Source: an uncultured Gammaproteobacteria bacterium (GTDB taxonomy: Bacteria; Patescibacteriota; Patescibacteriia; Magasanikbacterales; UBA922). Taken from it: a DNA stretch of 64,000 nucleotides. The number at the start of each line of letters is the position of its first letter. Position 1 is the first letter of the stretch. Made by a program: the position numbers and the translations under genes. The stretch lies in the NCBI GenBank assembly GCA_965231005.1, contig OZ246405.1, positions 365,877 to 429,876 on the forward strand, in the 5' to 3' direction. Under the pieces are notes generated by a model. That model had not been told where the DNA came from and made no database searches. It saw nothing but the letters and a program-made list of their open reading frames with translations. Below, one piece after another: positions 1-64,000 of the stretch.

Positions 1-85
1 AATATCTAGATTCCAATACATACAAAGAGATTCTTTCACTTACCGAAGAAATATCTAAGATGCTCTGGAAAATCATTAACTAATT

Positions 86-115
86 TGTTAATTGCTAATT
101 GTTAGTTGTTAATTA
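86..115. repeat. Stop-saturated spacer motif family A (TTGTTAATTGCTAATTGTTAGTTGTTAATT), single copy at window start
   Basis: 30-nt A+T motif with TAA/TAG in all six frames. It recurs at 3801-4009, 9963-10140, 21893-22106 and 62066-62096. It sits directly upstream of the G+C-rich operon at 180-1360. Confidence 0.8.
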
Positions 116-122
116 TTAAGGT

Positions 123-157
123 TGACTTTTGTCTCTGTTTAGTGTAAAAAGAACGTA
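123..157 (+). promoter_or_regulatory. Candidate sigma70-like promoter (TTGACT-N17-TAAAAA)
   Basis: TTGACT at 123-128 with a weak -10 about 17 nt downstream. It sits ahead of a GGAGGT RBS and ATG 180. Confidence 0.3.
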
Positions 158-179
158 CAAACGAACCGTGGAGGTCACC

Positions 180-515
180 ATGAGTAGGGAAATTCTTGAG
201 TCAATGCTGGCGCATGCAGAGAAACATGATCTGGGCAAAGACGATCCAGTGTCTCTGCGTCATCGGAAGAATGCACGCACGCTGCGCGTTCTGCTCATCC
301 TGCGTCGCGGAACGGTTTGTTCGAACGTCACGGACCAGATTCGCGTTTTTGCCGAGCGAGGTGATGTGAATGGAGTTCGCATGCTCTGCACAGCGCTCAA
401 GCAAATGCCTTTGACGGGTCGACAGGCAGTCGGGCTCAATGGAATCGGCGTCCGATGCGAGAATGACGAGATCGCAGGAGTGCTGGCCTCAACAGCCGCG
501 CATTTCATCCACTGA
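180..515 (+). CDS. Hypothetical protein (112 aa), first gene of a G+C-rich four-gene operon
   Basis: ATG 180 is preceded by GGAGGT. A longer ORF runs from a TTG at 129. No recognisable domain. Confidence 0.55.
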   Translation: MSREILESMLAHAEKHDLGKDDPVSLRHRKNARTLRVLLILRRGTVCSNVTDQIRVFAERGDVNGVRMLCTALKQMPLTGRQAVGLNGIGVRCENDEIAGVLASTAAHFIH

Positions 516-527
516 GGAGGTAGGATC

Positions 528-851
528 ATGAACATTCCTGCTATGGTCGAGCGCTTTGAGGCGTTGTGTAGTTCCAAAACGACCTGGACTGAGTTCAATC
601 AAGGTCGGCTTGCAGAGCTCATGACGCTGGTGACTGGTGAGATCGATCGACGGATCAACTATGCACAAGTGTACGAGCTTCACAGTCGTACCAGCCAGCT
701 GGTCGACAACGTTTCGCCTCGGCAGCGGGACGAATTCCGTACAATGGTCGAGAAGGTTGCTGCGCGCCTAGAGTTGCTTGGTTCAAAATCAACAGCACCC
801 TCTGCCAATGGATGGACAGGGGACAATCCAGAAATGGGAGATCGAAAATGA
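528..851 (+). CDS. Hypothetical protein (107 aa)
   Basis: GAGGAGG RBS precedes ATG 528. It lies 13 nt after the previous stop. No recognisable domain. Confidence 0.6.
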   Translation: MNIPAMVERFEALCSSKTTWTEFNQGRLAELMTLVTGEIDRRINYAQVYELHSRTSQLVDNVSPRQRDEFRTMVEKVAARLELLGSKSTAPSANGWTGDNPEMGDRK

Positions 852-1117
852 GTGGAAACGGTATTGTCGCTGTTGACAGCGAAGAATTGGATCCAGGACT
901 CAGTGAGGTGGTGGCGTTTACTGGAAAGGTGAACGACCTTGACCCTGGCTTTGCTCTGGTTGAGCTGTTCCTTGTTGTGGATGGCACGGCTGATCGATTC
1001 ATGTGTGATCTAAGAGGCGATGAATCCGGTCAACAACAGTTTCGACAGATTCAACACGGAGATTTCGTCAGGATTCAGGTGCTCCGTTCTGAGCCTGAGT
1101 CAGACGCAAAGGAGTAA
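848..1117 (+). CDS. Hypothetical small beta-rich protein (89 aa), paralog of the next gene
   Basis: Internal ATG 848 has a GGAGA RBS and overlaps the upstream stop in an ATGA arrangement. The G.V.D..G...L...GD..I..L pattern is shared with the 1121-1360 product. Confidence 0.5.
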   Translation: MSGNGIVAVDSEELDPGLSEVVAFTGKVNDLDPGFALVELFLVVDGTADRFMCDLRGDESGQQQFRQIQHGDFVRIQVLRSEPESDAKE

Positions 1118-1120
1118 GAC

Positions 1121-1360
1121 ATGATCAACGATAACTCCACTGACAAAGAGGATCCACCGGACGAACGATTTGTCCCGGTCGTTTCAACTATTGGGATGGT
1201 CGAAGATGTCCATAGTGGAATGATGACCCTCCGGATGTCGCAGTCTGGTGATGAACCGTATTTCGAATGCGATGTTGGAGCTGATCACATTGCTGGGGTA
1301 GAAATCAAAGCTGGTGACATCTTCAGTATCGTGATTTTGCGTGAGCGCGAAGGTGATTAA
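1121..1360 (+). CDS. Hypothetical small beta-rich protein (79 aa), paralog of the previous gene
   Basis: AAGGAG RBS. Starts 3 nt after the previous stop. Confidence 0.55.
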   Translation: MINDNSTDKEDPPDERFVPVVSTIGMVEDVHSGMMTLRMSQSGDEPYFECDVGADHIAGVEIKAGDIFSIVILREREGD

Positions 1361-1399
1361 GGAGGACTATGGTGCAGGGTAAAAACGAACAGGAGTGAG

Positions 1400-1445
1400 G
1401 TCGGGTTTCTTGCGGGAAGTCCGACTCTTTTTTTATTTTTTTTAA
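1400..1445 (+). terminator. Rho-independent terminator
   Basis: Imperfect GTCGGGTTTC/GAAGTCCGAC hairpin followed by a long T-run, directly after the operon. Confidence 0.6.
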
Positions 1446-1483
1446 GATGTTAATATATGTATATTGACTATTAATTTTTTTTT

Positions 1484-2170
1484 ATGAACAGACTCAAATC
1501 ACTTACTTTTATTTTTGCCTGTCTTATTCTTGTTGGTGCTGGATGCTCGACTCAAGAATCTACTTTACCAGCAGATACATCAAGTTCAGACTCAAATCAA
1601 CCATCTATTGCGGTTGGAGAGCCAAATCCAAATATCCCAGAAAAGAAAGTTGAACAACCGGCTGAGCCAGTAAACCACCCGGAGGGTGACCAGCCTTCGG
1701 CTGGGAAAACAGAAGTTGTTCTTGAAAAGAAAGAAGTAAGTCAGCCACAGGCAGAGCCAGCGCCGGTTGAGAAAAAGGATAAATCATCTACATTTGCATT
1801 TTCAGGAAACAAATTAGCTGGGAATACAGTTCCATTTATTGACTACAACAAGGCTGACTATGAAAAAGCATTAAAAGAAAATAAGACAGTCTTATTGTAT
1901 TTTTATGCAACATGGTGTCCACTTTGTATTGCAGAACTGAGACATACTCATGCGTTTTTTGATGAAGTTACAGACACAAATCTTGTTGGTTTCCGTGTTA
2001 ACTTTAATGATGGAGATACAGATAAAGATGAAAAAGCACTTGCGCAAAAATATGGTGTTGCATATCAGCACACAAAAGTTATTCTTAAGGATGGTCAGCG
2101 TGTATTAAAGCGACCAGATACGTGGAAGAAAGATCGGTATCACGACGAAGTTGATAAAATTCTTCAATAG
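1484..2170 (+). CDS. Thioredoxin-like (TlpA/ResA-type) lipoprotein
   Basis: Signal peptide with a LVGAGC lipobox. WCPLC thioredoxin motif (YFYATWCPLCIAEL). Confidence 0.75.
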   Translation: MNRLKSLTFIFACLILVGAGCSTQESTLPADTSSSDSNQPSIAVGEPNPNIPEKKVEQPAEPVNHPEGDQPSAGKTEVVLEKKEVSQPQAEPAPVEKKDKSSTFAFSGNKLAGNTVPFIDYNKADYEKALKENKTVLLYFYATWCPLCIAELRHTHAFFDEVTDTNLVGFRVNFNDGDTDKDEKALAQKYGVAYQHTKVILKDGQRVLKRPDTWKKDRYHDEVDKILQ

Positions 2171-2176
2171 TTATAT

Positions 2177-2431
2177 ATGGAATCAGTGGAACTTATAGGT
2201 TTTATGGCGGGTACTTTTGGTGCGATCTCGCTGTTACCACAAGTGCTAAAATCCTGGAAAACAAAATCTACAAAAGACATTGCGATCTCTTGGACATTGA
2301 TAAGTTTGTGTGGTCAAGTTCTCTGGATGACGTATGGTTACTATATTCAAAGTGTTTCTTTGGTTGTCATGAGTAGCATTACACTTGCTATGGTAGTCTC
2401 GTTAGTTATTTTAAAATTAAAGTTTGGCTAA
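2177..2431 (+). CDS. SemiSWEET (PQ-loop) sugar transporter, 84 aa
   Basis: Three TM helices with an LLPQVLKSWKTKSTKDIS PQ-loop motif. Close in size and sequence to known bacterial SemiSWEETs. Confidence 0.8.
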   Translation: MESVELIGFMAGTFGAISLLPQVLKSWKTKSTKDIAISWTLISLCGQVLWMTYGYYIQSVSLVVMSSITLAMVVSLVILKLKFG

Positions 2432-2504
2432 TAACTATTTCAGCCAAAGGCTGACCACCCTTCGGGTGGAAATATTAAATTATAGATAATAAATATTATT
2501 CCGT

Positions 2505-3209
2505 ATGCAAGAAGGTACACTTTTATTTTCATTTATTGCAGGGATTGTTTCATTTCTTTCTCCTTGCGTTCTTCCTATTATTCCAGGATATTTATCATAT
2601 CTTGCAGGAACATCTGCAGATGGAAAGCCTGCATCAAGAAAGGAAATTTTCATTACCAGTATTTTTTTCGTACTTGGATTCTCAGCATTGTTTTCCCTTG
2701 TCGGTGTTCTGTTAAATTCTGCTCTTGAAGCATTTGCGTATGATGCACAGGTTTGGCTGTCACGAGTAGGTGGAATTATTGTGATATTTTTTGGATTGTA
2801 TTTAACAGGATTATTTAAGATTGGTTTTTTGCAACGTGAACACAGACTTCGAATTACACATCATTTTAAATCAAAAAAATTAGCAGCATTTATTTTTGGT
2901 GCAGCTTTTGCTATTGGTTGGAGTCCATGTGTTGGTGCGGTCCTTGGTGGGATTCTTGCACTTGCTGCAACACAGCCAGGAATTGCATTTAGTCTATTAC
3001 TCAGTTATTCCATCGGGTTTGGAATGCCCTTTCTTCTTGTTGGTGCGTTCACAAGTCAGGCTGCAAATATTATCAATAAATACGCTCGTATTCTCAAATA
3101 CATAAATATTCTTTTTGGACTTCTTTTGGTCGGTCTTGGTATTCTCATATTTACGCAAACGCTCAGTCAATACGCGTCTTTTGAAGTTTTGGAAAGCCTC
3201 TTATATTAA
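2505..3209 (+). CDS. ccdA: Cytochrome c-type biogenesis / thiol-disulfide transporter CcdA (DsbD family)
   Basis: LSPCVLPIIPGYLSYLAG motif and a second conserved Cys (WSPCVGAV). Polytopic membrane protein. Confidence 0.85.
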   Translation: MQEGTLLFSFIAGIVSFLSPCVLPIIPGYLSYLAGTSADGKPASRKEIFITSIFFVLGFSALFSLVGVLLNSALEAFAYDAQVWLSRVGGIIVIFFGLYLTGLFKIGFLQREHRLRITHHFKSKKLAAFIFGAAFAIGWSPCVGAVLGGILALAATQPGIAFSLLLSYSIGFGMPFLLVGAFTSQAANIINKYARILKYINILFGLLLVGLGILIFTQTLSQYASFEVLESLLY

Positions 3210-3307
3210 TTGTCATCTCGAGCGATCAGAGCGAGCCTGCCTGCCGGCAGGCAGGTCGAGAGATCTCTCCACTTCACTCGCTCCTCTCGCTCCGGTCGAG
3301 ATGACAA
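3210..3307. repeat. Palindromic element with CCTGCCTGCCGGCAGGCAGG core (copy 1)
   Basis: Perfect 20-nt palindrome at 3236-3255 inside a longer inverted repeat (TTGTCATCTCGAG ... TCGAGATGACAA). Confidence 0.8.
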
Positions 3308-3375
3308 ATGATACTTTATTGTATTGACTTTCTTTCTCTTTTGTGTAAGACTGTTATTAACAAAGGGGGTACACA

Positions 3376-3510
3376 ATGCACCGATTTGGAGCTTTGGCAG
3401 AGATCGCAAGATTCCTGAATACATCCAAGCGAGTCGCGTTTGGGATTGCTGTGGGAGTAGCAATGTTAGTATTTGCTTTCGGCTTTTACTTTGGCAAACC
3501 TGGCTAGGAG
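3376..3510 (+). CDS. Small hydrophobic protein (44 aa)
   Basis: AAGGGGG RBS 7 nt upstream of ATG 3376. One predicted TM helix. Below the 60-aa cut-off of the ORF track. Confidence 0.4.
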
Positions 3511-3516
3511 GTACGC

Positions 3517-3717
3517 ATGCAATGGGATCATGATTGGATGATCTATACGTACGGAACGATCTGGCTTGTGGTCCTTGCTATTATCTTTTATTCTGACCTG
3601 GTTCCAAACGCTGCTGCTACTCAACCAACCCAACCACAGATCACTGTTCCAGCTGACTCAAAAGATCTTCCCGGAAGATGGGTTTCAATCAAACACGAAG
3701 TTGAGCCTGTGGCATAA
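3517..3717 (+). CDS. Small membrane protein (66 aa)
   Basis: AGGAGG RBS. N-terminal TM helix (WLVVLAIIFY). Confidence 0.45.
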   Translation: MQWDHDWMIYTYGTIWLVVLAIIFYSDLVPNAAATQPTQPQITVPADSKDLPGRWVSIKHEVEPVA

Positions 3718-3800
3718 TGGTGTATTCAAAAACACCCGCCACAACACATGGTATGAACTGTCGTATTATGTGTTGATGTGGGTGTTTTTTGTGTTCAAGG

Positions 3801-4009
3801 AACAATTAACAAATAACAATTAACAACTTAGTATAGATTACTGTGAAGATTCGCATGTTCTATAGATATTACATACGATTTTTAACTTATCATTCGTTCG
3901 TTATAAAGATTCTATATATTAGATAATAAATAATAAATTTTAGAACCATCCTTATTTTTTAGAAACTTTCTATACGAGTTTGTTAATTGCTAATTGTTAG
4001 TTGTTAATT
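3801..4009. repeat. Family A stop-saturated motif, inverted pair around an A+T-rich spacer
   Basis: Reverse-orientation copy at 3801-3830 and forward copy at 3980-4009. It lies at the junction between the mid-GC cassette and nth. Confidence 0.8.
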
Positions 4010-4610
4010 TTTTTGTGATAGGATCATCTCCAGTTTTGTTCTTCGCTGGGCTGTACTCTCTTCCGTATTCAATCATGCGAAGTGTAAAATGTTTCCACTC
4101 AGATTTTGGAATAATGTTTATTAAATCTTGTTCAATTTTTTTTGGATCACGATGATTGGTCAATCCAAATTGATTTGAAAGTCGTATAACGTGTGTATCT
4201 ACTGCAATTCCCTCTGTAATTCCAAATGCTGCAGCAAGTACGACATTTGCAGTTTTTCTTCCTACACCAGGCAATTTTATTAAATCGTCTATTGTTTTTG
4301 GAATTTGTCCTTCATGTTCTGACAAAAGCATGTTTGCAGCTTCAATCACATACTTTGCTTTATTTTTGTAAAATCCAATAGATGAAATGTCATTTCTAAA
4401 TACATCTAAATCAGCATTGGCATAATCTTCTAGACTTTTATATTTTTCAAAAAGAGATTCTGTAACTTTGTTTACTTGTTTGTCGGTTGTTTGTGCAGAA
4501 AGAACAACAGCAACAAGAAGTTCCCAGTTGTTTGAGTAGTTGAGTGCTGGTTTTGGATTTGGAAATAGTTTTTGCAACTCTTCCAAAATAATAGATACTC
4601 GTTTTTGCAT
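3990..4610 (-). CDS. nth: Endonuclease III (HhH-GPD base-excision glycosylase)
   Basis: Helix-hairpin-helix motif LPGVGRKTANVVL and a catalytic Asp region. The C-terminus has no 4-Cys cluster and its last codons (KKLTTNN) lie inside the family A motif. Confidence 0.8.
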   Translation of the reverse strand: MQKRVSIILEELQKLFPNPKPALNYSNNWELLVAVVLSAQTTDKQVNKVTESLFEKYKSLEDYANADLDVFRNDISSIGFYKNKAKYVIEAANMLLSEHEGQIPKTIDDLIKLPGVGRKTANVVLAAAFGITEGIAVDTHVIRLSNQFGLTNHRDPKKIEQDLINIIPKSEWKHFTLRMIEYGREYSPAKNKTGDDPITKKLTTNN

Positions 4611-4652
4611 GATTAAATAATATCAGAGAACAAGATTATTATCTACTTCTAG

Positions 4653-4690
4653 TTGACTTAGGAAAAAAAATATGATTTTATATACATCTT
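4653..4690 (+). promoter_or_regulatory. Candidate promoter (TTGACT ... TATGAT/TTTATA)
   Basis: TTGACT at 4653. The -10 assignment is ambiguous. Confidence 0.3.
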
Positions 4691-4709
4691 ATGCACAAAA
4701 GGGGGTGCT

Positions 4710-4952
4710 ATGGACGGAAACGGTGAGCCGCGTTGGCATTTCAGGATGAAAGAGTGTGGAAATAGCGGCATTCTTGTCATCCACGGCGAAGAGATCGAAA
4801 TAAGATCAAAGCAGGAAGGCAACAACATCATGGCTGACAGGTTCAAGATAAGGGATTCGCAAACCGGCGAACTTGGTGAATGGCTTGCTGCTTCTGCTGT
4901 GATCATGGATTCCAGTCTGCCTGATTTTTCTGGGGTGTATGAGGCGCTGTAA
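4710..4952 (+). CDS. Hypothetical protein (80 aa) in a self-contained G+C-rich cassette
   Basis: AAGGGGG RBS. No recognisable domain. Confidence 0.5.
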   Translation: MDGNGEPRWHFRMKECGNSGILVIHGEEIEIRSKQEGNNIMADRFKIRDSQTGELGEWLAASAVIMDSSLPDFSGVYEAL

Positions 4953-4970
4953 GTGGAGTTTCAAGGGGAG

Positions 4971-5035
4971 TCTCTGACCATCATCACGGTGGTCAGAGAA
5001 AAACAAAAAATCTCGATGTGTTCGAGGTTTTTTGT
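4971..5035. terminator. Tandem hairpins, the second followed by a T-run
   Basis: TCTCTGACC...GGTCAGAGA and CTCGA-TGTGT-TCGAG hairpins, then TTTTTTG. Lies between convergent genes. Confidence 0.55.
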
Positions 5036-5047
5036 TTGGTAAAAGGT

Positions 5048-6478
5048 CTATGTTGCAGCAAGAATCTTTTTTCTTGTTGAGATAAATGTGATGAGCGTAT
5101 AAACAAAAATGCTTACGACAAATGGAACTATCGTTGCCCAACCATCAAATGCCTCTGTAAAATAATTATTTTTTATATAAAGTAATGTATTAGGTACCCC
5201 AAAGATAGTAGGAGTTAGGATAAAGAAGAATAGTCGAAGAGCTCCACCAGCAATTATGGAATAGAGTGCAGCAGTTTTGTTGGCAATCCAGAACGTTCCA
5301 AAAGCGAAACACGCAAAGAGTGAACAAAGGACGACGTCGAATGCGAGGGTCAATAGAATTCCTGGTTGTGAAATTCTTAAAGCAGTAATAACACCAATAA
5401 AACCGATGATGATTGTAAAGAATCTAGTATACGTCAACAGTAAATCTTTTCCACTATCAATTTTACTTTTTTTATGGAAAAGGTTTCTTGCTACAAGAGA
5501 AGCCGGTCCCAAAAGTGCTCCATCTGCAGTAGAAAATGATGCTGTAATTATTGCACCTAAGAAAAAGATAACAAGTATTGCAGGAAAGTTGTTTGAAAGA
5601 ATTTCAAACAGACCTGTTTCATTTGTAAAAATGAGTGTTGCTACACCAAACAATGCGAACATACTTCCTATAGTAATAGTTCCTATTCCTCCAAGGAGTG
5701 ATCCTCGCTTTGCATCTTTTGTTGATTTAGCCGCTAAAATTCGTGCAACAAAATCAACTGCAATAACATCGCCAAGACCAAGCGCGAGTATGGTCGCCCA
5801 ATTTATCACTGCTCCGTTGGAAGCAGAAGTAAATTGGCTTAAATCGTAAGCAGTTTCACTTATAAATATTTCTGTTCCAAAATTGCTTATCATGAGAAAG
5901 AGTACACCAATTATTCCGATTAAGAACGTGATAACTTGTATTGGATCGGTCACAACATCAGAGATGAAGCCTCCTGAGTAAGTGTATATGAAGATAAAAA
6001 TAAAACTAAGAATGACTGCTGAAACAAAGCCTATGTTAAAAAGGTTTTCAATGATTTGTCCTACTGCTGCAAGATTTCCAGCTAACAATATAGAAAAGCT
6101 GATAATCATAAGTATGGCAGCCATTCTTTCCACTGTTGTTCCAAATTTTTTTCTAAAATAATCTCCAATAGTAATAATTTTAGCTTTTCGTAGTGGCTCT
6201 GCAAAAAATAATCCTGCTAGAGTCAACGAAATTCCAAGACCAAGTGGTATTGTAAGCGCACTCCAAAATCCAAAGTCACGAGCCAAATGGAACAGACCCA
6301 TAGTGGCATTTCCATCGAGTGCTTGTTCCATTTGTGCAAAAATAACAAAGAAAAATGGTAGTGTGCCTCCAGCAAAAAGGAATTTTTTGCTTGAACCTTG
6401 TATTTTATGAGCAACAAAAATGCTAATTAAAAAAATAACAGATAAATATACTAAAATTCCGATTGCTATTTGAGACAT
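5048..6478 (-). CDS. Polytopic membrane transporter, probably sodium:solute symporter-like
   Basis: 476 aa with about 13 hydrophobic segments. The family call is tentative. Confidence 0.45.
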   Translation of the reverse strand: MSQIAIGILVYLSVIFLISIFVAHKIQGSSKKFLFAGGTLPFFFVIFAQMEQALDGNATMGLFHLARDFGFWSALTIPLGLGISLTLAGLFFAEPLRKAKIITIGDYFRKKFGTTVERMAAILMIISFSILLAGNLAAVGQIIENLFNIGFVSAVILSFIFIFIYTYSGGFISDVVTDPIQVITFLIGIIGVLFLMISNFGTEIFISETAYDLSQFTSASNGAVINWATILALGLGDVIAVDFVARILAAKSTKDAKRGSLLGGIGTITIGSMFALFGVATLIFTNETGLFEILSNNFPAILVIFFLGAIITASFSTADGALLGPASLVARNLFHKKSKIDSGKDLLLTYTRFFTIIIGFIGVITALRISQPGILLTLAFDVVLCSLFACFAFGTFWIANKTAALYSIIAGGALRLFFFILTPTIFGVPNTLLYIKNNYFTEAFDGWATIVPFVVSIFVYTLITFISTRKKILAAT

Positions 6479-6487
6479 AGAGAATAT

Positions 6488-6847
6488 TTATAATATTTCT
6501 TCATCTTCTTCTCTCCAAGCAGGATCAACAATACAGAGAAAAACTAAATCAACATCTCCAGTGTTTTTAATGTATTGCTTTGCATGTGGTGGAATCACAA
6601 TAGCATCTCCAACACCCACAGATTTTTTTTCATCATCAATATACATTTCACCTTGTCCGTCTAAAATGTAGTAGATTTCAGAGGTTGTTAATTTGTGAGC
6701 CTGTGACGTATCCCCAACGTTTACTATTGCGTGGGCAAGACTGTAGCGAAAGTCAACGTCATCCTTATTAGGATGCAAAATTTCTCGCAAACGTGTCCCA
6801 TCACCAGCAATAAATTCTTCACAATGTTCAAGTTTTTTAACTAACAT
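6488..6847 (-). CDS. Cupin-domain protein
   Basis: Small beta-barrel motifs (G.G.MYIDDE..SVGVGDAIVIPP..H). Confidence 0.55.
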   Translation of the reverse strand: MLVKKLEHCEEFIAGDGTRLREILHPNKDDVDFRYSLAHAIVNVGDTSQAHKLTTSEIYYILDGQGEMYIDDEKKSVGVGDAIVIPPHAKQYIKNTGDVDLVFLCIVDPAWREEDEEIL

Positions 6848-6886
6848 ATGGATATTATATATTAGATATTACATTATAGATAATAC

Positions 6887-8197
6887 CTATTCATCTTGAA
6901 TTGCAACGATAGGATTTAGATCGGCTGCTTTTCTTGCAGGATAAAGTCCAAACAGCACACCAACTGCAGTTGAAAATGATACACTTAGGAGAATTGAAAA
7001 TACTGAAATTTTAAATGTCCAGGAAAGTCCTTGATATTGAGCACCAAACGCGATAACTGCCGAAATAAATACACCAAATAAAATTCCAATCAGTCCACCA
7101 AATGCAGTAACAACAACTGCTTCAGTAAGAAATTGATATAAAATATTTTTTCGAGTAGCTCCAACAGCTTTTCGCAGACCAATTTCAAATGTTCTTTCTG
7201 CAACAGATACATACATAACATTCATAATTCCAACACCACCAACGAGTAAGGAAATTGCAGAAAGTGCAACAAGCAGCCATGTGATTCCTAGGATAATGGT
7301 CCCAACAATTTCCAAAGATTCTTCCATTGTGGTAACAGAAAAGTCATCTTTGTCTGGGTCAACAATATCATGACGTTCACGGATTAGCCAGCGGATTTCT
7401 TCTGCCGTTGTCTCGGCAAGACTATTATCAACAGTCTGGGCAACAATCCAAATAACATGATCCACACCCATAATTTTTTTCTGCGCAGTTTTTAATGGAA
7501 TATAGACGAGCCCGTCCATGTCAAAAAATCCAGTTGCTCCTAATCGTTCCATAACACCTACAACCTCATATGCTTTTCCTTCAACTTTTATAAATTTTCC
7601 TGCTGGATCTTCATTTCCAAAAAGTGTGTCAGCAACTGTTGCTCCTAAAACAATGACTTGTGCTGCAGATTGTTCTTCTGCTTCTGTATAAAATCTTCCA
7701 GACTTTGGATTGCCTTTGCTAATTTCAAAGTATGATGGAGTCATGGCAAAGACGCTTGGCCGCATTTTTTCTGTTCCATAAGATGCAACAACCTGTGTTG
7801 TAATTCCAGCATATGCATTTCCTACATTGTCTAGTCGCTCAATCGCTTGCTTATCTTTTGATGTAAGTGTTGTAATACTCACGCCGCGAGCGATTCCTGA
7901 TGCATTATCAAACGAGGCTTTTCCAGTAGAAGGAACTTTTATTTCAATGTTTATCCAATCATCACCAAAAGATGAGAGTTCATCCAATATTATTCCACGC
8001 AATCCGTTCCCTGCAGACAGAACAATAATCACCATTCCAATCCCAATCATGATGCCAAAAACGGTAAGGAAACTTCTTATCTTGTTCTTTTGGAATGTAT
8101 CAAGCGCAGATGAAAATACTGCCTGCCAATGCCGTTTTTTGTGATGGGGGATTGTAAATATTTTTTTCAATTTTTTACTCATATCGAAGTGCATCAA
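6887..8197 (-). CDS. ABC transporter permease (MacB/FtsX family)
   Basis: N-terminal TM, large periplasmic domain and a C-terminal FtsX-like four-TM bundle (ERTFEIGLRKAVGA). Confidence 0.8.
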   Translation of the reverse strand: MMHFDMSKKLKKIFTIPHHKKRHWQAVFSSALDTFQKNKIRSFLTVFGIMIGIGMVIIVLSAGNGLRGIILDELSSFGDDWINIEIKVPSTGKASFDNASGIARGVSITTLTSKDKQAIERLDNVGNAYAGITTQVVASYGTEKMRPSVFAMTPSYFEISKGNPKSGRFYTEAEEQSAAQVIVLGATVADTLFGNEDPAGKFIKVEGKAYEVVGVMERLGATGFFDMDGLVYIPLKTAQKKIMGVDHVIWIVAQTVDNSLAETTAEEIRWLIRERHDIVDPDKDDFSVTTMEESLEIVGTIILGITWLLVALSAISLLVGGVGIMNVMYVSVAERTFEIGLRKAVGATRKNILYQFLTEAVVVTAFGGLIGILFGVFISAVIAFGAQYQGLSWTFKISVFSILLSVSFSTAVGVLFGLYPARKAADLNPIVAIQDE

Positions 8198-9401
8198 TAG
8201 GATTCAATTTTGCTGCTTTTCTTGCTGGGACAATACCAAATATTAAGCCAATTGCTGTTGCAACACTAAGCGCGGCAACAATCGAAGCAGGTGAAATAAT
8301 AAATGAGTAATCATATCCAAGTGCTTGGACAATTTTTGCTATCAAAAATGAAATAATCACTCCAAGTAAAATGCCAATAATTCCGCCAACAATGGAAATA
8401 ACGATTGTCTCAGCTAAAAATTGAGTAAGAACATTTTTACTTGTTGCGCCTACGGATTTTCGCAACCCAATTTCCTTTGTTTTTTCTTTCACCGCAATTA
8501 ACATGATATTCATAATCCCAACACCGCCAACAAAAAGTGAAATTGCTGCAACTGCTACAAGAAAGAATTTTAAAGAATTTGTAATTGTTGTTAAGACGCT
8601 GAGTAAATCTTCAGTATTACGAATAGAAAAATCTTCATCATCATGTCGTTCAGTAAGTGTTTGTCGGATTTCCTCAATACTTTGACGGAGATATTGTTCA
8701 TCATCAATTCTAATTCGCAAAAAAGACACATGCCGAACACCAAGCAAATCACGTTGTGCTGTTGTAAGAGGGATTAATACTGCATTATCTAAATTTTCAA
8801 ATCCACTTGATCCTTTTTCTTTTAACACACCAATCACCTTGAATTGTTTTTTCTTTAACTTTACTGATTCGCCAATGGGATATTGATTTCCAAATAATTC
8901 TTTTGCTATTTCCGCACCAAGTACCATAACACGTGCACGCCCAGCTTCTTCACCTTCAGAAAAAAAACGTCCTTGATCCATTGTTCCTTTTTCTTGTTCA
9001 AGATAACTTGGGTTTGTTCCCGTATATGTCACTGCCCGTTCAACGTTTTGCCATTTTAAGATGTCATTTCCAGAAATATAGCTTGTAACAAGTCGAACAT
9101 GCTGTGCATTGTGCTTGTCGAGCAGTGCTTTTCCATCTTCATCAGTTAATGTTGTTACAACAATTCCAAGTGCTTGTGCAGGAGGTCCATTTTCTTCTGC
9201 AGCACCAGCAAGAACAGCAATTTGATCTGTGCCGCGTCGTTGAATTTGATTTGTTATAAGACTTTGTGCTCCTGCACCAACAGACATAACCAACACAACA
9301 GAAAGAATGCCAATAATAAGACCAAGCATCGTGAGCATTGTTCGTCTTCTATTTGTATGCAAATTGTCCCATGCAATTTTTATTGTTTCTTTTGGTTGCA
9401 T
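8175..9401 (-). CDS. ABC transporter permease (MacB/FtsX family), paralog
   Basis: Same architecture (EKTKEIGLRKSVGA). Overlaps the downstream permease start. Confidence 0.8.
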   Translation of the reverse strand: MQPKETIKIAWDNLHTNRRRTMLTMLGLIIGILSVVLVMSVGAGAQSLITNQIQRRGTDQIAVLAGAAEENGPPAQALGIVVTTLTDEDGKALLDKHNAQHVRLVTSYISGNDILKWQNVERAVTYTGTNPSYLEQEKGTMDQGRFFSEGEEAGRARVMVLGAEIAKELFGNQYPIGESVKLKKKQFKVIGVLKEKGSSGFENLDNAVLIPLTTAQRDLLGVRHVSFLRIRIDDEQYLRQSIEEIRQTLTERHDDEDFSIRNTEDLLSVLTTITNSLKFFLVAVAAISLFVGGVGIMNIMLIAVKEKTKEIGLRKSVGATSKNVLTQFLAETIVISIVGGIIGILLGVIISFLIAKIVQALGYDYSFIISPASIVAALSVATAIGLIFGIVPARKAAKLNPIDALRYE

Positions 9402-9405
9402 AATA

Positions 9406-9433
9406 TTGACAAAATCAAATTTTTTGGTACACT
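9406..9433 (+). promoter_or_regulatory. Sigma70-like promoter TTGACA-N16-TACACT
   Basis: Consensus -35 with an acceptable -10, 38 nt ahead of the AAGGGGG RBS. Confidence 0.5.
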
Positions 9434-9470
9434 AATCTGGCTCACGCAACAACGAATAAAAGGGGGAAAT

Positions 9471-9905
9471 ATGATCATTTTTCACCACTCCAATTCAAGT
9501 GTTAGAAGAATGGTTCTGAGAAATCTGGTTCGGAATCATGAGGGGCGAGCAGGTGTTGAGCCGGGTCAGTATGACATCCATGTTGCCGAAACAGAAGAGG
9601 AAGCTCTTGAGCTGGTTGAGCAAGGAATGCACACTGAAGCAACCACGATTCTCATTTCCAATCATCAGTCACGGAATAATCAACTCAGAAGTAAGGTGAA
9701 GAGCCTCGACACCGCTTGCATCACGATTGCCTTCTCCGCGATCCGTGTGCCTGCAGACGAGCGGCCATTCACTGACCTGGGCTTCAATGGGGACCCCACG
9801 GAGCAAATCGGTCTACTCGTCGGCTTCATGCTGCGTTTCCACTCAACAACGTCCACAGCACTCGAGTTGGAAGGGGAATATTCCTGGATTGTGGCAGTCA
9901 AATAG
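9471..9905 (+). CDS. Hypothetical protein (144 aa) with a pseudo-receiver-like N-terminal fold pattern
   Basis: AAGGGGG RBS. The beta-alpha periodicity (IIFHH ... DIHVAETEEEALELVEQ ... TTILIS) resembles a REC domain that lacks the phospho-acceptor Asp. Confidence 0.45.
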   Translation: MIIFHHSNSSVRRMVLRNLVRNHEGRAGVEPGQYDIHVAETEEEALELVEQGMHTEATTILISNHQSRNNQLRSKVKSLDTACITIAFSAIRVPADERPFTDLGFNGDPTEQIGLLVGFMLRFHSTTSTALELEGEYSWIVAVK

Positions 9906-9962
9906 TCTCGGACAAAGGGAGGTTCCTTGCGTGTTCATATCTATGCGCACGCAAGGATATGA

Positions 9963-10140
9963 ACAACTAAAAAAATTAACAACTAACAATTAACAACTAA
10001 CAATTAACAAGTTTTGATAAAATAATCCAATCTAATACCTTGAACAACATTGAGTGTTATAGTAATTCATTGAAGTACTCCTACAAATAAATAAACATTC
10101 TCTACTAAGTTGTTAATTGCTAATTGTTATTTGTTATTTA
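9963..10140. repeat. Family A stop-saturated motif, inverted pair around a spacer
   Basis: Reverse copy at 9963-10010 and forward diverged copy at 10110-10140. Confidence 0.8.
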
Positions 10141-10212
10141 GAACTCCACAAGCTTCTGTCTTTTTCTGGCATTATGACACACGTGGAAGCAATCATCCTG
10201 TACAGGATTTTT

Positions 10213-10932
10213 TTATTTTTGTAATGTACTATTTTTTGCTGCTCGTTGGTGACCATTTTTTTTATCACTTTCAATTTTTCCATCACGCAGAAACAATATT
10301 CTTCTTGCGTGTTCTGCAGTATCTTTTTCATGTGTTACCATGATTACTGTTCGTCCTTTATCATTTATTTCTTGCAAAATTTGAAGAATCTGATTTCCAG
10401 TTTTGGAATCAAGGTTTCCTGTTGGCTCGTCTGCAAACAAGATATGAGGATCGTTTACAATTGCGCGCGCAATTGCAACACGTTGTTTTTCCCCTCCAGA
10501 AAGTTGATTTGAAAAGTTATTTTTTCTATGTGAAAGTCCAACAGCTTCTATAGCTTTTTCAACAGCTTCTTTATCATTTGGATGATCACTATATACAAGT
10601 GGCAAACGAACATTATCATACACAGATGTTCGGGGGAGAAGGTTAAAGGATTGAAACACAAAGCCAATATTTTTATTTCTCATCTGTGCAAGTTGCTCAT
10701 CAGAAAAATTACTCACGTCCTTTCCTTCAAATTTGAATTTTCCACTCGTAGCAGTATCTAAAAAACTCATAATATGCATGAGTGTAGATTTCCCAGATCC
10801 ACTTGGTCCCATGATTGCAACAAATTCTCCTTTTTCAATGCTTACATCGATATGATGAAGAACCGGCGTAACAATTTCGCCGGTGACATATTCTTTGTAT
10901 AAGTCTTTTATGTCTATGAGTGAGGCTGACAT
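10213..10932 (-). CDS. ABC transporter ATP-binding protein (MacB/LolD-like)
   Basis: Walker A GPSGSGKST, signature LSGGEKQRVAIARA and Walker B ILFADEPTGNLD. Confidence 0.9.
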   Translation of the reverse strand: MSASLIDIKDLYKEYVTGEIVTPVLHHIDVSIEKGEFVAIMGPSGSGKSTLMHIMSFLDTATSGKFKFEGKDVSNFSDEQLAQMRNKNIGFVFQSFNLLPRTSVYDNVRLPLVYSDHPNDKEAVEKAIEAVGLSHRKNNFSNQLSGGEKQRVAIARAIVNDPHILFADEPTGNLDSKTGNQILQILQEINDKGRTVIMVTHEKDTAEHARRILFLRDGKIESDKKNGHQRAAKNSTLQK

Positions 10933-10941
10933 AAAGCAATA

Positions 10942-12771
10942 CTATTTTTGTTCTTTGATAAACGTGATGATTTCATCGCCCTCGGCAACTCCAGAGAGTA
11001 TTTCAATTAATCCATTGTCTCCACGGATACCATCGGTGACTTCTTTTTTATCAAATTCTGCTTTTTCTTTGTTTGTTAAAATTCTGATATATTTTTTCCC
11101 ATCTTCTCTAATAATCGATCGTTGTGGGACAATCAAAACATTATCTTTTGTGTCGGTTATAATCTGAAGATTTGCTGTCATTCCAGATCGTATAGGAAGA
11201 TCTTTTGTATCTGTAAATACAATACCTGTCTTGTAATAAATAACACCAGACACTTCTGTTTCTCCAGGTTCAATTGAAATAACTTTTCCAGCAAGTTCGA
11301 TTTCATCACCAAACGCATCGAGTGTAATCATGACTTTGTCATCAATACTTATTTTTGCAATATCTGATTCTGAAATGTCGACTTCTATACTCTTTTCTGC
11401 AGATACAAGTGTCACAATTGGATCGAGTGCAGTAACATTTTCACCAACCGACACATCAATTTTTGCAACGACTCCATCTGCAAGTGCTTTCAAAATAGTT
11501 TTATCTAATTCATGTTGTGCAGATTGGACATTTGCTTTGTTTTTATTTACATCGGCACGTGCAGTTCCTAGATCTACATCTCGAGGTCCTGCTACAAGGG
11601 AGTCATATGCTGCTTGTGACTGTCGCACATTTGCCTCTGCAATATCTATATCTGCTTGGGATTTTGTTTTTGTATTTTCAAGATCAAGCACAGCCTTGTC
11701 ATAGGCAATTTGATATCCAGAGAGACTATTTTTTGCTGTTGTTACTGCTTGAACATCGTTTGTAAGATTTGTGCTTGCAGTATTAACCGTTGTAAGTACA
11801 GTATTGATATTACTTTTGAGTGTATTCAATTCGGTTTGAGAAAGATCCAATGCAACATTGGCAGAATTTAGCATATTCTGCATATCAAGAAGATGTGATT
11901 GAGTATCTGAGATAAGTGATTTTATTGAAGGAGTAACATCATCGACATCTTTGTGTGGGCTGGCACTTTTGAGAGCAAATACTGTGGTTGAGTATTTGTC
12001 TTTTGAGTCTCTTGTTTGTCTATAACTATCTTGTGCAGTACTCAGTTTGGTTGCATCAGCATTATTAATGCCTTGCTCAAAGGCATCATTTGCTCCTGCA
12101 TTATCAATTCCAAGAATATTGTCAGATTCTGTTAGTGCATCTGAAACAGCAGTAATAGAAGATTTTAATGTGTTGATAAGATCATCGTAAGCATTATTTA
12201 CAATCTCACTATTGTCTCCTCCAGATGCAAGTTGTAAATTATTTTTTGCAGTATCAACTGCTTTTTCAGCAGCAAACACGTCTGAAGATGCAGTTGCTTT
12301 TACTTTTTCTAATGTTGCTTTTCGTTGGTCAACAAGGGCGAGTGCTTCGAGTTTGTCTTCGTTTGTTGCACCTGCAAGTTTTAAATTAAGCGCGGCTTCT
12401 GCCGATTTTAACTGTGCGACTGCTTGTGCAAGAGAACTTCGCTGCTTTACATTTTGTAGTTCTGCAATAATATCACCTTTTTTTACCTCTGCCCCTGCTA
12501 TTTTGCTTATATTTGCGACTCGTCCATTTATTTCCCATCCATATGAAATATCAAGTTCACCAGAAACAGAGCCTGTTTCACTTACAGACTGTACAAGTGT
12601 TGTTTTTTCAACAATCGTTGAAGAGATTTCTGCTTTTCCTTTGTCTCCTCCTCTTGAAAACACAAAAATAATCAACAAAATGATTATTGCGACAATCCAG
12701 AATTTTTTTGATTTAAGTAAAGCCATAATAAAATACGCTTTTAGTGTAGCGCATTTTTTGGGAACAATCAA
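10942..12771 (-). CDS. Efflux periplasmic adaptor (HlyD/MacA-like membrane fusion protein)
   Basis: N-terminal TM, long coiled-coil-rich middle and a C-terminal beta-barrel. The start may be the internal Met at 12726. Confidence 0.6.
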   Translation of the reverse strand: MIVPKKCATLKAYFIMALLKSKKFWIVAIIILLIIFVFSRGGDKGKAEISSTIVEKTTLVQSVSETGSVSGELDISYGWEINGRVANISKIAGAEVKKGDIIAELQNVKQRSSLAQAVAQLKSAEAALNLKLAGATNEDKLEALALVDQRKATLEKVKATASSDVFAAEKAVDTAKNNLQLASGGDNSEIVNNAYDDLINTLKSSITAVSDALTESDNILGIDNAGANDAFEQGINNADATKLSTAQDSYRQTRDSKDKYSTTVFALKSASPHKDVDDVTPSIKSLISDTQSHLLDMQNMLNSANVALDLSQTELNTLKSNINTVLTTVNTASTNLTNDVQAVTTAKNSLSGYQIAYDKAVLDLENTKTKSQADIDIAEANVRQSQAAYDSLVAGPRDVDLGTARADVNKNKANVQSAQHELDKTILKALADGVVAKIDVSVGENVTALDPIVTLVSAEKSIEVDISESDIAKISIDDKVMITLDAFGDEIELAGKVISIEPGETEVSGVIYYKTGIVFTDTKDLPIRSGMTANLQIITDTKDNVLIVPQRSIIREDGKKYIRILTNKEKAEFDKKEVTDGIRGDNGLIEILSGVAEGDEIITFIKEQK

Positions 12772-12789
12772 GCGTTTTTTTTCTTGATT

Positions 12790-13230
12790 TTATATAATTT
12801 TTAACTTTTTAAACCAGTATTTCCACATTTCTTCAAGTTTTAGCTTTTTCATTTCCTTTATCGTATACCATTTCAAAGATTTGGATTCTGAATAGCTTCG
12901 GTTTATGTCTCCAGTTGTCTTACATTCAAACACAAACCAGTGGTGAACATGGATATTTCTACTACAAGTATTCCAATCAATTTCTTCTTGTGACAAGAGT
13001 GTAAAGTCGACGACCTCTAAGCCAGTTTCCAGTTGGACGATCCGTTTGAGTGCTTGTTTTTTATTTTCCCATTCATCTATATGTCCAGCGGGTGCTGCAA
13101 AGCCAAAAGGAGGACTTACACGGTCAAGAAGGAGGTATGTGTCGTCTTTTTTGATAATGGCACCCACAGAGTAGTGCATTGGCTTGCCCTTTGAAGAAGG
13201 GTGTAGCTTTGGGTCTATCATACGATACAA
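12790..13230 (-). CDS. NUDIX hydrolase
   Basis: Nudix box G(5x)E(7x)R..E.TG in AGHIDEWENKKQALKRIVQLETGLEV. Confidence 0.7.
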   Translation of the reverse strand: MYRMIDPKLHPSSKGKPMHYSVGAIIKKDDTYLLLDRVSPPFGFAAPAGHIDEWENKKQALKRIVQLETGLEVVDFTLLSQEEIDWNTCSRNIHVHHWFVFECKTTGDINRSYSESKSLKWYTIKEMKKLKLEEMWKYWFKKLKII

Positions 13231-13283
13231 TAATTTGCTCTTTTTATTGTAACAAATTTTATATTTGTATCAAGCCTTTCCTA

Positions 13284-13727
13284 CTATTTTTTTAATTCTT
13301 CTTTATCTAATATTTTTACAGTCTCTTTTGCATAGTCTACCTCCTCAACATTAAATTCAATTAACATAATATCAGTCAGTGCGTGAACTTCATGATAAGT
13401 CATGGCTGGGACATATATTTTGTGATTTTCCTCGACTGTATATTCTTCTTCCTCTCCTGTCTTCACATCTTTCACAAAAATTCGTACTTTACCTTTTGCA
13501 AGAAAGAATGTTTCAGGGCTTTTACTTTCTGTTGTGCCTTTGTGGTAGTGTCTTCCACTTATAGATCCTTTGTGTCTGTTTAACACAATAATATTTTTAC
13601 TTGCTCTTACAGGAAATTCATATGCGTTTCCACGTTCATCTTCTTTTAGTGGCTCGATTTTTTCAATTTTGATTAGCATAAGATGGTTTATTTTTGTAGG
13701 TATGACTAGATAGAACACAGATAACAA
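13284..13727 (-). CDS. Cupin-fold protein (WxcM-like/sugar-isomerase-like)
   Basis: SGRHYHKG motif and a beta-rich C-terminus. Confidence 0.4.
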   Translation of the reverse strand: MLSVFYLVIPTKINHLMLIKIEKIEPLKEDERGNAYEFPVRASKNIIVLNRHKGSISGRHYHKGTTESKSPETFFLAKGKVRIFVKDVKTGEEEEYTVEENHKIYVPAMTYHEVHALTDIMLIEFNVEEVDYAKETVKILDKEELKK

Positions 13728-13850
13728 GGATTATCCAGGATTTTCACACCTGCCTGCTCCGACGCAAGGTACGGAGTCCGTATCGCTTGCGCATCGGACC
13801 GGCAGGCAGGGATCAGATCCTGGTCAATCTGTTTTGATCCTGGAAATCTG
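13713..13850. repeat. Palindromic element, split core (CCTGCCTG-insert-CGGCAGGCAGG) with AGAACACAGAT-type ends
   Basis: Core halves at 13749-13756 and 13800-13810 separated by a nested palindrome. Flanks are homologous to the elements at 25403-25506 and 27488-27600. Confidence 0.7.
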
Positions 13851-13887
13851 TGTGCTCTCTAGCAGTACCCAATTTTACATAAAAAGA

Positions 13888-14307
13888 TTACTCATATTTA
13901 TTATAAAACCTTTCCTTCAAATAATTCTCAATTCCTTTTTGGCTTGGTTCAAAGTGTGGTGTTGGCAAGTCACTCATATCATACCAATCCCATCCTTCAC
14001 ATCTGTGTGGTTCCATATTTTTTAGCTCGCCAGAATATGATTCTGCTACTAAATGAACTGACACGCAGTGGTAATCATCATTTTTATATGTCTCTAAATT
14101 ATTTGTTATTCCAATTACTTTTGGATTGATAATATCAAGATTTGTCTCTTCTTTTATTTCTCTAATAGCAGTCTCTTCAAATGTATGACCAAGTTCAACT
14201 TCTCCACCTGGAATAGAGTAGAGTCCGCCTTGTTTTCCTTTTCTTTTTCCAATTAAAATTTTTCCTTCATTGTTAAAAATCATGACTCCTACACCTACAT
14301 GAACCAT
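13888..14307 (-). CDS. NUDIX hydrolase
   Basis: Nudix box GGEVELGHTFEETAIREIKEETNL. Confidence 0.8.
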   Translation of the reverse strand: MVHVGVGVMIFNNEGKILIGKRKGKQGGLYSIPGGEVELGHTFEETAIREIKEETNLDIINPKVIGITNNLETYKNDDYHCVSVHLVAESYSGELKNMEPHRCEGWDWYDMSDLPTPHFEPSQKGIENYLKERFYNKYE

Positions 14308-14324
14308 ACTTTATACATTTAATA

Positions 14325-14353
14325 TTGACAAATAATTTTTATTATGATAGAAT
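14325..14353 (+). promoter_or_regulatory. Sigma70-like promoter TTGACA-N17-TAGAAT
   Basis: Near-consensus hexamers at ideal spacing, ahead of the AAGGGGG RBS. Confidence 0.55.
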
Positions 14354-14397
14354 TTTTGCTGTTCGTTTTTTGCGGACCAGAACACAAGGGGGTTTAC

Positions 14398-14625
14398 ATG
14401 AGGATTTTGCGTTTCATTGTACTACAGGTCAGACGACCAAGGGCAAAGCAGAGAGCCTACGATCGAGTCATCATCATGATCCGGGACCGTCGATTCGATG
14501 ACACGACGGTTCAGAACAGGCTTATCGACTACAAGTACATGGTCAATGGTGATCACGACATGCCTGCAGGCTTGGTTCAGACGGTTCGACTTCATCGACC
14601 ACACCTGGCTTTTGCGTTGCAGTAG
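14398..14625 (+). CDS. Hypothetical basic protein (75 aa)
   Basis: AAGGGGG RBS and a G+C-richer segment. An antisense ORF at 14422-14682 lacks these signals. Confidence 0.45.
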   Translation: MRILRFIVLQVRRPRAKQRAYDRVIIMIRDRRFDDTTVQNRLIDYKYMVNGDHDMPAGLVQTVRLHRPHLAFALQ

Positions 14626-14721
14626 TGCTTCAACAACATCTTTCATCTGTGTCCGAGGTCTTACGATCTCGGGCGTACTCAAAAGCAGCTTTTACAAAGG
14701 GCTGTTTTTGATTTTTAAAAA

Positions 14722-14919
14722 TTAGTCTTCATACACTTTTTGTACTCTTCCTACTTGTCCATCTTCTAGTCGCACTTTTATACCTCGATGATGTGTAGCA
14801 GAACTCGTTAAAATATCTTGAACAAACCCATATGTAATATGTCCTGTGGGTTGATCTTTTTTTAAAATGATTGCGACTTTTGACCCTTTTGCAATGTCAG
14901 ATCGTTTTGTTCCATCCAT
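14722..14919 (-). CDS. YwbE/DUF2196-like small protein
   Basis: ILKKDQPTGHITYGFVQDILT..HHRGIKVRLEDGQVGRV resembles the YwbE family. The start could be 14970. Confidence 0.45.
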   Translation of the reverse strand: MDGTKRSDIAKGSKVAIILKKDQPTGHITYGFVQDILTSSATHHRGIKVRLEDGQVGRVQKVYED

Positions 14920-14932
14920 AAATATATAAATA

Positions 14933-15391
14933 TTATTCATTATATTCAGCATCAGTCGGAAGTTGTTCAAATACTTTCATTGGCAATGTTGTAGCTCCTT
15001 CAGAAAGAGCTTTTGTTAGTCTGTGAATACCATCTATGAGCGTATTGTTGTGAACCAAAACCGGTGTCTCATAATTTACACGACGTGTTTTTGCAATATG
15101 ATGTGCCCATTCTGGATGAGCCTTTTCAACTTTTTCCCAGTCTTGTCCGCATACTGCAAAAGCATCTAATAAATCACTGGGTCCAATTGAGTTTCCGTCT
15201 GCATCTTTCCAGTACTTTCCTTTCAATATTGGTTCAAGTGCTGCAGTGTTTGATAGATCAAATTGTTCTGTGGGAAGTGATTCAGCTACAGCTTCAAGTT
15301 TTCGGACATCATAATTTTTTCCACCAAAATGTGTTAAATGTGGTTTTTGTTTTTTTGCACTGTCCGGTGCAAATGTTTTTTGTTCTCCCAT
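14933..15391 (-). CDS. Hypothetical protein
   Basis: ORF with a likely start at the internal Met, 4 nt after the upstream stop. Confidence 0.4.
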   Translation of the reverse strand: MGEQKTFAPDSAKKQKPHLTHFGGKNYDVRKLEAVAESLPTEQFDLSNTAALEPILKGKYWKDADGNSIGPSDLLDAFAVCGQDWEKVEKAHPEWAHHIAKTRRVNYETPVLVHNNTLIDGIHRLTKALSEGATTLPMKVFEQLPTDAEYNE

Positions 15392-15395
15392 ATTG

Positions 15396-15956
15396 TTATA
15401 ACTCAAATGTTTCCTTAATTTTATTAGCTGTTTCTTCTGCAGATAAATTTGTATTATCAATTCTCATATAATTGGCTTTCTTGATTTCTCCGTCTTCTGA
15501 ATTTAATCTATGTTTCGTCATTGTTTCTTTTAAATCTTTTTCTGAACGATCAAGGTTTCTTTTAGTTGGTTTTTGTTTAAGTCTTTCAGGATGTTTGTTC
15601 CGCTTCATTCTTTCACTTGCGTCAGCTTCGAGCTCTACAAAATAAACAGTACCACCGTTTGACTCAAAAATCGTAGAGACATTTTCTATATAATCCCAGT
15701 CTGATTGTTGATCAAAAGCCCATACAAACGTAAAAATAAGTCCTTCCAAATCACTTTTTGCGACTTCTTTAAAAATTTCATCACGGAAAAGGTGAACCAA
15801 TCTTTTTCCAGCATCAGAACCATAGTCAAAAAATGGAGAGACTAATTCAATGGTCATATGATTATGAAAAAGTTTTAATCCTGTTATGTTTTCTAATTCT
15901 TGACCAACTGTCATTTTACCTACAGCCTGAGGTCCCAAAATGATTATTAATTTCAT
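15396..15956 (-). CDS. P-loop NTPase (AAA-domain kinase-like)
   Basis: N-terminal Walker A ILGPQAVGKMTVG. Confidence 0.5.
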   Translation of the reverse strand: MKLIIILGPQAVGKMTVGQELENITGLKLFHNHMTIELVSPFFDYGSDAGKRLVHLFRDEIFKEVAKSDLEGLIFTFVWAFDQQSDWDYIENVSTIFESNGGTVYFVELEADASERMKRNKHPERLKQKPTKRNLDRSEKDLKETMTKHRLNSEDGEIKKANYMRIDNTNLSAEETANKIKETFEL

Positions 15957-15959
15957 AGT

Positions 15960-16436
15960 TTATATATCAATGACTTGAATGGTATGTTTCAGGAGATTTA
16001 AGAATTTTTGAAACATATCTTTTGTTAATTCTAACGAAGCAGTATTTCTGTTTGGATGAAAATTTACTATATCTGCCTCGTGCACTTCTCTATCCATATA
16101 AACATCAATTTCATTATTTTCATCATTAATGAGTCCAAATGGAGAAACAGATCCGGGAGTCAACTTCATTTTTTCTTGCAATGCTTCTTTTGACCCAAAA
16201 GAAAATCTGTCATTGACTATGTTTCCAATTTTTTTTAAGTCAGCTCTTTTCTCGGCAGGAAGTACTACTAAAAAATATTTTTTACTTTTTTTTCCTTTTA
16301 AAAATAAGTTCTTACAATCAAGACCAGGAATATGTAAATCGTATTTTTTTCTATCATCGCAGGTAAAAAGTGCTGGATGTTCGTGGAGTACGTATTCAAT
16401 TTTATTTGAAGCAAGAAAGGTTTCAATGTTGGTCAT
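15960..16436 (-). CDS. YbaK/ProX-family aminoacyl-tRNA deacylase
   Basis: Pattern KNLFLKGKK..YFLVV...R.DLKK ... PGSVSPFGL ... FHPNRNTASL matches the family. Confidence 0.65.
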   Translation of the reverse strand: MTNIETFLASNKIEYVLHEHPALFTCDDRKKYDLHIPGLDCKNLFLKGKKSKKYFLVVLPAEKRADLKKIGNIVNDRFSFGSKEALQEKMKLTPGSVSPFGLINDENNEIDVYMDREVHEADIVNFHPNRNTASLELTKDMFQKFLNLLKHTIQVIDI

Positions 16437-16682
16437 AGGTTGTTTCCTTACATCTATTTACAGTTGGCGTTTGCGAGTATATGGAGCTGTGATTTTACTA
16501 GTTAAGTATAAATTTTTATCTCACAACAAAGCTATTTTACCGTCACAAGTCAGCAATTTCAAGAGCGTCAGTTCGCTAAAAAACAGTGACACTTTTGAAA
16601 TTATTAGTATATCACTGTTTTCCTATATTGGTTGGTACGTGTTGTAGTCAGAAATTTTTACTCCAGATTTTTTATAATTTGT

Positions 16683-17555
16683 TTATCTACGCAATTGTTG
16701 GCGCAAATCATAAATTTCATAACGAGTGGTTAGATCTTGGGCTACATATTTTTCCAACCCTTGATCATGTAAGTACTTTTCTTTTGATGTTTTTTCATGT
16801 ATAGGCACTTCACTTTCAGCTATCATGTCTGCAATTTCTCCTAAATCTTTTTCTGTTGGAACGGTAAGAAGGCTCTCCACTTGAGCTCCAGCATCTTTTA
16901 ATTTTTGTCTAACATCTTCGAGTAATTTGTCAAAATCAGGATGCTTAGAGTCAGCTATATATAGCATTACTTCACCCAAGCTCTCCATGTTGCCTGCGCT
17001 GTACACTCCATATCGTTTACCCAATGTCGCTTTGAGGTGTCGCATTACTAGCTGCTTTCTGTATTCTTTCACTTCTTCTGGAGAGGCTCCATCTTCTGGT
17101 TTTTGTGGCATAGGCATGATCGCTTCAGCTTCAAGTTCATCAATTCTTTTTCGGATTGCTTCAGGGGTGTCAGTGAGCGCTTCAGGGTTGCCAGGCAAGA
17201 TCGCGGAAAGGGCAGCTTCATTGATAGGTGATGGGTCTTTGCCGGTATTGATATATCCTTCTGTCAGAAGCCATAGTTTTTGTAAACCACCATCAACAGC
17301 ACGTGGGATGTTTTCTTCACCAAGGGCTCCAATAATTTTTGCTACTTGCTCAATTACTGCGTCATCAGGTGTATCTAAACCAATTTCATTACTAGCATCA
17401 GTTAGGATAGCTCTTGCTCTTTCCATCTGATCATCGTCTGGTTCGAAATTTGCAACCCTCCTCTTCTCATCTGAACTTAATTCGCTCTGTGCTTTTGCGG
17501 TCGTGTCTCTTTGTCCCTCTGGTGGTACATATCCACCTACATCATGTCTGCTCAT
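16683..17555 (-). CDS. Hypothetical acidic protein (290 aa)
   Basis: Long ORF. No recognisable domain. Confidence 0.45.
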   Translation of the reverse strand: MSRHDVGGYVPPEGQRDTTAKAQSELSSDEKRRVANFEPDDDQMERARAILTDASNEIGLDTPDDAVIEQVAKIIGALGEENIPRAVDGGLQKLWLLTEGYINTGKDPSPINEAALSAILPGNPEALTDTPEAIRKRIDELEAEAIMPMPQKPEDGASPEEVKEYRKQLVMRHLKATLGKRYGVYSAGNMESLGEVMLYIADSKHPDFDKLLEDVRQKLKDAGAQVESLLTVPTEKDLGEIADMIAESEVPIHEKTSKEKYLHDQGLEKYVAQDLTTRYEIYDLRQQLRR

Positions 17556-17677
17556 ATTTAGTGTTAATAATAAATAATATTGATTATATAATAAATATTA
17601 TCAGCTATAATGGCAAACGACAAGAAATTATTAAAAAAATATGTTATAATCCTCACATCATTCATTAACATATATCT

Positions 17678-18160
17678 ATGAAGAAAACCCTTTCTTTTCT
17701 CTTCGCAGCACTCTTGCTTGTTGGAGCAGGATGTGGATCTGCAACACCAAATGATGGCGCAGAGCCAGGTTCAGCACCAGAAGCAAAAGATACAATGTCT
17801 GCTGCAATGGTTACGTCAAAGTTAAAAAGCGCAGGTATTGATTTCACAGAAGCAGATGACAAGGCAAAACGATTGTCAGTCTTTAGTCCAAATAATCAGC
17901 CAGCAATTGATGCAATTACAAAATATAAGTTTGGTTCAACAAGCGCACAACTTTCTGTTGTTGATTTGAACGATGCATCAAGAAAAGGATTTGTAGATGC
18001 AGATCTCCTTTCACTTTATAATCAAGTAAAAGCAGCAGATGCAGGATATATGCGAAGCTATGCAATGCTTTCTGTTGAAGACGATGACACATCAATGTTA
18101 TTGATCTACAAGAACGCAGATGCAGCACTTGCAAAACAAATTGAGGGTGCATTGAAATAG
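17678..18160 (+). CDS. Lipoprotein, function unknown
   Basis: Signal peptide with an LLVGAGC lipobox. Confidence 0.55.
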   Translation: MKKTLSFLFAALLLVGAGCGSATPNDGAEPGSAPEAKDTMSAAMVTSKLKSAGIDFTEADDKAKRLSVFSPNNQPAIDAITKYKFGSTSAQLSVVDLNDASRKGFVDADLLSLYNQVKAADAGYMRSYAMLSVEDDDTSMLLIYKNADAALAKQIEGALK

Positions 18161-18180
18161 TAATTTCTTTGAAAAATTTA

Positions 18181-18206
18181 AACCCGGCCTTTTGGCCGGG
18201 TTTTTG
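18181..18206 (+). terminator. Rho-independent terminator
   Basis: AACCCGGCC-TTTT-GGCCGGGTT hairpin followed by a T-run. Confidence 0.75.
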
Positions 18207-18305
18207 TTACGACTCTTTATTATTCTTTTGCAAAAAATAGTAAAGAGTCGCCCACCGTCTTTCGTTGGTAGGCGACGGTGGAAGGCCTATGTCTGCGAGT
18301 TGCTT

Positions 18306-18665
18306 TTATGACAACAATCTGGGGAGAAAATCGCGAAGCTCAGGTTTCTCGCTTACGTGCGTGCAGCCTCTTTGCAGCTGTTGTGCACGTACCTCAGAAT
18401 CAGACGACACTCCGATGATGGGACCTGAGAACTTGACCACGTCGAGGAGATGACGAAGCAGTGCAAATGATTCATCTGTTTCTTCGCCGATGTACCCGTC
18501 CAGGACAACTGCCCAGGGAGGTTTTGGCAATGAACGCAGAATCGCACGTGCTTCTTCATATCCAGCAACGAAGACCGGTTCAAAGTCCTTTCCGAGTGCG
18601 ATCCTCAGAAGTGCGAGCCAGCGGTCTTCATCTTCGAGGATCAGGATGGTTGGTTTGTCTTGCAT
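18306..18665 (-). CDS. Stand-alone response-regulator receiver (CheY-like REC) protein
   Basis: ILILEDED acidic pocket, VVLDGYIG phospho-acceptor Asp, GVSSD and a SEKP Lys-Pro motif. The start lies 2 nt after the upstream stop. Confidence 0.65.
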   Translation of the reverse strand: MQDKPTILILEDEDRWLALLRIALGKDFEPVFVAGYEEARAILRSLPKPPWAVVLDGYIGEETDESFALLRHLLDVVKFSGPIIGVSSDSEVRAQQLQRGCTHVSEKPELRDFLPRLLS

Positions 18666-18667
18666 CT

Positions 18668-19288
18668 CTACTTCTCGACCGTGTACGGGAAGGCCCAGTA
18701 CTTCGGAACCTTGAGATCCATGGAGAGGTTGCTCGTCATGTGGATGCCGAACTTGCCATCCGTTGGGTTGAAGCTGATGTGTGGCATTTTCCCGCATTCG
18801 AGCTGTTCGTGAAGCGCGTAGAGCCGGGTCTTCTTTGGATCCAGTCCGGTCTTCTTTTGTGCGTCGTCCGTCCGCCAGGTGTACTGGTAGAAGCTGAGCA
18901 GCGCAGAGAAGTTGAGCGGCTTGCCCTTCTTGTACGCGATGTACTCGGCGACCTGCTTCAGCGTGGTCGTTGAGTTATTGGTTGTGTAGATCTTCACGTC
19001 CTTGATCGATCCGTGTTTTTCGGAGAAACAGCCGCCTTGCAGTTGCTTGTAGAATCCATCCCAGTGCGACAGGTCGAGTGCTTCGATGCGCTCAAGCAGA
19101 GCCAGGCCGTTAGTGTGCTTGGGCACGTCGGTCTTGGCGGTCGTGTCCTTGCTCACGGACGCGTCAGCATGGGAGCCGGCGTCGGAGTTGGTGAGCAGGT
19201 TGTCGTCCAGTGTCGGGCAGTCGTCAGCGCAGCCAGTGCTGGTGATCAAGAACATGGCAAGGAAAATCGCGGTTGCAAAGTGTTTCAT
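18668..19288 (-). CDS. Lipoprotein, function unknown
   Basis: Signal peptide plus ITSTGC lipobox. AAGGGGG RBS. Confidence 0.55.
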   Translation of the reverse strand: MKHFATAIFLAMFLITSTGCADDCPTLDDNLLTNSDAGSHADASVSKDTTAKTDVPKHTNGLALLERIEALDLSHWDGFYKQLQGGCFSEKHGSIKDVKIYTTNNSTTTLKQVAEYIAYKKGKPLNFSALLSFYQYTWRTDDAQKKTGLDPKKTRLYALHEQLECGKMPHISFNPTDGKFGIHMTSNLSMDLKVPKYWAFPYTVEK

Positions 19289-19409
19289 GGTATACCCCCT
19301 TAGGTCACTGCACGGTTGGTTAAAAGTCGGTTGTTGAAAGTCCGTGCGGTGTCTACAAGGGGCTATGGTTAAAAGAGCGTGTACTTATTATATCGAAATA
19401 AGATAGCTA

Positions 19410-19438
19410 ACAATAGCAAAATATCAATTTTTTGTCAA
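19410..19438 (-). promoter_or_regulatory. Sigma70-like promoter TTGACA-N17-TATTGT (minus strand)
   Basis: Sits within a roughly 130-bp module that is duplicated at 20340-20480. Confidence 0.5.
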
Positions 19439-19569
19439 GGCTTAGATATAAAATCAAAAAAACACCTAATTTAAGATGTTTTTTTGAACCATCCCCCGAG
19501 CATCACACATCAGCATTATCCCTAGGGGATGGTGTTGCGTGTGTCGGAGGGTGAACTCCTTGGTTGTTG

Positions 19570-20301
19570 TCAGTGCAGCGGTTCGATGGTGAACCATTCG
19601 CTGTCGTGTTTGTCCAGCACGATCTCCATCTCTGTGCCGACCTTGTCCCAGCTGTTCTCGTGATCTCGGAACAAAACCTGCACTGGAACAACGTCCTTGT
19701 ACAAAGGCGTGGTGTGCAGGCGAATGACCGCAGGACCTCCCACGGTGTACATGCTGAACTCCAGCTTGCCGCCGCAGATGACCTCTCCGATCGCCATGGG
19801 CTTGCCGTTGCAGGCATCGACCGGGTAGCTGTTGACCTTGCCAGAGCGGGCGCTCAGGGTGACGTTCTTCGGGCAGGTGATGAACACGTTGCCCATTGCC
19901 ATCCAGAGCTCGCGCTCGTTCTTCGGATCGGTGTTGTTTTGCATCAGGTGGCAGGTCTTGTAGGTCGGTTCGGAGTCGATCTTGGTGCTTGTCGCCTGCT
20001 CCTTGTCAGTGCACGGCGATGTGCTGCCGAGGTTGACGTGCTGGTCGCTGGCGCAGCCGCCCATGAACAGGGTAACTACGATGCCAGCGGCGACCGCAGT
20101 CCGACCGATCGGCGCAGCTGATTGCTTCTTCTCCAACCGGTTCAGCTTGACCAAGATGAGCGACAGGCCCACCGAGATTTCGAGCAAGAAAACGAAAATT
20201 AGCAGCATTGTGATATTTCCGCTCCTCTGTAGTTCAAATACGGTGAACCCACCAGCAAACAAGATAAGAAAAAAATGCGATATAGAAAGGATTCGTTCCA
20301 T
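19570..20301 (-). CDS. Membrane-anchored protein with two N-terminal TM helices, function unknown
   Basis: AAGGGGG RBS. TM segments followed by a Cys-containing extracytoplasmic domain. Confidence 0.55.
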   Translation of the reverse strand: MERILSISHFFLILFAGGFTVFELQRSGNITMLLIFVFLLEISVGLSLILVKLNRLEKKQSAAPIGRTAVAAGIVVTLFMGGCASDQHVNLGSTSPCTDKEQATSTKIDSEPTYKTCHLMQNNTDPKNERELWMAMGNVFITCPKNVTLSARSGKVNSYPVDACNGKPMAIGEVICGGKLEFSMYTVGGPAVIRLHTTPLYKDVVPVQVLFRDHENSWDKVGTEMEIVLDKHDSEWFTIEPLH

Positions 20302-20399
20302 GTTGTACCCCCTTGAATGAGCGCGCCAGGGTGACGCGGTCGGTCCAAGGGGTTACAACAAAAAGAACATACTTCTATTATACGAAATAGAAACAGCTA

Positions 20400-20428
20400 A
20401 ATATAGCAAAATGTTAATGTTTTGTCAA
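20400..20428 (-). promoter_or_regulatory. Sigma70-like promoter TTGACA-N17-TATATT (minus strand), duplicate of the 19410-19438 module
   Basis: About 80 percent identical by eye to the 19357-19500 region. Confidence 0.5.
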
Positions 20429-20556
20429 GGGTAAGGTATAAAATCAAAAAAACACCTATTTTAAGATACCTATAAAAAAGCATAAACCCCGCAACGCGAT
20501 GTCACGAGGCTATGCCTTGTGCGCGTGCGGGGTGGTTGACTTGTGTCGTCTCCTTG

Positions 20557-21741
20557 TTATTTTGGTTCGATGCTCAGCTTCACCATTCTCATCAAGCATC
20601 TGGTCTTGCCTGCCCATTTGCAGTTCGCTTTGACCGGAAGGATGATACGTCCCTTTTTGGCAGAGACAAGGTCTGCTGTTACAGAACCGTTTGAATGGTC
20701 TCGAATTGTCCCATTCCAATTTTCGTAGTGTCGGCAAGTACCGCTGCTACCACAGTTTGATCCGAGTTTAACTGTCACAAAGCGTGGTGCGTACTTGTTT
20801 GTTCCTTCCACATCCATCCGAAACGAAAGAGTTGTGGTGATGTTTGTGGGGAATTTTCCAAGTCCAGGACAGCGAATGTTTGGGACTCTCCTATCTGCTC
20901 CGCCAGCTGGAAATTGGATGTCAGGGATTTTCATGTTTTTGCATCCAACAGCTTCCGGGACTTTTACTGCCGGCAGTGTGAGTAGGTAGTTCCCTTTGTA
21001 GGAAGTGATGAACCGGATTTGTGCTTGTGGAGCAATCACATCGCCAGGCTTCCACCCTCGTGCAGGTTTGGAATTGATCGTTCGTTTGCAGATCATCTTT
21101 CGGGCAGTTGTGTGCGAGAGCGAGAGCGGAGGCTTTCCTGGATCTGTTGCATTTTTGAGCTCTCCTTTGCATGTCATGTTGCTCAGCTCCCGCCTTTTGA
21201 TTTGATGCAATTTGCAATCTTTGTATGGAAATCTGATCACACAGTAAGCACTGATCACCAGTTCAGACAAGATTGACTCTCCTGCAACAGGAGATGTACT
21301 TTGACCACTTGCCTCGATGATTGCACCATGTTTTTTTTCTGCACGGACGCATTTTTTCCATGCATCGGTCACATGTGGAGGAAGATATCTCCTTTCTACC
21401 ATGAGCTTTCCAATGTCAGTGGTCCTTCTTCGTGCAGCTTCACACATGATCTTTGCAACAGATTCGTAGTTGGAGCGTTTCGACGACTGACTTCCGCCAA
21501 TGTCTGCGTAGTGGAGTTGTGCCTTTCTGTCTGACCAGCTGTCCCTGATTCGTGTGTATTTCTTGCATTGTTTTTGGTACCATGCAAGGCTCTTGTTCCA
21601 GGCGCTATTGTTGACTTGAGTGCTTGCACCGTAGATCAGGATTTTTTCGCAGTGATCAGGTGGGCTTGCAACTGCGGGTGATCCGAACAAGAGTGACATG
21701 CTCGCAATGAACATGAAGATCCGAGACAAAAAAAATCGCAC
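20557..21741 (-). CDS. Secreted cysteine-rich protein (394 aa), function unknown
   Basis: GTG start preceded by GGAGGA. N-terminal signal peptide and more than 20 Cys residues. Confidence 0.5.
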   Translation of the reverse strand: MRFFLSRIFMFIASMSLLFGSPAVASPPDHCEKILIYGASTQVNNSAWNKSLAWYQKQCKKYTRIRDSWSDRKAQLHYADIGGSQSSKRSNYESVAKIMCEAARRRTTDIGKLMVERRYLPPHVTDAWKKCVRAEKKHGAIIEASGQSTSPVAGESILSELVISAYCVIRFPYKDCKLHQIKRRELSNMTCKGELKNATDPGKPPLSLSHTTARKMICKRTINSKPARGWKPGDVIAPQAQIRFITSYKGNYLLTLPAVKVPEAVGCKNMKIPDIQFPAGGADRRVPNIRCPGLGKFPTNITTTLSFRMDVEGTNKYAPRFVTVKLGSNCGSSGTCRHYENWNGTIRDHSNGSVTADLVSAKKGRIILPVKANCKWAGKTRCLMRMVKLSIEPK

Positions 21742-21787
21742 TGTGTCCTCCGTGCTGAAATGGATGGGATTGTGGTGAAACCATTTG

Positions 21788-21876
21788 GCTTCACTCGCGG
21801 AGAGAGCGGGATTTGAACCCGCGAGCCCTTTGCAGGACTACTGCTTTTCGAAAGCAGCGCATTCAACCAGACTCTG
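21788..21876 (-). tRNA. tRNA-Ser (anticodon CGA)
   Basis: Hand-folded cloverleaf: GGAGAGA acceptor, CTGCT/AGCAG anticodon stem with loop TTCGAAA, long variable arm, GCGGG-TTCAAAT-CCCGC T-arm. Confidence 0.8.
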
Positions 21877-21892
21877 CCATCTCTCCATAATG

Positions 21893-22106
21893 ACAATTAG
21901 CAATTAACAAAAAACAATTAACAATTTTTTCATCACGACAAACAATATTTTCAGCTTTTAGATGTCGCAGATAACTATCTTTGGTGAAGAAATACAACCG
22001 CCAGCAGTATCAGGATTCGTTCATTATCTTTTTGTAAGATTAAGTAACGGAATAAGAGTTTGTTAGTTGTTAATTGTTAGTTGTTAGTTGTTAGTTTTCT
22101 ATCAAT
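21893..22106. repeat. Family A stop-saturated motif, inverted pair around a spacer
   Basis: Reverse copy at 21893-21924 and forward tandemised copy at 22069-22106. Confidence 0.8.
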
Positions 22107-23342
22107 CAAAAGTAATGTTGGTATTAACCAAAACAGAATCGCAGTATCATTTTTAATATACGGCGAATCTACAAGTGACATAATGATAAAAATATTTAAT
22201 AGAACGAACGCAGTATATGAGAGTGACTTTTTTTGCGATTTGAAAAAAATAGAGTACAACATAAATATCATATACAAAAAACTAATCAACCCAAGCAAAC
22301 CTATCTCAGACCAAAAGCTAAGGAATTGATTGTGTGGATGATGAAAAATTTCAATACCTTCTCCATTTACTGTTGTATGATATGGCTGGATTCTCTTTTT
22401 ATATGATGCAAGACCAACACCAAATACAGCATTTGTCCGAGAATCAGTGAGCATGTCAGTTGCCTCATTCCACATTGAGATCCTAATCTGACCAGAACGA
22501 TCTTGGAGTAATAATTCTTTTTTAATATTGTTTGTTGCTGGCGCAAAAAGCAGAAACAAAATTCCAATACTGATTAGGCCAATTGCAAATGGACGACCTC
22601 GTTTATTTAACAGCGCAAGTATCAACATGGTCCCAATTATACCAACAAGCGCACCAGTACTTTTTGCAAAAATAATTCCAAGAACAATAAGTATTTGTGT
22701 AAGTAATCCAACATAACTTTGCCATTTTCCTTGCCACATATGCATAACATACATTGCAGCAGGGAATACAAGTGCTAAATAAAAACCAACACCATTTGGG
22801 AATCCATACCACCCGGTTACACGAAAGGTATTTCCATTTTCCCAAAAATCCCATGGAACCATCCAACCAGTAAAGTGTTGATACGTAACAAGAATTCCTG
22901 TTGCAAGTCCACTGAGCATAAGTGCGAAGAGCATGTTTTTTATTTTTATTCCTTTTTTACAAACATGCAACATCATAAAGAAAAATAAAAATGGCTCAAT
23001 GTAAAATGCCTTCCATTGGCCAAGAGCAGCACGTGTTTCTGTTGCAAAGGAAACACTTATTGTTGCGGCAAATAAAAAAAGAAAAGATGCAGTGAAGAAA
23101 TAAGGATATTTTTTTATAAGCCTCGCGCTATCGTTGTATATTTTTTTCAATCCAGATTTTGCCAGCCAGGCAAGGAGTAGTATCAACAACATGATTTCAA
23201 GAATAGTTGTTGGAATACCAAATATATCAAAACGAAGTAGATACGTTGGAAGAAGAAAAATAAGAAAAGACAGTGCTAGTGAAAATCGATATCTTGCAAT
23301 AAATGCAAAACAAATAAAATAGATAATAAGATAGATTGTCAT
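22077..23342 (-). CDS. O-antigen ligase family (Wzy_C/WaaL-like) membrane protein
   Basis: Polytopic protein with a GVGLASY...HPHNQFLSFWSEIGLLG motif. The C-terminal codons (KLTTNN) lie in the family A motif. Confidence 0.6.
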   Translation of the reverse strand: MTIYLIIYFICFAFIARYRFSLALSFLIFLLPTYLLRFDIFGIPTTILEIMLLILLLAWLAKSGLKKIYNDSARLIKKYPYFFTASFLFLFAATISVSFATETRAALGQWKAFYIEPFLFFFMMLHVCKKGIKIKNMLFALMLSGLATGILVTYQHFTGWMVPWDFWENGNTFRVTGWYGFPNGVGFYLALVFPAAMYVMHMWQGKWQSYVGLLTQILIVLGIIFAKSTGALVGIIGTMLILALLNKRGRPFAIGLISIGILFLLFAPATNNIKKELLLQDRSGQIRISMWNEATDMLTDSRTNAVFGVGLASYKKRIQPYHTTVNGEGIEIFHHPHNQFLSFWSEIGLLGLISFLYMIFMLYSIFFKSQKKSLSYTAFVLLNIFIIMSLVDSPYIKNDTAILFWLIPTLLLIDRKLTTNN

Positions 23343-23465
23343 AGTTTGTTTATTGTATCTATGTTTTTTGGAAAAGTCTACAAAAAAATCCCGACAGGCG
23401 AGATGCTTTTGTGGTTCCGGATTGCGTGCAATCCGGTACCTTTCACGGGCTGGTGAGGTGTGCGT

Positions 23466-23879
23466 TCAGTGGAGGGATTGTTCTTCTCTTTCGACAAATG
23501 CGTCTGCATGATCTGGCGTCCAAAGCATTGCTTCTTCACCTTTCAGTGTGTAGACAAGTGCTTCTGGCCACCTTCTCATTGCTGCGGTTGCCATCTCAGC
23601 TAGACCTGGTTTGGCACCAGGATTGGACCATTCGCGAGGTGTAATCAAGCGTTCTCTGGCAAGTCGGTGTCGTTCTTCTTTGGGCATGAATACATACTCT
23701 TTGTTGTATCCGCAGCCCTTTGCTGTTCTCGTGTAGATTTCGACTTGGAGTCTGCCAAACATCATGTGTTCATCAAAAATGACGACGAGTTTGACCCAAG
23801 GATGCTCTCGGTCGTAGCGTGAGTACGTGTGCAAAAAAATTGAAGCTTCAATCACCTTGCGTTCGTTTACTGTTGGCAT
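23466..23879 (-). CDS. Hypothetical protein (137 aa) in a G+C-richer cassette
   Basis: GGAGG RBS. An AAAGGGGG motif sits in the leader. Confidence 0.45.
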   Translation of the reverse strand: MPTVNERKVIEASIFLHTYSRYDREHPWVKLVVIFDEHMMFGRLQVEIYTRTAKGCGYNKEYVFMPKEERHRLARERLITPREWSNPGAKPGLAEMATAAMRRWPEALVYTLKGEEAMLWTPDHADAFVEREEQSLH

Positions 23880-23930
23880 GGTTGCCTCCAGTGTGAGAGT
23901 TCGTGAAAGGTCTTCCCCCTTTCTATGGGA

Positions 23931-23959
23931 ACACTACCCTAATTTTTGGAAAAAGTCAA
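23931..23959 (-). promoter_or_regulatory. Candidate promoter TTGACT-N17-TAGTGT (minus strand)
   Basis: Hexamers at 17-nt spacing upstream of the 23879 start. Confidence 0.35.
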
Positions 23960-23961
23960 CC

Positions 23962-25458
23962 TCAAACCTTAAGTTTTAGCACACTTTTAAGCGTCTCTTT
24001 TGAAATCGCGCCAGTTAAAATAACCATGATTCCATAAATTCCTGCACCAAGAATTGCAAGTGCAATAACATGAAGATTTGGAAGAAGTAATACAATTACT
24101 GCCATAACAATGGCAGAGAAAAATAATTTAAATAATGTTCTATAATCAAGAATTTCGTTTGTGTAATGTCGTATAACAAGAAAGAGAAAGAGTCCTGCAT
24201 AGACTTCTGAGAAAACTGTTACCCATGCTGCTCCATACATACCAAATTTTGGAATGAAAATGAGATAGGCAATTAAAGAAAGAATTGCATTTGAAATGTA
24301 GACCCACATGGTTTGTTTTTGTTTATCAATTGCAACAGCTGTGTGTCCAAATATTGCGCCAAAGAATACGCCAAATACTGCAAGCGACAAAATTTGGAGT
24401 GGTCTTCCTGCGGCAATAAATTCATTACCAGCAACAAAGGCGATAATTGGTTCTGCAAGAATGATTGTTCCAATTGTGACAGGAATTGCAAACAACATCA
24501 TTGCATCAAACGCTTGCTGATATTGTTGTTTAAATTGTTTTTTATTGTTTCGTGACCACGCAAATGCAAGCAGAGGCAAAATAACTCCCATCATCATCAT
24601 GGCTGTTTGACCGAGGATGTCTATGACACGATAGGCTGCACCGTACAGTCCAACTTCTTCAAATTTTTGAAACCATGAAAGCAAAATAACATCACCACGC
24701 AAATACACAACATTGAAAATAATTGAAATAGCAATTGGCCAGGATTTTTGCATAATTGATTTCCAAATGTGCCAGTCAAATGCAAAGCGAATTTTCGTTG
24801 TTCGTGATGCAGCAGCCCACATGAAGAGCACATATCCAATGCTCGAGAGTCCAACAACAATCATGACTGGAACAAATCCATATTGACCTGTAATCATGAG
24901 CCATAATCCTGCAACAAGAATAATTCTTCCAATAACTTCTCCTGCTGCTTGAACATGCATTTGTAATCTTGTTTGGTAATAGCCAACAAACACTTGGTTC
25001 ATTGCTATTGCAAGAAATGAAATGGTCAAAAGTGCAATTGCATGTTTCACTTCAATAGGATAGGGAAAGAACAGTGCAACCAGTGGCGCTAGTGTAAGGA
25101 AAAATGTTGCGGTTACAAATCGGAATCCTAATAAATTTTTTAACAGTGTTTCTTTATTATATTTTTGCTCGCTCAACATTTGTGCAGTGACTGGTGTCAT
25201 TCCAAAGTCAATCAAAATACCAATAAACTGCAAAAAAGAAATTGCTGTAATATACCATCCAAATTGAGATACACCTAAGTATCTTGTCATCATGCCAATA
25301 GCAATTAAACCAAAAATAGTTGAGATTGCTTTCCCAACGATTTGAATGGCTGTATTGTGTGCGACTTTTCTTGTTGATTCCACAGTTTTTACATTAAAAA
25401 AATAGAACACAGATTTAACGCCTGCCTGCCGGCAGGCAGGGATCAGACGGATTTTCAC
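23962..25458 (-). CDS. Polysaccharide biosynthesis flippase (MOP/Wzx-like)
   Basis: 498 aa with about 14 TM helices. Confidence 0.55.
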   Translation of the reverse strand: MKIRLIPACRQAGVKSVFYFFNVKTVESTRKVAHNTAIQIVGKAISTIFGLIAIGMMTRYLGVSQFGWYITAISFLQFIGILIDFGMTPVTAQMLSEQKYNKETLLKNLLGFRFVTATFFLTLAPLVALFFPYPIEVKHAIALLTISFLAIAMNQVFVGYYQTRLQMHVQAAGEVIGRIILVAGLWLMITGQYGFVPVMIVVGLSSIGYVLFMWAAASRTTKIRFAFDWHIWKSIMQKSWPIAISIIFNVVYLRGDVILLSWFQKFEEVGLYGAAYRVIDILGQTAMMMMGVILPLLAFAWSRNNKKQFKQQYQQAFDAMMLFAIPVTIGTIILAEPIIAFVAGNEFIAAGRPLQILSLAVFGVFFGAIFGHTAVAIDKQKQTMWVYISNAILSLIAYLIFIPKFGMYGAAWVTVFSEVYAGLFLFLVIRHYTNEILDYRTLFKLFFSAIVMAVIVLLLPNLHVIALAILGAGIYGIMVILTGAISKETLKSVLKLKV

Positions 25459-25506
25459 GGATTTTAAATCCGTTTTAATCTATTCAATCCGTTCGATCCG
25501 TGTTCC
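25403..25506. repeat. Palindromic element (core CCTGCCTGCCGGCAGGCAGG) with AGAACACAGAT/ATCCGTGTTC inverted ends
   Basis: Core at 25421-25440. Imperfect terminal inverted repeats of about 11 nt. MITE-like. Confidence 0.75.
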
Positions 25507-25600
25507 ATCATTGTAATTTATTGATCATACTATAGCAGTTTTGTACTCTAATTTCAATCTTCGCAAATAGAGTATTTTTTGCTATACTGTCTCTACACAT

Positions 25601-27487
25601 ATGAAAGTAACAATGCAAACAACAAGAAGCTTTGTAAGGTTTTGTGCCCTTTCATTTTTTGCATTTGCATTATTCTTTTTTTCATCAGCTCCTGTAGACG
25701 CAAAAAAGCCAGAAGCAAAGGTAAGAGATGACTCATATACTGCGCGGTATGTTTCTCAGACAGAAAAGGATCCAATTTCTATTGAAGCTGGTTCAACAAA
25801 AACAGTAACAATTACTTTTAGAAATAATGGAACGGCTACGTGGAATAATACAGGTAGTCGTTATATTTCTGCATACACAATGGAACCGCGATATCGTGAT
25901 TCTGAATTTAAAGGACCGAACTGGATTGGTGCAAATCAGACAGGGAAAATGGGAGGCGTTATAAAACCTGGAGAGAATGGAAAACTTGCTGTCACACTCA
26001 CTGCTCCAGAAAAAGTTGGCAAGTACACTGAATGGTTTTACCTTGCTGCAGAAAATTATACGTGGGTAAAAGATGGTTATTTCTTTTTAGAACTTAATGT
26101 TATACCAAAGAAAGAAGTTCCAAAAGTAAAAGTTGCTGCAACTGACAATGCTCCATTGGCTGAACAAGCTGCTGAAGAAAAAAAGGAGATTGTATACGCT
26201 GCAAATAATATTGGACAAAATGTTCGTGAAGTTTATGTAAAAGGTGGGGAACAAATTCGACTTATTACACTATTTCAAAATATAGGAGATACTGCTTGGG
26301 AAGAATATGGCATTCTTGCAAATACACCTGTCTCAACAAGTGATTCTCGGCTTTCTTTTGCAGATCAATCATGGCATGACACAGATTTAGTTTTAACAAA
26401 GAGAAAAGTAGTTGAACCTGAACGATCACTAAGAGAAGAATTTTATTTTCGTGCGCCAGCCAAAGAAGGTGACTACACAGCAAGATTTTCTTTGACTGCA
26501 AACACTGTAGACGTTCCAGATGTTTCTGCAGAAGTTGTTGTTCATGTAACACAAGATGCTCCAAGTGATTATAAAAAAGCAACATTCTATGCAGCACCAG
26601 AGCCAGAAGAAGCAGTTCGTCTTGATAGTGAACCAAGAATCCGCGTTGGCATGATGCTTCCAATGGAATTTGTTCAATTCCGAAGTGAAGAAGAGGATTA
26701 TCGTGTGATTGTTGGAGGAGAAGAATTAGGTATTTTGCCGAAAACACATTTAGGAGTGTTTATATTTGATGGGACATATCATTCATTCAAAGGTGCAGAG
26801 GTTGATTATGAAGGTCCAGGATATGTTCGACTTGAACCTGTAAATAATGTTCATGCAATTTATTCATTATCAAACTACGAGCGGTACGTGAAATGGAAAG
26901 GACCAAATAATTTTAATATGTACAGAGGTGCATTTGAATATCGAAAAGGAAAGGTAGATGGTAAGATGTATGCTGTAAATGATTTATTGTTTGAAGATTA
27001 TGTTGCTGGAATTGCTGAGACGAGTAATTTGGCTAATATTGATTATATAAAAGCTCTTCTTGTTGCAGCGCGATCATATGCATATAAAGCAATAGGGAAG
27101 TATCCATTCTTCGATGTTCTTGGAAATACCTATGATCAATTATATCTTGGATATGAAAGTGAACGGCTCATGCAGCGCGTGCTACAGGCACAACAGGAAA
27201 CACGTGGGTACATGGTTACATACGATGGAGAAATTGTGACAACACCATATTTTGCAAATAGCACTGGCATGACAAAAAGTTGGAAACAAGTATGGGGTGG
27301 AAGAAAATCATATCCATGGCTTGTGCCGGTTGAAGCAAAGTATGATCGTGGTCAACCAATGCGAGGTCATGGAGTTGGTATGAGTGCGCGAGATGCTGCA
27401 ATTCGTGCTGACAAAGAGGGAGCTACGTGGCAAGAACTTTTGAAACATTATTATACTGGTGTTGAAGTCGAAAAAATTTATAATTAA
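25601..27487 (+). CDS. SpoIID/LytB-domain protein
   Basis: C-terminal YFANSTGMT...GHGVGMSARDA block typical of SpoIID/LytB. N-terminal signal/TM plus repeat domains. Confidence 0.75.
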   Translation: MKVTMQTTRSFVRFCALSFFAFALFFFSSAPVDAKKPEAKVRDDSYTARYVSQTEKDPISIEAGSTKTVTITFRNNGTATWNNTGSRYISAYTMEPRYRDSEFKGPNWIGANQTGKMGGVIKPGENGKLAVTLTAPEKVGKYTEWFYLAAENYTWVKDGYFFLELNVIPKKEVPKVKVAATDNAPLAEQAAEEKKEIVYAANNIGQNVREVYVKGGEQIRLITLFQNIGDTAWEEYGILANTPVSTSDSRLSFADQSWHDTDLVLTKRKVVEPERSLREEFYFRAPAKEGDYTARFSLTANTVDVPDVSAEVVVHVTQDAPSDYKKATFYAAPEPEEAVRLDSEPRIRVGMMLPMEFVQFRSEEEDYRVIVGGEELGILPKTHLGVFIFDGTYHSFKGAEVDYEGPGYVRLEPVNNVHAIYSLSNYERYVKWKGPNNFNMYRGAFEYRKGKVDGKMYAVNDLLFEDYVAGIAETSNLANIDYIKALLVAARSYAYKAIGKYPFFDVLGNTYDQLYLGYESERLMQRVLQAQQETRGYMVTYDGEIVTTPYFANSTGMTKSWKQVWGGRKSYPWLVPVEAKYDRGQPMRGHGVGMSARDAAIRADKEGATWQELLKHYYTGVEVEKIYN

Positions 27488-27600
27488 TAGAACACGGATT
27501 GAACACCTGCCTGCCGGCAGGCAGGGATGTAACGGATTTTTACGGATCTAATCTGTTTAGATCCGTTTAATCCGTTGGATCTGTGTTCTATTCAGTACTA
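27488..27600. repeat. Palindromic element (core CCTGCCTGCCGGCAGGCAGG) with TAGAACACGGAT/ATCTGTGTTCTA inverted ends
   Basis: Core at 27506-27525. Homologous to 25403-25506. Begins immediately after the SpoIID-like stop codon. Confidence 0.75.
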
Positions 27601-27609
27601 AGAGTAATT

Positions 27610-27996
27610 ATGAAAACTATTCCACAATCACTCCGAACATGGTTTGTCATTCATTTTGTTATCGACATGACATTTGGTTTGCCACTTTTGTTTGCACCAG
27701 AAATGTTATTGCAATTATTTGATATTGTTTCTGTAGAAACACTTACTGCACGACTTGTCGGAGCTGCACTTGTTGGAATCGGTGGCACATCACTTTGGAT
27801 GCACAAGGGGAGTGTGGATCAATTTAAAACAATGCTTGAAGTAAAATTGCTTTGGTCAGGATCTGCACTTGTTGCAATTGCCCTTGCCTTTGGCAGTGGA
27901 GCGCCGGCATTTATTAGTGGCTTGGCATTTGCAATTTTTCTTGTCTTCTTTTTTGTGTGGCACCATTACTATAAAGGATTAAGAAATAATATTTAA
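27610..27996 (+). CDS. Membrane protein, function unknown
   Basis: Four hydrophobic helices. Start chosen at the ATG after the repeat. Confidence 0.45.
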   Translation: MKTIPQSLRTWFVIHFVIDMTFGLPLLFAPEMLLQLFDIVSVETLTARLVGAALVGIGGTSLWMHKGSVDQFKTMLEVKLLWSGSALVAIALAFGSGAPAFISGLAFAIFLVFFFVWHHYYKGLRNNI

Positions 27997-28019
27997 AAAG
28001 GTTTTAGGAAATTTATCGT

Positions 28020-28376
28020 ATGGAAATATTAGGTATATACGATGGAGAGGCAGGTATATTGGGAGAGATAAAGTATGGAGCTCAAAAAATTTTGGGCATA
28101 AAGGAGTGTTCATTATGCAACATAACCCATAAGGGTGTTAGTAAAAAAAAGAGTTGGTTGGCGTTTCAAAAGAAATTTGGTTTAGATGTAAAATTAGTAT
28201 ATTTGAACCAACAAGATAAAGATTTGAAAGAATTTACGAATCAAAAAGTTCCTTGCATTGTTGGAAAGCAAAATAACGGCTATGTAATGTTGATAGACAG
28301 TGTTGAATTAGAAAAGTTACAAGGAAATGTTGAAGATTTTTTTAAACTTCTTAAAGAAAAATTAAGTAAGATCTAG
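28020..28376 (+). CDS. Hypothetical protein (118 aa)
   Basis: ORF only. Confidence 0.4.
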   Translation: MEILGIYDGEAGILGEIKYGAQKILGIKECSLCNITHKGVSKKKSWLAFQKKFGLDVKLVYLNQQDKDLKEFTNQKVPCIVGKQNNGYVMLIDSVELEKLQGNVEDFFKLLKEKLSKI

Positions 28377-28388
28377 TAGAAACAAAAC

Positions 28389-28414
28389 AAGGCTTTGAAA
28401 GGCCTTGTTTTTTA
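28389..28414. terminator. Bidirectional hairpin terminator
   Basis: CAAGGC-TTTGAAAG-GCCTTG with T-run. Lies between convergent genes. Confidence 0.65.
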
Positions 28415-28425
28415 TTATTTATTTT

Positions 28426-28719
28426 TTATTGGGGTTCATTACACACACCTTCTATACAAGTGTATCCATCACTACAATCACCATTTACAATACATTGTTC
28501 TCGTTTACCATACTCATCACGTTCGGTTCCACCAAATACTGGTTTAATACGAGGATCAATTTCTTCTTCAACTTTTTTTTCTGTTGATGTTGGTGCTTCA
28601 ACTGCTGGAACATTGAGTTCATCCTGTCTAACATTTGGATTCGGCTGAGCATTGTTACAGCCTCCACCAACAAGGAGAATAAGACAGAGTACAGTTGTGA
28701 TATATAAACTCCTCTTCAT
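28426..28719 (-). CDS. Small secreted Cys-rich protein (97 aa)
   Basis: Signal peptide, Pro/Glu-rich linker and a C-terminal CIVNGDCSDGYTCIEGVC knot-like motif. Confidence 0.45.
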   Translation of the reverse strand: MKRSLYITTVLCLILLVGGGCNNAQPNPNVRQDELNVPAVEAPTSTEKKVEEEIDPRIKPVFGGTERDEYGKREQCIVNGDCSDGYTCIEGVCNEPQ

Positions 28720-28722
28720 ATA

Positions 28723-29781
28723 CTATGCATCTACATTTGTATCTTCACCTGGTTTACCTTCTTTTTCATCTGGTGCTTGTCCACGTTCAATTGCTTCCCA
28801 AATTTTTTCTCTAATTCTTTGCATTGTTTCTGGATGTTCTTTCAAATATAATTTTACTTTTTCTCTTCCAACACCAAGTTTTTCTCCATCAAATGTGTAC
28901 GAGTTTCCAGATTTATTAATAATTTGTTCTGCAACACCAGTATCAAGTGTGTCACCAGGAATAGAAATTCCTTCGTTGTACATAATGTCAAATACTGTTG
29001 TACGGAATGGAGGCGCGACTTTATTTTTTACAACTTTTACTTTTACTCTGTTTCCAATAACTCTGTCACCTTGCTTAATTTGTGCGCTTCTTCGAACTTC
29101 TACACGAACAGAGGAATAAAATTTCAATGCGTTTCCACCAGTTGTTGTTTCTGGATTTCCAAAGACAATTCCAATTTTCATTCTGGTTTGATTGATGAAA
29201 ATAACAATCGTATTTGTTTTGCTTACAATTCCAGCTAATTTTCTAAGCGCCTGACTCATAAGTCTTGCTTGAAGTCCCATGTGACTTTGCCCCATGTCAC
29301 CTTCAATTTCTGCTTTTGGAACAAGCGCTGCAACAGAATCGACCACGACAACATCAACTGCATTTGAGCGAACAAGTGTTTCAAGAATTTCCAGTGCTTG
29401 TTCACCAGTATCTGGTTGTGAAATTAAAAGTTCATCAACATTGACACCAATTTTTTTTGCATATTCAGGATCAAGTGCATGTTCTGCATCGATAAATGCA
29501 GCAATGCCACCTTCTTTTTGTACTTCTGCAACAATGTGCTGAGAAAGTGTTGTTTTTCCACTTGATTCTGGTCCAAAGATTTCAATAATTCTTCCGCGAG
29601 GAGCGCCTCTTCCAAGTGCAATGTCTAGACTGATTGCACCTGTTGAAACAGCATCAATTTCAAGGTTTTGAGCATCACCAAATTTCATGATGGAGTTATT
29701 GCCGTATTTTTGGCGAATTTGATCAATTGCAGTTTGTGCCGCTTTTGACTTGTTCTTTTGTTCGTCTGTTTTTGTGGTCAT
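28723..29781 (-). CDS. recA: Recombinase RecA
   Basis: Walker [11 protein letters not shown]1/L2 loops, conserved throughout. Start taken at the internal Met (MTTKTDEQ). Confidence 0.95.
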
Positions 29782-29936
29782 ATCTTCTAATTTATGTAGT
29801 AAAACGACAGGCGTTTTCCTCTCTTTTGGTTCAAAGAAGAGGCAGTTGAGCCTCTTAATGGTACGGGTTTTTTTGGGGGCTGTCAAATTGATTTGTCGTC
29901 TTACTGAACAACGGCAAAACAGTAGAGAAAAAGATG

Positions 29937-29965
29937 TTTACAACGTAGGGAAAGTCTTGTAGGAT
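29937..29965 (+). promoter_or_regulatory. Candidate promoter TTTACA-N17-TAGGAT
   Basis: Hexamers at 17-nt spacing, 25 nt before the GGAGGTG RBS. Confidence 0.4.
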
Positions 29966-29989
29966 ATGGTTACCTACGTGGAGGTGATC

Positions 29990-30367
29990 ATGGATTGGAG
30001 ACATTGGATTTCTACTGGCGACTGCGAAAAAGTCATCCAGGGAATCAAGAGCAAAGAGCCAGCTACTGATGCTCAGCATGAAGAACATGTTGCTGATGCA
30101 ATCCGTTCGCACAAGAGACAGTGCACCAAGGGTGATTCATGCGCTGTTGGAGCAGCTCACGACGAATGGAGGAAAAGTCGTTGTCAGCAAGTCCGTGATG
30201 ACGTGGACAGGGAAGAAGAGTGGCATTTGACTACTCCTGGTGAGTCCATCTTTCACCCGAGTCCGACATACCAAGATGTTTCTGCTGTCTTTTCCACCCA
30301 TGTTGACCTTTGCCCTCTGAAGGAAGAGTGTCCAGCGTGGCGCAGAGTTCCAAGAAGCGGGCTTTAG
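29990..30367 (+). CDS. Hypothetical Cys/His-rich protein (125 aa)
   Basis: GGAGGTG RBS. G+C-richer than the flanks. Confidence 0.5.
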   Translation: MDWRHWISTGDCEKVIQGIKSKEPATDAQHEEHVADAIRSHKRQCTKGDSCAVGAAHDEWRKSRCQQVRDDVDREEEWHLTTPGESIFHPSPTYQDVSAVFSTHVDLCPLKEECPAWRRVPRSGL

Positions 30368-30451
30368 TGGCAGTCATTCCATGTAGTAAGGAGATACCCG
30401 AATCACCGTGTTGCAAAGTAGCTCGCACGGACGAAAGGTTCGGGGGTGAAA

Positions 30452-30482
30452 AAAGAGCACCTATGGAGGTGCTCTTTTTGAT
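30452..30482 (+). terminator. Rho-independent terminator
   Basis: AGAGCACC-TATGG-AGGTGCTCT hairpin with TTTTTG. Confidence 0.75.
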
Positions 30483-30494
30483 ACATTTTTTTAT

Positions 30495-31211
30495 TTATAA
30501 TTTGGAATTTACCAGCTTTGCATTGCCCTGGAAACCGAGCTGCTGTGATTCTCGAAGAATAACATGCCGCACTTCTGTGGTTGTTTTTCCATGTTTTTTT
30601 CTTGCAGAAACAGTAATTGTATTTACACCAGCAGAGAGATCAATGCGTTCATTAAATTTTCCTGTTCCATCATTTGTAATATGTTTTCCATTGATTGCAA
30701 CAGACACTTCTTTCCCTGTTTCTCCTGTGACAGAAAGAATACTTGCATCTGTGACAAATCCATTTGTTGGTGAATGTAATACAAGAACAGGTGGTTCAAG
30801 AATGCGTCTTACTTGAATACCCAGATACGAAATCAATAAAATTGAAATGATACCAAACGATGCAAAACGGAGGAGTCCAGGAATGTTGTGAAAATATTTA
30901 TTGTGAATTTGTTTATGCGGATGACGAGTTGTTTTTTGTTTTTTTGTTTCTTCGTTTGAATATTGAAAAAGGTATGTCCCAGGATTTACATTTATTGCAC
31001 GCAAATATTTTTTAATAAATTGTTTGTGATAAATATCTCCTTTGGGCAATTTTTCAAAATCACATGTTTCTAAATAGGAAACATATTTTTTATCTATGCG
31101 GGTTTTTTTTGCAATTTCTTCAATACTAAGACCAGCAGCTTCTCGTGCTTCTTTTAGGCGCAAGCAAACACGCTTTGCTTTTTTTAATTTTTTGCTTTTA
31201 AACCCTACCAT
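30495..31211 (-). CDS. RodZ-like protein (N-terminal HTH, TM, C-terminal beta domain)
   Basis: XRE-type HTH (LSIEEIAKKTRIDKKYVSYLE), a central TM helix and a C-terminal beta-rich domain. Confidence 0.5.
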   Translation of the reverse strand: MVGFKSKKLKKAKRVCLRLKEAREAAGLSIEEIAKKTRIDKKYVSYLETCDFEKLPKGDIYHKQFIKKYLRAINVNPGTYLFQYSNEETKKQKTTRHPHKQIHNKYFHNIPGLLRFASFGIISILLISYLGIQVRRILEPPVLVLHSPTNGFVTDASILSVTGETGKEVSVAINGKHITNDGTGKFNERIDLSAGVNTITVSARKKHGKTTTEVRHVILRESQQLGFQGNAKLVNSKL

Positions 31212-31238
31212 ACATTAGTTAATTGGTTGATTGGTTTA

Positions 31239-33839
31239 TTAGTATGAGAAGCGGTCGTCCTCGTCTTCTTCTTCAGTTTCCTCCTCCTCTTCATCTTCTT
31301 CGTATTCTTCATCGTCCTCCTCATCGTCTTCATGAAGATCATCTTCGTCATCAAGTTCTTCTTCCTCTTCTTCATAGTCCTCGTCATCCTCATCATCAAG
31401 TTCTTCTTCCTCTTCCTCATCATCAAGTTCGTCCTCATATTCTTCGTCCTCTTCAAGATCATCTTCGTCATCATCTTGATCGTCTAACTCTTCTTCTAAT
31501 TCTTCATCAAGTTCTTCTTCATCTACATCTAATTCATCTTCCTCTTCAGCCTCTTCCTCGTCTGAATATACATTAAATTCCCCTCCACTGTTCATTTTAG
31601 CATAGGCTTCTTCCTTTGTCACAAGGATTTCTCTTGGCTTTGCTCCCTGTGATGGTCCAATGATTCCTGCTTCTTCGAGTTCATCTAAAATTCTTGCAGC
31701 TCGGGCATATCCAACTCGTAATCTTCTTTGTAAAAATGATGCACTTGCTTTTCCTGAATCTAAAATAAGTTTTTTTGCTTCTTCAAACAATGGATCGTGG
31801 TCATCACTTGCACCACCAAACATACTTGCAGTTCCACCACCTTTTTCAGTAATTGAAGGATCGTACTGTGGTTTTTCTTTTCCTTTTAAATGTCGAACAA
31901 CTTTTTTCAATTCCTGTTCACTAATATATGCTCCTTGAATTCTAATTGGCTTTGACAATTCAGCACTTGAGTAGAGCATGTCTCCTCGTCCAAGTAATTT
32001 TTCTGCACCAGGCGCATCTAAAATTGTGCGTGAGTCAACAATCGATGCAACAGAAAAGGCAACACGTCCAGGAATATTTGCTTTCATAAGTCCTGTAATA
32101 ACATCAACACTTGGACGCTGGGTTGCAACTAATAGATGAATACCAACTGCACGTGCCATTTGCGCGAGTCTAATAATTCCTGCTTCAACTTCGTTTGCTG
32201 TTGTTGCCATTAAGTCAGCAAGTTCGTCAATCACGAAAACAATATGTGGCAATTTTTCATTTGGATTTTTTTTGTTAAATGAATTGATGTCACGACAGCC
32301 TCGTTGTGCAAGTAATTCAAATCGTCTGTCCATTTCACTAATTGTCCAGTTAAGCGCATTAACAGTTTGTTTCGGTTTTGTAATAACTGGTGTGAGAAGA
32401 TGTGGGATACCGTTGTACATTGTTAATTCAACACGCTTTGGATCGACCATAATCATGCGGAGTGTTTCTGCAGTATTTTGGAATAACAAACTCATGATAA
32501 TGGTGTTCACACAAACAGTTTTTCCAGAACCTGTTGCACCAGCAATTAAAAGGTGAGGCATACGAGGAAGGTCTGCAAACCATACTTTTCCTGCAACATC
32601 TTTTCCAAGCGCAATCATCATGTTGTGATCACGATTTTTAAATTCTTTATTTTGTAATAATTCTTTAAACGTCACCATTGCTGCTTTTTGATTTGGCACT
32701 TCAATTCCAACAAGAGATTTGCCAGGAATTGGCGCTTCAATTCGAATAGGGTGTGCAGCAAGAGCAAGGGCAAGGTCGTTTGCCAATGTTGTAATTCTTG
32801 AAAGTTTAACTCCTTTGGAAGGTTTAAATGAAAATTGTGTCACAGTTGGTCCAACACGAGCTTCTCCCATGGTGACATTAATATTAAATTCAGCAAGCGT
32901 GTCTTCAATGATTTTGCTGTTTGCTTTAATATCCCCACTGGTTGGTTTTCCTTTTTTGCTGGACAATAAACTTACAGGTGGAATTGGTCGGATAATAACA
33001 TTTTGCGTATACGAAGCAGAGTGTGTTGTTGGAGGCCCTGCAGTTCCTTGACGAGAGGTTGGTGTGACAATTGGTTCTTCGTCATCATCTTCGTCCTCGT
33101 CATCATCTTCGTCCTCGTCATCATCTTCGTATTCTTCATCGTCCTCATCATCAACATATTTTTTAGAAAATGATCGTTCATCTTCGTCCTCATCGTCCTC
33201 GTCCTCATACTCTTCATCATCGTCTTCGTCTTCATCATATTCTTCTTCATCTTCCATTTCACCATTGCGAACAAACAATGTTGTGACTGCACGAACAAGA
33301 TATGCTCCAAACCAACCCATTCCTTCCATTAATTTTCTGTGGAATAAAATGAAGTGGGTAATTGCTGTATTAAATATTAATAAGAATGCAACAATGCCTA
33401 AACCAACAAGGAGTACAATTCCTGCAATTGTCCCGAGGTATGTTTTCAGTGGCCATGCAAGCATTCCAAACACACCACCACCATGTCCTTCGAGTGCTTG
33501 GCGCCACATATCTGTCGTATCAAAGCCAATGTGCATGATGCTTGAAAGAGACAAGAAGAAAAGAATTGCTCCAAAAAGATGTGTTGCTCTGTAATTGTAT
33601 TCAATGTCTCGAATAAGAAACCAAGCAAGAATTCCAATAACAAATGGAGCAGCATATCGAATTGATCCGAAAAGAAAACTGAGTACCCACTGGTCAAGAA
33701 TAACACCAATTGTTCCTGCTTTATCAAAAAAACTTAATCCAATAATAATTGCCAAAATAAAAAGAAGGACAGCAATAATGCCCTTTGATAATACTGGATC
33801 ATGACTATAATATTTTCTTCTGCGACGACGACGCGGCAT
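31239..33839 (-). CDS. ftsK: DNA translocase FtsK/SpoIIIE with an extra poly-acidic internal linker and C-terminal tail
   Basis: N-terminal TM block, Walker A GATGSGKT, gamma winged-helix and an Asp/Glu low-complexity tail of about 130 aa. Confidence 0.9.
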   Translation of the reverse strand: MPRRRRRRKYYSHDPVLSKGIIAVLLFILAIIIGLSFFDKAGTIGVILDQWVLSFLFGSIRYAAPFVIGILAWFLIRDIEYNYRATHLFGAILFFLSLSSIMHIGFDTTDMWRQALEGHGGGVFGMLAWPLKTYLGTIAGIVLLVGLGIVAFLLIFNTAITHFILFHRKLMEGMGWFGAYLVRAVTTLFVRNGEMEDEEEYDEDEDDDEEYEDEDDEDEDERSFSKKYVDDEDDEEYEDDDEDEDDDEDEDDDEEPIVTPTSRQGTAGPPTTHSASYTQNVIIRPIPPVSLLSSKKGKPTSGDIKANSKIIEDTLAEFNINVTMGEARVGPTVTQFSFKPSKGVKLSRITTLANDLALALAAHPIRIEAPIPGKSLVGIEVPNQKAAMVTFKELLQNKEFKNRDHNMMIALGKDVAGKVWFADLPRMPHLLIAGATGSGKTVCVNTIIMSLLFQNTAETLRMIMVDPKRVELTMYNGIPHLLTPVITKPKQTVNALNWTISEMDRRFELLAQRGCRDINSFNKKNPNEKLPHIVFVIDELADLMATTANEVEAGIIRLAQMARAVGIHLLVATQRPSVDVITGLMKANIPGRVAFSVASIVDSRTILDAPGAEKLLGRGDMLYSSAELSKPIRIQGAYISEQELKKVVRHLKGKEKPQYDPSITEKGGGTASMFGGASDDHDPLFEEAKKLILDSGKASASFLQRRLRVGYARAARILDELEEAGIIGPSQGAKPREILVTKEEAYAKMNSGGEFNVYSDEEEAEEEDELDVDEEELDEELEEELDDQDDDEDDLEEDEEYEDELDDEEEEEELDDEDDEDYEEEEEELDDEDDLHEDDEEDDEEYEEDEEEEETEEEDEDDRFSY

Positions 33840-33843
33840 AGTC

Positions 33844-33982
33844 TACTAGTTATTAGTTACTAGTTATTAGTTATTAGGACAAAATAGAAATATTTTTTTG
33901 CAAATGAAATAACATATTGGCACAAAACAAAAATTGCAAAAAATCTATTAACTAGTAGCTAATAACTATTATCTAATAATGT
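33844..33982. repeat. Stop-saturated inverted-repeat spacer family C (TTAGTTACTAGTTATTAGT arms)
   Basis: Arms of about 35 nt in inverted orientation around an A+T-rich loop. Other copies at 45958-46066 and 62132-62232. Confidence 0.75.
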
Positions 33983-34122
33983 TTGTCGAGAGTATTGTAG
34001 CATAGTTGGGAGAGCAGTTAAAGCTGACGAAAACAAAAAAATCCGTCATTTAGACAGATTCTTTTGAGTGGGCGACTTTGTTGTTCGGCGTCGCCAGACC
34101 TTGTCTCCTTGTGTGTAAAGGG

Positions 34123-34683
34123 TTATTGCTCGCAACGATACTGATTTCCAGGCTTGTGAAGGGTATCAAGATAGGCATGGATGTCCTGATACTTGCTTAG
34201 CGTCTCTTCCCAGTTTTTTGTACGAACAGGCAAGCTGCTACGAGGGAGTTTTTCCTTGATTCCAAAGGTCTTCTTACCATCTTGCACAAAAATCATGGCG
34301 AGCATCCGGCTTTTGTGTTCTTTGAACCACTGCTCGCGGAGTTGGCATGAATGTGCTGTTTTGCGCAGTTCGCTGGCATAGAAGATTGCATTGTGCCAGA
34401 ACAGTCCTGCTTCACGAGATTTGAACTTGAATGTGTCTTTGCAAACACCTTTGCCTTCGTGCGTCCGCTTCAGCAATGCATCAAGCTTGGGCTGTGTTGC
34501 ATTTGCCAACATTCGATGTATTGCCAGTGCCTCGGCATACTCTTCTTTGTCGAGCGGCTGAACGTACTTTTGAAGTCGGGGTGGATACAGTAGGCTCAAG
34601 TCTGCGACCGGATCGGTCTTGTGATTGAGAATCAGAACTGCGAAAAGGAAAAGAACGATTGCCACAGTGAGTGCTTGTTTCAT
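34123..34683 (-). CDS. Membrane-anchored hypothetical protein (186 aa)
   Basis: GGAGA RBS. N-terminal TM anchor. G+C-richer than the flanks. Confidence 0.45.
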   Translation of the reverse strand: MKQALTVAIVLFLFAVLILNHKTDPVADLSLLYPPRLQKYVQPLDKEEYAEALAIHRMLANATQPKLDALLKRTHEGKGVCKDTFKFKSREAGLFWHNAIFYASELRKTAHSCQLREQWFKEHKSRMLAMIFVQDGKKTFGIKEKLPRSSLPVRTKNWEETLSKYQDIHAYLDTLHKPGNQYRCEQ

Positions 34684-34813
34684 GGTCGTCTCCAAATGTG
34701 TGGGTGGAGGAATGCGTTGGAGTCTATCAAAAATAGACGTAGTATTCTTATCAATAAAAGTAGTTTGTGTCAATTATAGAATCATTCTATTTGAAGAAGA
34801 AATGGGAATTAGA

Positions 34814-34925
34814 AACCTGCCTTTGCCGGCAGGCAGGCTAGAAATTGGAAATTGGGGAATTCTCAAAAGCTATCTTGATCTAGTCCCCAAATTTCTAATT
34901 TCAAATTTCCAGTTTCCAAAAACAA
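34814..34925. repeat. Degenerate palindromic core (CCTGCCTTTGCCGGCAGGCAGG) fused to a family B inverted-repeat spacer (AGAAATTGGAAATTGGGGA arms)
   Basis: Hairpin-capable arms at 34838-34857 and 34883-34916. Other family B copies at 36083-36135, 46801-46888 and 60337-60417. Confidence 0.75.
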
Positions 34926-35020
34926 AAAAACCTGTTTCTAAAACAGATTCTTTTGAACTACCCCGACAATGTCTGGATTACCGAGGTAGTCCGTTGTTGT
35001 CGGGGGGGATCTCCTTGACG

Positions 35021-35542
35021 TTACTCGGCGTCTTCGTCTTCGCCAGGCTTGTAGCCAGCCGCGACTGCGACCAGGAGCCAGACGTAGGCGTCTGTAGCAG
35101 TTTCCAGACCCTTTGTGGTTGCCAGCTGCTTTGGGGTGGGCATCCCCTTCACAGCATTGGTCAGGTTTGCTTCGGTGAAATCCGTGTGCAGGATGGTTGC
35201 TCCTGTGAAGATTGCGTCGGTCAGGTCTGCATTGGACAGGTCGGTTTCCCGCAAGGACGCTGACGTGAGGTCTGCACTTTTCATGACAGCTGACGAAAGG
35301 TTGGCACCCTTCAGATTGGCTGAGGGCATGTAGGCTCCGGTCAGAATCGCATTGTCCAGCCTTGTTCTGACCAGCTCGGTTTGGGAAAAATTGACTCCAG
35401 TCAAATTGACCCCTCTCAGATCAACCTCGCTCAGATCGAGCATCAAAGTAGTCATGGTCTGGGCCGGTTCTTTCCGCCACGCATTGAACTTTTCGACCCC
35501 GCCTTCGCTCTTGAGCATCTCAACGATTTGCTGCTTTGTCAT
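35021..35542 (-). CDS. Pentapeptide-repeat protein
   Basis: Tandem A(D/N)LxX repeats (ANLKGANLSSAVMKSADLTSASLRETDLSNADLTDAIF). AAGGAG RBS. Confidence 0.75.
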   Translation of the reverse strand: MTKQQIVEMLKSEGGVEKFNAWRKEPAQTMTTLMLDLSEVDLRGVNLTGVNFSQTELVRTRLDNAILTGAYMPSANLKGANLSSAVMKSADLTSASLRETDLSNADLTDAIFTGATILHTDFTEANLTNAVKGMPTPKQLATTKGLETATDAYVWLLVAVAAGYKPGEDEDAE

Positions 35543-35592
35543 GTCGTACTCCTTGGCAACCAGCAGTGGCCACCTGTTGTTTGCAACGAAGA

Positions 35593-35622
35593 AATATATC
35601 AGTGATGTTGTTTTTTGTCAAT
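35593..35622 (-). promoter_or_regulatory. Sigma70-like promoter TTGACA-N17-TATATT (minus strand)
   Basis: Near-consensus hexamers upstream of the pentapeptide gene. Confidence 0.5.
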
Positions 35623-35774
35623 AATAATCAGTTTTTTTCCAGGATTTGGAGATTATCAAATTTTGCTAATAGAAGAGAAAAAATGCACAAAATCGGATAG
35701 ACTTGTGGATAAATAGGGGAAATTTTTTTAGATATTAAATTTATTTGCTAAAATAAGCCAAAAAATAGAGTTTC

Positions 35775-35831
35775 TTGACAAATTTTTCTCCACATGTAGC
35801 ATTTGACAAGATTGTATATATAATGTATAAT
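35775..35831 (+). promoter_or_regulatory. Tandem sigma70-like promoters (TTGACA-N16-TAGCAT and TTGACA-N17-TATAAT)
   Basis: The second is a perfect consensus. It is divergent from the pentapeptide-gene promoter. Confidence 0.5.
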
Positions 35832-35837
35832 TTCGCA

Positions 35838-36072
35838 CGTCTGAACAGAATATAGTTTTTGAGTCCTTTTTGTAAGAACTCCAGAACCATATTCACAATT
35901 CAATTCACTTTCATTCGCCCTAGGGCTAATGTCGCTCGAGACCACCTCGTACAATGTGTCTGAAATGATTGTCTCTCTCGTGCGCAAAGCTACATAACTT
36001 TTTGCAATGTACGCAACGCGCTTTGATACAATCTAATTGAAACCGTTTTTTTTGAAAAGCCGGTTTTTTTGT
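35838..36072 (+). ncRNA. Candidate non-coding transcript or leader of about 235 nt
   Basis: Lies between the consensus promoter and a GAAACCG...CGGTTTTTTT terminator hairpin. It holds only a 22-codon ORF with no RBS. Confidence 0.25.
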
Positions 36073-36082
36073 TTTATTCAAC

Positions 36083-36135
36083 AATTGGAAACTGGAAAAT
36101 AGGAATGCATTGTTTCTACCTTCCAATTTCTAATA
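36083..36135. repeat. Family B inverted-repeat spacer (short copy)
   Basis: ATTGGAAACTGGAAAATAGG ... CTTCCAATTTCTAAT. Confidence 0.65.
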
Positions 36136-36149
36136 ATAACTATTTATTT

Positions 36150-39100
36150 ATGCCTACCTATAGTCGCCAAGAGGTAAAAGATCAAGAACGAAAGTTCTTC
36201 ACTGACATTGAACAAGCAGATGTTGGTACAGATCTTATTGAGATGCAAAAAACATCTTATGACTGGTTCTTTAATACAGGAATCAGAGAATTGTTTGATG
36301 AGGTTTCTCCAATCACAGATTTTACAGGTCGTGATTTGGAATTATTTTTTGAAGATTATTACGTTGATGATGCAAAATTCGACGAAGTTACTTGTCGAGA
36401 AAAAAATATTACCTACGAAGCACCAATTCGTGTAAAAGCACGTTTGCTCAACAAACGAACAAACGAAGAAGACACACAAGAAATTTATCTTGGTGACATT
36501 CCACTCATGACAGAACGTGGAACGTTTATTGTCAATGGTATTGAGCGTGTGGTTGTGACACAATTGATTCGTTCACCTGGTGCATTTTTTACAGAAAGTA
36601 CAGTGCGTGGTCGTCGTTTTTACGGAGCAAAGATTATTCCAAACCGCGGGGCTTGGATTGAAATTGAAACAGATCACAACAATGTTATTTGGGTAAAAGT
36701 TGATAGAAAAAGAAAAGTTGCCGCAACATCACTCTTGCGTGCATTTGGAATGGCAGAAAATGATGAAATCATAAAACAATTTCAAGATGTAAACACACAT
36801 CCAAACATTGATTACATTGAATCAACACTTAAAAAAGATATTGCATCAAACGAAGATGAAGGTTTGATTGAAGTGTACAAAAGAATTCGTCCAGGTGATC
36901 TTGCAACTGCAGATAATGCAAAGAGTTTGATTCATGCAATGTTTTTCAACTTTGATAGATACGACCTCGGAAGAGTTGGTGTATACAAAATGAATACAAA
37001 GTTCAATCTTGGATTGGGAGAAAAAGAATTTGATAGCAAAGAAGAACGAGTACTCAGTCTTGATAAACTTATTCTTGTACTACGTGAGGTTATTCGTTTG
37101 AATGTAACACAAGAAGCAGCAGATGATATTGATCACCTTGGAAACAGACGACTTCGCGCAGTTGGTGAGTTGGTACAAAACAGATTCCGTGTTGGACTTT
37201 CTCGAATGGAACGTATTGTAAAAGATCGTATGAGTACATACGAACTTGATAGTTTGGGACCAAACAAATTGATCAATGCGCGTCCTGTCATTGGTGCAGT
37301 GCGAGAATTCTTTATGAGTTCACAGTTGTCTCAATTCATGGACCAAGTAAACCCACTTGCAGAATTGGAACACAAACGTCGTATTAGTGCACTTGGACCC
37401 GGTGGACTTTCTCGAGACCGTGCAGGATTTGAAGTTCGTGATGTGCACACAACTCACTACGGAAGAATTTGTCCTATTGCTACACCAGAAGGACCAAACA
37501 TTGGACTTGTTGGGCACCTTTCAACATATGCAAAAATGAATACGTTTGGTTTTCTTGAAACACCGTACAGAAAAGTTATTAATAAAACACCAAACGAAGC
37601 ACGATTTACAGAGGGTGAAATTGCGTTGGAAGATATTAAGGGAATTGTAAAAGCAGGTGAAAAAATTTCTGCTGCTGCTGCAAAAAAATTAGAAAAGAAA
37701 AAAGATATTACAGAAGTAAACGTAAAGCCTCGTGTTTCAAATGAAATTATTTACTTGAATTCTTTCCAAGAAGAACGAGCTGTTACGGTGAGTGCAACAA
37801 CACCTGTTGATGCAGATGGATATCTTACAGATGCTCGTGTCCCTGCTCGTGTGTACGGTGTACCATCAACTATTCCAGTTGAAAAAGTAGAATACATGGA
37901 CGTTGCATCAAACCAAATTTTGTCAGTTGCAACAAGTCTTATTCCATTCCTCGAACATGACGATGCGACTCGTGCACTTATGGGAACAAACATGCAACGG
38001 CAAGCTGTTCCTTGTATCACACCAGATGCACCATATGTTGGAACAGGAATGGAAAAAACAGCTGCATACAACAGTGGATATGTTATTCGCGCAAAAGAAG
38101 ATGGAGAAGTAACTGCCCTTAACGGTGGAATGATTGAAATTACTGGAAAAGGGAAAAATGGAAAAGTATATAAGTATCCACTCAGCAAATATGTTCGTTC
38201 AAATGCATCAAGTTCCATTAACCAAAGGCCGCTTGTATCAATGGGTCAAAAAGTTAAGAAAGGACAGCCACTTTGTGATGGACCATGTACACAACACGGT
38301 GAATTGGCAATTGGACAAAATGTATTAGTCGCATACATGGTATGGGATGGATACAACTATGAGGATGCTATTATTGTTTCAGAGAGACTTGTTCAAAAAG
38401 ATAAATATACATCAATTCACATTGAAAATTATTCAAACGATGTTCGTGAGACAAAATTGGGTGCAGAGGTTGTTACATCTGACATTCCAAACGTAAGCGA
38501 AGAAAAATTAAAAAATCTTGACTCAGAAGGAATCGTTCGTGTTGGAGCAGAAGTTCAATCTGGAGATATTCTTGTTGGAAAAATTACACCAAAAGGTGAA
38601 ACAGAATTGTCACCAGAAGAACGATTGCTTCGTGCGATTTTTGGTGAAAAAGCTCGAGACGTTCGTGACTCATCACTTTACTTATCTCATGGTGAACATG
38701 GAAAAGTTATTGACGTGAAACTTTTCTCAGGAGAAGAAGGTGACAAATTGCAACCAGGAGTTATTAAACAAGTTCAAGTTACTATTGCTGACATGAGAAA
38801 AATTCAAGTCGGTGATAAGATGGCTGGTCGTCATGGAAATAAAGGTGTTATTTCACGTGTTGTTCCTGTTGAAGACATGCCATTCTTGGAAGATGGAACA
38901 CCAGTTGACATTATCTTGTCACCACTTGGTGTTATCTCACGTATGAACTTGGGACAATTACTTGAAACGCATCTTGGTCTTGCAGCAAACGCACTTGGAT
39001 ATCGCGCAGCAACACCACCACTGAACGGAATTACAGAAGAACAAATCAAAGGTGAACTTGAAAAGGCTGGCATGCCAGTAGATGGTCAACTGCAATTGTT

Positions 39101-39599
39101 TGATGGAAGAACTGGTGAACCGTTTGATAATAAAACAACTGTTGGATACAACTACATGTTGAAGTTGAACCACATGATTGAAGACAAACTTCACCAACGT
39201 TCTATTGGTCCATACAGTTTGATTACGCAACAGCCACTTGGTGGTAAAGCGCAATTTGGTGGACAACGTTTTGGAGAAATGGAAGTTTGGGCGCTCGAAG
39301 CATATGGGGCAGCACACACATTGCAAGAAATTTTGACCATTAAATCAGATGATGTTCCAGGACGGTCAAAAGCATATGAATCAATCATTAAAGGACAAAA
39401 TATTACACGGGTAAACTTACCTGAATCATTTAATGTGCTCATGAAAGAGTTAAAAGGACTTTGTCTAGATGTCCAATTGCTCAAGAAGGTCGATGGGTCA
39501 TATATGTCACTCGAAGAGGCAAAATCATTGGAACGTGAACGTTCTCGTGAACAAGAATCTTCTGAGGAAAAAAGCGAAACAGAAAAGAGTGACGCATAA
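36150..39599 (+). CDS. rpoB: DNA-directed RNA polymerase subunit beta
   Basis: Collinear conservation throughout (for example GDKMAGRHGNKGV, NMQRQAVP). Start taken at MPTYSRQEV. The ORF-track start at 36069 reads through the spacer. Confidence 0.97.
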   Translation: MPTYSRQEVKDQERKFFTDIEQADVGTDLIEMQKTSYDWFFNTGIRELFDEVSPITDFTGRDLELFFEDYYVDDAKFDEVTCREKNITYEAPIRVKARLLNKRTNEEDTQEIYLGDIPLMTERGTFIVNGIERVVVTQLIRSPGAFFTESTVRGRRFYGAKIIPNRGAWIEIETDHNNVIWVKVDRKRKVAATSLLRAFGMAENDEIIKQFQDVNTHPNIDYIESTLKKDIASNEDEGLIEVYKRIRPGDLATADNAKSLIHAMFFNFDRYDLGRVGVYKMNTKFNLGLGEKEFDSKEERVLSLDKLILVLREVIRLNVTQEAADDIDHLGNRRLRAVGELVQNRFRVGLSRMERIVKDRMSTYELDSLGPNKLINARPVIGAVREFFMSSQLSQFMDQVNPLAELEHKRRISALGPGGLSRDRAGFEVRDVHTTHYGRICPIATPEGPNIGLVGHLSTYAKMNTFGFLETPYRKVINKTPNEARFTEGEIALEDIKGIVKAGEKISAAAAKKLEKKKDITEVNVKPRVSNEIIYLNSFQEERAVTVSATTPVDADGYLTDARVPARVYGVPSTIPVEKVEYMDVASNQILSVATSLIPFLEHDDATRALMGTNMQRQAVPCITPDAPYVGTGMEKTAAYNSGYVIRAKEDGEVTALNGGMIEITGKGKNGKVYKYPLSKYVRSNASSSINQRPLVSMGQKVKKGQPLCDGPCTQHGELAIGQNVLVAYMVWDGYNYEDAIIVSERLVQKDKYTSIHIENYSNDVRETKLGAEVVTSDIPNVSEEKLKNLDSEGIVRVGAEVQSGDILVGKITPKGETELSPEERLLRAIFGEKARDVRDSSLYLSHGEHGKVIDVKLFSGEEGDKLQPGVIKQVQVTIADMRKIQVGDKMAGRHGNKGVISRVVPVEDMPFLEDGTPVDIILSPLGVISRMNLGQLLETHLGLAANALGYRAATPPLNGITEEQIKGELEKAGMPVDGQLQLFDGRTGEPFDNKTTVGYNYMLKLNHMIEDKLHQRSIGPYSLITQQPLGGKAQFGGQRFGEMEVWALEAYGAAHTLQEILTIKSDDVPGRSKAYESIIKGQNITRVNLPESFNVLMKELKGLCLDVQLLKKVDGSYMSLEEAKSLERERSREQESSEEKSETEKSDA

Positions 39600-39625
39600 C
39601 TATTCATGAGATAACCAATAATAAT

Positions 39626-42600
39626 ATGATTCGTAACATACTTCACTCAATGGACTTTGACGCACTCGCGCTTCGCGTTGCTTCGCCAGAGACCGTTCGT
39701 AAATGGTCATATGGTCAAGTAACAAAACCAGAGACCATTAATTATCGTACACAAAAACCAGAAAAGAGTGGTCTATTTGCAGAAGAGATTTTTGGACCAA
39801 CAAAAGACTGGGAATGTTATTGTGGAAAATATAAGAAAATCCGTTATAAAGGAATTACGTGTGACAAGTGTGGTGTTGAAGTAACACATTCACTTGTTCG
39901 TCGTGATCGCATGGGACACATTGAACTTTCATCACCCGTTTCGCATATTTGGTTCCTTCGTTCAATTCCTTCAAAAATTGGATTGATCTTAGACTCTTCT
40001 ATTCAATCACTTGAAAAAGTTATTTACTTTGCTTCATTTATTGTTACTCGCGTAGATGAACCAGGATTAAAAGAAGTCCACGAAGCATTGAAAAAAGAAT
40101 ACAAGACAAAGAAGAAACAGATTGAAAATGAATTCAATCAAAAAATTGCAAACGCAAAAGATAAAAAAGCAGGAAAAGATGTTCTCAAAGAAATTGCAGA
40201 TGAACGTGAAAGAAAAGACGCAATGCTTGATGAAGAATTTGATACAGCAAGCGCAGATTTGAAAGATATTAAAATGCTTTCAATTATTTCTGAAAACAGA
40301 TATCAAGAACTTGCAATGCGATACGGTCATTTGTTTGATGCAGAAATTGGTGCAGCTGCAATTCACACATTGCTCAAACGACTTGATCTTGAAAAAACAG
40401 CAAATCGCCTTGGAGAAGAAATTGAAAAGAGCAAAGGTGCAAAACGAGAACGACTTGTTCGACGTGTAAAACTTTTGAAAAATCTTCACAAGAATAATAT
40501 CCGACCAGAATGGATGATTTTACAAGCAATTCCTGTTATTCCTCCAGATCTTCGTCCTATGGTTGCGCTTGATGGTGGACGATTTGCAACAAGTGATTTG
40601 AATGACTTGTACCGTCGTGTGATTAACAGAAACAATCGTTTGAAACGTCTTATTGATTTGAGTGCTCCAGAAGTTATTTGTCGAAACGAGCGACGCATGT
40701 TGCAAGAAGCAGTTGATGCGCTTATCGACAACAATGCGCGTGCAAGTAAAACAGTGACTGCTTCTACAGGACAAAAACGACAATTGCGCTCACTTGCAGA
40801 TATCTTAAAAGGAAAACAAGGACGATTCCGTCAGAACCTTCTTGGAAAACGTGTTGACTACTCTGGTCGTTCTGTTATTGTGGTTGGTCCAAAGCTTAGC
40901 ATTGACGAATGTGGAATTCCAAAACGAATGGCACTTGAACTTTTCAAGCCATTTGTTATGTCAGAAATTATTAAGCAAGAGCTTGCGCACAACGTTCGAA
41001 GTGCATCACGATTTATTGAATCAAATGCACCAGAAGTGTGGGATATTTTGGAAGATTTAACAAAAACACGACGTGTTCTCTTGAACCGTGCGCCAACACT
41101 TCACCGTTTAGGTATTCAAGCATTTAGACCACAACTTGTAGAAGGAAAAGCAATTCAACTTCATCCACTTGTATGTACAGCATTTAATGCTGACTTTGAT
41201 GGAGACCAAATGGCTGTCCATCTTCCTCTTACAGAAGAAGCAAAATGGGAAGCTGAAAATTTGATGGCATCAGAAAAAAATATTTTGAAGCCAGCAACCG
41301 GTTCTCCTGTGACAGCACCACAACAAGACATTGCGCTTGGTGTGTACTACCTTACAAAGTATGCAGAAGATGATACAGAAGAAGTGAAACGATATTTCTC
41401 AAATATTACAGAAGCAAAGTTTGCATACAAGAGCCGACTTATTTCACTGAAAGAACGTATCAAAGTTCGTTTTGATGACTTAAGTAAATTTGAAGAAGGT
41501 GTTGGCCCAATTATTGAAACATCTATTGGTCGTATCTTGTTCAATGAAATTCTTCCAGAAAAAATTCCATTCTACAACGAAGTTATCACTAAGAAACACA
41601 CAAGTGTTATTATCCAATTACTTCTTGAGTTGTACGGACAAGAGCAAGTTGCTCGTACGCTTGATTCTATGAAAGCGCTTGGATTTAAGTATGTAACAAA
41701 GTCTGGATATTCTCTTGGTATGGATGATTTTGGTCATGTAAAAGAGAAAAAAGAAATTCTCTCAAAAGGTGATGAAGAAATCCAAGTTGTGCAAGATCAA
41801 TATGAACAAGGATTCTTAACAGACTCAGAACGACATTCAAAAGTTATTGAAATTTGGACACAAGCAAAAGATAAAGTTGTTGCTCATAATAAAGAAGGAC
41901 TTGAGCGCGATGGTTCAGTATTTGCCATGATTGACTCTGGTGCTCGTGGTAGTTGGGGACAATTGGGACAGGTTATTGGAATGAAAGGACTTGTGGCTTC
42001 TCCAAGTGGAGACATTATTGAACTTCCTGTAAAAGGAAACTTTAAAGAAGGTTTTGGTGTTCTTGAGTTCTTTATTTCAAGTCATGGAACAAGAAAAGGA
42101 CTTTCAGATACTGCGCTTCGTACTGCAAATGCAGGATACCTTACTCGACGTTTGGTCGATGTGGCACAAGACGTAGTTGTTTCTGAAGATGATTGTGGAA
42201 CAACAGAAGGTGCAGTATTTACTATTGCTGAATCAGATGAAATGGGACAAAAATTGGCAGATCGTGTGATGGGACGTTTTGTTCTTGAAAACATTAAAGA
42301 CGGAAGAAAAACAATTGTAAAAGCGGGTGACGTTGTAACACAAGAAGCAGCTCGAAGTATTCAAAAGGCAGGTGTAGATAGTATTCATGTACGAAGTGTA
42401 CTTCGTTGTGCCATGCCAAAAGGTGTTTGTGTAAAATGTTATGGATATGATCTTTCCAATAACAATGTTGTAAAACATGGGCTTGCAGCAGGAATTGTTG
42501 CGGCACAGTCTATTGGTGAGCCTGGTACACAGTTGACCATGAGAACCTTCCACCTTGGTGGTATTGCTGGTGGTGGAGATATTACACAAGGTCTTCCACG

Positions 42601-43639
42601 TGTTGAAGAATTGTTCGAAGCAAGAAAACCAAAAAGAAAAGCTGCGCTTTCAGAAGTTGCAGGTACAGTAGAAATCGAAGACGCTGATGGAAAAATTATC
42701 ACAAGTCCAACAGGAAGAAAAATATTTGAAGGTCGTCGTGGACAGAAAATTATTAAAGTTCACTTCGAAGGAGTCGATGAAATTCGAATCCGTCTTCGAA
42801 AAAGCGATGATGTTATGGTTGAACCTGGAGACAAAGTGAAAAAAGGTGATCTCCTCTTAGTTCGCGGAACAAGCGGAGAAGAAGTAAAAGCAGAATACAC
42901 TGGTTCAGTAAGCAAAGACGGAAAAGATCTTGTTCTTGAATACGAAGGTCGTCATAGCAAAGAATACATTATTCCAATTGGATATAAATTATGGGTAAAA
43001 GATGGCGACACTGTTGAAAAAGGTGAACAGCTTACAGAGGGAAGTATTGATCTTCATCAACTCTTTAAACTTCGAGGACGTGATGCTGTACAAGATTATA
43101 TTTTGAGAGGAATTCAAGATATCTATGCATCTCAAGGACAACGATTGAATGACAAACATATTGAAGTGATTATTCGCCAAATGTTTAGTCGTGTGTATGT
43201 TGAAGATGCTGGTGATACAGATCTCCTTCCTGGTGAAACAATTGAAAAATCTCAATTGTATTATGCGAATGAACAAGCAAAGAAAGACAAAAAGAAAGAA
43301 GCTGTTGCTCGTGAACTTTTCCTAGGTATTAGTAAAGTGTCTCTTTCAACACAGAGCTTCTTGTCTGCTGCTTCGTTCCAAGAAACATCAAAAGTCTTGA
43401 TTAACGCAGCAATCACTGGAAAGATTGATCATCTTGAAGGACTTAAGGAAAATGTGATTATTGGTCGTCTTATCCCAGCTGGAACAGGATATGATCTTGA
43501 AAATCAAGAAGTCGTAAAGGAAGAACCAGTGATTAATACAGATAAAGAGATCTCTACTGATGATTCAGAAGGTGAAAAAGGAGAAGAAAGTCCTGAATCT
43601 TCAGAAAATGAAGAAAAAGAAGTTGATTCTGAAGAATAA
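39626..43639 (+). CDS. rpoC: DNA-directed RNA polymerase subunit beta prime
   Basis: Zn-finger CYCGKYKKIRYKGITCDKCG, NADFDGDQM catalytic motif and conserved C-terminal regions. Confidence 0.97.
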   Translation: MIRNILHSMDFDALALRVASPETVRKWSYGQVTKPETINYRTQKPEKSGLFAEEIFGPTKDWECYCGKYKKIRYKGITCDKCGVEVTHSLVRRDRMGHIELSSPVSHIWFLRSIPSKIGLILDSSIQSLEKVIYFASFIVTRVDEPGLKEVHEALKKEYKTKKKQIENEFNQKIANAKDKKAGKDVLKEIADERERKDAMLDEEFDTASADLKDIKMLSIISENRYQELAMRYGHLFDAEIGAAAIHTLLKRLDLEKTANRLGEEIEKSKGAKRERLVRRVKLLKNLHKNNIRPEWMILQAIPVIPPDLRPMVALDGGRFATSDLNDLYRRVINRNNRLKRLIDLSAPEVICRNERRMLQEAVDALIDNNARASKTVTASTGQKRQLRSLADILKGKQGRFRQNLLGKRVDYSGRSVIVVGPKLSIDECGIPKRMALELFKPFVMSEIIKQELAHNVRSASRFIESNAPEVWDILEDLTKTRRVLLNRAPTLHRLGIQAFRPQLVEGKAIQLHPLVCTAFNADFDGDQMAVHLPLTEEAKWEAENLMASEKNILKPATGSPVTAPQQDIALGVYYLTKYAEDDTEEVKRYFSNITEAKFAYKSRLISLKERIKVRFDDLSKFEEGVGPIIETSIGRILFNEILPEKIPFYNEVITKKHTSVIIQLLLELYGQEQVARTLDSMKALGFKYVTKSGYSLGMDDFGHVKEKKEILSKGDEEIQVVQDQYEQGFLTDSERHSKVIEIWTQAKDKVVAHNKEGLERDGSVFAMIDSGARGSWGQLGQVIGMKGLVASPSGDIIELPVKGNFKEGFGVLEFFISSHGTRKGLSDTALRTANAGYLTRRLVDVAQDVVVSEDDCGTTEGAVFTIAESDEMGQKLADRVMGRFVLENIKDGRKTIVKAGDVVTQEAARSIQKAGVDSIHVRSVLRCAMPKGVCVKCYGYDLSNNNVVKHGLAAGIVAAQSIGEPGTQLTMRTFHLGGIAGGGDITQGLPRVEELFEARKPKRKAALSEVAGTVEIEDADGKIITSPTGRKIFEGRRGQKIIKVHFEGVDEIRIRLRKSDDVMVEPGDKVKKGDLLLVRGTSGEEVKAEYTGSVSKDGKDLVLEYEGRHSKEYIIPIGYKLWVKDGDTVEKGEQLTEGSIDLHQLFKLRGRDAVQDYILRGIQDIYASQGQRLNDKHIEVIIRQMFSRVYVEDAGDTDLLPGETIEKSQLYYANEQAKKDKKKEAVARELFLGISKVSLSTQSFLSAASFQETSKVLINAAITGKIDHLEGLKENVIIGRLIPAGTGYDLENQEVVKEEPVINTDKEISTDDSEGEKGEESPESSENEEKEVDSEE

Positions 43640-43671
43640 TTTGGCTTAGATTAGCAAAAAAAGACCACTGC

Positions 43672-43700
43672 TACGCCCCCGATTTTCGGGGGCTTTGCAG
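43672..43700 (+). terminator. Rho-independent terminator after rpoC
   Basis: GCCCCC-GATTTTC-GGGGGC hairpin followed by TTTG. Confidence 0.6.
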
Positions 43701-43749
43701 TGCAAGCGCTACATGAAGACATAACATTTTATAGCTTGTGCTGCGGAAC

Positions 43750-43777
43750 TTGACAGAATCTGATATTATGCTAATAT
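43750..43777 (+). promoter_or_regulatory. Sigma70-like promoter TTGACA-N16-TAATAT
   Basis: Extended -10 context (TGCTAATAT). About 175-nt leader before the GAGGAGG RBS. Confidence 0.5.
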
Positions 43778-43952
43778 AAGCAGTTCCTTACAAAGCTCAG
43801 AGGAGCCGCCATTATTGTATTTGTCCAAGTACAATTATTGCGGTTTCTCTGTCATAAACGCAAGACAGCAGAAAAACGTAAGTCCCAAACCCCAACCCAA
43901 AACCCAGACAAGGACAATCAGCGACCACCTGGTTGCTACAGAGGAGGCAGCA

Positions 43953-45824
43953 ATGAAGATTTCCTACACGAAAGCCCTGCTCAGTCTCATGGTGGTCGCG
44001 TGCTTCACGGCATGTTCCACCACGGATGAGCCGGTCAACAGCGACACCAAGGCCGACGGGTCTGCGCTGGACGGAAGTTCGTCTGACGCAGGTTCGAGCG
44101 AAGACGTTCCCAAAGACATCGGAAGTCCTGATGTTGGCAAGGACACGGCCGAACCGGTCGACGCCAATCTCGGGCCGTGCCACGGCAAGAAGAACGGCGA
44201 CGAGTGCGACGACAGCAACCCCTGCACCACCGACGACGTTTGCACCGATGGCACCTGCGAGGGTGACGCGGTCAAGTGCGACGATGGCAACACCTGCACC
44301 AAGGATACGTGCAACAAGAAAGGCAAGTGCGAAGTGTCCTACCCGGACGACCTGAAGTGCGAGGACGGCAACAAGTGCACCATCGGTGACACATGTCAGG
44401 CCGGCAGCTGCATTGCAGGCAAGAAGAAGGAATGTTCGGAAGACGGCAACAAGTGCATCAAGTGGCAGTGCTTCCCGACCGAAGGATGCAAGTCCGAGAT
44501 CAAGGAAAACTTCTCGTGCGATGACAGCAACACCTGCACCAAGGATGACAAGTGCGACAGCGAGGGCAAGTGCAAGGGCGGAGGTCTGATCAACTGCAGT
44601 GATGGCAACCCGTGTTCCATCAACACCTGCGATTCCAAGACCGGATGTACTGGTACGCCCAAGGCTGGTCCTTGTGACGATAACAACCCGTGCACGGAGA
44701 ACGACTACTGCAAGGATCAGCAGTGCTTCGCTGGCAAGCTCAAGATCTGCAACGACAGCAAGCCTTGCACTGACGACCAGTGCAACTTGAACGACGGGAC
44801 ATGTTCGTACACGCCGGGTTCAGGCTCCTCGTGCAACGACAACAACTCGTGCACGACCAAGGACACCTGCAACAACGGCAAGTGCGAAGGCGTCAACGAC
44901 TTCAAGTACTGCAATGACGGCAATTCGTGTACGGAGCAAGACAGTTGCATCGGAGGAAAGTGCGTTGGCAAGACCAAGCAGTGCAATGACCAGAACCCCT
45001 GCACCAAGGATTCGTGCAAGCAGACCGGAACTGGTTGTACCTACGAGCATCTGAAGGGCGATCCGTGCGAAGACGGCATCCTGTGCACCATTGGTGAGCT
45101 TTGCTCCAAGGGTAAGTGCATCGGCGGCAAGGAGAAGAACTGTGACGATGGCAACATGTGCACCAAGGACTCGTGCGATAGCAACACGGGCAAGTGCGCG
45201 AATGACAAGGATCCTATCAAGGGTAAGGACTGCAACGATGGTAACAAGTGTACCGAAAAGGACTCGTGCATAGATGGCACTTGCAAAGGTGATGCACTCA
45301 ACTGTGAAGACGGTAAGGTCTGCACAGATCAAAGTTGCAATCCAGCCAAGGGCTGTGTCTTTACCAGCAAGAATGGGGCGAAGTGCGACGACAAGAATGC
45401 TTGTACGGACACGAGCGTCTGCAAGGGGACGGTCTGCGTTCCCTTGAAGATCACTCAGTGTCCGAACGGTACCAAGTGCAAGCCGAACATCTGCAATCCA
45501 AAGACTGGCCTGTGCGAGCTCAAGGAAAAGAACTGCGACGACAGCAACTTCTGTACGAAGGACTACTGCGATGCCAAGTTCGGTGTGTGCAAACATGTCG
45601 CTCACAAAAACGGCAGTACATGCAGCGATAACGACATCTGTACTCAGGGTGATGTGTGCAACAGCGGGAAGTGTATTGGCAACCCGCCGACCAAATGGTG
45701 CAAGGATGACAACAAGTGCACCAGCGATGCCTGCAACTCGCAGACCGGGGTGTGCGAGTTTACGTGCTTGGTTCCCAAGGTAAACGGCGTTTGTCCGCTG
45801 AACGACCCGATCGCCTGCAAGTAG
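43953..45824 (+). CDS. Cysteine-rich-repeat lipoprotein (about 25 tandem C-x-D-x-N-x-C-T-x-D-x-C modules)
   Basis: GAGGAGG RBS. Signal peptide with Cys lipobox (VVACFTAC). G+C-rich. Repeats resemble the myxobacterial-type Cys-rich repeat, with DGN/DSN-CT cores. Confidence 0.7.
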   Translation: MKISYTKALLSLMVVACFTACSTTDEPVNSDTKADGSALDGSSSDAGSSEDVPKDIGSPDVGKDTAEPVDANLGPCHGKKNGDECDDSNPCTTDDVCTDGTCEGDAVKCDDGNTCTKDTCNKKGKCEVSYPDDLKCEDGNKCTIGDTCQAGSCIAGKKKECSEDGNKCIKWQCFPTEGCKSEIKENFSCDDSNTCTKDDKCDSEGKCKGGGLINCSDGNPCSINTCDSKTGCTGTPKAGPCDDNNPCTENDYCKDQQCFAGKLKICNDSKPCTDDQCNLNDGTCSYTPGSGSSCNDNNSCTTKDTCNNGKCEGVNDFKYCNDGNSCTEQDSCIGGKCVGKTKQCNDQNPCTKDSCKQTGTGCTYEHLKGDPCEDGILCTIGELCSKGKCIGGKEKNCDDGNMCTKDSCDSNTGKCANDKDPIKGKDCNDGNKCTEKDSCIDGTCKGDALNCEDGKVCTDQSCNPAKGCVFTSKNGAKCDDKNACTDTSVCKGTVCVPLKITQCPNGTKCKPNICNPKTGLCELKEKNCDDSNFCTKDYCDAKFGVCKHVAHKNGSTCSDNDICTQGDVCNSGKCIGNPPTKWCKDDNKCTSDACNSQTGVCEFTCLVPKVNGVCPLNDPIACK

Positions 45825-45957
45825 CTGCTGTCAAGAGAACATCAAGGAGACGTCTTGGACAGGGGGAGTACGGTACACCAGTACCCGAAACCCCTGTCCA
45901 GATATTTAGAAAGAGTAAGATTCAAATAGTATTTGGTCTTTTTTTATTTTCAAAATA

Positions 45958-46066
45958 ATAGTTATTAGATATTAGTTACTAGTTATTAGTCTTGATTTTA
46001 CCTATACATTATTATATTGTATCTATACTAAACTAATACCTAATACCTAGTAACTAATAATTAGTA
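45958..46066. repeat. Family C stop-saturated inverted-repeat spacer
   Basis: TAGTTATTAGATATTAGTTACTAGTTATTAGT ... ACTAATACCTAATACCTAGTAACTAATAATTAGTA. Confidence 0.75.
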
Positions 46067-46072
46067 TTGCGT

Positions 46073-46804
46073 ATGTCCGGCCATAGTAAGTGGAGCAAAA
46101 TTCGTCATAAAAAAGGAAAAGCAGATGCAGCACGAAGTAATATTTTTACCAAGTTATCACGCGGCATTACTGTAGCAGCACGAGAAGGCGGTGGAGATTT
46201 AGATATGAATTTTAGTTTGCGTCTTGCAGTAGAAAAAGCAAAGGCAGCAAATATGCCAAAAGATAATATTGAACGAGCCATAAAGCGTGGAACAGGTGAA
46301 TTAAAAGATGGTGCAGTCATAGAAGAAATTTTGTACGAAGGATTTGGCCCAGAAGGTATTGCATTTCTTGTTGATGCAGTCACAGACAACAAGAACAGAG
46401 CAGTTAGCGAAATAAAACATGCGTTTTCAAAATATGGTGGGTCACTTGGTGGACCTGGAAGTGTTCAGTGGCAGTTTGAACACAAAGGGGTAATCAGATT
46501 TACTACAGACAAAAAAAATAGTATCCCAGATTGGGAAACAGCACAGCTCGAACTTATGGATGCAGGTGCAGAAGACATTATTGAATCAGAAGAAGGCGTT
46601 GAAATTATTACAAATATGAAGCAGTTTCAACCGACGACAAAGGTATTTGAAACACTTGGCATTGAAGCAGATGAATCTGGAATTGAATGGATTGCAAAAG
46701 AGTCTCTCTCTTTAGATGAGCAAGCCTCTGAAAAAGTGGAAAAACTTTATGACGCGCTCGACGAGCTAGATGATGTGAGGTCGGTGTTTACAAATGAAGG
46801 TTAG
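46073..46804 (+). CDS. yebC: YebC/PmpR-family transcriptional regulator
   Basis: N-terminal MSGHSKWSKIRHKKGKADAARS is diagnostic. Three-domain length. Confidence 0.9.
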   Translation: MSGHSKWSKIRHKKGKADAARSNIFTKLSRGITVAAREGGGDLDMNFSLRLAVEKAKAANMPKDNIERAIKRGTGELKDGAVIEEILYEGFGPEGIAFLVDAVTDNKNRAVSEIKHAFSKYGGSLGGPGSVQWQFEHKGVIRFTTDKKNSIPDWETAQLELMDAGAEDIIESEEGVEIITNMKQFQPTTKVFETLGIEADESGIEWIAKESLSLDEQASEKVEKLYDALDELDDVRSVFTNEG

Positions 46805-46888
46805 AAATTGGAAACTGGAAATTGGGGATTGTAGAGAGATATTTTTTGTTAAATCCCGAATTTCTAATTTCTAATTTCCAATTTCTAT
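46801..46888. repeat. Family B inverted-repeat spacer
   Basis: AGAAATTGGAAACTGGAAATTGGGGA ... TCCCGAATTTCTAATTTCTAATTTCCAATTTCT. It abuts both the yebC stop and the ruvC start. Confidence 0.75.
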
Positions 46889-46892
46889 TGCT

Positions 46893-47405
46893 GTGAAAAA
46901 TAAACAAAACAATACAAGAATTATTGGCATTGATCCAGGATATGGTCGAGTCGGGTATGGAATTATTGAAGGAAATAAAAACGATTGGAAACTTATTGAC
47001 TATGGATGTATTCATACAGATCCAAAAAAAGTTCTTGTTGATCGATTGATTGATATTGAATTTTTTTTAAAGAAAATTATTACAGAATACAAGCCGACAA
47101 TTGGTGCAGTTGAAGAATTATTTTTTTCTAAAAATGTAACAACAGGATTACAAGTTGCTCATGCACGTGGTGTTATTATTACCACACTGAAAAAAGCAGG
47201 GTTAACTCTTTACGAATACACACCACTTCAAATAAAGCGGTCTATTACGGGGAACGGACGTGCAGAAAAATCTCAGGTCCAAACAATGGTACAATTTCTT
47301 CTTCATCTAAAACAAAAACCAATCCAAGATGATGCAGTTGATGCACTTGGTGCAGCACTTACGTGCGCTTCAGGAATGGAATTGCAAAAGAATATCCACA
47401 TATAG
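46893..47405 (+). CDS. ruvC: Holliday junction resolvase RuvC
   Basis: IIGIDPGYGRVGYGI N-terminus. Catalytic acidic residues (GAVEELFF, DAVDALGAAL). GTG start. Confidence 0.85.
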   Translation: MKNKQNNTRIIGIDPGYGRVGYGIIEGNKNDWKLIDYGCIHTDPKKVLVDRLIDIEFFLKKIITEYKPTIGAVEELFFSKNVTTGLQVAHARGVIITTLKKAGLTLYEYTPLQIKRSITGNGRAEKSQVQTMVQFLLHLKQKPIQDDAVDALGAALTCASGMELQKNIHI

Positions 47406-47540
47406 GTGGATATTTTTGTTTTGAATATTTTTTTTTGATATAATGTAAATACAGTATTCATCTTCTTTTTACTGTGAGGAAAAAACTTTACAAATTAGCT
47501 AAACGAGCTATCCTTTTTGAGATAGAATTTTGTGTTTGAT

Positions 47541-47613
47541 AATAATTAAGATTAAGAATTAAGATTAAAAAATCTGGTTAGTCTTATTCCTTAATCCTTA
47601 ATTATTGAAATCT
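47541..47613. repeat. Stop-rich inverted-repeat spacer family D (AATTAAGATTAAGAATTAAGATT / TCTTATTCCTTAATCCTTAATT)
   Basis: Hairpin-capable arms seen in the sequence. Confidence 0.6.
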
Positions 47614-47695
47614 GATGTCTCTCCTGTATCGCTTTATATTTAAAGCAACGGTCGGTATATAGCGGAGAAATCAGATACGACTAATCTATAAACAT

Positions 47696-50600
47696 ATGGA
47701 AAAAATAAAAAAACATTTTCTGACCCTTCACGAAGCAATGCACGCACATTTACCGCTTTATCTCATTCTTAGTTTAATGGTTGTCTTTGCAGCATGGAGT
47801 TTGTGGTTACCAACATGGTTTGAACAAGTAGATGATGCAAGTGCTGCACCAGTTGTGCTTCCATTTTCAAATCCAGTTGAGATTGCTGCTATTCCAACTG
47901 ACTCAAAACATAAAATGGTATATGCAAATGAAATATATTATTTAGCGTTTTCAAGTACGACAAATGATGGATCAGCGCATAATATATACATTGCTACTTC
48001 TACAGATGGTGCAACATGGAGTTCACCTCAAGTAGCATATTCAAACATTAACAATGGAGAACGAAACAATAGCCCAGCATCTTTTGATTTTGCATATAAT
48101 GAGCGAGATGATTATTTTGGGCTTGCTTATATACCAACATCAACCATGGAAGCTCAGTTTGGATATGGAACATCGTCCAATGCATTTGCCTGGAGCGCTA
48201 CAACAACGATTGATTCATCTGATTTAAGCTATAGTGCTTCTAGAAGACCACGTATTGCATATGCAACAAGTGCCCCTCTGACCTTGTTGGCATATGAGCG
48301 AACAGGTGTTACTACATCAACACTTGTACTTGCAAAATCAATTGATCATGGTGGGTCATTTGCTACAAGTGGAATTATTGATGGTTTAGCTCCTGGTGGT
48401 CAAATTTGGCTTGCGGGTGTAGGTGTTAATCAAGTAAGCGGTGGCCCAGGAACTGTTATCCATGTTGGGTATTACACTGGGAATGTGGATGGTGAGCCAC
48501 CAGTAAATGTTGATTTGCATTATGCTTCTTCATCAGATAATGGTGATACTTGGGTGAGCACAAAAATAGACAACACTATGAACGCATTGCAGGTGTTTAA
48601 TGCTGCTCCGAGTGGGGATGCCTCAATGACCATTGATGCAAATGGTGAGCCAGCTTTTTCTTATATGAGATATGATTCCATGTCTGGCTGTCCAGGAAGT
48701 TGTGTTATTTCGGGAAGTGTTATGTTTGCAACTCGAAATGCTGATACGCTCGTGTGGGGGACAAGTACTGCCGATAAATTTACAACAAGTTTTGGTTTTA
48801 GTGGAGTTGCTGACATTGATACATCATTATTGTTCTACTCAGACGACCTACCTGCGTTTGCATACGGATTTTCTGGTGCGAATAATTATCCAATGTTGGC
48901 AGTAAATTCATCTACATTAGCAACTTCCACCATTTCAGAAAGTACATTGAATTCAGGTGCTACACAACTTTCTCTTGCATATGGTACTTCTTCAGAAAAA
49001 ATACTATCTGTCTTTGCGAGTGGAACAGGACTATATGCTTCGGCAAGTACCTTGGATGATCCAGATGTAACTTTGACTGCGCCCGCAGTATCAGCAGCAG
49101 CGATTACTAATGGGGCAACAGGTCTTCCATCTGATGTAAATGCATTTGTACAATTTGACGCAGGACTTAATGGAAGTACAGCAAACACAACAAATGTAAC
49201 ACTGAAAGCAAATACTGGAAATACCCAAGGTGGTGCGCCAGCAGGAGACAATTTATGTGAAACTGTCTCAGTGAATACAATTACAATTTCAAATGATACA
49301 TTATTTTGTGATCATCTAAGTGATGGAGCATCGTTGTTAGCTTCTACATGGTATACACTCACTATTACCACTGGTGTTGAGGGAAGTAATGGTGCAGCAC
49401 TTGCAGCTAATCTCACATATTCATTTCAAACCAGTGCATTCCGAGCTGGATCAGACAGTACACCTCCGTTTGTTGTAAGTAATTGGCCACAAATTGGTGA
49501 AAAAGGTTTTTCGCTAAATGGAAATATTGTCATTGAGTTTCCTCAAGGTGATCCAGGAAATATGACGTTAATTGGCACAGGCTCTGCAACAAGTTCATCA
49601 AATGTGGTCTTGCAAACAGGATCTGGTGGGCAGGGCTCAGGTTCAAATATCTGTGCTTCAGATGGATGTACGTTTGCATTTAATGCAACAACAAGGAAGC
49701 TGACGATTAATCCTGCTGCAAATCTCACAGCAAATACTGAGTACGTTCTTACACTTAGCAGCAGTATTACCAATGCAGCTGGATCACAGTTAAATGGTGG
49801 TTCGAATGACTACATTCTTGTATTTAAGACAGGTTCATCTGCTGACTCGACTGCACCAAGTGTATTGGACATGGAGCCTGTATCAAGTACAGATGCAGTT
49901 GTTGAAAGGTCTCTTGCAGAAATAGCAATTGTGTTTTCAGAAGCTATGGATGCTTCGACCATAGATACATCATCAGTAAGTATATTCCAAGATGATGATA
50001 CAAACGGAAGTTTTTCTGCAGGAAACGATACAACCATTCCGACTGCTTCTACGAGCTTATATTATAGTTCACAGGAAAACACATTACATCTTGGTATGAA
50101 TATGATTCAGCCTCAGAATAAGAGGATATGTGTTTCATTGCTTAATTTGATAACAGATACTGTGGGGAATGCTTTACCAGCAACTAATTTGTGTTATCAC
50201 ACGAAGAATGTCACTTATACTGCAGTTGCTCCAACAGTTCTGCTTGCTGATGCTGACAATTTTTCTATGTGGATCGAATTTGATCAACCTATAGATGCTA
50301 CAACTGCAGTAACAAAAGCAAATTATACAATTGAAAGTCCTGTTGGCCAACAAATTGCTCTTGATAATGCATCGTTCAACTATCGTCCAGAAGCAAGAGC
50401 TGTTGAAGTGACAAATGTTGGTTTAGTTACTGGGAATCAGTTTAAAGTAACTGTAACAAGTGTTACTGAAAGAAGTGGTGATGCAACAATTGTAGACAAC
50501 AGTTCGACAAATGTTGCTCAAGGAATAGTGCAGAATGCAGCTGAAACAGGGGGCTTTATTGGAGGTTTTGAATCTCCAGATTTTAAAGGAAATACGAATT

Positions 50601-53600
50601 TTGCAACATTTTGGGAAAGTCCAGAAATTTGTTCACCAGTCTCAAGAGTGACAGGTGCAACAACAACGATTGAATGTGAATTTGATGCTCCTGCAGCACT
50701 TGCAGCTGGATCACAGTTTATTTTGACAATACCTGCTGGATTTGAAACAAACTATGCAACAATTTTGGCAACAACAACATCTCATGCAAATAAAGACATT
50801 AATGGTTTTGCTCCAGGAACAGTAACACTCACAACAATTGCGACAAATACCATTGCAAACACAATAACATTAACGACTGCTGGGGGCACTCTTGCTTCTA
50901 GTGATCATGTACGATTTGAACTTGGCAATATTGGAAATGCAGCAAGCCCTGGTCAGAAAAAAATAACCATTATTACAAAGGATGATAGTGGATTTAAGCA
51001 AGGAAAAACAATTTCGGCTCAGCCATTTAACCTTAGTGAAGGTGGAAGTTTGAGTATTTCAGGAACAGTATGTAAAGGAACATCGAGTGACGGTGTGTGT
51101 ACTGGATCTGATACTGCAATCGCAAGCGCAAAAGTATTTTGCCACTCACGAGGTGGAGGAGGTTCCGGCTCAATTAATGTTGGTCATTTGGAAACAACAG
51201 CCGACAGTAATGGTGATTGGTCAATATCAGGGCTAACTGATGGATTGTATGGTTGTGGAATTGTGCAAGATGAAACTGTATTTGCAGATGTATCTGGTGG
51301 ACAAGAATTTAAAAAAGTTGTTGTTTCAGGATCAGCAGTTTCAAATGTTGATTTCAAGTTTGCTGATCTATCTTCAACTGGAAAATCACTTGCTGTTACT
51401 ATAACAGGGGGTTCATCACTAAGTGGAGAAAAAGTAGATATATTCTGTCATGCAGGATCATCTGATATGAATTTTTCATCTCCTATATTTAAAGTAGTTA
51501 CCTTAGATGGTGATGGTGGTGGTTCTGCAACAGTAAAATTGCAAGGCGGAAAAACATATGAATGTGGTATGGGACCTCACATTGATTTTGCTGCAATGTC
51601 TAGTGGAGGAGATATGCCTATTCCAACATTTACTTTCATGCCTCCACCAATGCAAACGGTTGTTGTTCCATCAGACAGTGATCCAACAGCTATTACATTC
51701 TCACTGATTGAAGCAAGCAATAGTATCCTTGGTTTTGTTCAAGATGGAAATTCTAGTGGTATTGCAAATGCATTTGTTCATGCAAGACCGCTGGGCTGTT
51801 TTGATGCATCAACTGGTGCTGCTTTAGACTGTTCTGGTGGATTTTCACAAAGTACATCAACAGGAGGATTCTTACTTAATGTTTCTCCTGGAGCGTACGA
51901 AGTAACAGCAGGTGCTCCGGGTATGCCAGAGTCAGAATCAGTACAGATAACTGTTGATACATCTGGTAATGTTACAAAGAATGGCGTGGCAATAACAAAT
52001 CAATCTGACTTAATATTAAATTTGAGAAATACAGGAATAACAATTTCAGGAGAATTGCAAGATGACGAAGGAAATGCGATTAACTATGGATTTGTTCGAG
52101 CAGAAGAAATTGCATCAGGTGGTACATGTGCAAGTCATACCTTTGCTCATGGTCATGCAGAAGGCCCTACAAAAGATGGAACATATACATTATATGTAGC
52201 AAATGGTACATGGATGGTTGAAGGATTTGCTGAATCATATGGAAGAGTTGGATGTATTGTTGTAACTGTTTCTGGAGGAACGTCTGCAACAGGACAAGAT
52301 ATTAAAGCAACTTCTGGAGATTTTGCAACTATTTCTGGAACAGCACCATCTGGAGCATTTATTTCTGCATACTCAAGCAATGGTGGAAACAGAACAGTAG
52401 CTGCAAGTGGTTCATATTCTATGAAAGTCACAGCAGGAACGGGATATACAGTTGATTGTTTCTTACATGGAAGTGGACCATGTGGATTTAGTGCGAGTGT
52501 AGATGCAAGTTCTGATGTAACAGTAAACTTTGATACATCAGTTTCAACAGGTGATGTTGCTGTAACAATGACAGGAATTACAGATGGATTTGTTGACCTA
52601 CGTGATAGTAATGGTCGTGGAGCAGGAACTGGACAAAATAATTCAGGAGTATATACAGTGACGCTCCCAGCAGGGACATATACACTTTATGGTGGTGGTC
52701 CAAAGTATGGAGAGCTATGTGCAGGAGAAAGTGTTGAAGTAACTGCTGGCCAAACAACATCAGTGACATGTACTGCACCGACTGATCTTCGAACAGTATC
52801 TGGAAGAATTACAGATGGCTCAGATAATTTGGCAGGTGCCTCTGTGAAATTCTTTGACTCAACAAATGGTCGTTCATTCTTAACAACATCAGATGCAACA
52901 AGTGGTACAAGTGCAAACTTCTCAGTAAGCAATGTTCCAGATAGTACATATACTATTGTTGCAAAAAGAAGTGGATATGAGGCTGCGTCTGCAACAGCAA
53001 CAGTAAGTGGTGGAAATTTGACCTTGGATGATCCAATTGCACTAACTGCAGCAAGCGGAGCCAATGGGGCAACAGTAACAGTCCCAGTTGAATCTGGTAG
53101 TGCAAGTTATACTGGAACAGCAAAAGTTATTGCAACAAAAGGAACCGTTGTGATCCCAATTGATATTGATAAAACAGCAGGTTCTGCTTCTGTTCCTTTG
53201 ACAAATGGAAGCTGGACAGTGAAGGCTGTTTGTGACAATGGAAAAGAATCCTCTGAAACAACAGTAACAATTTCGTCAGGTGCACTTGTTGGTTCTGCAC
53301 CAACACTTGGTTGTGACACAGCAATTTCTGGATATACAGAATACAATGAATCAAATACAATTTCTCCAAAAGAAGGTGGACTTGTTAGCCTTACAAATAT
53401 TCCAGGATTCCAACTTAACATTCCTGCATCAACACTTAGCACATCAGACTCAAATACTGGAAACATGCAAGTGAAAACAGATCCAACAATTGCAGGTATT
53501 GATCCAGGAAATAATTATAGTGTTGTTGGAAGTACCGGATATGAAATGACTCCAACTGACTCAAGTGGAAATAAAATTAAAGAACTTTCTGGGGATGCCG

Positions 53601-55279
53601 TGGCAGTTACTATTCCATTTACAGATGCAGAGTTAACTGCAGCAGGTGTTGATGAAAGTAAATTATTACTTGCAACACTCGATGCAAATGGAGAACTTGA
53701 AACATTCTCAACAACAGTGGACACAGCATCGAATGAATTGACCGCACAAGTAACTCACTTTTCAAGCTTTGTAGTGGTTGGTGCAGCAGCATCTAGCGAT
53801 AGCAGTGCTGGAACAACAGCAAGTACAGCTGCAGCATCTGGAGGAGCTGGAAAATCAGTTGGAGTAAATCCCCCATCACCAACAGCATCAGCAATTGCAG
53901 CAGAAAAACAATCACAATCACAAAAGACAACAACAAATTTCTATGCTGTAAATGAGCCAAAGGAAATTGAAGTTGGTTCATTCAAACATACTGTTACATT
54001 GCTTGATGTAACAAACAAGCGAGCAAAAGTAAAAATTGAATCAGATCCTATTACCATTGATGTAAAAATTGGTGAAGTCAGAGATCTTGATACAAATGGA
54101 GATGGTATTGATGATCTACGAGTTGGATATATTAGCATGAAGAAAAATGAAGCAGAATTGTCATTTACCAATCTTACAGATGAAGTAGAAGTAAATGCAG
54201 CTGTTTCTATCAATTATGGATCATATGAAACAAAAGAAAGAGAAGTTACTGTTTCATTCAATGTAAATGGCGCACAATATGTTGCTCTTTCCAACAAAGC
54301 AAACTTTGAAGATTCTTCATTTGTCCCATATACGACAACAACAAAATGGACATTGAGCGAAGGTGATGGATTCAAAACAGTGTATGTAAGATTCCGTTCT
54401 CCAGATGGCGGGACATTGAGCGAGCATGATTCCATTGTTCTTGTAGGACAAGGATTTGCACAGTCAGCAGATGCAGGATGTGCTTTACCTACAAAGAGAG
54501 CATACAAACATACAAAATCTAGAGCTGTATGGTATGTGACAGAAAAATGTACAAAGCGACCATTCAAAAATCCACGTCTCTTCTTTACTTACTTTAGTTC
54601 TTGGGATGAAGTCCAAGAAGTTTCAGAAAGTATCTTGACTGGCATTGCAAAAGATAGTCTTGGCTTTATGCCATGGGGTGCAACATATGATCCAGGACAT
54701 GGTGGAGTTGTAAAGATCGTGAGTGATCCAACTGTTTATCTTCTCCTTGGAACTGAGCGATACAGCTTTGCTTCAGAAGCGGCCTTTACAGGATTGAAGT
54801 ATGTATGGACATGGGTTGAAGATGTTGTAAGTGAAGTGGTGAACAAATACGATGACAAAGGTGAGATTAAAGAAGGAGATGCACGTCCATCAGGATCAAT
54901 TATCAAATACAAAGATTCTCCTGACGTGTATAAGATTGAAGATGGAAAGAAACGTTTGATTCCAGACGAAAAGACATTTGAAGAAAATAAATATCGATGG
55001 GATAGAATTATTGAAGTAGATGAAGAAGAAGTTCTAGAAGACGGAGATCCATTGAAAGCACCATTTACCTTTACAAAGACCTTAAAGCTTGGTGACCAAG
55101 ATGCATCTGTAATCGAGCTTCAAAAAAGATTAGGCGATCTCGGTCATTTCGTCGGAACAACATTTACTGATAATTATGGGACAGTCACACGAAATGCTGT
55201 GAAGGCATTCCAAGAGGCGAGTGGATTGATTGCAACAGGATCTGTTGATCAAAAAACATTGGATCTCTTGAATAAATGA
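47696..55279 (+). CDS. Giant cell-surface protein (2527 aa): N-terminal TM anchor, BNR/Asp-box beta-propeller, many Ig-like/beta-sandwich repeats, C-terminal peptidoglycan-binding domain
   Basis: Asp-box motifs (STDGATW, SSDNGDTW). Ser/Thr/Gly/Asn-rich beta repeats. C-terminal PG_binding_1-like block (LKLGDQDASVIELQKRLGDLGHF...VKAFQEASGLIATG). Confidence 0.8.
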   Translation: MEKIKKHFLTLHEAMHAHLPLYLILSLMVVFAAWSLWLPTWFEQVDDASAAPVVLPFSNPVEIAAIPTDSKHKMVYANEIYYLAFSSTTNDGSAHNIYIATSTDGATWSSPQVAYSNINNGERNNSPASFDFAYNERDDYFGLAYIPTSTMEAQFGYGTSSNAFAWSATTTIDSSDLSYSASRRPRIAYATSAPLTLLAYERTGVTTSTLVLAKSIDHGGSFATSGIIDGLAPGGQIWLAGVGVNQVSGGPGTVIHVGYYTGNVDGEPPVNVDLHYASSSDNGDTWVSTKIDNTMNALQVFNAAPSGDASMTIDANGEPAFSYMRYDSMSGCPGSCVISGSVMFATRNADTLVWGTSTADKFTTSFGFSGVADIDTSLLFYSDDLPAFAYGFSGANNYPMLAVNSSTLATSTISESTLNSGATQLSLAYGTSSEKILSVFASGTGLYASASTLDDPDVTLTAPAVSAAAITNGATGLPSDVNAFVQFDAGLNGSTANTTNVTLKANTGNTQGGAPAGDNLCETVSVNTITISNDTLFCDHLSDGASLLASTWYTLTITTGVEGSNGAALAANLTYSFQTSAFRAGSDSTPPFVVSNWPQIGEKGFSLNGNIVIEFPQGDPGNMTLIGTGSATSSSNVVLQTGSGGQGSGSNICASDGCTFAFNATTRKLTINPAANLTANTEYVLTLSSSITNAAGSQLNGGSNDYILVFKTGSSADSTAPSVLDMEPVSSTDAVVERSLAEIAIVFSEAMDASTIDTSSVSIFQDDDTNGSFSAGNDTTIPTASTSLYYSSQENTLHLGMNMIQPQNKRICVSLLNLITDTVGNALPATNLCYHTKNVTYTAVAPTVLLADADNFSMWIEFDQPIDATTAVTKANYTIESPVGQQIALDNASFNYRPEARAVEVTNVGLVTGNQFKVTVTSVTERSGDATIVDNSSTNVAQGIVQNAAETGGFIGGFESPDFKGNTNFATFWESPEICSPVSRVTGATTTIECEFDAPAALAAGSQFILTIPAGFETNYATILATTTSHANKDINGFAPGTVTLTTIATNTIANTITLTTAGGTLASSDHVRFELGNIGNAASPGQKKITIITKDDSGFKQGKTISAQPFNLSEGGSLSISGTVCKGTSSDGVCTGSDTAIASAKVFCHSRGGGGSGSINVGHLETTADSNGDWSISGLTDGLYGCGIVQDETVFADVSGGQEFKKVVVSGSAVSNVDFKFADLSSTGKSLAVTITGGSSLSGEKVDIFCHAGSSDMNFSSPIFKVVTLDGDGGGSATVKLQGGKTYECGMGPHIDFAAMSSGGDMPIPTFTFMPPPMQTVVVPSDSDPTAITFSLIEASNSILGFVQDGNSSGIANAFVHARPLGCFDASTGAALDCSGGFSQSTSTGGFLLNVSPGAYEVTAGAPGMPESESVQITVDTSGNVTKNGVAITNQSDLILNLRNTGITISGELQDDEGNAINYGFVRAEEIASGGTCASHTFAHGHAEGPTKDGTYTLYVANGTWMVEGFAESYGRVGCIVVTVSGGTSATGQDIKATSGDFATISGTAPSGAFISAYSSNGGNRTVAASGSYSMKVTAGTGYTVDCFLHGSGPCGFSASVDASSDVTVNFDTSVSTGDVAVTMTGITDGFVDLRDSNGRGAGTGQNNSGVYTVTLPAGTYTLYGGGPKYGELCAGESVEVTAGQTTSVTCTAPTDLRTVSGRITDGSDNLAGASVKFFDSTNGRSFLTTSDATSGTSANFSVSNVPDSTYTIVAKRSGYEAASATATVSGGNLTLDDPIALTAASGANGATVTVPVESGSASYTGTAKVIATKGTVVIPIDIDKTAGSASVPLTNGSWTVKAVCDNGKESSETTVTISSGALVGSAPTLGCDTAISGYTEYNESNTISPKEGGLVSLTNIPGFQLNIPASTLSTSDSNTGNMQVKTDPTIAGIDPGNNYSVVGSTGYEMTPTDSSGNKIKELSGDAVAVTIPFTDAELTAAGVDESKLLLATLDANGELETFSTTVDTASNELTAQVTHFSSFVVVGAAASSDSSAGTTASTAAASGGAGKSVGVNPPSPTASAIAAEKQSQSQKTTTNFYAVNEPKEIEVGSFKHTVTLLDVTNKRAKVKIESDPITIDVKIGEVRDLDTNGDGIDDLRVGYISMKKNEAELSFTNLTDEVEVNAAVSINYGSYETKEREVTVSFNVNGAQYVALSNKANFEDSSFVPYTTTTKWTLSEGDGFKTVYVRFRSPDGGTLSEHDSIVLVGQGFAQSADAGCALPTKRAYKHTKSRAVWYVTEKCTKRPFKNPRLFFTYFSSWDEVQEVSESILTGIAKDSLGFMPWGATYDPGHGGVVKIVSDPTVYLLLGTERYSFASEAAFTGLKYVWTWVEDVVSEVVNKYDDKGEIKEGDARPSGSIIKYKDSPDVYKIEDGKKRLIPDEKTFEENKYRWDRIIEVDEEEVLEDGDPLKAPFTFTKTLKLGDQDASVIELQKRLGDLGHFVGTTFTDNYGTVTRNAVKAFQEASGLIATGSVDQKTLDLLNK

Positions 55280-55346
55280 ACTAAGTGAGTTTACATTTAA
55301 TTTAAAATAGCACCCTTCAAGAATGAGGGGTGTTGTTTTTGAAAAA

Positions 55347-55472
55347 GGAAATATAGAAATAAGGAAATAAAGAAATTAAGGGGGTAAAGTAAAAAGACCC
55401 TATTTTTTTATAACCTTGGACGTTTATTTAAAGCCCCTTATTTCTTTATTTCTCTATTTCACTATTTCTTTA
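55347..55472. repeat. Inverted-repeat spacer family E (AAATATAGAAATAAGGAAATAAAGAAATTAAGGGG arms)
   Basis: The two arms are reverse-complementary around a spacer of about 55 nt. Confidence 0.6.
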
Positions 55473-55481
55473 GAGAGGGTA

Positions 55482-55510
55482 TTGACAAAAACCAACTATA
55501 CTGGTATACT
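55482..55510 (+). promoter_or_regulatory. Sigma70-like promoter TTGACA-N17-TATACT
   Basis: Near-consensus. About 120-nt leader before rpsO, which could hold an S15 autoregulatory structure. Confidence 0.5.
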
Positions 55511-55630
55511 CCTACCGTTAATTCATCTGGTTGTTTTAGGCTTTGTTTAGAACAATTTCAGATCCGGACCTGTGCGAATTGAGTATACTCAATAACATGC
55601 TCGTGCTGTGCCCGGTAAAAAGATGCATGT

Positions 55631-55978
55631 ATGCTTACAAAAAGAAAAAAGCAGAACATTATTAAAAAATACCAGTCTCATGCAGATGATACTGGATCAA
55701 GTCAGGTGCAAATTGCCATTCTGACATCAGAGATTGAGGAACTTGTGTCTCATCTAAAGGCACACCACAAGGATCATTCTTCCCGTCGTGGTTTGCTCCG
55801 AAAAGTTGGAGAACGTCGTCGATTACTTCGTTTTTTGAAAAAAGAAAACTTAAAAGAGTATGAGAAATTGGTGAAGAGTTTGAACCTTAAACAGGCAAAA
55901 CCTCTTCAAAAACCAACTCCTGTCTCTGCTGAAAATACTCCTGAAGAATCTAAAGAAGATGACAGCACAAAAAGCTAA
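55631..55978 (+). CDS. rpsO: 30S ribosomal protein S15 with a C-terminal extension
   Basis: SQVQIAILTSEIEELVSHLKAHHKDHSSRRGLL matches the S15 core. The extra Lys/Glu/Pro tail is about 25 aa. Confidence 0.85.
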   Translation: MLTKRKKQNIIKKYQSHADDTGSSQVQIAILTSEIEELVSHLKAHHKDHSSRRGLLRKVGERRRLLRFLKKENLKEYEKLVKSLNLKQAKPLQKPTPVSAENTPEESKEDDSTKS

Positions 55979-56522
55979 CAATAAGAATCCGCTGAAACAC
56001 CCCGAGCAACGCGTTGGGGTGTTTATTGATGTTCAGAATTTGTATTACAGTGCAAAAAATCTTTTTGGGAAAAAAGTAAATTTTGGAAATATTGTTAAAG
56101 AAGCCGTTGCAGGAAGAAAATTGATTCGTGCAATTGCCTATGTTGTAAGAACAGAATCAAAAGACGAGCAACCATTTTTTGAAGCCCTATACAATTTAGG
56201 AATTGAAACACGAGAAAAAGATTTACAGATTTTCAACACAGGTTTTAAAAAAGCAGATTGGGATGTAGGTCTTACTGTTGATGCTATTCGCTTGGCGCCA
56301 AGTCTTGATGCGGTTGTTCTTGTTTCCGGAGATGGAGACTACCTTCCTTTGCTTGAGTATCTTCAAAAAAGTACAGGAAAACAAGTCGAGGTTGTGGCAT
56401 TTGGAGAAACATCATCAAGTCGCCTCATTGAAGAAGCAGATGACTTTATTGATTTGAGTCATGAAAAATCAAAATTTTTAATTACTGATAATAAGAGGAA
56501 TAGAAAACAAAGAGCAAATTAA
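55959..56522 (+). CDS. NYN-domain (LabA-like) ribonuclease-fold protein
   Basis: RVGVFIDVQNLYYS ... VVLVSGDGDY acidic motifs of the NYN/PIN-like fold. Overlaps the rpsO stop. Confidence 0.7.
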   Translation: MTAQKANNKNPLKHPEQRVGVFIDVQNLYYSAKNLFGKKVNFGNIVKEAVAGRKLIRAIAYVVRTESKDEQPFFEALYNLGIETREKDLQIFNTGFKKADWDVGLTVDAIRLAPSLDAVVLVSGDGDYLPLLEYLQKSTGKQVEVVAFGETSSSRLIEEADDFIDLSHEKSKFLITDNKRNRKQRAN

Positions 56523-56647
56523 TTTTTCCTTGTTTTTTGTTCCTTATTATTTATTAAATAATGGAAATGGTCGGGAAGAACCTAGGTCCGATTACTGAAA
56601 AGGATCTATCTCATCTTGATCATCTTCCTGAAGAAAGATAGTCTATT

Positions 56648-58954
56648 ATGTTAGACGTAAAAAAATGGTCAACCCAGTGGGGCGGCCGAGAACTTACTGT
56701 TGAAGTAGGGCATTTTGCTTTGCAAGCAACAGCCGCATGTACAGTTCAGTACGGTGAAACTGTTATCATGGCAACAGCAGTAAAAAGCAAGAACGAGCGC
56801 GACATTGATTACTTTCCACTTATGGTGGATTTTGAAGAAAACATGTTTGCAGCTGGAAAAATTAAAGGATCACGTTTCATCAAACGTGGTGGTCGTCCAA
56901 GTGAAAATGCAACATTGTCTGGAAGAATCATCGACAGAACAATTCGTCCACTATTTGACGATCGTGTTCGAAATGATGTTCAAGTTGTTCTTACAACACT
57001 TGCATTTGACGGAGAAAACGATGCAACAATTACAGCACTCATTGCTGCAAGTTGTGCATTGTCAATTTCTTCAATTCGTTGGGAAGGTCCTGTTGCCGGA
57101 GCAAGAATTGGAATGGATAAAAATGGAGAATTTATTTTGAATGCAACAAAAACACAGCTTGAAGAAAACGACACGCTTGATTTGATTGTTGCTGGGACAA
57201 CTGAAAAACTTATTATGACAGAGGCTGGAGCAAAAGAAGTTCCAGAAGATGTTATGTTCAAAGCAATGAAATGGGGTGGAGAACAACTTGCACCAGTGCT
57301 TGATCTTATAAAGAAAATTCAATCTGAAATTGGACAAGAAAAAGAAGCAGAAGCTGAAATAGAAAAAACTCCTGCAGTAGAAGCTGCAGAACTTGTTGAA
57401 GCATTTATTTCAGAAAAAGCTGATGATGTTATCTTTAACTCAAAGAAAATTAGTAGAAAAGAAAGAAATGCCATGATTGATCAATTGAAAGAAATGGCAA
57501 CAGAAATGCTCGAAGGAAAAGAGTTTGATGAAGATGCAATCGCAGCTGGACTCAAAAATGTAAAATTATTCGTTTCAAAAGAAATCACAAAACGGATTTT
57601 AGAAAAAGATCAACGTCTCGATGGAAGAGGTCTATCAGAAGTTCGTGAATTGCAAAGTGAAATTGATCTTCTCCCACGTGTGCATGGAAGTGGAATGTTT
57701 ATGCGTGGTGACACACAAGTTCTTTCTGTTGTGACACTTGGTTCTCCAGGAGATGTTCAACTATTGGACTCAATGGAAGAAGAAGGTGAAAAGCGATACA
57801 TGCATCATTATAGTGATGCTCCATATACATATGGTGAAGCCGGGTTTATGCGAGGTCCAAGTCGACGAGCAATTGGTCATGGTGCACTTGCAGAACGCGC
57901 ACTTATTCCTGTTCTTCCAAAGAAAGAAGATTTTCCATATACCATTATTGTGTCTTCACAAGTTCTTGGGTCAAATGGTTCAAGTTCTATGGCATCAACA
58001 TGTGGTTCAACACTTTCACTTATGGCTTCTGGTGTTCCAATTACAAAGCCAGTGGCAGGAATTGCTATGGGGCTTGCATCAGACGACAAGGGAAATTGGA
58101 AAGTGCTTACTGACCTGCAAGATGTAGAAGATGGTCCAGGAGGAATGGACTTTAAGATTGCAGGAACCGTAGATGGAATCACAGCAGTACAAATGGATAC
58201 GAAAACATTAGGATTGAGTTGGGATCTTGTTGAAGAAACTGTTACAAAAGCTGGTGTTGCTCGCGCAGAGATCTTGAAAAATATGGCTGCCACAATTCCA
58301 GATCCACGAGCAGAACTTTCAGAACATGCTCCACGTATTGAGACAATTATGATTGATCCTGAAAAAATTCGAGATGTTATTGGTCCTGGTGGAAAAGTCA
58401 TTAACAAGATTATCGAAGAAACAGGAGTACAAATGGATATTGAACAAGATGGTCGTGTTCTTATTACAAGCAATGACGCAGAAGGCATGGCAAAGGCTGT
58501 TGAAATGGTAAACAATATTGTCAAAGATCCAGAAGCCGGAGAAGTATATGATGGTGAGGTTGTTCGTCTTGAAGACTTTGGGGCATTTGTAAATATTCTT
58601 CCTGGAAAAGATGGGCTTGTTCATGTAAGTGAAATTGCCTGGGAACGTACAAACAAGCCTGGTGATGTGCTTAATTTAGGTGACAAGGTAAAAGTAAAAG
58701 TAAAAGAAATTGATAATCTTGGAAGAGTAAATCTTTCTATGAAAGCACTCCTTCCAAAACCAGAAGGATATACACCTCCAGCACCACGAGATGACAGACG
58801 TCCTCGTTCTGGTGGACCAAGAGGTCCGCGCTCTCATGGTGGTGGGAATCGCGACAGAGGACCACGGACTTCTCATAAACCAAGTGCTCCTGCAGCTCCG
58901 GCACCAGAAGCACCAAAGAAGAAGCGCGGTTTCTTCAGTAGGAAGAAAGACTAA
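56648..58954 (+). CDS. pnp: Polynucleotide phosphorylase
   Basis: Two RNase PH domains, KH and S1 domains (GDVLNLGDKVKVKV). Basic Gly/Arg-rich C-terminal tail. Confidence 0.95.
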   Translation: MLDVKKWSTQWGGRELTVEVGHFALQATAACTVQYGETVIMATAVKSKNERDIDYFPLMVDFEENMFAAGKIKGSRFIKRGGRPSENATLSGRIIDRTIRPLFDDRVRNDVQVVLTTLAFDGENDATITALIAASCALSISSIRWEGPVAGARIGMDKNGEFILNATKTQLEENDTLDLIVAGTTEKLIMTEAGAKEVPEDVMFKAMKWGGEQLAPVLDLIKKIQSEIGQEKEAEAEIEKTPAVEAAELVEAFISEKADDVIFNSKKISRKERNAMIDQLKEMATEMLEGKEFDEDAIAAGLKNVKLFVSKEITKRILEKDQRLDGRGLSEVRELQSEIDLLPRVHGSGMFMRGDTQVLSVVTLGSPGDVQLLDSMEEEGEKRYMHHYSDAPYTYGEAGFMRGPSRRAIGHGALAERALIPVLPKKEDFPYTIIVSSQVLGSNGSSSMASTCGSTLSLMASGVPITKPVAGIAMGLASDDKGNWKVLTDLQDVEDGPGGMDFKIAGTVDGITAVQMDTKTLGLSWDLVEETVTKAGVARAEILKNMAATIPDPRAELSEHAPRIETIMIDPEKIRDVIGPGGKVINKIIEETGVQMDIEQDGRVLITSNDAEGMAKAVEMVNNIVKDPEAGEVYDGEVVRLEDFGAFVNILPGKDGLVHVSEIAWERTNKPGDVLNLGDKVKVKVKEIDNLGRVNLSMKALLPKPEGYTPPAPRDDRRPRSGGPRGPRSHGGGNRDRGPRTSHKPSAPAAPAPEAPKKKRGFFSRKKD

Positions 58955-58971
58955 TCGAAATTTAGTAAAGA

Positions 58972-58998
58972 CAGGGCCCTAAAGGGCCTTGTTTTTTT
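58972..58998 (+). terminator. Rho-independent terminator after pnp
   Basis: CAGGGCCC-TAAA-GGGCCTTG hairpin with T-run. Confidence 0.75.
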
Positions 58999-59121
58999 AA
59001 AAGTAAAAAACCTTACTGTCATTGCGAGGAGCGAATGTGAATGAGTGACGAAGCAATCTCCTGGGCATACATTAATTCTTCTTGTTCTTTTTGTAACCAA
59101 AAAGAACCAAAAAGTTTCGAG

Positions 59122-59290
59122 GGTGGCAGATGCGCTTCTTATATCTGTATAACACTCCCTTTTATCCGCTCGGCCTCTTTCGATCGTCTCGACGAGAGTC
59201 AACTTCCAAAAATACATCGAGTGGAACAGGACTCAACTTTAGAGGCCTCGCTCGGCGCGCCTGCCTGCCGGCAGGCAGGCTGCCACCCCA
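59122..59290. repeat. Long-range inverted repeat (GGGTGGCAG ... CTGCCACCC) enclosing a CCTGCCTGCCGGCAGGCAGG core at 59260-59279
   Basis: Sixth copy of the palindromic core. Nearby GTCATTGCGAGGAGCGA / TCTCGACGAGAGTCAAC segments resemble the flanks of the 3210-3307 copy. Confidence 0.6.
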
Positions 59291-59378
59291 AACCCCAAAG
59301 TTCCAACACTGTTTATTATCTATGCTTTTGACTAAGCTTGATTTTTTTGTCTTAGTATGGTTTAATTGTTCCGATTAC

Positions 59379-59460
59379 GGGGGTGTGGTGAAATTGGTAT
59401 ACACGGCAGCCTTAGGAGCTGTTGCCGCGAGGCGTGAGAGTTCGAGTCTCTCCACCCCCA
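59379..59460 (+). tRNA. tRNA-Leu (anticodon TAG)
   Basis: Hand-folded: GGGGGTG/CACCCCC acceptor, GCAGC-CTTAGGA-GCTGT anticodon arm, 13-nt variable arm, GAGAG-TTCGAGT-CTCTC T-arm. Confidence 0.75.
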
Positions 59461-59486
59461 CTGCTACGCTCAAGCAAAGCTTGAGC

Positions 59487-59543
59487 TTCGCAGTGCAGGC
59501 ACTGCATGTCGCTCTACAAGATTGGAGCTTCGCAGTGCAAGCA
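59487..59543. repeat. Direct repeat GAGCTTCGCAGTGCA(G/A)GCAC x2 plus a GCTCAAGC-AAA-GCTTGAGC hairpin just 3' of tRNA-Leu
   Basis: Two 20-nt copies 16 nt apart. Possible att-like or terminator structure. Confidence 0.5.
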
Positions 59544-59603
59544 CAAATTTGATTTCTTTATATAAGTGCGTTCATTTTGGAAGCGCATTTATTGGAGGAG
59601 ATC

Positions 59604-60221
59604 ATGAACGAAGAAACACGGAAGCTTATAGCTCTTTGGCAAAAAAAGTACGGCACCGATTCATTCGAGCGCGGAAAGCACGATAGGGAGTCGTTCGAGC
59701 TCCAAATAGTGGAAACGTGCCGCCTGACTGAACCTGATTTGAGCAGGATTGAGTTTTGGGAGCCGTCTCGGACTGCTTCGCAGAAACTGGCATTCATGAG
59801 GTATTCTGACTTGTACGAGCGCGCGCTTGACCTTGATGCTATGACTGGGTTGCAGGACATGCTGCACATCCTGGCACTTGTTGACTCTTTCCCAGAGCAG
59901 CTGTTACATGGCGTGATTGTTGCGTTCATGGGGGTTCTGCCGCTTGGTCAAGGATTCGCATATATCCAAAGAATTGATGGCGTGTGGAGCATCGGCATTG
60001 CCAACCTTCCTCACTTCAACTACGTACCGTTCATCCCAAGGACCCGGTGTAAATGGAGGAATCCTTTTGACACTCTTGCTCCCTTCGACTACGTCCCAGA
60101 TTTGAAACCAACATACGGACTCGTATTTGCAAGAGTACGACCTCAGAAGTCAGGCCCAAGGCCTTACCCGCAGATCATCTTCAATCAACACGATTCCTTT
60201 GCAATGTGCGGAGGTCTCTAA
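59604..60221 (+). CDS. Hypothetical protein (205 aa), G+C-rich
   Basis: GGAGGAG RBS ahead of the second in-frame ATG. No recognisable domain. Confidence 0.5.
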   Translation: MNEETRKLIALWQKKYGTDSFERGKHDRESFELQIVETCRLTEPDLSRIEFWEPSRTASQKLAFMRYSDLYERALDLDAMTGLQDMLHILALVDSFPEQLLHGVIVAFMGVLPLGQGFAYIQRIDGVWSIGIANLPHFNYVPFIPRTRCKWRNPFDTLAPFDYVPDLKPTYGLVFARVRPQKSGPRPYPQIIFNQHDSFAMCGGL

Positions 60222-60336
60222 TCCCGAACTACACATCAACCTGGCGATTGTCTCAAAACCTTCGCCGCAAGGAGAATGTTCGGGGACTATCGAAAACACA
60301 TCTCAATGAGGTGTTTTTTTGATGTTAAAAAAAGAT

Positions 60337-60417
60337 TAGAAATTAGAAATTGGAAATTCGGGATTTTTCAAAAAAATGGTTTGTTATGTCCCTAATTTCT
60401 AATTTCCAGTTTCTAAT
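60337..60417. repeat. Family B inverted-repeat spacer
   Basis: AGAAATTAGAAATTGGAAATTCGGGA ... CCCTAATTTCTAATTTCCAGTTTCT. Confidence 0.7.
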
Positions 60418-60478
60418 TATTATTTTCTTAATTTAAAATAACAGCTGGTATAGATTGTAAATAGTAGATGACAAAATA

Positions 60479-60507
60479 TTGACTATACGTATATTGTATG
60501 ATATACA
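60479..60507 (+). promoter_or_regulatory. Sigma70-like promoter TTGACT-N17-TATACA
   Basis: Sits 30 nt ahead of the AAGGGGG RBS. Confidence 0.5.
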
Positions 60508-60542
60508 TTCCATACCCAAGAACTACTACAAGGGGGTCTACA

Positions 60543-61988
60543 ATGGGTAACAACGACCAAGTTCATTTCACTACTCCGTTCATTTCTTGCGGAACATCTG
60601 GTGCTCGCGGGTTCCACTTTACCGAGGTTACTCCAGCGCTGGCACAAGGCTACGCGTTTGGCTTGGCCATGATTACCAAGGCCAAGACTGGACGGTCTGT
60701 CTACTACGTCGCCTGTGATCAGCGCGAGACTGCTCAGCTTCTCGGCCTCAGCGCGTGCTATGGCATTCGCCTGGCTGGTGCTGACGTGGTCTGGCTCGGC
60801 TGTGTGTCGACCGGTGTGTTCTCCGCGATGATGCACGTGGGCAAAAAGAAAGGTGAAAACGTGGCTGGTGGCGTTCTCATCACTGGCTCGCACATGCCGC
60901 CCGAGCGGATTGGCATCATCCCGATCAATGCTGATGGCACGTACTGCACAACCGAAGTGACCGATGCAATTTCGGGTCGGCTCAAAGGAATGCGCAGTAT
61001 TTCACTCGCACTGGATACTGAAAACGGTAACACCATCGTTGGCAAGCAGACAGTGATTCACCCCGAAGCAAGCTACCTCGCATACAAGGGGTTCATCAAC
61101 AGTTTCATCGGTCAGGAAGAGCTCCAAGGGATGCGAATGCTCATTGACGTGGGCAATGGAACTGGTGGTGCACCTGCCAACGTCCTGTGCAGGCACTTCG
61201 GCATCACCCATGATCTTCTTTTCCCCCATCCAAAGCCACAGCCAGATCGGCCAAGCGAGTGCAAGCCTGAGAGCTGCACCGAAGCCATCAATCGCATGAA
61301 AGCGGGCTTCTACGACATTGGCCTGTGTCTGGATGGTGATGCTGACCGCGTGATGATGATCGACGCAAGCGGCAACGTGGTTCCGGCCAATGTGGTCGCA
61401 GCCATCTTCATCAAGAACTTGCTCAAGAAAGGGGAGTCCATTGTCACACCGACCAACTCCAGTGGCGTGGTTTATCAGCTGTGCGAGGACATGGGCGTTC
61501 AGGTGTTTCCGTGCAAGATCGGTCAGCCCGATACTGGGCGTGCGATCAACGAACACAGCGCTCACTTCGGTTTCGAGGCAACTTGCAAGTACGCGTTTTC
61601 GCAAATGGCCTTCCCCTGGTTCGATGGTCTGTTCGCCGGATTCATGATGATGAAGGTCATGCAGATGACAGGGAAGACCCTGGCTGAGCTCGCTGCTGAG
61701 CATCCGGTGTTCTCGCGTGTTGAGATCAACGTCGAGTGCGATTCGGTCAGCAAAGGCCAGGTCGAAGCGATTCACGAGAAGATGTGCCAAGCATTTGGCG
61801 CAAAAGCCGTCAACGTAGACTCGATCAACGGTCTGCGCCTGATGCAGGAGGACTTCACCTGGGTCATGGTGCGTCCAAGCGGTACTGAGCCGCTGATCCG
61901 CATCTACGTCGATGGTCCGGACAAGATGAAGGTTGATGCACTCGGAAGTGCTGCCAAAATCATCGTCGAAGAGGTCATGGGCCTGTAG
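60543..61988 (+). CDS. Phosphoglucomutase/phosphomannomutase-family (alpha-D-phosphohexomutase) enzyme
   Basis: Active-site Ser loop TGSHMPPE, metal-binding loop DGDADR, four-domain length. Very G+C-rich compared with the backbone. Confidence 0.75.
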   Translation: MGNNDQVHFTTPFISCGTSGARGFHFTEVTPALAQGYAFGLAMITKAKTGRSVYYVACDQRETAQLLGLSACYGIRLAGADVVWLGCVSTGVFSAMMHVGKKKGENVAGGVLITGSHMPPERIGIIPINADGTYCTTEVTDAISGRLKGMRSISLALDTENGNTIVGKQTVIHPEASYLAYKGFINSFIGQEELQGMRMLIDVGNGTGGAPANVLCRHFGITHDLLFPHPKPQPDRPSECKPESCTEAINRMKAGFYDIGLCLDGDADRVMMIDASGNVVPANVVAAIFIKNLLKKGESIVTPTNSSGVVYQLCEDMGVQVFPCKIGQPDTGRAINEHSAHFGFEATCKYAFSQMAFPWFDGLFAGFMMMKVMQMTGKTLAELAAEHPVFSRVEINVECDSVSKGQVEAIHEKMCQAFGAKAVNVDSINGLRLMQEDFTWVMVRPSGTEPLIRIYVDGPDKMKVDALGSAAKIIVEEVMGL

Positions 61989-62065
61989 TCAGTTCAGAAC
62001 AAATCAAAACAATTCAGGAGATTCCTACGCCCGGCAGCGAAAGTTGTCGGGTGTTTCAATTTTGG

Positions 62066-62232
62066 CAATTAACAACTAACAATTAGCAATTAACAAAAAA
62101 GTATAGAAAGATTCTTTAAGTTAAGAATGATGTTACTAGTTATTAGTTACTAGCTAATAGTTAATAGACAATACAAGAAAGATTTAAACCTAGATAGCTA
62201 ACAACTAGTAACTAATAGCTAATAACTAATTT
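62066..62232. repeat. Family A motif (reverse orientation) followed by a family C inverted-repeat spacer
   Basis: CAATTAACAACTAACAATTAGCAATTAACAA at 62066-62096. Family C arms at 62132-62232. Confidence 0.75.
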
Positions 62233-62307
62233 TTTTAGTGCAGTTTTCTCTATTTCCAGATAGTCCTCTATGCGATATAATGTATATATCAATTATTTAC
62301 TTTATTT

Positions 62308-63126
62308 ATGAATTCTTATAATCCATACAGAGATAGAAGGCGCCGTCGCCGAAGACGTAGGGGGGTGTCCGAAGAGGATATTCGTGCTGCAGAAGCAGAG
62401 CGTGAAAGAAAGGCAATAGAATGGGATGAAAGAGAGAAAAAAAAGAAAGAGTTAAATGAGCAATTTAGTGCAAAACTGAAAGAAGTTTCAGAGAGAAAGG
62501 AAGGTGAATCAGAAAAGCAATATTTGGAGAGAGCTGCAGACATTATAAATTTTGGTGGCATGTATGCACCAGAGGTTGCTTTTGATTTTAAAGAATTACT
62601 TGATGGCATGAATGCTCTAAGGCGCGAAGAGCATGAAGTAACTGATGAAGAGGATGAATTTCAGTACACAGATGAGCTGGCTTTTGTTTTTTTGGATAGA
62701 ATCTTACAAATGCCAGAAGTTCCAATTTCATTCTTAAAAGACATAAAAGGTTCTGATGCATTTACTCATCTGGATTCAGTCATTGCAGACTTGCATAATT
62801 CAGAAAGTCAATCGATTTCAGAAGCAACACTCCAAAATGTTGCACGATTTGCTTTTGAATCTGAAAATCAGCAATTGTTGGAAATGGCATTGATTCTTGT
62901 TGACATGTATCCTGCAGATGTTGTTTTGGCAATTGCAAAAGGAGACCTAGTTCCAATTCATGCACAAGCTCGAGAAGTATCTTCATACAAACTCATTGTT
63001 CGACATCTAAATGAAATGGGAAAAAGTGCAGGTGTAACATTTGTGTTAGATGAATCAAAAGGTACGTATCGGTCTGGTGATGATGTTATGCATGACATAA
63101 TTATTCGTGCTCAAGCTGCAGCATAA
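62308..63126 (+). CDS. Hypothetical protein with an N-terminal poly-Arg tract
   Basis: ORF with an R9 run, a charged coiled-coil-like N-terminus and a globular C-terminus. Confidence 0.4.
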   Translation: MNSYNPYRDRRRRRRRRRGVSEEDIRAAEAERERKAIEWDEREKKKKELNEQFSAKLKEVSERKEGESEKQYLERAADIINFGGMYAPEVAFDFKELLDGMNALRREEHEVTDEEDEFQYTDELAFVFLDRILQMPEVPISFLKDIKGSDAFTHLDSVIADLHNSESQSISEATLQNVARFAFESENQQLLEMALILVDMYPADVVLAIAKGDLVPIHAQAREVSSYKLIVRHLNEMGKSAGVTFVLDESKGTYRSGDDVMHDIIIRAQAAA

Positions 63127-63127
63127 T

Positions 63128-63400
63128 ATGGAACATCATTTTGATATTCTTACACATTCTTCAGACCTTCCCACCATTGATCTTCACTCAATTCCATCTG
63201 CAAAAGAAGCATTGGAAGAACTTGATTTATCAATTGCAAAGTTGTTGGTTAACAATGAATATTGTAGAATTATATATGGAATAGGAGAAGGTGTTCTGAG
63301 AAATATTGTTGCAGAATATTTAGATAATAGTCCCTATGTTGCATCTTGGAAAATAGAGGATAGTGGTGGAAGTTGTATTGTTTTTTTCAAACATAATTAA
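63128..63400 (+). CDS. Smr-domain protein
   Basis: IDLHS...AKEALEELD...RIIYGIGEGVLRNIV...SGGSCIV pattern of the small MutS-related domain. The start is 1 nt after the upstream stop. Confidence 0.6.
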   Translation: MEHHFDILTHSSDLPTIDLHSIPSAKEALEELDLSIAKLLVNNEYCRIIYGIGEGVLRNIVAEYLDNSPYVASWKIEDSGGSCIVFFKHN

Positions 63401-63424
63401 ATATTTTATTTTTAAATAGAATGT

Positions 63425-64000
63425 ATGCCAGAGATAACTCAAGGTCCTGGACAAGGTCCGAACAAATATACAGAAACAACACGTAAAAGCTATGGAAAAA
63501 GAATAATGGATTCAATAAAAGGAATTTTTATTGGAATTATTATTTTTGTTATTTCATTCGGGCTTCTTTTTTGGAATGAAGGCCGCGTAAACCTAGCAAA
63601 CATTGCTCGGCAAGCGCAGCCCGCTGCTGCTGACACAGTTGATGCATCGTTAGATTCAACATTTGTTGCTGCATCAGGAAAATTGAGTGCAGAAAAATTA
63701 CTTGGTGATGCAAAATATTTGCAGCCAGGAACGTATGTTTCAGTAAAAAGAAAAGTAGACGTGTATGCTTGGGTTGAAAAGGCATCGTCGGAAAGTAATG
63801 TAAAGACTGGAGGTTCAGAAGAAACAACTACAACATACACCTACGAAAAGCAATGGGTAAATAAACCTGCAAATTCAAATAATTTTAAAATAACAGAAGG
63901 ACATACAAATGCAGCAAAAACTCTACCAAATGCAACATACAGTTCAAGTGATTTAACAGTGGGTGCATACGCGCTTGATTCAAGTAAACTAACATTTCCA
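63425..64000 (+). CDS. Membrane-anchored protein, 3'-truncated by the window end
   Basis: ATG 63425 opens a frame that runs to the window end. N-terminal TM helix (IFIGIIIFVISFGLLFW). Not in the ORF track because no stop falls within the window. Confidence 0.45.
   Translation, partial: MPEITQGPGQGPNKYTETTRKSYGKRIMDSIKGIFIGIIIFVISFGLLFWNEGRVNLANIARQAQPAAADTVDASLDSTFVAASGKLSAEKLLGDAKYLQPGTYVSVKRKVDVYAWVEKASSESNVKTGGSEETTTTYTYEKQWVNKPANSNNFKITEGHTNAAKTLPNATYSSSDLTVGAYALDSSKLTFP

Follow-up and report, generated by a model that had tools for sequence, protein, structure and literature searches.

A probable mosaic, horizontally acquired gene islet beside tRNA-Ser(CGA) in a Candidatus Magasanikbacteria chromosome

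Genomic islands and islets linked to tRNA genes (Hacker & Kaper; Juhas et al. 2009, PMC2704930) are recognized by atypical G+C and codon usage, by a site at a tRNA 3' end, which is the usual target of island integrases (PMC2704930), by absence from the closest relative, and by accessory cargo that is largely exported and of unknown function. We found all of these traits at a four-gene locus within a 64,000-nt stretch of DNA (the window). The host chromosome is that of a Candidatus Magasanikbacteria (CPR), a tiny bacterium, and the relatives of its flippase come from Magasanikbacteria or Parcubacteria metagenome-assembled genomes. The locus differs from tRNA-linked islands in its length of 3.6 kb, in lacking an integrase or other mobility gene and a flanking direct repeat, and in being a mosaic, with host-like AT-rich promoters between foreign coding regions. 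At 3.6 kb it is below island size, and we refer to it as an islet.

Integron cassette arrays offer a second comparison. The islet resembles them in having small, promoter-proximal, foreign genes without relatives, many of them coding for exported products, and in the repeated, structured intergenic elements between these genes. However, integron cassettes are normally promoterless, whereas each repeat in the islet carries its own promoter; the islet has no integron integrase, and on reading both intergenic repeats we saw nothing that matched attC core sites (RYYYAAC / GTTRRRY).

Our favored reading, which we hold to be reasonably likely, is that this G+C-rich islet is a small cluster of accessory genes, mosaic in make-up and acquired horizontally, in a hypervariable slot. 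A first-pass annotation of the DNA had placed four minus-strand genes directly 3' of tRNA-Ser(CGA), and both the open reading frames (ORFs) and the tRNA were confirmed. The gene products have 394, 243, 206 and 119 aa, and the features of the locus are as follows.

18180..18203, no strand assigned: strong bidirectional terminator hairpin at the left islet border (terminator scan, 10 pairs)
18306..18665, minus strand: single-domain response regulator gene, receiver only (ORF, predicted fold)
18668..19288, minus strand: 206-aa lipoprotein gene (ORF, lipobox reading)
19289..19569, minus strand: regulatory cassette copy 2, with terminator (19487-19454), promoter and hairpin, before the 206-aa gene
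19570..20301, minus strand: 243-aa membrane protein gene (ORF, hydropathy, codon statistics)
20302..20556, minus strand: regulatory cassette copy 1, with terminator, promoter and 5'-UTR hairpin, before the 243-aa gene
20485..20511, minus strand: terminator-like hairpin after the 394-aa gene, at the start of cassette copy 1 (terminator scan, alignment)
20557..21741, minus strand: gene for the 394-aa secreted basic protein (ORF; GTG start 6 nt after GGAGGA)
21797..21886, minus strand: tRNA-Ser(CGA), the conserved anchor (ARAGORN; Rfam 57 bits)
21892-21938 and 22043-22099, no strand assigned: family A spacer pair I20 (repeat search)

Both composition and codon usage mark the islet DNA as foreign. 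Across 18215-21796 the G+C content is 0.502, compared with a mean of 0.394 (sd 0.030, maximum 0.490) in non-overlapping windows of the same size, so the description as G+C-rich is borne out: no other 3.6 kb of the window is as rich. G+C climbs from about 18200, at the left border, where the terminator hairpin (-19.4 kcal/mol, z = -5.0) is common to the islet and a convergent 160-aa lipoprotein gene. The idea of a uniform island composition was refuted, since the four genes differ in composition and form two or more layers. The 243- and 206-aa genes have a third-position G+C content (GC3) of 0.77 and 0.80, respectively, while GC3 is 0.48-0.50 in the 394-aa and receiver genes and 0.20-0.28 in the backbone. 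The relative synonymous codon usage (RSCU) of the 243- and 206-aa genes runs counter to that of the backbone (correlation -0.45 to -0.50) and parallel to that of the window's remaining GC3-rich genes (0.65-0.75). In the 394-aa gene, G+C is flat over the codon positions (0.47, 0.47, 0.48).

The surroundings of the islet are conserved as far as the tRNA. The order SpoIID, flippase, Wzy, tRNA-Ser recurs in relatives: a Wzy homologue lies just downstream of the flippase in all 13 related loci, with a SpoIID homologue present too in 11 of the 13 and tRNA-Ser(CGA) following Wzy in 8. Similarity among the relatives breaks off at the tRNA 3' end (discriminator base or CCA), and, judged from sequence, this is where a variable slot starts. 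Its cargo differs in almost every relative, and tblastn with the four islet proteins gave no matches in any related locus. In the closest available relative, L004 (flippase 75% identical), about 770 bp after the tRNA carry a HicA toxin gene and a NikA-like partner gene (a HicAB-like pair), followed by an orthologue of the 160-aa lipoprotein (60% identical). The comparison for an empty site thus came out in favor of an insertion, on one relative and one shared flanking gene: L004 has the same flanks and no islet. Because it has other cargo in the slot and the same lipoprotein gene beyond, the islet is best read as a lineage-specific insertion. Most likely, the cluster would equip an episymbiotic cell with proteins for its envelope or for contact with the host.

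Could these instead be native, fast-evolving, lineage-specific surface-protein genes, with their high G+C held by selection or local bias? Three relatives (L010, L011 and L012) also have GC3-rich exported ORFs downstream of tRNA-Ser(CGA). These ORFs are homologous but only about 30% identical to one another, against 81-89% for the flippase next door, which would suit genes that have long resided there, evolving fast while keeping their G+C. In the 243- and 206-aa units, moreover, promoters as well as untranslated sequence are AT-rich and host-like. However, a GC3 of 0.77-0.80 against 0.20-0.28, with anticorrelated codon usage, is far beyond normal variation within a genome, and the closest relative lacks the islet genes. 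The GC3-rich genes of the window also include a phosphoglucomutase and a pentapeptide-repeat protein, both with ordinary Pfam domains, which argues for import rather than a bias specific to surface proteins. We consider a native origin quite improbable.

If the islet was imported, as we favor, the route is a further question. The first-pass annotation regarded it as an integrative island. One part of this stands, namely foreign DNA that abuts a tRNA 3' end and is missing in the closest relative; the other part, an integrase and a repeat of the tRNA end, does not. It is possible, though unlikely, that the islet is a decayed integrase-driven element, which entered site-specifically at the tRNA-Ser 3' end and whose integrase and att repeat were lost afterwards. 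The islet begins 55 nt after the tRNA, similarity among relatives ends at the tRNA 3' end, and the turnover of cargo in the slot across almost all relatives would suit such an element. In L004, a tyrosine recombinase (Phage_integrase, E = 1e-43) is encoded 1.3 kb from the tRNA-Ser, in addition to the HicA gene and its NikA-like partner, and the other tRNA of the window (Leu) likewise has GC3-rich genes after it. Against this, neither the islet and its immediate surroundings nor the window ORFs that were scanned yielded a mobility gene (integrase, transposase). The tRNA 3' end is not repeated over 11 nt or more anywhere in 16000-21739, the best local alignment at the far border scored 11 (shuffles 8.4 +/- 1.5, maximum 16), and a repeat search at tRNA-Leu was equally negative. 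Furthermore, the cargo falls into two or more compositional classes, a mosaic that one integration event alone fails to account for. As for a donor, the islet DNA had no match in plasmid or phage collections, and the three exported proteins had no relatives in viral contigs.

The islet is organized as three separately terminated units: tRNA-Ser with the 394-aa secreted protein; the 243-aa membrane-anchored protein; and the 206-aa lipoprotein together with the 119-aa receiver, whose translation begins 2 nt further on. Units two and three are each preceded by a copy of the regulatory cassette. The copies form a direct repeat (D6) of 132 nt with 74% identity, which nhmmer finds only twice in the window; both are AT-rich and intergenic, with a near-consensus sigma-70 promoter and an extended -10 element. 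In copy 1 the promoter is TTGACA-17-TGnTATATT (20428-20400; scan score 11/12), and in copy 2 it is TTGACA-17-TGnTATTGT (19438-19410). Each is followed by a 5'-UTR hairpin that masks the Shine-Dalgarno sequence. The copy 1 hairpin (about 20295-20368) pairs CCCCUUG with the CAAGGGGG Shine-Dalgarno sequence and folds at -44.3 kcal/mol (z = -5.75), and that of copy 2 (about 19292-19366) folds at -27.3 kcal/mol (z = -2.7). Hairpins of this kind are known from RNA thermometers and translational operators, among others. Both cassettes share the arrangement, with AAGGGGG as the 3' arm and CCCCUUG upstream, while their inner stems differ in sequence. In contrast to typical RNA thermometers, the islet leaders are much more stable (-44 and -27 kcal/mol); they match no Rfam family, and two copies are known.

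Duplicated expression signals suggest that the 243- and 206-aa genes would be co-regulated at transcription and at translation initiation. The two genes may have come from one G+C-rich source and then been placed under duplicated, host-like signals. We also observed that identity between the cassettes is only 74%, while the coding regions they precede have not moved toward the low G+C of the host; this is awkward for a scenario of recent import followed by local promoter duplication.

None of the four products matches Pfam, NCBIfam, PHROGs or PADLOC, in line with the earlier statement that they lack recognizable enzymatic domains. The 243-aa protein had been described as having two transmembrane segments; we count three N-terminal hydrophobic segments, the third of which ends in a lipobox-like FMGGC83 and is followed by an exported C-terminal domain of about 160 aa with 5 Cys. 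The 206-aa protein is a lipoprotein, as annotated, with the lipobox ITSTG/C20; its AlphaFold2 model (pLDDT 34.7) is uninformative. Both genes show strong third-position periodicity, and among 5.8 billion proteins neither product has a relative other than itself. Both proteins are probably displayed on the outside of the cell membrane.

The 394-aa protein is secreted and Cys-rich, as previously noted: it has an n-h-c signal peptide ending AVA/S, its 14 Cys all fall within the mature part, and its net charge is about +38. It would be exported through Sec and disulfide-bonded. Its sole close match among the 5.8 billion proteins is itself, and a full HMMER search found four distant homologues, with E-values of 4e-8 to 9e-4. 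All four have a signal peptide and four invariant Cys, and conservation covers C31, C59, C100, C131, L35, G38, Y62, Y78 and G83. On this evidence, the protein belongs to a very rare, predicted secreted family with a conserved four-Cys N-terminal domain. The C-terminal 150 aa are Cys-rich, basic and without relatives. One homologue (L021) joins the family domain to a phage tail-collar or fibre domain, as in bacterial proteins with C-terminal tail-collar domains (PF07484), from which the 394-aa protein differs in having no such domain. The fusion suggests that the family presents variable binding modules. A surface-binding (adhesin-like) role is probable for the 394-aa protein, in which the conserved N-terminal part would serve as scaffold and the variable C-terminal part would do the binding.

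With two of the proteins lacking any relatives, composition changing sharply at the borders, and long antisense ORFs on the plus strand as well, an assembly chimera or spurious ORFs in G+C-rich non-coding DNA might be suspected. However, independent Logan assemblies from two sequencing runs rejoin 394-243, 243-206 and 206/receiver-backbone at 100% identity, a set of junctions that does not cover tRNA-394. We estimate the chance of a 394-codon frame at 47% G+C at about 1e-9 (stop-codon frequency about 0.05 per codon). The third-position periodicity of the 243- and 206-aa genes, the fit of ribosome-binding sites, signal peptides and terminators to the minus-strand frames, the predicted fold of the receiver and the homologues of the 394-aa protein all speak for real genes, and we regard an artefact as barely credible.

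The fourth product had been called a stand-alone CheY-like receiver of 120 aa; it has 119 aa, and its predicted fold and active-site residues mark it as a genuine receiver. It resembles single-domain response regulators such as CheY, Spo0F and DivK in its length of about 120 aa, its (beta-alpha)5 fold and its lack of an output domain, and in having an acidic pair, a phospho-acceptor Asp, a Ser/Thr and a Lys-Pro at canonical positions. The fold comes from an AlphaFold2 model (pLDDT 71.9), and in a Foldseek search against the PDB nearly all of the best 50 matches were receiver domains (TM-scores 0.62-0.70). With the sequence set against the modelled secondary structure, the ends of strands 1, 3, 4 and 5 carry E11/D12, D56, S87 and K107-P108, which are the positions of CheY D12/D13, D57, T87 and K109-P110. 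In contrast to the known regulators, the protein is too divergent for Pfam Response_reg (no match at E of 0.1 or better), the HupR receiver being a weak sequence match (E = 0.02). It also has no chemotaxis, sporulation or cell-cycle partners nearby and is translated directly behind a lipoprotein gene. On the model, then, this is a real though divergent single-domain receiver with all five pocket residues present, and it can probably be phosphorylated. As it lacks an output domain, it would work by contacting other proteins or by serving as a relay or sink for phosphate.

It is tempting to see in the four genes one signal-responsive secretion, adhesion or toxin module in which the receiver controls the three exported proteins. 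They are neighbors on one strand, and the receiver has a complete phospho-acceptor pocket. The proposed translational coupling to the lipoprotein gene was confirmed, with the receiver ATG (18665-18663) 2 nt past the TAG of the 206-aa gene (18670-18668). Two lipoprotein-type genes stand under a common cassette, and the hairpin over the ribosome-binding site could be a control point. However, each of the three units is terminated separately, and the receiver and 394-aa genes are unlike the 243- and 206-aa genes in codon usage. The receiver carries neither a DNA-binding domain nor an output domain of another kind, and scanning window ORFs of about 110 aa or more turned up no histidine kinase. Secretion-system, toxin and immunity signatures are absent (Pfam, NCBIfam, PHROGs, PADLOC), and since no other genome conserves this set of genes, co-occurrence lends the module no support. 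The coupling of the 206-aa gene to the receiver is the one tie between receiver and exported proteins, and nothing indicates secretion machinery or a toxin. The module is thus improbable and a matter of speculation; the islet itself holds real, fairly ordinary accessory genes and does not point to any novel secretion or toxin machine.

On the other side of the tRNA, the reported family A spacer pair is present, located 5' of the tRNA between it and Wzy. It consists of AT-rich inverted repeats with about 140 nt separating the arms. The motif was found in none of the 21 fetched loci, and in L004 the gap between Wzy and the tRNA is only 18 nt.

On the 3' side of tRNA-Ser(CGA), the window carries a real, lineage-specific and compositionally foreign islet (18215-21796), set in a CPR genome at a tRNA-proximal slot of variable content. 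Its four minus-strand genes lie in a G+C-rich stretch, as the first-pass annotation had it, and most of what was said of their products stands: three are predicted, directly from the sequence, to be exported, and a receiver gene starts 2 nt after the stop of the lipoprotein gene, its product being 119 rather than 120 aa long. A longer, 163-aa frame for the receiver starts at 18797, overlapping the 206-aa gene, and lacks a ribosome-binding site.

Islet genes, adjacent tRNA gene and hairpins
21797-21886, minus strand: tRNA-Ser(CGA), 55 nt upstream of the 394-aa gene
20557-21741, minus strand: 394-aa gene, GTG start with GGAGGA 6 nt before it
20511-20485, minus strand: terminator-like hairpin after the 394-aa gene (terminator scan)
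19570-20301, minus strand: 243-aa gene (ORF)
19487-19454, minus strand: terminator-like hairpin after the 243-aa gene (terminator scan)
18668-19288, minus strand: 206-aa gene (ORF), TAG stop
18306-18665, minus strand: receiver gene, 119 aa, ATG at 18665, 2 nt past the TAG of the 206-aa gene
18203-18180, bidirectional: strong hairpin after the receiver gene (z = -5.0)

The islet is the highest-G+C 3.6 kb in the window (0.502, against 0.394 +/- 0.030 and a maximum of 0.490 in non-overlapping segments of equal length). Exact matches to its sequence came only from the source genome (a 1,232,850-bp contig) and from Logan contigs of ERR2281800 and ERR2281801. The Logan assemblies of these two runs independently reproduce three junctions at 100% identity (394-243, 243-206 and 206/receiver-backbone; the tRNA-394 junction lies outside this coverage), and their contigs break at the repeated intergenic cassette, as expected. 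Islet DNA had no match in plasmid and phage collections, no relatives of its three exported proteins turned up on viral contigs, and a metagenome scan with the two-sequence alignment A4 gave no match. Searches of Pfam, NCBIfam, PHROGs and PADLOC returned zero matches for any of the four proteins, in agreement with the earlier remark that they lack recognisable enzymatic domains. The islet proteins showed no paralogy to one another or to other G+C-rich ORFs.

The flippase gene of this locus has relatives in Candidatus Magasanikbacteria or Parcubacteria MAGs (55-75% identity), and core genes lie elsewhere in the window (recA, ftsK, rpoB, yebC, ruvC, rpsO and pnp), with a 1337-aa ORF in the rpoC position. 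A Wzy homologue stands just downstream of the flippase in 13/13 related loci, a SpoIID homologue is seen in 11 of the 13, and tRNA-Ser(CGA) follows Wzy in eight. The genomes resemble one another up to the tRNA-Ser discriminator base or CCA, and the contents beyond differ in nearly every genome. None of the four islet proteins was detectable in the 13 related loci, the nearest genome compared having a flippase 75% identical. In that closest relative (locus L004), tRNA-Ser is followed by ~770 bp encoding a HicA toxin and a NikA-like partner; beyond this HicAB-like pair come an orthologue of the window's 160-aa lipoprotein (60% identical) and, just past this shared gene, a tyrosine recombinase (Phage_integrase, E = 1e-43; slot stretch 8460-10588 of L004). 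The search for an empty site supports insertion, on the strength of a single relative with a single flanking gene in common. In the window, a 137-aa ORF lies between flippase and Wzy (23466-23879; G+C 0.48, GC3 0.44); its counterpart in L004 is just 30% identical, it has a faint PIN-like NCBIfam match (E = 0.005), and it too may be a small insert of foreign origin.

Three other loci carry GC3-rich (0.65-0.76) exported ORFs of one small family downstream of tRNA-Ser(CGA) (L010 6311-6796, L011 14383-14928 and L012 about 5027-5491), which lack Pfam domains and do not resemble the islet proteins of the window. Their mutual identity is ~30%, as compared with 81-89% for the flippases of the same loci. 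Such divergence in the same slot lends some support to the view that the islet genes are native and fast-evolving, although this would leave both their codon usage and their absence from L004 unexplained.

Genomic islands span 10-200 kb, smaller regions being termed islets; they insert at tRNA genes, vary in presence or absence among related genomes, are flanked by direct repeats of 16-20 bp and carry integrase or other mobility genes (PMC2704930). At ~3.6 kb, the region is below this range and so counts by size among what Juhas et al. (PMC2704930) call "genomic islets". It combines raised G+C and GC3 (0.48-0.80, against 0.20-0.28 in backbone genes) with a start 55 nt 3' of tRNA-Ser(CGA), at whose 3' end similarity to relatives stops, and with absence of its genes from all 13 related loci. 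Phage_integrase, transposase and conjugation domains were found neither in the islet nor in the scanned window ORFs. A direct repeat of the tRNA 3' end, which the first-pass annotation suggested looking for at the far border, was not found: the last 23 nt of tRNA-Ser occur only once, even with 3 mismatches allowed, the tRNA-Ser region shares with 16000-21739 no word of at least 11 nt except one unrelated AT-rich 11-mer, and the best local alignment of the far border with the tRNA end scored 11, within the shuffle range (8.4 +/- 1.5, maximum 16). Of the features of an integrative island, which the first-pass annotation read from the tRNA adjacency, the region has foreign composition, a place next to a tRNA gene and absence from L004, with no integrase or flanking repeat found and a small size. 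On these features the islet is not a classical integrative island. A decayed integrase-borne element is a possible route of entry, to which the recombinase in L004, the similarity breakpoint at the tRNA-Ser end and the presence of GC3-rich genes behind tRNA-Leu as well all point. The latter, tRNA-Leu(TAG), is the second tRNA of the window; on its 3' side (stretch 59379-62235) lie a gene at 59577-60221 (GC3 0.56) and a phosphoglucomutase gene at 60498-61988 (GC3 0.66). The GC3-rich stretch terminates at spacer pairs, and a search for repeats of the tRNA-Leu 3' end of at least 10 nt was negative.

As judged by codon usage, the islet is a mosaic, not a single unit. The RSCU of the 243- and 206-aa genes (GC3 0.77 and 0.80; GC2 0.39 in both) correlates with that of a Dicty_CTDC repeat protein gene and the phosphoglucomutase gene (0.65-0.75) and of a pentapeptide protein gene (0.43-0.55), three GC3-rich genes dispersed over the window, and is anticorrelated with the backbone (-0.45 to -0.50). 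The 394-aa and receiver genes have an intermediate RSCU and a mutual correlation of 0.55; the G+C of the former is flat across codon positions (0.47, 0.47 and 0.48), and the latter has a GC3 of 0.50 and a GC2 of 0.38. On this evidence the genome carries many foreign patches, and at least two layers are present within the islet. The Dicty_CTDC protein itself (43815-45824; 669 aa, 87 Cys, GC3 0.74) has CTDC-type Dictyostelium repeats (Pfam E = 2e-23), and its gene comes right after the 1337-aa ORF taken as rpoC, in an otherwise AT-rich core region.

Among the exported proteins, the 394-aa product has an n-h-c signal peptide (AVA before S) and 14 Cys, all in the mature part, with 66 K+R against 28 D+E. 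Word-indexed searches found no close relatives of it other than itself, and likewise only self matches for the 243- and 206-aa proteins among 5.8 billion proteins. A full HMMER search of 1.84 billion representatives recovered four distant homologues of the 394-aa protein (E 4e-8 to 9e-4, identity 26-29%), on short metagenomic contigs with a G+C of 0.38-0.52. All members have a signal peptide, and C31, C59, C100 and C131 are invariant, as are L35, G38, Y62, Y78 and G83; the family profile had no significant match to PDB sequences or Pfam. On one of these contigs (L021, 204-1479), the homologue comes as two ORFs of 155 and 280 aa, a frameshift in the family domain being the probable cause, and the downstream ORF has a phage tail-collar or fibre domain as its C-terminal part (BLASTP against P0012, E = 1e-10; Pfam Collar; best PHROG tail family, E = 8e-30). 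This suggests a family with a conserved N-terminal scaffold bearing variable binding modules, and our guess is that the very basic window protein is adhesin-like.

A lipobox (PROSITE PS51257 type) consists of a basic N-terminus, a hydrophobic stretch and [LVI..][AST..][GAS]-Cys within the first ~35 residues. The 206-aa protein conforms, with K2, the hydrophobic stretch AIFLAMFLITSTG and C20; its AlphaFold2 model is unusable (pLDDT 34.7). The 243-aa protein had been described as having two transmembrane segments; we find three hydrophobic segments, the third ending FMGGC83, and then a 160-aa C-terminal domain. Because this Cys is at residue 83, behind two earlier segments, the protein does not conform to the lipobox rule with its annotated start.

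The receiver is a divergent single-domain response regulator and, judged from its modeled fold and pocket, probably phosphorylatable. An AlphaFold2 single-sequence model (pLDDT 71.9) shows a clean (beta-alpha)5 arrangement, with the strand-helix order repeated five times, and nearly all of the best 50 Foldseek matches in the PDB are receiver domains (probability 1.00, TM-scores 0.62-0.70). Strands 1, 3, 4 and 5 of the model (6-10, 51-56, 83-86 and 103-105) end at E11/D12, D56, S87 and K107-P108, which occupy the positions of D12/D13, D57, T87 and K109-P110 in CheY. The protein thus combines the flavodoxin-like fold of REC domains with their pocket of an acidic pair, Asp, Ser/Thr and Lys. No family of Pfam or NCBIfam, Response_reg included, matched it at an E of 0.1 to 1, and PDB sequences gave only weak matches, namely the HupR receiver (E = 0.02) and KdpE (E = 0.8). 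The search for a partner histidine kinase came up empty: no scanned window ORF has a HisKA or HATPase_c domain. We do not find support for a signal-responsive module of secretion, adhesion or toxin delivery that would unite the receiver and the exported proteins; the proposal is based on the adjacency of the genes and the coupling of the receiver to the 206-aa gene. We also considered a 144-aa ORF (9471-9905), in a G+C-rich patch just ahead of a family A spacer pair, as a second receiver and rejected it; it is receiver-like by eye, with no Pfam or PDB sequence support.

How are these genes expressed? Between tRNA-Ser and the 394-aa gene there is neither a promoter nor a terminator, and the two are likely co-transcribed. 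The 243- and 206-aa genes are each preceded by a copy of one element that takes up the whole intergenic region (core 132 nt, 74% identity). Both copies are AT-rich and host-like, and each comprises a terminator, a promoter and a leader. The promoters are TTGACA-17-TGn-TATATT (11/12) and TTGACA-17-TGn-TATTGT (10/12). In the leader, the ribosome-binding site CAAGGGGG, 7 nt before the ATG, pairs with CCCCUUG; the two leaders fold at -44.3 kcal/mol (z = -5.75) and -27.3 kcal/mol (z = -2.7), and their inner stem sequences differ. We infer that the 243- and 206-aa genes have common transcriptional signals and a common translational block. With nhmmer, copies of the cassette were found at only these two sites in the window and at none in relatives; a scan of metagenome contigs for the promoter-cassette pattern was negative. 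Rfam at E <= 1 gave only the tRNA and chance matches to terminators, placing the leader in no family. An integron cassette array has an intI integrase and attC sites whose cores read RYYYAAC / GTTRRRY; by reading the sequence, we found no attC core pair in the two intergenic repeats, and no integrase was found in the window. Because both are missing, an integron-like reading of the islet was ruled out.

At 11 intergenic sites, the window also contains AT-rich, low-complexity inverted-repeat spacer pairs, which fall into four or more sequence families.

Spacer pairs (window positions)
68-125
3796-4014
9964-10139
21892-22099
33844-33972
34840-34916
45952-46066
46800-46889
55345-55471
60330-60424
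62056-62235

Their arms are 30-60 nt long and their cores about 15-140 nt, and ORFs with a GC3 of at least 0.45 adjoin eight of the 11 sites (counted from the gene map). The family A motif occurs in 0/21 comparison loci, and the Wzy-tRNA gap is 190 nt in the window versus 18 nt in L004. These elements could be combined into an integrase-free capture system, in which the 3' sides of tRNA genes in Magasanikbacteria, here tRNA-Ser(CGA) and also tRNA-Leu, would take up G+C-rich exported ORFs. The ORFs would be placed behind a reusable native cassette, made up of a promoter and a hairpin masking the ribosome-binding site; genome-specific AT-rich spacer pairs would bracket the insertions, and the receiver would act as regulator. 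We consider such a system very improbable. If true, it would amount to cassette-like diversification of an episymbiont's cell surface.

On current views, CPR bacteria live in attachment to other cells, little is known of how they make contact with their hosts, and lineage-specific exported proteins in variable slots are obvious candidates for host contact. The slot 3' of tRNA-Ser(CGA) is a concrete variable site that can be compared across Magasanikbacteria. Taken alone, the islet is one more small accessory set of hypothetical proteins and no new kind of system. What deserves attention is the recurrence of G+C-rich exported ORFs at tRNA-Ser in Magasanikbacteria, the duplicated leader, a potential translational switch through masking of the ribosome-binding site, and the rare secreted 394-aa family, with its one member that has a tail-fibre-type binding domain.

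Apart from the spacer pairs, a G+C-rich palindrome, CCTGCCTGCCGGCAGGCAGG, recurs at gene ends (3231, 25416, 27501 and 59255, with a partial copy at 13799). Two of the copies (25401-25462 and 27486-27547) lie within a 62-nt repeat of 89% identity, on either side of the SpoIID-like gene.

What the first reader, a model, noticed from the sequence alone, without database searches (positions are those of the whole stretch)
19300..20480. Duplicated 130-bp promoter/leader module upstream of two island genes
Regions 19357-19500 and 20340-20480 are about 80 percent identical by eye. Each carries a minus-strand TTGACA-N17-TAT(T/A)(G/T)T promoter, and an AAGGGGG RBS follows each leader. The shared conserved blocks, for example AAAATCAAAAAAACACCTA, could be an operator for a common regulator such as the neighbouring REC-containing pathway.
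Basis: seen in the sequence. Interest (0 to 1): 0.5.

Follow-up and report, generated by a model that had tools for sequence, protein, structure and literature searches.

The report
Duplicated promoter-leader before two foreign genes
Two unrelated, recently acquired genes in a small uncultured Patescibacteria-type bacterium each sit behind a copy of one ~170-190-base expression cassette, a strong promoter plus a leader that folds over its own ribosome-binding site; this is a clean case of promoter re-use, not a new kind of element.

Summary
The repeat is real. On the minus strand, 19289-19477 and 20302-20467 are homologous, with a 93-nt core at 86% identity (E 2e-24). No other upstream region in the window is related. 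Independent assemblies reproduce both copies.

Each copy contains, in order:
- an A/T-rich upstream block, 22 nt of it identical
- TTGACA-N17-(TGn)TATTGT/TATATT
- a 92-115-nt leader
- AAGGGGG, 6 nt, then ATG

The leaders fold into an in-register hairpin in which CCCCUUG pairs with the Shine-Dalgarno (SD) sequence. All 17 shared pairs form in both copies, and 4 show compensatory changes.

The downstream genes are unrelated ORFans (predicted lipoproteins). Their third-codon-position GC (GC3) is about 0.8, in a genome where it is about 0.2. They lie in a 3.6-kb island next to tRNA-Ser. This meets the published definition of a propagated ("putative mobile") promoter, as a two-member family.

The operator/REC idea is not supported. 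The REC-like ORF is a weak, stand-alone receiver with no DNA-binding domain. The conserved block lies where an UP element would, and it is the 3' arm of a terminator hairpin in copy A.

No relatives were found in public collections, and copy number in the rest of the 1.23-Mb genome is unknown. The finding is ordinary in kind and moderately interesting in context.

The parts
19289..19477 (-). Copy A of the cassette: upstream block, promoter and 5' leader up to the base before the ATG. It is made of a 115-nt A/T-rich part (19363-19477, 25% GC) and a GC-rich distal leader (19289-19362, 53% GC).
20302..20467 (-). Copy B of the cassette. It is made of a 115-nt A/T-rich part (20353-20467, 24% GC) and a GC-rich distal leader (20302-20352, 67% GC).
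19447..19468 (-). 22-nt block identical in both copies (minus strand TAGGTGTTTTTTTGATTTTATA), at about -44 to -65 from the predicted start site of copy A. It sits at the UP-element position and is the 3' arm plus T-run of hairpin 19454-19487.
20437..20458 (-). The same 22-nt block in copy B. Here the 5' arm of the hairpin is missing, so the left end of the homology falls inside the hairpin.
19410..19438 (-). Promoter A: TTGACA (19438-19433), 17-nt spacer ending in TGC, TATTGT (19415-19410). Predicted start site about 19404.
   Evidence: 10 of 12 matches, TG present
20400..20428 (-). Promoter B: TTGACA (20428-20423), 17-nt spacer ending in TGC, TATATT (20405-20400). Predicted start site about 20395.
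   Evidence: 11 of 12 matches, TG present
19356..19362 (-). Anti-SD CCCCUUG of leader A. It pairs with the SD at 19295-19301.
20346..20352 (-). Anti-SD CCCCUUG of leader B. It pairs with the SD at 20308-20314.
19295..19301 (-). Shine-Dalgarno AAGGGGG of ORF A, 6 nt before the ATG at 19288.
20308..20314 (-). Shine-Dalgarno AAGGGGG of ORF B, 6 nt before the ATG at 20301.
19313..19342 (-). 14-nt tandem duplication that forms the enlarged apical loop of hairpin A. It accounts for the 20-23-nt length difference from leader B.
18668..19288 (-). ORF A, 206 aa. It has a predicted lipoprotein signal (…LITSTGC), GC3 0.80, and no homologue other than itself.
18306..18665 (-). 119-aa receiver-like ORF. 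It starts 2 nt after the ORF A stop, so it is in the same operon. GC3 is about 0.5.
19570..20301 (-). ORF B, 243 aa, with hydrophobic N-terminal segments followed by …LFMGGC. GC3 is 0.77 overall but only 0.40-0.50 in the first ~35 codons. It has no homologue other than itself. An internal AGAGGAG plus ATG at 20208 is the alternative start used by one gene caller (212 aa).
19454..19530 (-). Two hairpins after ORF B: a GC-rich one (about 19491-19530) and an A/T one with a T-run (19454-19487). Together they are the predicted terminator of ORF B, directly abutting promoter A.
20485..20533 (-). GC-rich hairpin plus T-run: the predicted terminator of the 394-aa ORF, directly upstream of copy B.
18180..18275 (-). 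Two terminator-like hairpins that end the ORF A / receiver-like operon and mark the left edge of the higher-GC island.
21797..21886 (-). tRNA-Ser(cga) at the right edge of the island. The 394-aa ORF (20557-21741) starts 55 nt after it.

Best explanation
This is a two-copy, re-used (propagated) expression cassette. About 170-190 nt of non-coding DNA has been duplicated in front of two non-homologous, recently acquired genes. These genes lie head-to-tail in a 3.6-kb higher-GC island next to tRNA-Ser, in a small A/T-rich Patescibacteria-type genome.

Each copy provides four things.
1. An A/T-rich upstream block at the UP-element position.
2. A near-consensus sigma-70-type promoter with an extended -10.
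3. Possibly a small 5'-terminal hairpin.
4. A long leader hairpin in which a CCCCUUG anti-SD pairs with the AAGGGGG Shine-Dalgarno and the SD-to-AUG spacer.

The inferred consequence is that both transcription units are transcribed strongly from the same signals, but translation starts from a stably occluded SD. Protein output would be held low, or would depend on something that opens the hairpin.

Shown: the homology and its extent, the non-homology of the flanking genes, the consensus promoter matches, and the in-register hairpin with compensatory changes. Inferred: promoter activity, the transcription start site, translational attenuation, and that the A/T-rich 115-nt half originated in this (or a similarly A/T-rich) lineage rather than in the donor of the genes.
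For: Homology: 93-nt core at 86% identity, E 2e-24; 78% over the whole cassette; local score 69 versus 8-19 for 32 other upstream regions.

Flanking coding sequences do not align, at DNA or protein level. [quoted passage not shown]

Promoters: 10-11 of 12 consensus matches with TG, the two best in 5.5 kb. The same TTGACAAA…TGnTAnnnT form precedes native rpoB and the gene at 55631, so the promoter is host-type.

Leader:
- Minimum free energy is -27.3 (z -2.5) for A and -44.6 (z -7.3) for B.
- On an unfitted MAFFT alignment, all 17 shared pairs form in both copies. Four show compensatory double changes and two show one-sided changes, whereas slid controls give 16-59% paired and 0-1 double changes (register check).
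- The length difference is a tandem duplication confined to the apical loop.
- SD unpaired probability is 0.13-0.14 at 15-45 C, against 0.5-0.75 for four other AAGGGGG-led genes and one AAGGAG-led gene.

Foreign genes:
- GC3 is 0.80 and 0.77, against 0.17-0.29 for native genes.
- Codon usage correlates between A and B (r 0.81) and is anticorrelated with native genes (-0.42 and -0.48).
- Neither has a homologue among 5.8e9 proteins, nor does ORF A among 1.84e9 representatives searched by full HMMER.

The assembly was independently confirmed.
Against: Only 64 kb of a 1.23-Mb genome could be searched. The copy number, the source copy and the direction of duplication are therefore unknown.

There is no expression data, so the promoter, start site and translational effect are predictions.

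The covariation rests on two sequences, and the tested structure was derived from them (caveat; 30 of 500 shuffles reach the observed values).

The 5'-terminal hairpin is weak in copy A (-1.9 kcal/mol, z -1.0).

The copies differ by 14% in the core while the genes still have GC3 of about 0.8. This fits awkwardly with a simple recent local duplication under neutral drift. Both copies could instead descend from different members of a larger family, or have arrived ready-made.

The native genes appear to lack SD sequences altogether, so how much an SD or its occlusion matters in this organism is uncertain.
Confidence: 0.6

Rival explanations
1. The cassette arrived ready-made with the genes. ORF A and ORF B were two units of one donor element, such as a plasmid or island of another A/T-promoter organism, whose genes shared a repeated regulatory region. 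On this view nothing was duplicated or captured in this genome.
For: A and B have the most similar codon usage of any gene pair tested (r 0.81). They are adjacent in one tRNA-linked island. Homology runs through the GC-rich distal leader, SD and first codons. The 14% divergence of the cores suggests the duplication is older than the very unameliorated GC3.
Against: The 115-nt promoter halves are 24-25% GC, against 56-59% in the genes. A donor with GC3 0.8 would not be expected to have such promoters. The promoter form matches native promoters of this genome. The island is compositionally mosaic: the 394-aa ORF and the receiver-like ORF have GC3 of about 0.45-0.5. No related cassette or gene was found in any public collection searched.
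Confidence: 0.2
2. One reading: the conserved blocks, especially the identical 22-mer, are an operator bound by a common transcription factor, perhaps linked to the neighbouring receiver-like protein. On this view conservation reflects regulator binding.
For: 22 of 22 positions are identical in a background of about 85% identity. The position, about -44 to -65, would suit a class I activator. A receiver-like ORF lies in the copy-A operon.
Against: The receiver-like ORF has no DNA-binding domain and no Pfam match. No convincing dyad or direct-repeat symmetry is shared by both copies; the only inverted repeat (19454-19487) exists in copy A alone. The block is a T-run with A/T-rich DNA, as found upstream of native strong promoters. 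Part of it recurs as a terminator arm at 60290-60327, which is not followed by a related promoter. At 85% background identity, 22 identical positions have a chance probability of about 0.03 before correcting for the choice of window.
Confidence: 0.12
3. This is a remnant of a tandem duplication of a whole promoter-plus-gene unit, after which the two coding regions diverged beyond recognition or one was replaced.
For: The units are head-to-tail and 990 nt apart. Both products look like membrane-anchored or lipid-anchored secreted proteins. Homology continues 4-7 nt into the coding region (ATGRAAC).
Against: No protein or DNA similarity exists between the coding regions (BLASTP E 0.16-0.7; no blastn hit), while the non-coding part keeps 86% identity. 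That is the reverse of the usual pattern. The first ~35 codons of ORF B have a different composition from ORF A's start.
Confidence: 0.06
4. It is a small non-autonomous mobile element (MITE-like or IS remnant) that carries an outward-facing promoter.
For: Such elements are one known route of promoter propagation (PMC3488235).
Against: No terminal inverted repeats or flanking direct repeats bound the homology. There are only two copies in 64 kb. There are no relatives in genome, metagenome or viral collections. No transposase or integrase is present in the island.
Confidence: 0.02

Closest known systems
Putative mobile promoters / promoter propagation (Matus-Garcia, Nijveen & van Passel, Nucleic Acids Res 2012; PMC3488235)
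   Same: Highly similar non-coding DNA (at least 50 nt at 80% identity or more) upstream of non-homologous genes within one genome, with non-homologous neighbours. Two-member families are the commonest case in that survey (68%).
   Different: Homology here is longer: it runs from about -75 to +5 of the coding sequence. It includes a structured, SD-occluding leader. Both target genes are compositionally foreign ORFans in one island, and the host is an uncultured Patescibacteria-type organism. The propagation mechanism is unknown.
Phage 'morons' (independent promoter-ORF-terminator units of deviant composition inserted between genes; Hendrix and co-workers, recalled from my own knowledge)
   Same: Each unit here is a predicted promoter, an ORF and hairpin terminator(s), with base composition very different from the surrounding genome.
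   Different: The units are not in a prophage: there are no phage-family hits. Two neighbouring units share one promoter-leader.
SD-sequestering 5' leaders (RNA thermometers such as ROSE or fourU, and expression platforms of translational riboswitches)
   Same: An upstream anti-SD pairs with the SD and the region up to the start codon.
   Different: The pairing is fully complementary and G-C-rich, and does not open between 15 and 45 C in silico. No aptamer-like conserved domain and no Rfam match were found. It works like a translational lock but is not a member of those families.
Sigma-70/SigA promoters with an extended -10 and an A/T-rich UP element
   Same: TTGACA, 17 nt, TGn, TAnnnT, with a T-tract upstream at about -44 to -59.
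   Different: None in form. Activity is untested in this organism.
tRNA-linked genomic islands
   Same: A higher-GC block of 3.6 kb begins directly at the 3' side of tRNA-Ser. The Wzy-to-tRNA-Ser order is conserved in a relative.
   Different: There is no integrase and no repeat of the tRNA 3' end at the far border.

Membership tests
Propagated / putative mobile promoter (PMP; PMC3488235) | Upstream regions align over at least 50 nt at 80% identity or more | tested here: met
   93 nt at 86% identity, E 2e-24
Propagated / putative mobile promoter (PMP; PMC3488235) | Downstream coding sequences do not align | tested here: met
   ORF A versus ORF B: BLASTP E 0.16-0.7, no blastn hit
Propagated / putative mobile promoter (PMP; PMC3488235) | Upstream coding sequences do not align | tested here: met
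   ORF B versus the 394-aa ORF: only 17-nt / E>0.2 matches
Propagated / putative mobile promoter (PMP; PMC3488235) | The sequence actually drives transcription | not testable with these tools
   Only consensus matches are available
Sigma-70-type promoter with extended -10 | -35 and -10 hexamers at 16-18 nt spacing with TG at -15/-14 | tested here: met
   TTGACA-17-TATTGT and TTGACA-17-TATATT, both with TG
UP element | A/T-rich tract at -40 to -60 that raises promoter strength via the alpha subunit C-terminal domain | tested here: inconclusive
   81-84% A+T upstream of -35, similar to native strong promoters. Function not testable.
RNA thermometer (ROSE, fourU) | The SD is paired by an upstream segment | tested here: met
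   CCCCUUG:AAGGGG(G) pairing in both copies
RNA thermometer (ROSE, fourU) | Imperfect, weak pairing that melts over the physiological temperature range | tested here: not met
   SD unpaired probability stays at 0.13-0.14 from 15 to 45 C; hairpins are -27 and -45 kcal/mol
Known riboswitch or cis-regulatory RNA family (Rfam 15) | Match to a curated covariance model | tested here: not met
   No match at gathering score; only chance-level hits at E up to 10
MITE / IS-borne outward promoter | Terminal inverted repeats and target-site duplication at the ends of the repeat | tested here: not met
   No such repeats
MITE / IS-borne outward promoter | Multiple dispersed copies | tested here: inconclusive
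   Two copies in 64 kb and none in public collections; the rest of the genome was not available
Operator of a response regulator | A neighbouring regulator with a receiver domain plus a DNA-binding domain | tested here: not met
   119-aa ORF with no Pfam hit and weak receiver-only similarity
Operator of a response regulator | Repeat or dyad symmetry conserved in both copies | tested here: not met
   The only inverted repeat is confined to copy A
tRNA-linked genomic island | Deviant composition adjacent to a tRNA gene | tested here: met
tRNA-linked genomic island | An integrase, and a direct repeat of the tRNA 3' end at the distal border | tested here: not met

The most novel reading that the evidence does not exclude
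In this Patescibacteria lineage the native genes are SD-less and apparently have very short or no leaders, whereas compositionally foreign genes are expressed through leader-plus-SD cassettes. The duplicated module would then be a portable 'adaptor' that the lineage re-uses to switch on newly acquired genes. It would combine a host-type strong promoter with a locked SD leader, and further copies would exist elsewhere in the 1.23-Mb genome. The locked SD would keep foreign envelope proteins under the control of a common trans-acting factor that opens the hairpin.
Probability: 0.12. Interest if true: 0.6.

Novelty: new member of a known kind. Interest (0 to 1): 0.35.

Why it matters
How horizontally acquired genes obtain working expression signals is still documented mostly by anecdote. 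Here two unrelated, very recently acquired ORFan genes in a reduced, uncultured bacterium carry the same host-type promoter and the same SD-locking leader. That makes this a compact natural example of promoter re-use. It is also a testable pair for asking whether SD occlusion is used to tame foreign envelope proteins. The wider pattern in the window, SD-led foreign genes against SD-less native genes, may say more about translation initiation in Patescibacteria than the repeat itself does.

Tried and rejected
1. Search for relatives of the cassette. The pattern TTTTTGATTTTATA-N8-TTGACA gave 2 hits in genome contigs, 5 in metagenome contigs and 1 in viral contigs. None resembles the cassette beyond the pattern (nhmmer E>1). 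There was no plasmid match.

2. A third diverged copy. Upstream regions of the Dicty_CTDC ORF (43750) and of the genes at 14398 and 60543 looked similar by eye. Their local alignment scores (13-19) barely exceed the native background (up to 14), and nhmmer gives E 0.24. I rejected them as sharing only the promoter consensus.

3. Function of ORF A and ORF B. There were no Pfam, NCBIfam or PHROG hits. There were no homologues by word-indexed search, nor, for ORF A, by full HMMER search. Single-sequence AlphaFold models had pLDDT 38.7 and 34.9 and were unusable, so no fold search was run.

4. The second TATAAT box 20 nt downstream as the real -10. It has no -35 at 16-18 nt, and it lies in the loop and 3' arm of a small hairpin. 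I kept it only as an untested alternative.

5. RNA thermometer: rejected, because there is no melting between 15 and 45 C.

6. Conserved upstream ORF in the leader: none. A 5-codon upstream ORF occurs in copy B only, by direct reading.

7. att-type repeat of the tRNA-Ser 3' end at the island's left border: none.

8. Homology of the A/T-rich first 35 codons of ORF B to anything else in the window: none.

9. Retrieving the 1.23-Mb contig or the study behind PRJEB17505: not possible.
Full report

Yes. The repeat finder returns a single long direct repeat in 18.5-21.5 kb: 19346-19477 versus 20336-20467, 132 nt, 74% identical without gaps, 990 nt apart. A MAFFT alignment of the minus strands (19280-19530 versus 20293-20520) gives 78% column identity. 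blastn within the window gives a 93-nt core (19386-19477 / 20376-20467) at 86% identity, E 2e-24.

With up to three mismatches, 0.13 matches are expected by chance.

In 20-column blocks, identity is 14-19 of 20 from about 19484 to 19386. It is 8-12 of 20 in the distal leader and rises again at the ribosome-binding site and start codon. The similarity is therefore far more than the two promoter hexamers.

The A-versus-B local score is 69. Thirty-two other upstream regions of the window score 8-19 against either copy. Within the 64 kb this is a two-member family.

Logan assemblies of two sequencing runs reproduce 21078-19490 and 20593-19269 exactly. Further contigs bridge native DNA into the island. 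The arrangement is not an assembly artefact.

**2. Anatomy**

All features are on the minus strand. Read 5' to 3', each copy contains the following.

- **(a) Upstream block.** This is an A/T-rich stretch with 22 identical bases, TAGGTGTTTTTTTGATTTTATA (19468-19447 and 20458-20437).
- **(b) Promoter.** TTGACA, a 17-nt spacer ending in TGC, then TATTGT (A) or TATATT (B). These are the two best promoter-like sites in 17.0-22.5 kb.
- **(c) Leader.** It is about 115 nt in A and about 92 nt in B.
- **(d) Start region.** AAGGGGG, 6 nt, then ATG.

Compositionally, each copy is a 115-nt part at 24-25% GC, followed by a distal leader at 53% GC (A) or 67% GC (B).

In copy A the 22-nt block is the 3' arm and T-run of a 14-bp A/T hairpin (19454-19487). 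Together with a GC-rich hairpin (about 19491-19530), this follows the stop codon of ORF B. A homologue of the A/T hairpin (85% over 39 nt) follows ORF 59577-60221 at 60290-60327.

In copy B only four bases of the 5' arm remain. The left end of the homology therefore lies inside a terminator hairpin.

**3. The leader**

Both leaders fold into a long hairpin in which CCCCUUG (19362-19356 and 20352-20346) pairs with AAGGGG of the SD. The bases 5' of the anti-SD pair with the SD-to-AUG spacer. The minimum free energy is -27.3 kcal/mol (z -2.5) for A and -44.6 kcal/mol (z -7.3) for B.

The helices are in the same register relative to the anti-SD and the SD. On a plain MAFFT alignment (A2), 17 pairs are common to both copies.
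- All 17 pairs form in both copies.
- Four pairs carry compensatory double changes (A-U/G-C, C-G/G-C, A-U/G-C, G-C/C-G).
- Two pairs carry one-sided changes.
- When the 3' partners are slid by 1-3 columns, only 16-59% of cells pair and 0-1 double changes appear.

Two caveats apply: there are only two sequences, and the structure was derived from them.

The 20-23-nt length difference is a 14-nt tandem duplication inside the apical loop of A (19313-19342). An indel there does not disturb the stems.

The SD is unpaired with probability 0.13-0.14 at 15, 25, 37 and 45 C. For four other AAGGGGG-led genes and one AAGGAG-led gene in the window, the figure is 0.5-0.75. This is a stable lock, not a thermometer.

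A small A/U hairpin begins 2-3 nt after the predicted start site and contains the second TATAAT-like box. It is marginal in A (-1.9, z -1.0) and clearer in B (-4.9, z -3.5). It could act as a 5' stabiliser, but I treat it as tentative.

Rfam gives no match.

**4. The genes and the island**

Copy A drives ORF A (18668-19288, 206 aa, signal peptide ending LITSTGC). Two nucleotides after its stop comes a 119-aa ORF (18306-18665). Two terminator-like hairpins follow.

Copy B drives ORF B (19570-20301, 243 aa). One gene caller starts it at an internal AGAGGAG plus ATG at 20208, giving 212 aa.

ORF A and ORF B show no similarity to each other, to the 394-aa ORF upstream, or to the 119-aa ORF. Neither has any homologue but itself among 5.8 billion proteins. 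ORF A has none among 1.84 billion representatives read by full HMMER. No Pfam, NCBIfam or PHROG family matches.

Their GC3 is 0.80 and 0.77, where native genes have 0.17-0.29. Their codon usage correlates with each other (r 0.81) and is anticorrelated with native genes. The first ~35 codons of ORF B are A/T-rich (GC3 0.40-0.50).

The higher-GC block runs from about 18.24 to 21.8 kb and abuts tRNA-Ser(cga) at 21797-21886. It has no integrase and no tRNA-end repeat.

The organism is a Patescibacteria/CPR bacterium near Candidatus Magasanikbacteria, judged from the names on homologues of its Wzy-type gene. The source contig is 1,232,850 bp. A relative (61% Wzy identity) keeps the Wzy-to-tRNA-Ser order, but its contig ends just after the tRNA.

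**5. What it most likely is**

By the operational definition of Matus-Garcia et al. (2012), this is a propagated ("putative mobile") promoter family of two members. [quoted passage not shown] Two-member families were the commonest size in their survey. All three sequence criteria are met here.

The promoter half looks host-like. It has the host's base composition, and the same TTGACAAA…TGnTAnnnT shape stands before rpoB and the gene at 55631.

My best reading (confidence 0.6) is a re-used expression cassette. It would give two foreign envelope-protein genes the same strong transcription signals and the same SD-locking leader. Translation would then be attenuated, or dependent on a factor that opens the hairpin. 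The homology, the promoter consensus and the in-register hairpin are shown. Promoter activity, the start site, the translational effect and the place of origin are inferred.

**6. Rivals**

- **Ready-made import (0.2).** The cassette came with both genes from one donor element. In favour are the shared codon usage, the adjacency, and the 14% core divergence alongside unameliorated GC3. Against are the 25% GC promoter halves and the mosaic composition of the island.
- **Operator for a common regulator (0.12).** Nothing positively supports this. The receiver-like ORF has no Pfam hit even at E<=1 and only weak PDB receiver matches. It has no DNA-binding domain. The block has no symmetry shared by both copies and sits at the UP-element position.
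- **Whole-unit tandem duplication with diverged genes (0.06).** The pattern of conservation is the wrong way round.
- **MITE-like element (0.02).** It has no ends, and no other copies were found.
- **Chance or low complexity.** This is excluded.

**7. Comparison with known systems, and novelty**

In kind this is already known: promoter re-use, an extended -10 promoter, and an SD-sequestering leader. It is not a member of any curated RNA family. It fails the melting criterion for thermometers.

It is a new member of a known kind. The modest extra interest comes from the conserved SD lock and from the setting. I score interest at 0.35.

**8. Limits**

Only the 64-kb window, a few short contigs of the same population and one relative contig could be examined. 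The pattern scans of public genome, metagenome and viral collections found no relatives. Copy number and source in the full genome remain open.

Noticed in passing
whole window; e.g. starts at 1484, 2505, 4610(-), 6847(-), 25601, 62308 versus 4710, 9471, 14398, 19288(-), 20301(-), 35542(-), 43815, 60543: There are two classes of genes. Native genes (GC3 0.17-0.29) have no Shine-Dalgarno: only 2 of 23 have even a weak AGGA. Many have a TAnnnT box only a few nt before the ATG, which suggests very short or absent leaders. GC-richer genes (GC3 >= 0.40) nearly all have a strong SD (11 of 13), most often AAGGGGG, which occurs 9 times in the window. In 7 of those 9 cases it sits 4-6 nt before a start codon. 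Each of these genes is preceded by its own TTGAC(A/T)-N17-(TGn)-10 promoter. Fisher p = 8.7e-6.
   Followed up: partly
3801-4009, 9977-10136, 21893-22096, 33847-33979, 34841-34909, 45959-46059, 46804-46887, 47540-47602, 55348-55472, 60335-60434, 62132-62230: Many intergenic regions carry inverted pairs of short tandem arrays: 4-6 copies of an A/T-rich 7-mer (once an 8-mer), with arms 35-150 nt apart. The heptamer differs between sites, but the two arms of a pair are reverse complements. Several pairs lie at junctions between native and GC-richer genes, including between the Wzy gene and tRNA-Ser at the edge of this island.
   Followed up: no
43668-43716; 59459-59505; ~59515-59545: A repeated GC-rich nested-hairpin element, CACTGCTACGC-[hairpin]-CTTYGCAGTGCARGC…CATG. 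It occurs after rpoC (before the GC-rich Dicty_CTDC ORF) and twice directly after tRNA-Leu(tag) (before GC-richer ORFs). It is absent from the tRNA-Ser island.
   Followed up: partly
43815-45824 (+): A 669-aa ORF directly after rpoC has GC3 0.74 and four Dictyostelium-type CTDC repeats (Pfam E 2e-23). Its GAGGAG SD and TTG start are also buried in leader hairpins (SD unpaired probability about 0; z -3.9).
   Followed up: partly
59379-61988: A second higher-GC patch follows tRNA-Leu(tag). It holds ORF 59577-60221 (no family) and a phosphoglucomutase/phosphomannomutase-family gene 60543-61988 (GC3 0.67) with its own TTGACT promoter and AAGGGGG SD. The terminator at 60290-60327 is homologous to the hairpin upstream of promoter A.
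   Followed up: partly
L015 3658-4308 (-); window 23466-23879 (-): A relative from the same project (48.6% GC) also carries a GC3-rich (0.76) 216-aa ORF. It has an AAGGGGG SD preceded by a hairpin, and it lies between the flippase and Wzy genes. In the window, the same flippase-to-Wzy gap holds a different GC-richer 137-aa ORF with an AAGGGGG upstream. This gap seems to be a recurrent insertion site, and the SD-led GC-rich gene class is not confined to one genome.
   Followed up: partly
20197-20301 (-): The first ~35 codons of ORF B are A/T-rich (38% GC) and lie between the 67% GC distal leader and the 59% GC gene body. An internal AGAGGAG plus ATG (20208) offers a second start, and the two public gene calls disagree (243 versus 212 aa). 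ORF B may be a fusion of a foreign body to a locally derived 5' end.
   Followed up: partly
35021-35542 (-) and 34123-34773 (-): There is a pentapeptide-repeat ORF (GC3 0.65) with a TTGACAAAAAA…TGATATATT promoter and an AAGGAG SD. A GC-richer 216-aa ORF lies next to it, just upstream of the rpoB promoters.
   Followed up: no
upstream of 14307(-), 15956(-), 28020, 28719(-), 31211(-), 33839(-): In 6 of 22 native genes a TAnnnT hexamer directly abuts the ATG (positions -6 to -1). This is more than the roughly one expected by chance. It is too close to be a -10 box for a transcript that starts at the ATG, and it remains unexplained.
   Followed up: no

Follow-up and report, generated by a model that had tools for sequence, protein, structure and literature searches.

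Flexible genomic islands are hotspots of accessory genes kept between conserved core genes, for example in marine bacteria and enterobacteria. The locus described here lies in a 64-kb window (the whole stretch of DNA analysed) from the small genome of an uncultured Magasanikbacteria (CPR) bacterium and is like them in its fixed anchors, a tRNA-Leu gene and an Smr-domain gene, in the unrelated and variable content between these anchors, and in carrying no mobility genes; the cargo in its relatives includes envelope and metabolic genes. However, the slot was compared across species and genera rather than strains, and recombination via its flanks is something that we infer. Islands adjacent to tRNA genes, of the type formed at tyrosine-integrase att sites, likewise have lineage-specific foreign genes 3' of the tRNA and are empty in some relatives and otherwise filled in others. 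By contrast, our slot has neither an integrase nor a repeat of the tRNA 3' end, it holds three independent single-gene units, and none of the surrounding repeats comes from the tRNA.

The small repeats at the locus also have described counterparts. The small dispersed repeats (SDR) of Nostocales cyanobacteria reportedly have units of 21-27 nt that occur in tandem heptamers or mini-transposons with nested insertions, and SDR1-8 are said to be confined to a cyanobacterial subgroup. A palindrome of ~20-22 nt in our window is alike in that it is intergenic, sits in heptamer tracts or mini-elements bounded by terminal inverted repeats (TIR), and has one copy with a 41-nt nested hairpin. Still, it differs in sequence and phylum, and its 20-mer occurs on contigs of 33-68% GC. 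Because the host is a CPR bacterium, we regard the palindrome as an analogue of SDR, not as a member.

Other comparisons were less close. REP/REPIN sequences (PMC3116915) are also short, GC-rich, imperfect palindromes that are intergenic and often 3' of genes, but no RAYT or transposase was identified with Pfam among the selected window ORFs scanned; the hairpin family described below has three copies, and the palindrome six, in the 64 kb covered of the 1.23-Mb genome. The MITE-like carrier upstream of the tRNA shares terminal inverted repeats with MITEs, and one relative (L010) has a 122-nt TIR element in the same spacer, but the carrier is single-copy in the window, with no evident target-site duplication. 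As stable GC-rich stem-loops directly 3' of the tRNA and of an rpoC-like gene, the hairpins resemble intrinsic terminators; however, they have no adjacent U-tract and, unlike ordinary terminators, their outer frame is conserved between copies. They also differ from integron attC sites and cassettes, as no GTTRRRY/RYYYAAC core-site pair was seen in them by eye and the region has no integrase. The features of the locus are collected in Table 1.

Table 1. Features at and around the tRNA-Leu locus, in window positions
Feature	Position	Strand	Basis or remark
Third hairpin family member, 3' of the stop codon of an rpoC-like ORF (1337 aa, 39626-43639), upstream of another GC-rich gene	43666..43702	+	
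pnp intrinsic terminator, GGGCCCTAAAGGGCC stem-loop then T7	58971..58998	+	Sequence, inverted repeat; in relatives, equivalent directly 5' of tRNA promoter
Head of TGTCATTGCGAGG...GCAATC repeat element, first part of upstream pile-up	59017..59058	+	
MITE-like carrier bounded by perfect 9-bp inverted arms GGGTGGCAG/CTGCCACCC	59121..59289	+	
Perfect 22-nt palindrome GCCTGCCTGCCGGCAGGCAGGC, (CCTG)2CC/GG(CAGG)2, sixth copy in window order	59259..59280	.	0 expected in shuffles
Putative tRNA-Leu promoter: -35 TTGATT (59338-59343), 17-nt spacer, extended -10 TATGGTTTAAT (59356-59366)	59338..59366	+	Consensus
tRNA-Leu(TAG), no encoded CCA	59379-59460/61	+	ARAGORN; Rfam 58.5 bits
Hairpin A: outer stem CACTGC/GCAGTG, 3x3 internal loop, inner 8-bp stem, AAA loop; 3' arm is direct repeat 1	59459..59495	+	
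Hairpin B: same CACTGC/GCAGTG outer stem, different interior; 3' arm is direct repeat 2	59500..59537	+	
hyp205, orphan, GC3 0.56	59604..60221	+	Strong SD GGAGG; canonical terminator 60298-60314
Promoter-like site 5' of PGM/PMM gene	60468-60497		
Alpha-D-phosphohexomutase (PGM/PMM family, four domains, 481 aa from SD-preceded ATG), GC3 0.66	60543..61988	+	Pfam
Terminator 3' of PGM/PMM gene	62027-62054		
AT-rich heptamer-type repeat tracts (TTAACAA/TTAGCAA/TTAGTTA) with long AT hairpins, right edge of GC-rich genes	62069..62225	.	
hyp272, orphan, host-like GC3 0.24, last slot gene	62308..63126	+	
Smr-domain gene, conserved right-hand anchor of slot	63128..63400	+	Pfam Smr; 3' of tRNA-Leu in 24 related loci, distance variable

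A variable slot between tRNA-Leu and Smr

The linkage of pnp to tRNA-Leu(TAG) was kept in 36 of the 54 related loci scanned and also in L086. Our counts on the tRNA-Smr gap refer to the 24 related Magasanikbacteria loci that carry both tRNA-Leu(TAG) and Smr, all with the gene order S15-NYN-pnp-tRNA-Leu(TAG)-gap-Smr. In six relatives (L008, L009, L010, L015, L029, L063) the gap measures only -4 to 103 nt, which we take as the empty site. It is 3666 nt in this genome and 0.4-5.8 kb in other relatives (maximum 5756 nt), where it is filled with unrelated genes. The tRNA is intact at the empty sites, and the site is vacant in some relatives and occupied in others; to this extent the empty-site comparison proposed with the original prediction came out in its favour. 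Because no relative exceeds 85% PNPase identity, this comparison is between species or genera, not between strains.

Three single-gene units occupy the slot, namely hyp205, a PGM/PMM mutase and hyp272, and none of them was found in any of 80 related loci. The GC-rich DNA predicted downstream of the tRNA does span 59.6-62.0 kb, but instead of one block it comprises two separate genes split by a spacer of 24-32% GC at 60275-60575. A canonical terminator lies in the AT-rich spacer after each of hyp205 and the PGM gene, and a promoter-like site precedes the latter. Compared with a GC3 of 0.19-0.29 in host genes, the values of hyp205 and PGM (0.56 and 0.66) make their codon composition foreign. Among 5.8e9 proteins hyp205 matched only itself, and it had no match in Pfam, PHROG or PADLOC; its residues 80-146 gave one weak remote match to a repeat module of a 3716-aa cadherin-like adhesin, and its AF2 model (pLDDT 38) was unusable. 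A database search with hyp272 likewise returned only itself. The best homologue of PGM, at 42% identity, is in a high-GC Magasanikbacterium (L086), where it sits in the same neighbourhood (pnp-tRNA-Leu-198aa-Smr-PGM); PGM may therefore have resided here for a long time instead of having come in recently. The other best homologues are from CPR bacteria, at no more than 42% identity and in varied contexts, and no donor could be named from the best homologues.

AT-rich heptamer tracts like those at the right edge of the GC-rich genes also occur at 85, 3980, 9976, 21897, 22060, 33850 and 45962. We considered them as border markers of GC-rich blocks and rejected them, as 6 of 21 against 2 of 20 intergenic regions is not a significant difference (Fisher p = 0.13).

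Several gap genes of relatives have high GC3 (L006 0.57, L007 0.74, L016 0.68, L043 0.69, L045 0.63), and the gap ORFs with a Pfam match encode ordinary functions in metabolism or the envelope (glycosyltransferase, PMT_2, CMAS, FG-GAP). With a variable gap, unrelated contents and several genes of foreign codon composition, the tRNA 3' flank is therefore a recurrent gene-gain slot, and the comparison supports reading it as an insertion point in the comparative sense. We favour, at a probability of roughly 60%, an accessory slot between the core anchors tRNA-Leu and Smr that different Magasanikbacteria lineages have filled independently and without att-type integration, the repeats being separate elements.

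An abrupt shift in composition, with repeats flanking the GC-rich genes, could also come from an assembly chimera or contamination joined at repeats, and the contig of one relative (L062) ends exactly at the palindrome. However, two independent assemblies from different runs (ERZ930061, ERZ930065) show 0 and 1 mismatches to the window across 17.3 kb, and hyp272 is also found on a 1.23-Mb NCBI contig. AT-rich spacers and canonical terminators lie between the GC-rich genes, and beyond the slot the synteny of relatives picks up again with Smr and TMEM43. The assembly is sound, and a chimeric origin of the GC-rich DNA is hardly credible.

The att-site question and the hairpins 3' of the tRNA gene

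The original prediction had placed an att site at a tRNA-targeted integration point here, and it was only partly supported: the insertion slot is variable and has foreign codons, but the repeats are not att signatures and there is no integrase. The tRNA-Leu(TAG) gene itself is present. A repeat of its 3' end at the far border, which the prediction led us to expect, was not found; k-mer scans returned no tRNA fragment of at least 11 nt elsewhere in the window or in 50.5-69.6 kb. The only 12-mer shared with the tRNA region (CCACTGCTACGC, at 43665) consists of the last 3 nt of the tRNA plus trailer. Nor did an integrase turn up nearby: no integrase, recombinase or phage domain was detected in the slot, in the 5.6 kb past the window, in the block next to the second tRNA (see below) or among the ten largest gap ORFs of relatives. 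These searches covered the slot genes and Smr with Pfam, the slot genes and the tRNA-Ser block with Pfam, PHROGs and PADLOC, the relatives' ORFs with Pfam, and all genes in 46.6-69.6 kb with precomputed Pfam results.

This bears directly on whether a classical tyrosine-integrase element (a genomic island or prophage remnant) once entered at the tRNA-Leu 3' end, its integrase and distal att since lost or eroded and the hairpins and direct repeats left as an attL remnant. Presence and absence of the insert among relatives and its foreign composition would fit such a history, as would tRNA-Ser(CGA) (21797-21886, minus strand), the second tRNA of the window, which also has a GC-rich orphan block directly 3'. 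In addition, in one relative (L019) 19 nt of the tRNA-Leu 3' end and trailer recur as a direct repeat 99 nt downstream, and therefore the tRNA-Leu end has been duplicated by insertion events in the clade. However, besides the missing domains and tRNA fragments, the insert is made of three separate single-gene units instead of one element, of which the first two each have a canonical terminator to themselves, and the hairpin family has a member at 43666, where there is no tRNA. A distant blastn search of a phage collection with 58955-59620 covered, among the matches listed, only the tRNA gene. We therefore judge an eroded integrative element unlikely.

Some further observations touch on this question. 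A GC-rich block adjoins the 3' end of each of the two tRNAs in the window, a hint of tRNA-directed integration after all. A single metagenome scan for a strain-level empty site, with the lineage-specific tRNA 3' end, matched only unrelated organisms (e.g., high-GC tRNA-Lys genes), and a literature search on tRNA islands of Patescibacteria gave nothing relevant.

Two 20-nt direct repeats and a perfect 8-bp hairpin had been noted 3' of the tRNA, and both are there. The repeats (59483-59502 and 59525-59544) are 42 nt apart and identical at 19 of 20 positions, and the 8 bp form the inner stem of hairpin A (GCTCAAGC/GCTTGAGC, 59468-59475 and 59479-59486). The direct repeats are arms of the tandem hairpins A and B, not att signatures. 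The A+B pair has a fold z of -4.21, and the third copy, at 43666, one of -5.17; the latter lies in a 175-nt spacer in which no other terminator is evident. Three copies in the 64-kb window compare with 0.12 expected. They share a constant frame, CCACTGCTACGC...GCTTYGCAGTGCARGC, within which six pairs of the inner stem vary (TCAAGC vs CCCCGA) at four or five positions, all still paired. The pattern had no match in viral contigs. The copies at 43666 and 59459 each border a block of GC-rich genes on its left.

All three hairpins stand where relatives have ordinary terminators, and a stem-loop with a T-run follows tRNA-Leu in most relatives inspected. No T-run was found within 0-2 nt of the hairpin stems, and a T-rich stretch starts ~12 nt past hairpin B; because the U-tract is not adjacent, the terminator scan does not call the hairpins. 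Judging by their position, hairpins A and B would most likely act as a 3' terminator or stabiliser of the tRNA transcript.

The hairpins could instead travel with inserted DNA or direct it. As recombination sites of a system for cassette capture or hairpin-directed insertion, they would delimit captured foreign genes on the 5' side at 43.7 and 59.5 kb. All three are immediately upstream of foreign-looking GC-rich genes (43815-45824, GC3 0.74; 59604-61988), their constant frame with a variable tip resembles hairpins recognised by proteins, and the common 12-mer takes in the tRNA end. However, only two loci are involved, so the association with GC-rich genes could be chance, and such a hairpin is lacking at the edges of the six remaining GC-rich blocks of the window. 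The right borders share no sequence, the link of AT-rich tracts there with GC-rich blocks lacks significance, and no recombinase was identified. Cassette capture at these hairpins is thus quite improbable.

Repeats upstream of the tRNA promoter

The spacer between pnp and the tRNA is 424 nt long here compared with 88-154 nt in compact relatives, and ~320 nt of repeat DNA is inserted in it between the pnp terminator and the tRNA-Leu promoter. A TTGAyt/TTGACA-N17-TATGGTTTAAT motif upstream of tRNA-Leu is conserved in about ten inspected relatives (e.g., L006, L008, L009, L010, L020, L024, L046, L086), and in this genome, where its consensus points to a putative tRNA-Leu promoter, it sits 3' of the repeat pile-up. 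The 13-mer terminus of the TGTCATTGCGAGG element that heads the pile-up was also found in L010, L048 and L059, and in L010 the complete 122-nt element has terminal inverted repeats of 13-14 nt.

A 170-bp long-range inverted repeat had been predicted upstream of the tRNA. Its 9-bp arms exist (59121-59129 and 59280-59288), with 4-5 bp more if the core is looped out, but the long repeat does not hold up: four perfect 9-nt inverted pairs occur in the same 801-nt region, with ~1 expected by chance (a rough estimate), and the carrier's arm pair on its own is at chance level. We found no second copy of the carrier in the window or in loci L006-L094 and no target-site duplication flanking it in the sequence. 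We also considered CTTGWTTTTTT, at 58988 and 59337, as a target-site duplication of the upstream insert and set it aside; such a duplication is possible but unneeded, because the copy at 59337 is the -35 region conserved in the tRNA promoter.

A fold z of -4.07 for the whole carrier and its place just upstream of the tRNA could suggest a structured non-coding RNA, either a leader or an sRNA, that is functionally linked to tRNA-Leu. However, the z-score is due to the palindrome, as the interior without it (z = -1.48) folds no better than shuffles. The element is not part of the tRNA transcript because it lies upstream of the conserved promoter; it is absent in relatives with compact spacers, and no homologue of it turned up in L006-L094 or elsewhere in the window. 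An Rfam search at the gathering cut-off and at E <= 10 gave the tRNA as the only credible match, with no family for the carrier. We consider an RNA role for the carrier very improbable.

The palindrome was rightly called the sixth, counting along the window. There are four exact copies (3235, 25420, 27505, 59259) and two variants, one split by the 41-nt nested hairpin (13749-13812) and one with a 2-nt insertion (34822). The other copies are embedded in ACGGATT-type and TAGAAAT-type heptamer hairpins or in a TGTCATCTCGA-TIR mini-element. The exact 20-mer is also present in L057, L062 and 35 IMG/VR stretches with unrelated flanks, putative phage contigs among them, and was found within the variable loop of a phage tRNA-Met. 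A literature search with the sequence matched nothing but unrelated zebrafish primers. The palindrome is a dispersed repeat of very small size, and as a mini-palindrome common to very different genomes it is the one item here that may merit its own study.

Both the upstream inverted repeat and the palindrome are members of dispersed repeat families that have been inserted 5' of the tRNA promoter, whereas an att site would have to be on the other side of the tRNA. The pile-up consists of small elements (TGTCATTGCGAGG-type, the TIR-bounded carrier, the 20-22-nt palindrome) stacked between the pnp terminator and the promoter.

Gene gain at the slot

As neither an integrase nor a duplicated tRNA end is present, the most likely route of gain is recombination that works without a dedicated att site. 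Genes would have entered the slot by illegitimate recombination, or with the conserved flanks (the tRNA gene and Smr) as guides to recombination, and the end of a transcription unit may have been a harmless place for insertion. A more far-reaching idea is that the hairpins and the palindrome are acted on by a hairpin-directed system for insertion or recombination, as yet unrecognised, which would seed insertions at tRNAs and gene ends and import foreign genes without a conventional integrase; we think this is a long shot. Overall, the locus is ordinary, plus some curious small repeats. For genome scans, it indicates that repeats around a tRNA are insufficient for an att call, as those found here are dispersed mini-repeats and hairpins at terminator positions.

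The genomes of CPR bacteria (Patescibacteria) are tiny, and loss is regarded as their main mode of change. A fixed slot at tRNA-Leu that is filled differently in each lineage, with many genes that are compositionally foreign or orphan, would point to where and how CPR genomes gain genes, even without recognisable mobility genes.

Gene order and gap content around tRNA-Leu

We compared the region around tRNA-Leu(TAG) with 80 related loci (L-numbers) retrieved via PNPase, nearly all from Candidatus Magasanikbacteria or other Patescibacteria. The PNPases of the closest relatives are 85%, 80%, and 70% identical to that of the window. Gene order is conserved as S15-NYN-pnp-tRNA-Leu(TAG), with a tRNA after pnp in 36 of the 54 loci that were searched for tRNAs as well as in L086, a high-GC Magasanikbacterium (GCA_016234235.1), and with Smr, the right-hand anchor of the gap, 3′ of tRNA-Leu in 24 related loci. 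Spacing varies: pnp lies 424 nt from the tRNA here and 88–4600 nt over the compared loci, and tRNA-to-Smr distances are 3666 nt here and −4 to 5756 nt elsewhere. The site is empty, at ≤103 nt, in six relatives (L008, L009, L010, L015, L029, and L063). The sequence of the tRNA itself does not encode CCA.

None of the 80 related loci holds a counterpart of hyp205, PGM, or hyp272, the three genes in this gap (see table). Gap genes are unrelated between lineages, except for L016/L045, L039/L064, and a weak L064/L086 match, and their GC3 is high in several relatives (L006, 0.57; L007, 0.74; L016, 0.68; L043, 0.69; L045, 0.63). A Pfam scan of ten of the larger gap ORFs in relatives matched CMAS methyltransferase, FG-GAP, GT2 plus polysaccharide deacetylase, radical SAM, PMT_2, and rhodanese, and found no recombinase among these ten. 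We consider it probable (roughly 0.6) that the locus is an accessory-gene slot, which would lie where a conserved transcription unit ends, with no recombinase involved, would have been filled stepwise by one single-gene unit at a time, and would carry independent small repeats on both tRNA flanks.

The original prediction, an att site at a tRNA-targeted integration point, described largely real features and had about the right place, but the wrong signatures. No tRNA k-mer of ≥11 nt recurs in the window or in the 50.5–69.6 kb region to supply a repeat of the tRNA 3′ end at a far border, and the nearby integrase it envisaged has no candidate, as there is no recombinase domain between 46.6 and 69.6 kb. 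The evidence is therefore split: the absent far-border repeat counts against an att site, and the empty-site comparison, in which organization is not identical among relatives, counts for insertion. Among the matches listed from a distant blastn search of a phage collection, only the tRNA gene was covered.

Two observations would fit an integrase island that has since eroded, an origin we regard as unlikely. One is a GC-rich block (18306–21886) directly 3′ of the only other tRNA in the window, the minus-strand tRNA-Ser(CGA) at 21797–21886; its four ORFs reach a GC3 of 0.80 and have no Pfam match, the three tested have no PHROG or PADLOC match, and the block has no integrase. The other, in L019 (4567–4684), is a direct repeat in which 19 nt of the tRNA-Leu 3′ end and trailer (TCTCCCGCGGCACAAGGAC) recur 99 nt downstream; it forms part of an incomplete second T-arm/acceptor copy that a GC-rich hairpin interrupts, and is a genuine att-like duplication at tRNA-Leu. 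An assembly artefact is the least probable explanation: over 17.3 kb, one of two independent assemblies matches the window perfectly and the other has 1 mismatch, so chimerism is unlikely.

Features of the tRNA-Leu locus and related elements (window coordinates)
Feature	Position	Remarks
GC-rich blocks	129–1002, 9.4–9.9 kb, 18.3–21.7 kb, 23466–23879, 29966–30367, 34.1–35.5 kb, 43.8–45.8 kb, 59.6–62.0 kb	
AT-rich heptamer-type tracts	85–119, 3980–4007, 9976–10010, 21897–21924, 22060–22094, 33850–33877, 45962–45989, 62069–62225	
Third hairpin copy	43666–43702	After stop codon of 1337-aa rpoC-like ORF; fold z = −5.17
AT-rich hairpin	59079–59112	Part of pnp-tRNA repeat pile-up
TIR-bounded carrier	59121–59289	Palindrome within right arm
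Perfect 22-nt palindrome GCCTGCCTGCCGGCAGGCAGGC	59259–59280	Upstream of tRNA-Leu; 0 expected in shuffles
Predicted tRNA-Leu promoter	59338–59366	Motif conserved in relatives
tRNA-Leu(TAG)	59379–59460	Called by both ARAGORN and Rfam
Hairpin A	59459–59495	CACTGC-TAC-GCTCAAGC-AAA-GCTTGAGC-TTC-GCAGTG
Hairpin B	59500–59537	CACTGC...GCAGTG; interior differs from hairpin A
hyp205	59604–60221	Strong Shine-Dalgarno; GC3 0.56
PGM	60543–61988	GC3 0.66; all four phosphohexomutase domains
hyp272	62308–63126	Orphan; host-like composition

Slot genes and compositional mosaic

No relative of hyp205 was found among 5.8 billion proteins; an exhaustive HMMER search returned one weak relative, residues 80–146 resembling a repeat module in a cadherin-like adhesin of 3716 aa, and the AlphaFold model was unusable (pLDDT 38). 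The PGM translation contains TGSHMP, DGDADR, and RPSGTEP, which we take to be the usual phosphohexomutase motifs. The closest homologues come from other CPR, with ≤42% identity, the best of them (42%) lying in L086 (2911–7890) in the same neighbourhood, pnp-tRNA-Leu-198aa-Smr-PGM. There, PNPase is 69% identical to that of the window and PGM exceeds its neighbours in GC content (GC3 of 0.83 vs. 0.56–0.65). Other homologues are located elsewhere, two of them adjoining a nucleoside phosphorylase, and because of these locations PGM may be either a travelling or a long-resident neighbour of the slot. A canonical terminator lies in the AT-rich spacer after each of hyp205 and PGM, and PGM has a promoter-like site upstream.

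The DNA downstream of the tRNA is GC-rich, as first described, but forms two genes split by a spacer of 24–32% GC rather than one block. Approximately one-quarter of the window ORFs have a GC3 of 0.44–0.80 vs. 0.19–0.29 for core genes, and these make up at least eight blocks of gene size. Compositionally, the genome is a fine-grained mosaic. Eight intergenic loci carry AT-rich heptamer-type tracts (TTAACAA/TTAGCAA/TTAGTTA), and six of these loci border GC-rich genes, an association that is not significant in the window (Fisher p = 0.13). A second AT-rich family, TTAGAAATTGGAAATT-type inverted repeats, occurs between hyp205 and PGM (60335–60423), between two GC-rich ORFs, where it carries a palindrome variant (34839–34916), between yebC and ruvC (46801–46887), and also in L031.

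Repeats upstream of tRNA-Leu

Approximately 10 relatives, including L006, L008, L009, L010, L020, L024, L046, and L086, share a promoter motif directly before tRNA-Leu (TTGAyt or TTGACA, a 17-nt spacer, and TATGGTTTAAT, with an extended −10 TG). In compact relatives (among them L006, L008, L009, L024, L063, L064, and L086), it follows the pnp terminator almost directly, its −35 overlapping the terminator T-tract. In L006, the closest relative, an N run lies between identical 55-nt duplicates of terminator plus promoter (12347–12445); the probable cause is masking or a scaffold join left unmerged, so that the true spacer would be ~100 nt.

Here, ~320 nt are interposed between pnp terminator and promoter. 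They begin with CTGTCATTGCGAGG...GCAATC (59016–59058), a terminus also found in L010, L048, and L059; in L010, the same spacer holds an entire element of 122 nt bounded by the terminal inverted repeats CTGTCATTGCGAG/CTCGCAATGACAG. The interposed stretch has no Rfam match, and its only matches in the window and L006–L094 are the palindrome and, in L059, the TGTCATTGCGAGG terminus. The pile-up is upstream of the promoter and therefore outside the tRNA-Leu transcript; an att site, moreover, would lie on the opposite side of the tRNA. Public assemblies annotate a 140-aa ORF across pile-up and tRNA (59130–59552; L001/L002 12483–12905) that is almost certainly spurious.

The predicted 170-bp inverted repeat reduces to a 9-bp perfect arm pair (59121–59129/59280–59288), with 4–5 bp more if the core loops out. 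The same 801-nt region has four perfect inverted pairs of 9 nt; because we estimate ~1 by chance, the arm pair is weak evidence by itself. The carrier folds at z = −4.07 and its interior without the palindrome at z = −1.48; that this upstream element is a structured RNA is highly improbable. In L034 and L037, the 5′ half of the tRNA is partly duplicated (GCCGACGTGG...GGTAGACACGCCTG) 90 nt upstream of an intact tRNA-Leu; a GC-rich CCCGCC...GGCGGG-type hairpin interrupts the copy in L037, and in L034 a shorter fragment adjoins a similar hairpin.

As stated originally, the palindromic core is copy number six along the window. Four copies are exact (3235, 25420, 27505, and 59259), one has a 2-nt insertion (34822), and one is broken in the middle by an imperfect hairpin of 41 nt (13749–13812; CCTGCCTGC-[41 nt]-CCGGCAGGCAGG), a nested hairpin-in-hairpin insertion within a heptamer-type carrier. 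Others lie in a mini-element with TGTCATCTCGA terminal repeats (3211–3307), in a hairpin of TAGAAAT/GGAAATT-type heptamers (34800–34920), and in hairpins of heptamer-like ACGGATT/AATCCGT-type repeats (25405–25505 and 27490–27590). The last two, near-identical composites in the same orientation, flank a 628-aa ORF (25601–27487); in both, ACGGATT-type heptamers make up a GAACACGGAT...ATCCGTGTTC hairpin that carries the palindrome at an identical point.

Beyond the window, L057 and L062, two distant Magasanikbacteria, share the exact 20-mer (in the latter at a contig end, directly after pnp), as do 35 IMG/VR stretches of 38–68% GC with unrelated flanks, many copies likewise between low-complexity heptamer-like arms. 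In one IMG/VR stretch (L119:2239–2330), the 20-mer CCTGCCTGCCGGCAGGCAGG sits in the variable loop of a tRNA-Met that ARAGORN still calls at 92 nt; on two further contigs, L126 (515–534) and L096 (8616–8635), it lies in D-loop-like and truncated tRNA-like sequences. In behaviour only, and with no claim to membership, the palindrome matches the small dispersed repeats of Nostocales reportedly described by Elhai et al. in 2008.

Hairpins downstream of tRNA-Leu

The two 20-nt direct repeats (59483–59502 and 59525–59544, 19/20 identical) and the perfect 8-bp stem (59468–59486) noted after the tRNA were both confirmed, the repeats being the 3′ arms of two tandem hairpins, A and B, that fold together at z = −4.21. 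In a third copy, the frame CCACTGCTACGC...GCTTYGCAGTGCARGC is unchanged, and the six inner-stem pairs that vary read CCCCGA/TCGGGG vs. TCAAGC/GCTTGA with pairing fully kept. The window thus holds three copies vs. 0.12 expected; related loci and viral contigs yielded no CACTGC...GCAGTG hairpin.

In most relatives compared, a canonical stem-loop with T-run directly follows tRNA-Leu, and canonical terminators end pnp, hyp205, and PGM in this genome. Hairpins A and B occupy the relatives' terminator position without an adjacent T-run and are not called by a terminator scan. From this position, we read them as dispersed repeats serving as a tRNA-Leu terminator or 3′ stabiliser. Directly after the third hairpin is a 669-aa ORF (43815–45824; GC3 of 0.74) with a match to the CTDC repeat of Dictyostelium, an unusual find in a CPR bacterium. 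Foreign-looking genes follow both hairpin loci, as hairpin-directed cassette capture would have it, but there are only two such loci and the other GC-rich blocks lack these hairpins, making capture distinctly unlikely.

Read as a slot filled by single-gene units, the locus is a further example of known things: a hotspot of accessory genes adjoining a tRNA, dispersed palindromic mini-repeats, and hairpins that occupy terminator positions. The 20-nt palindrome found across genomes and the constant-frame hairpins might repay dedicated study.
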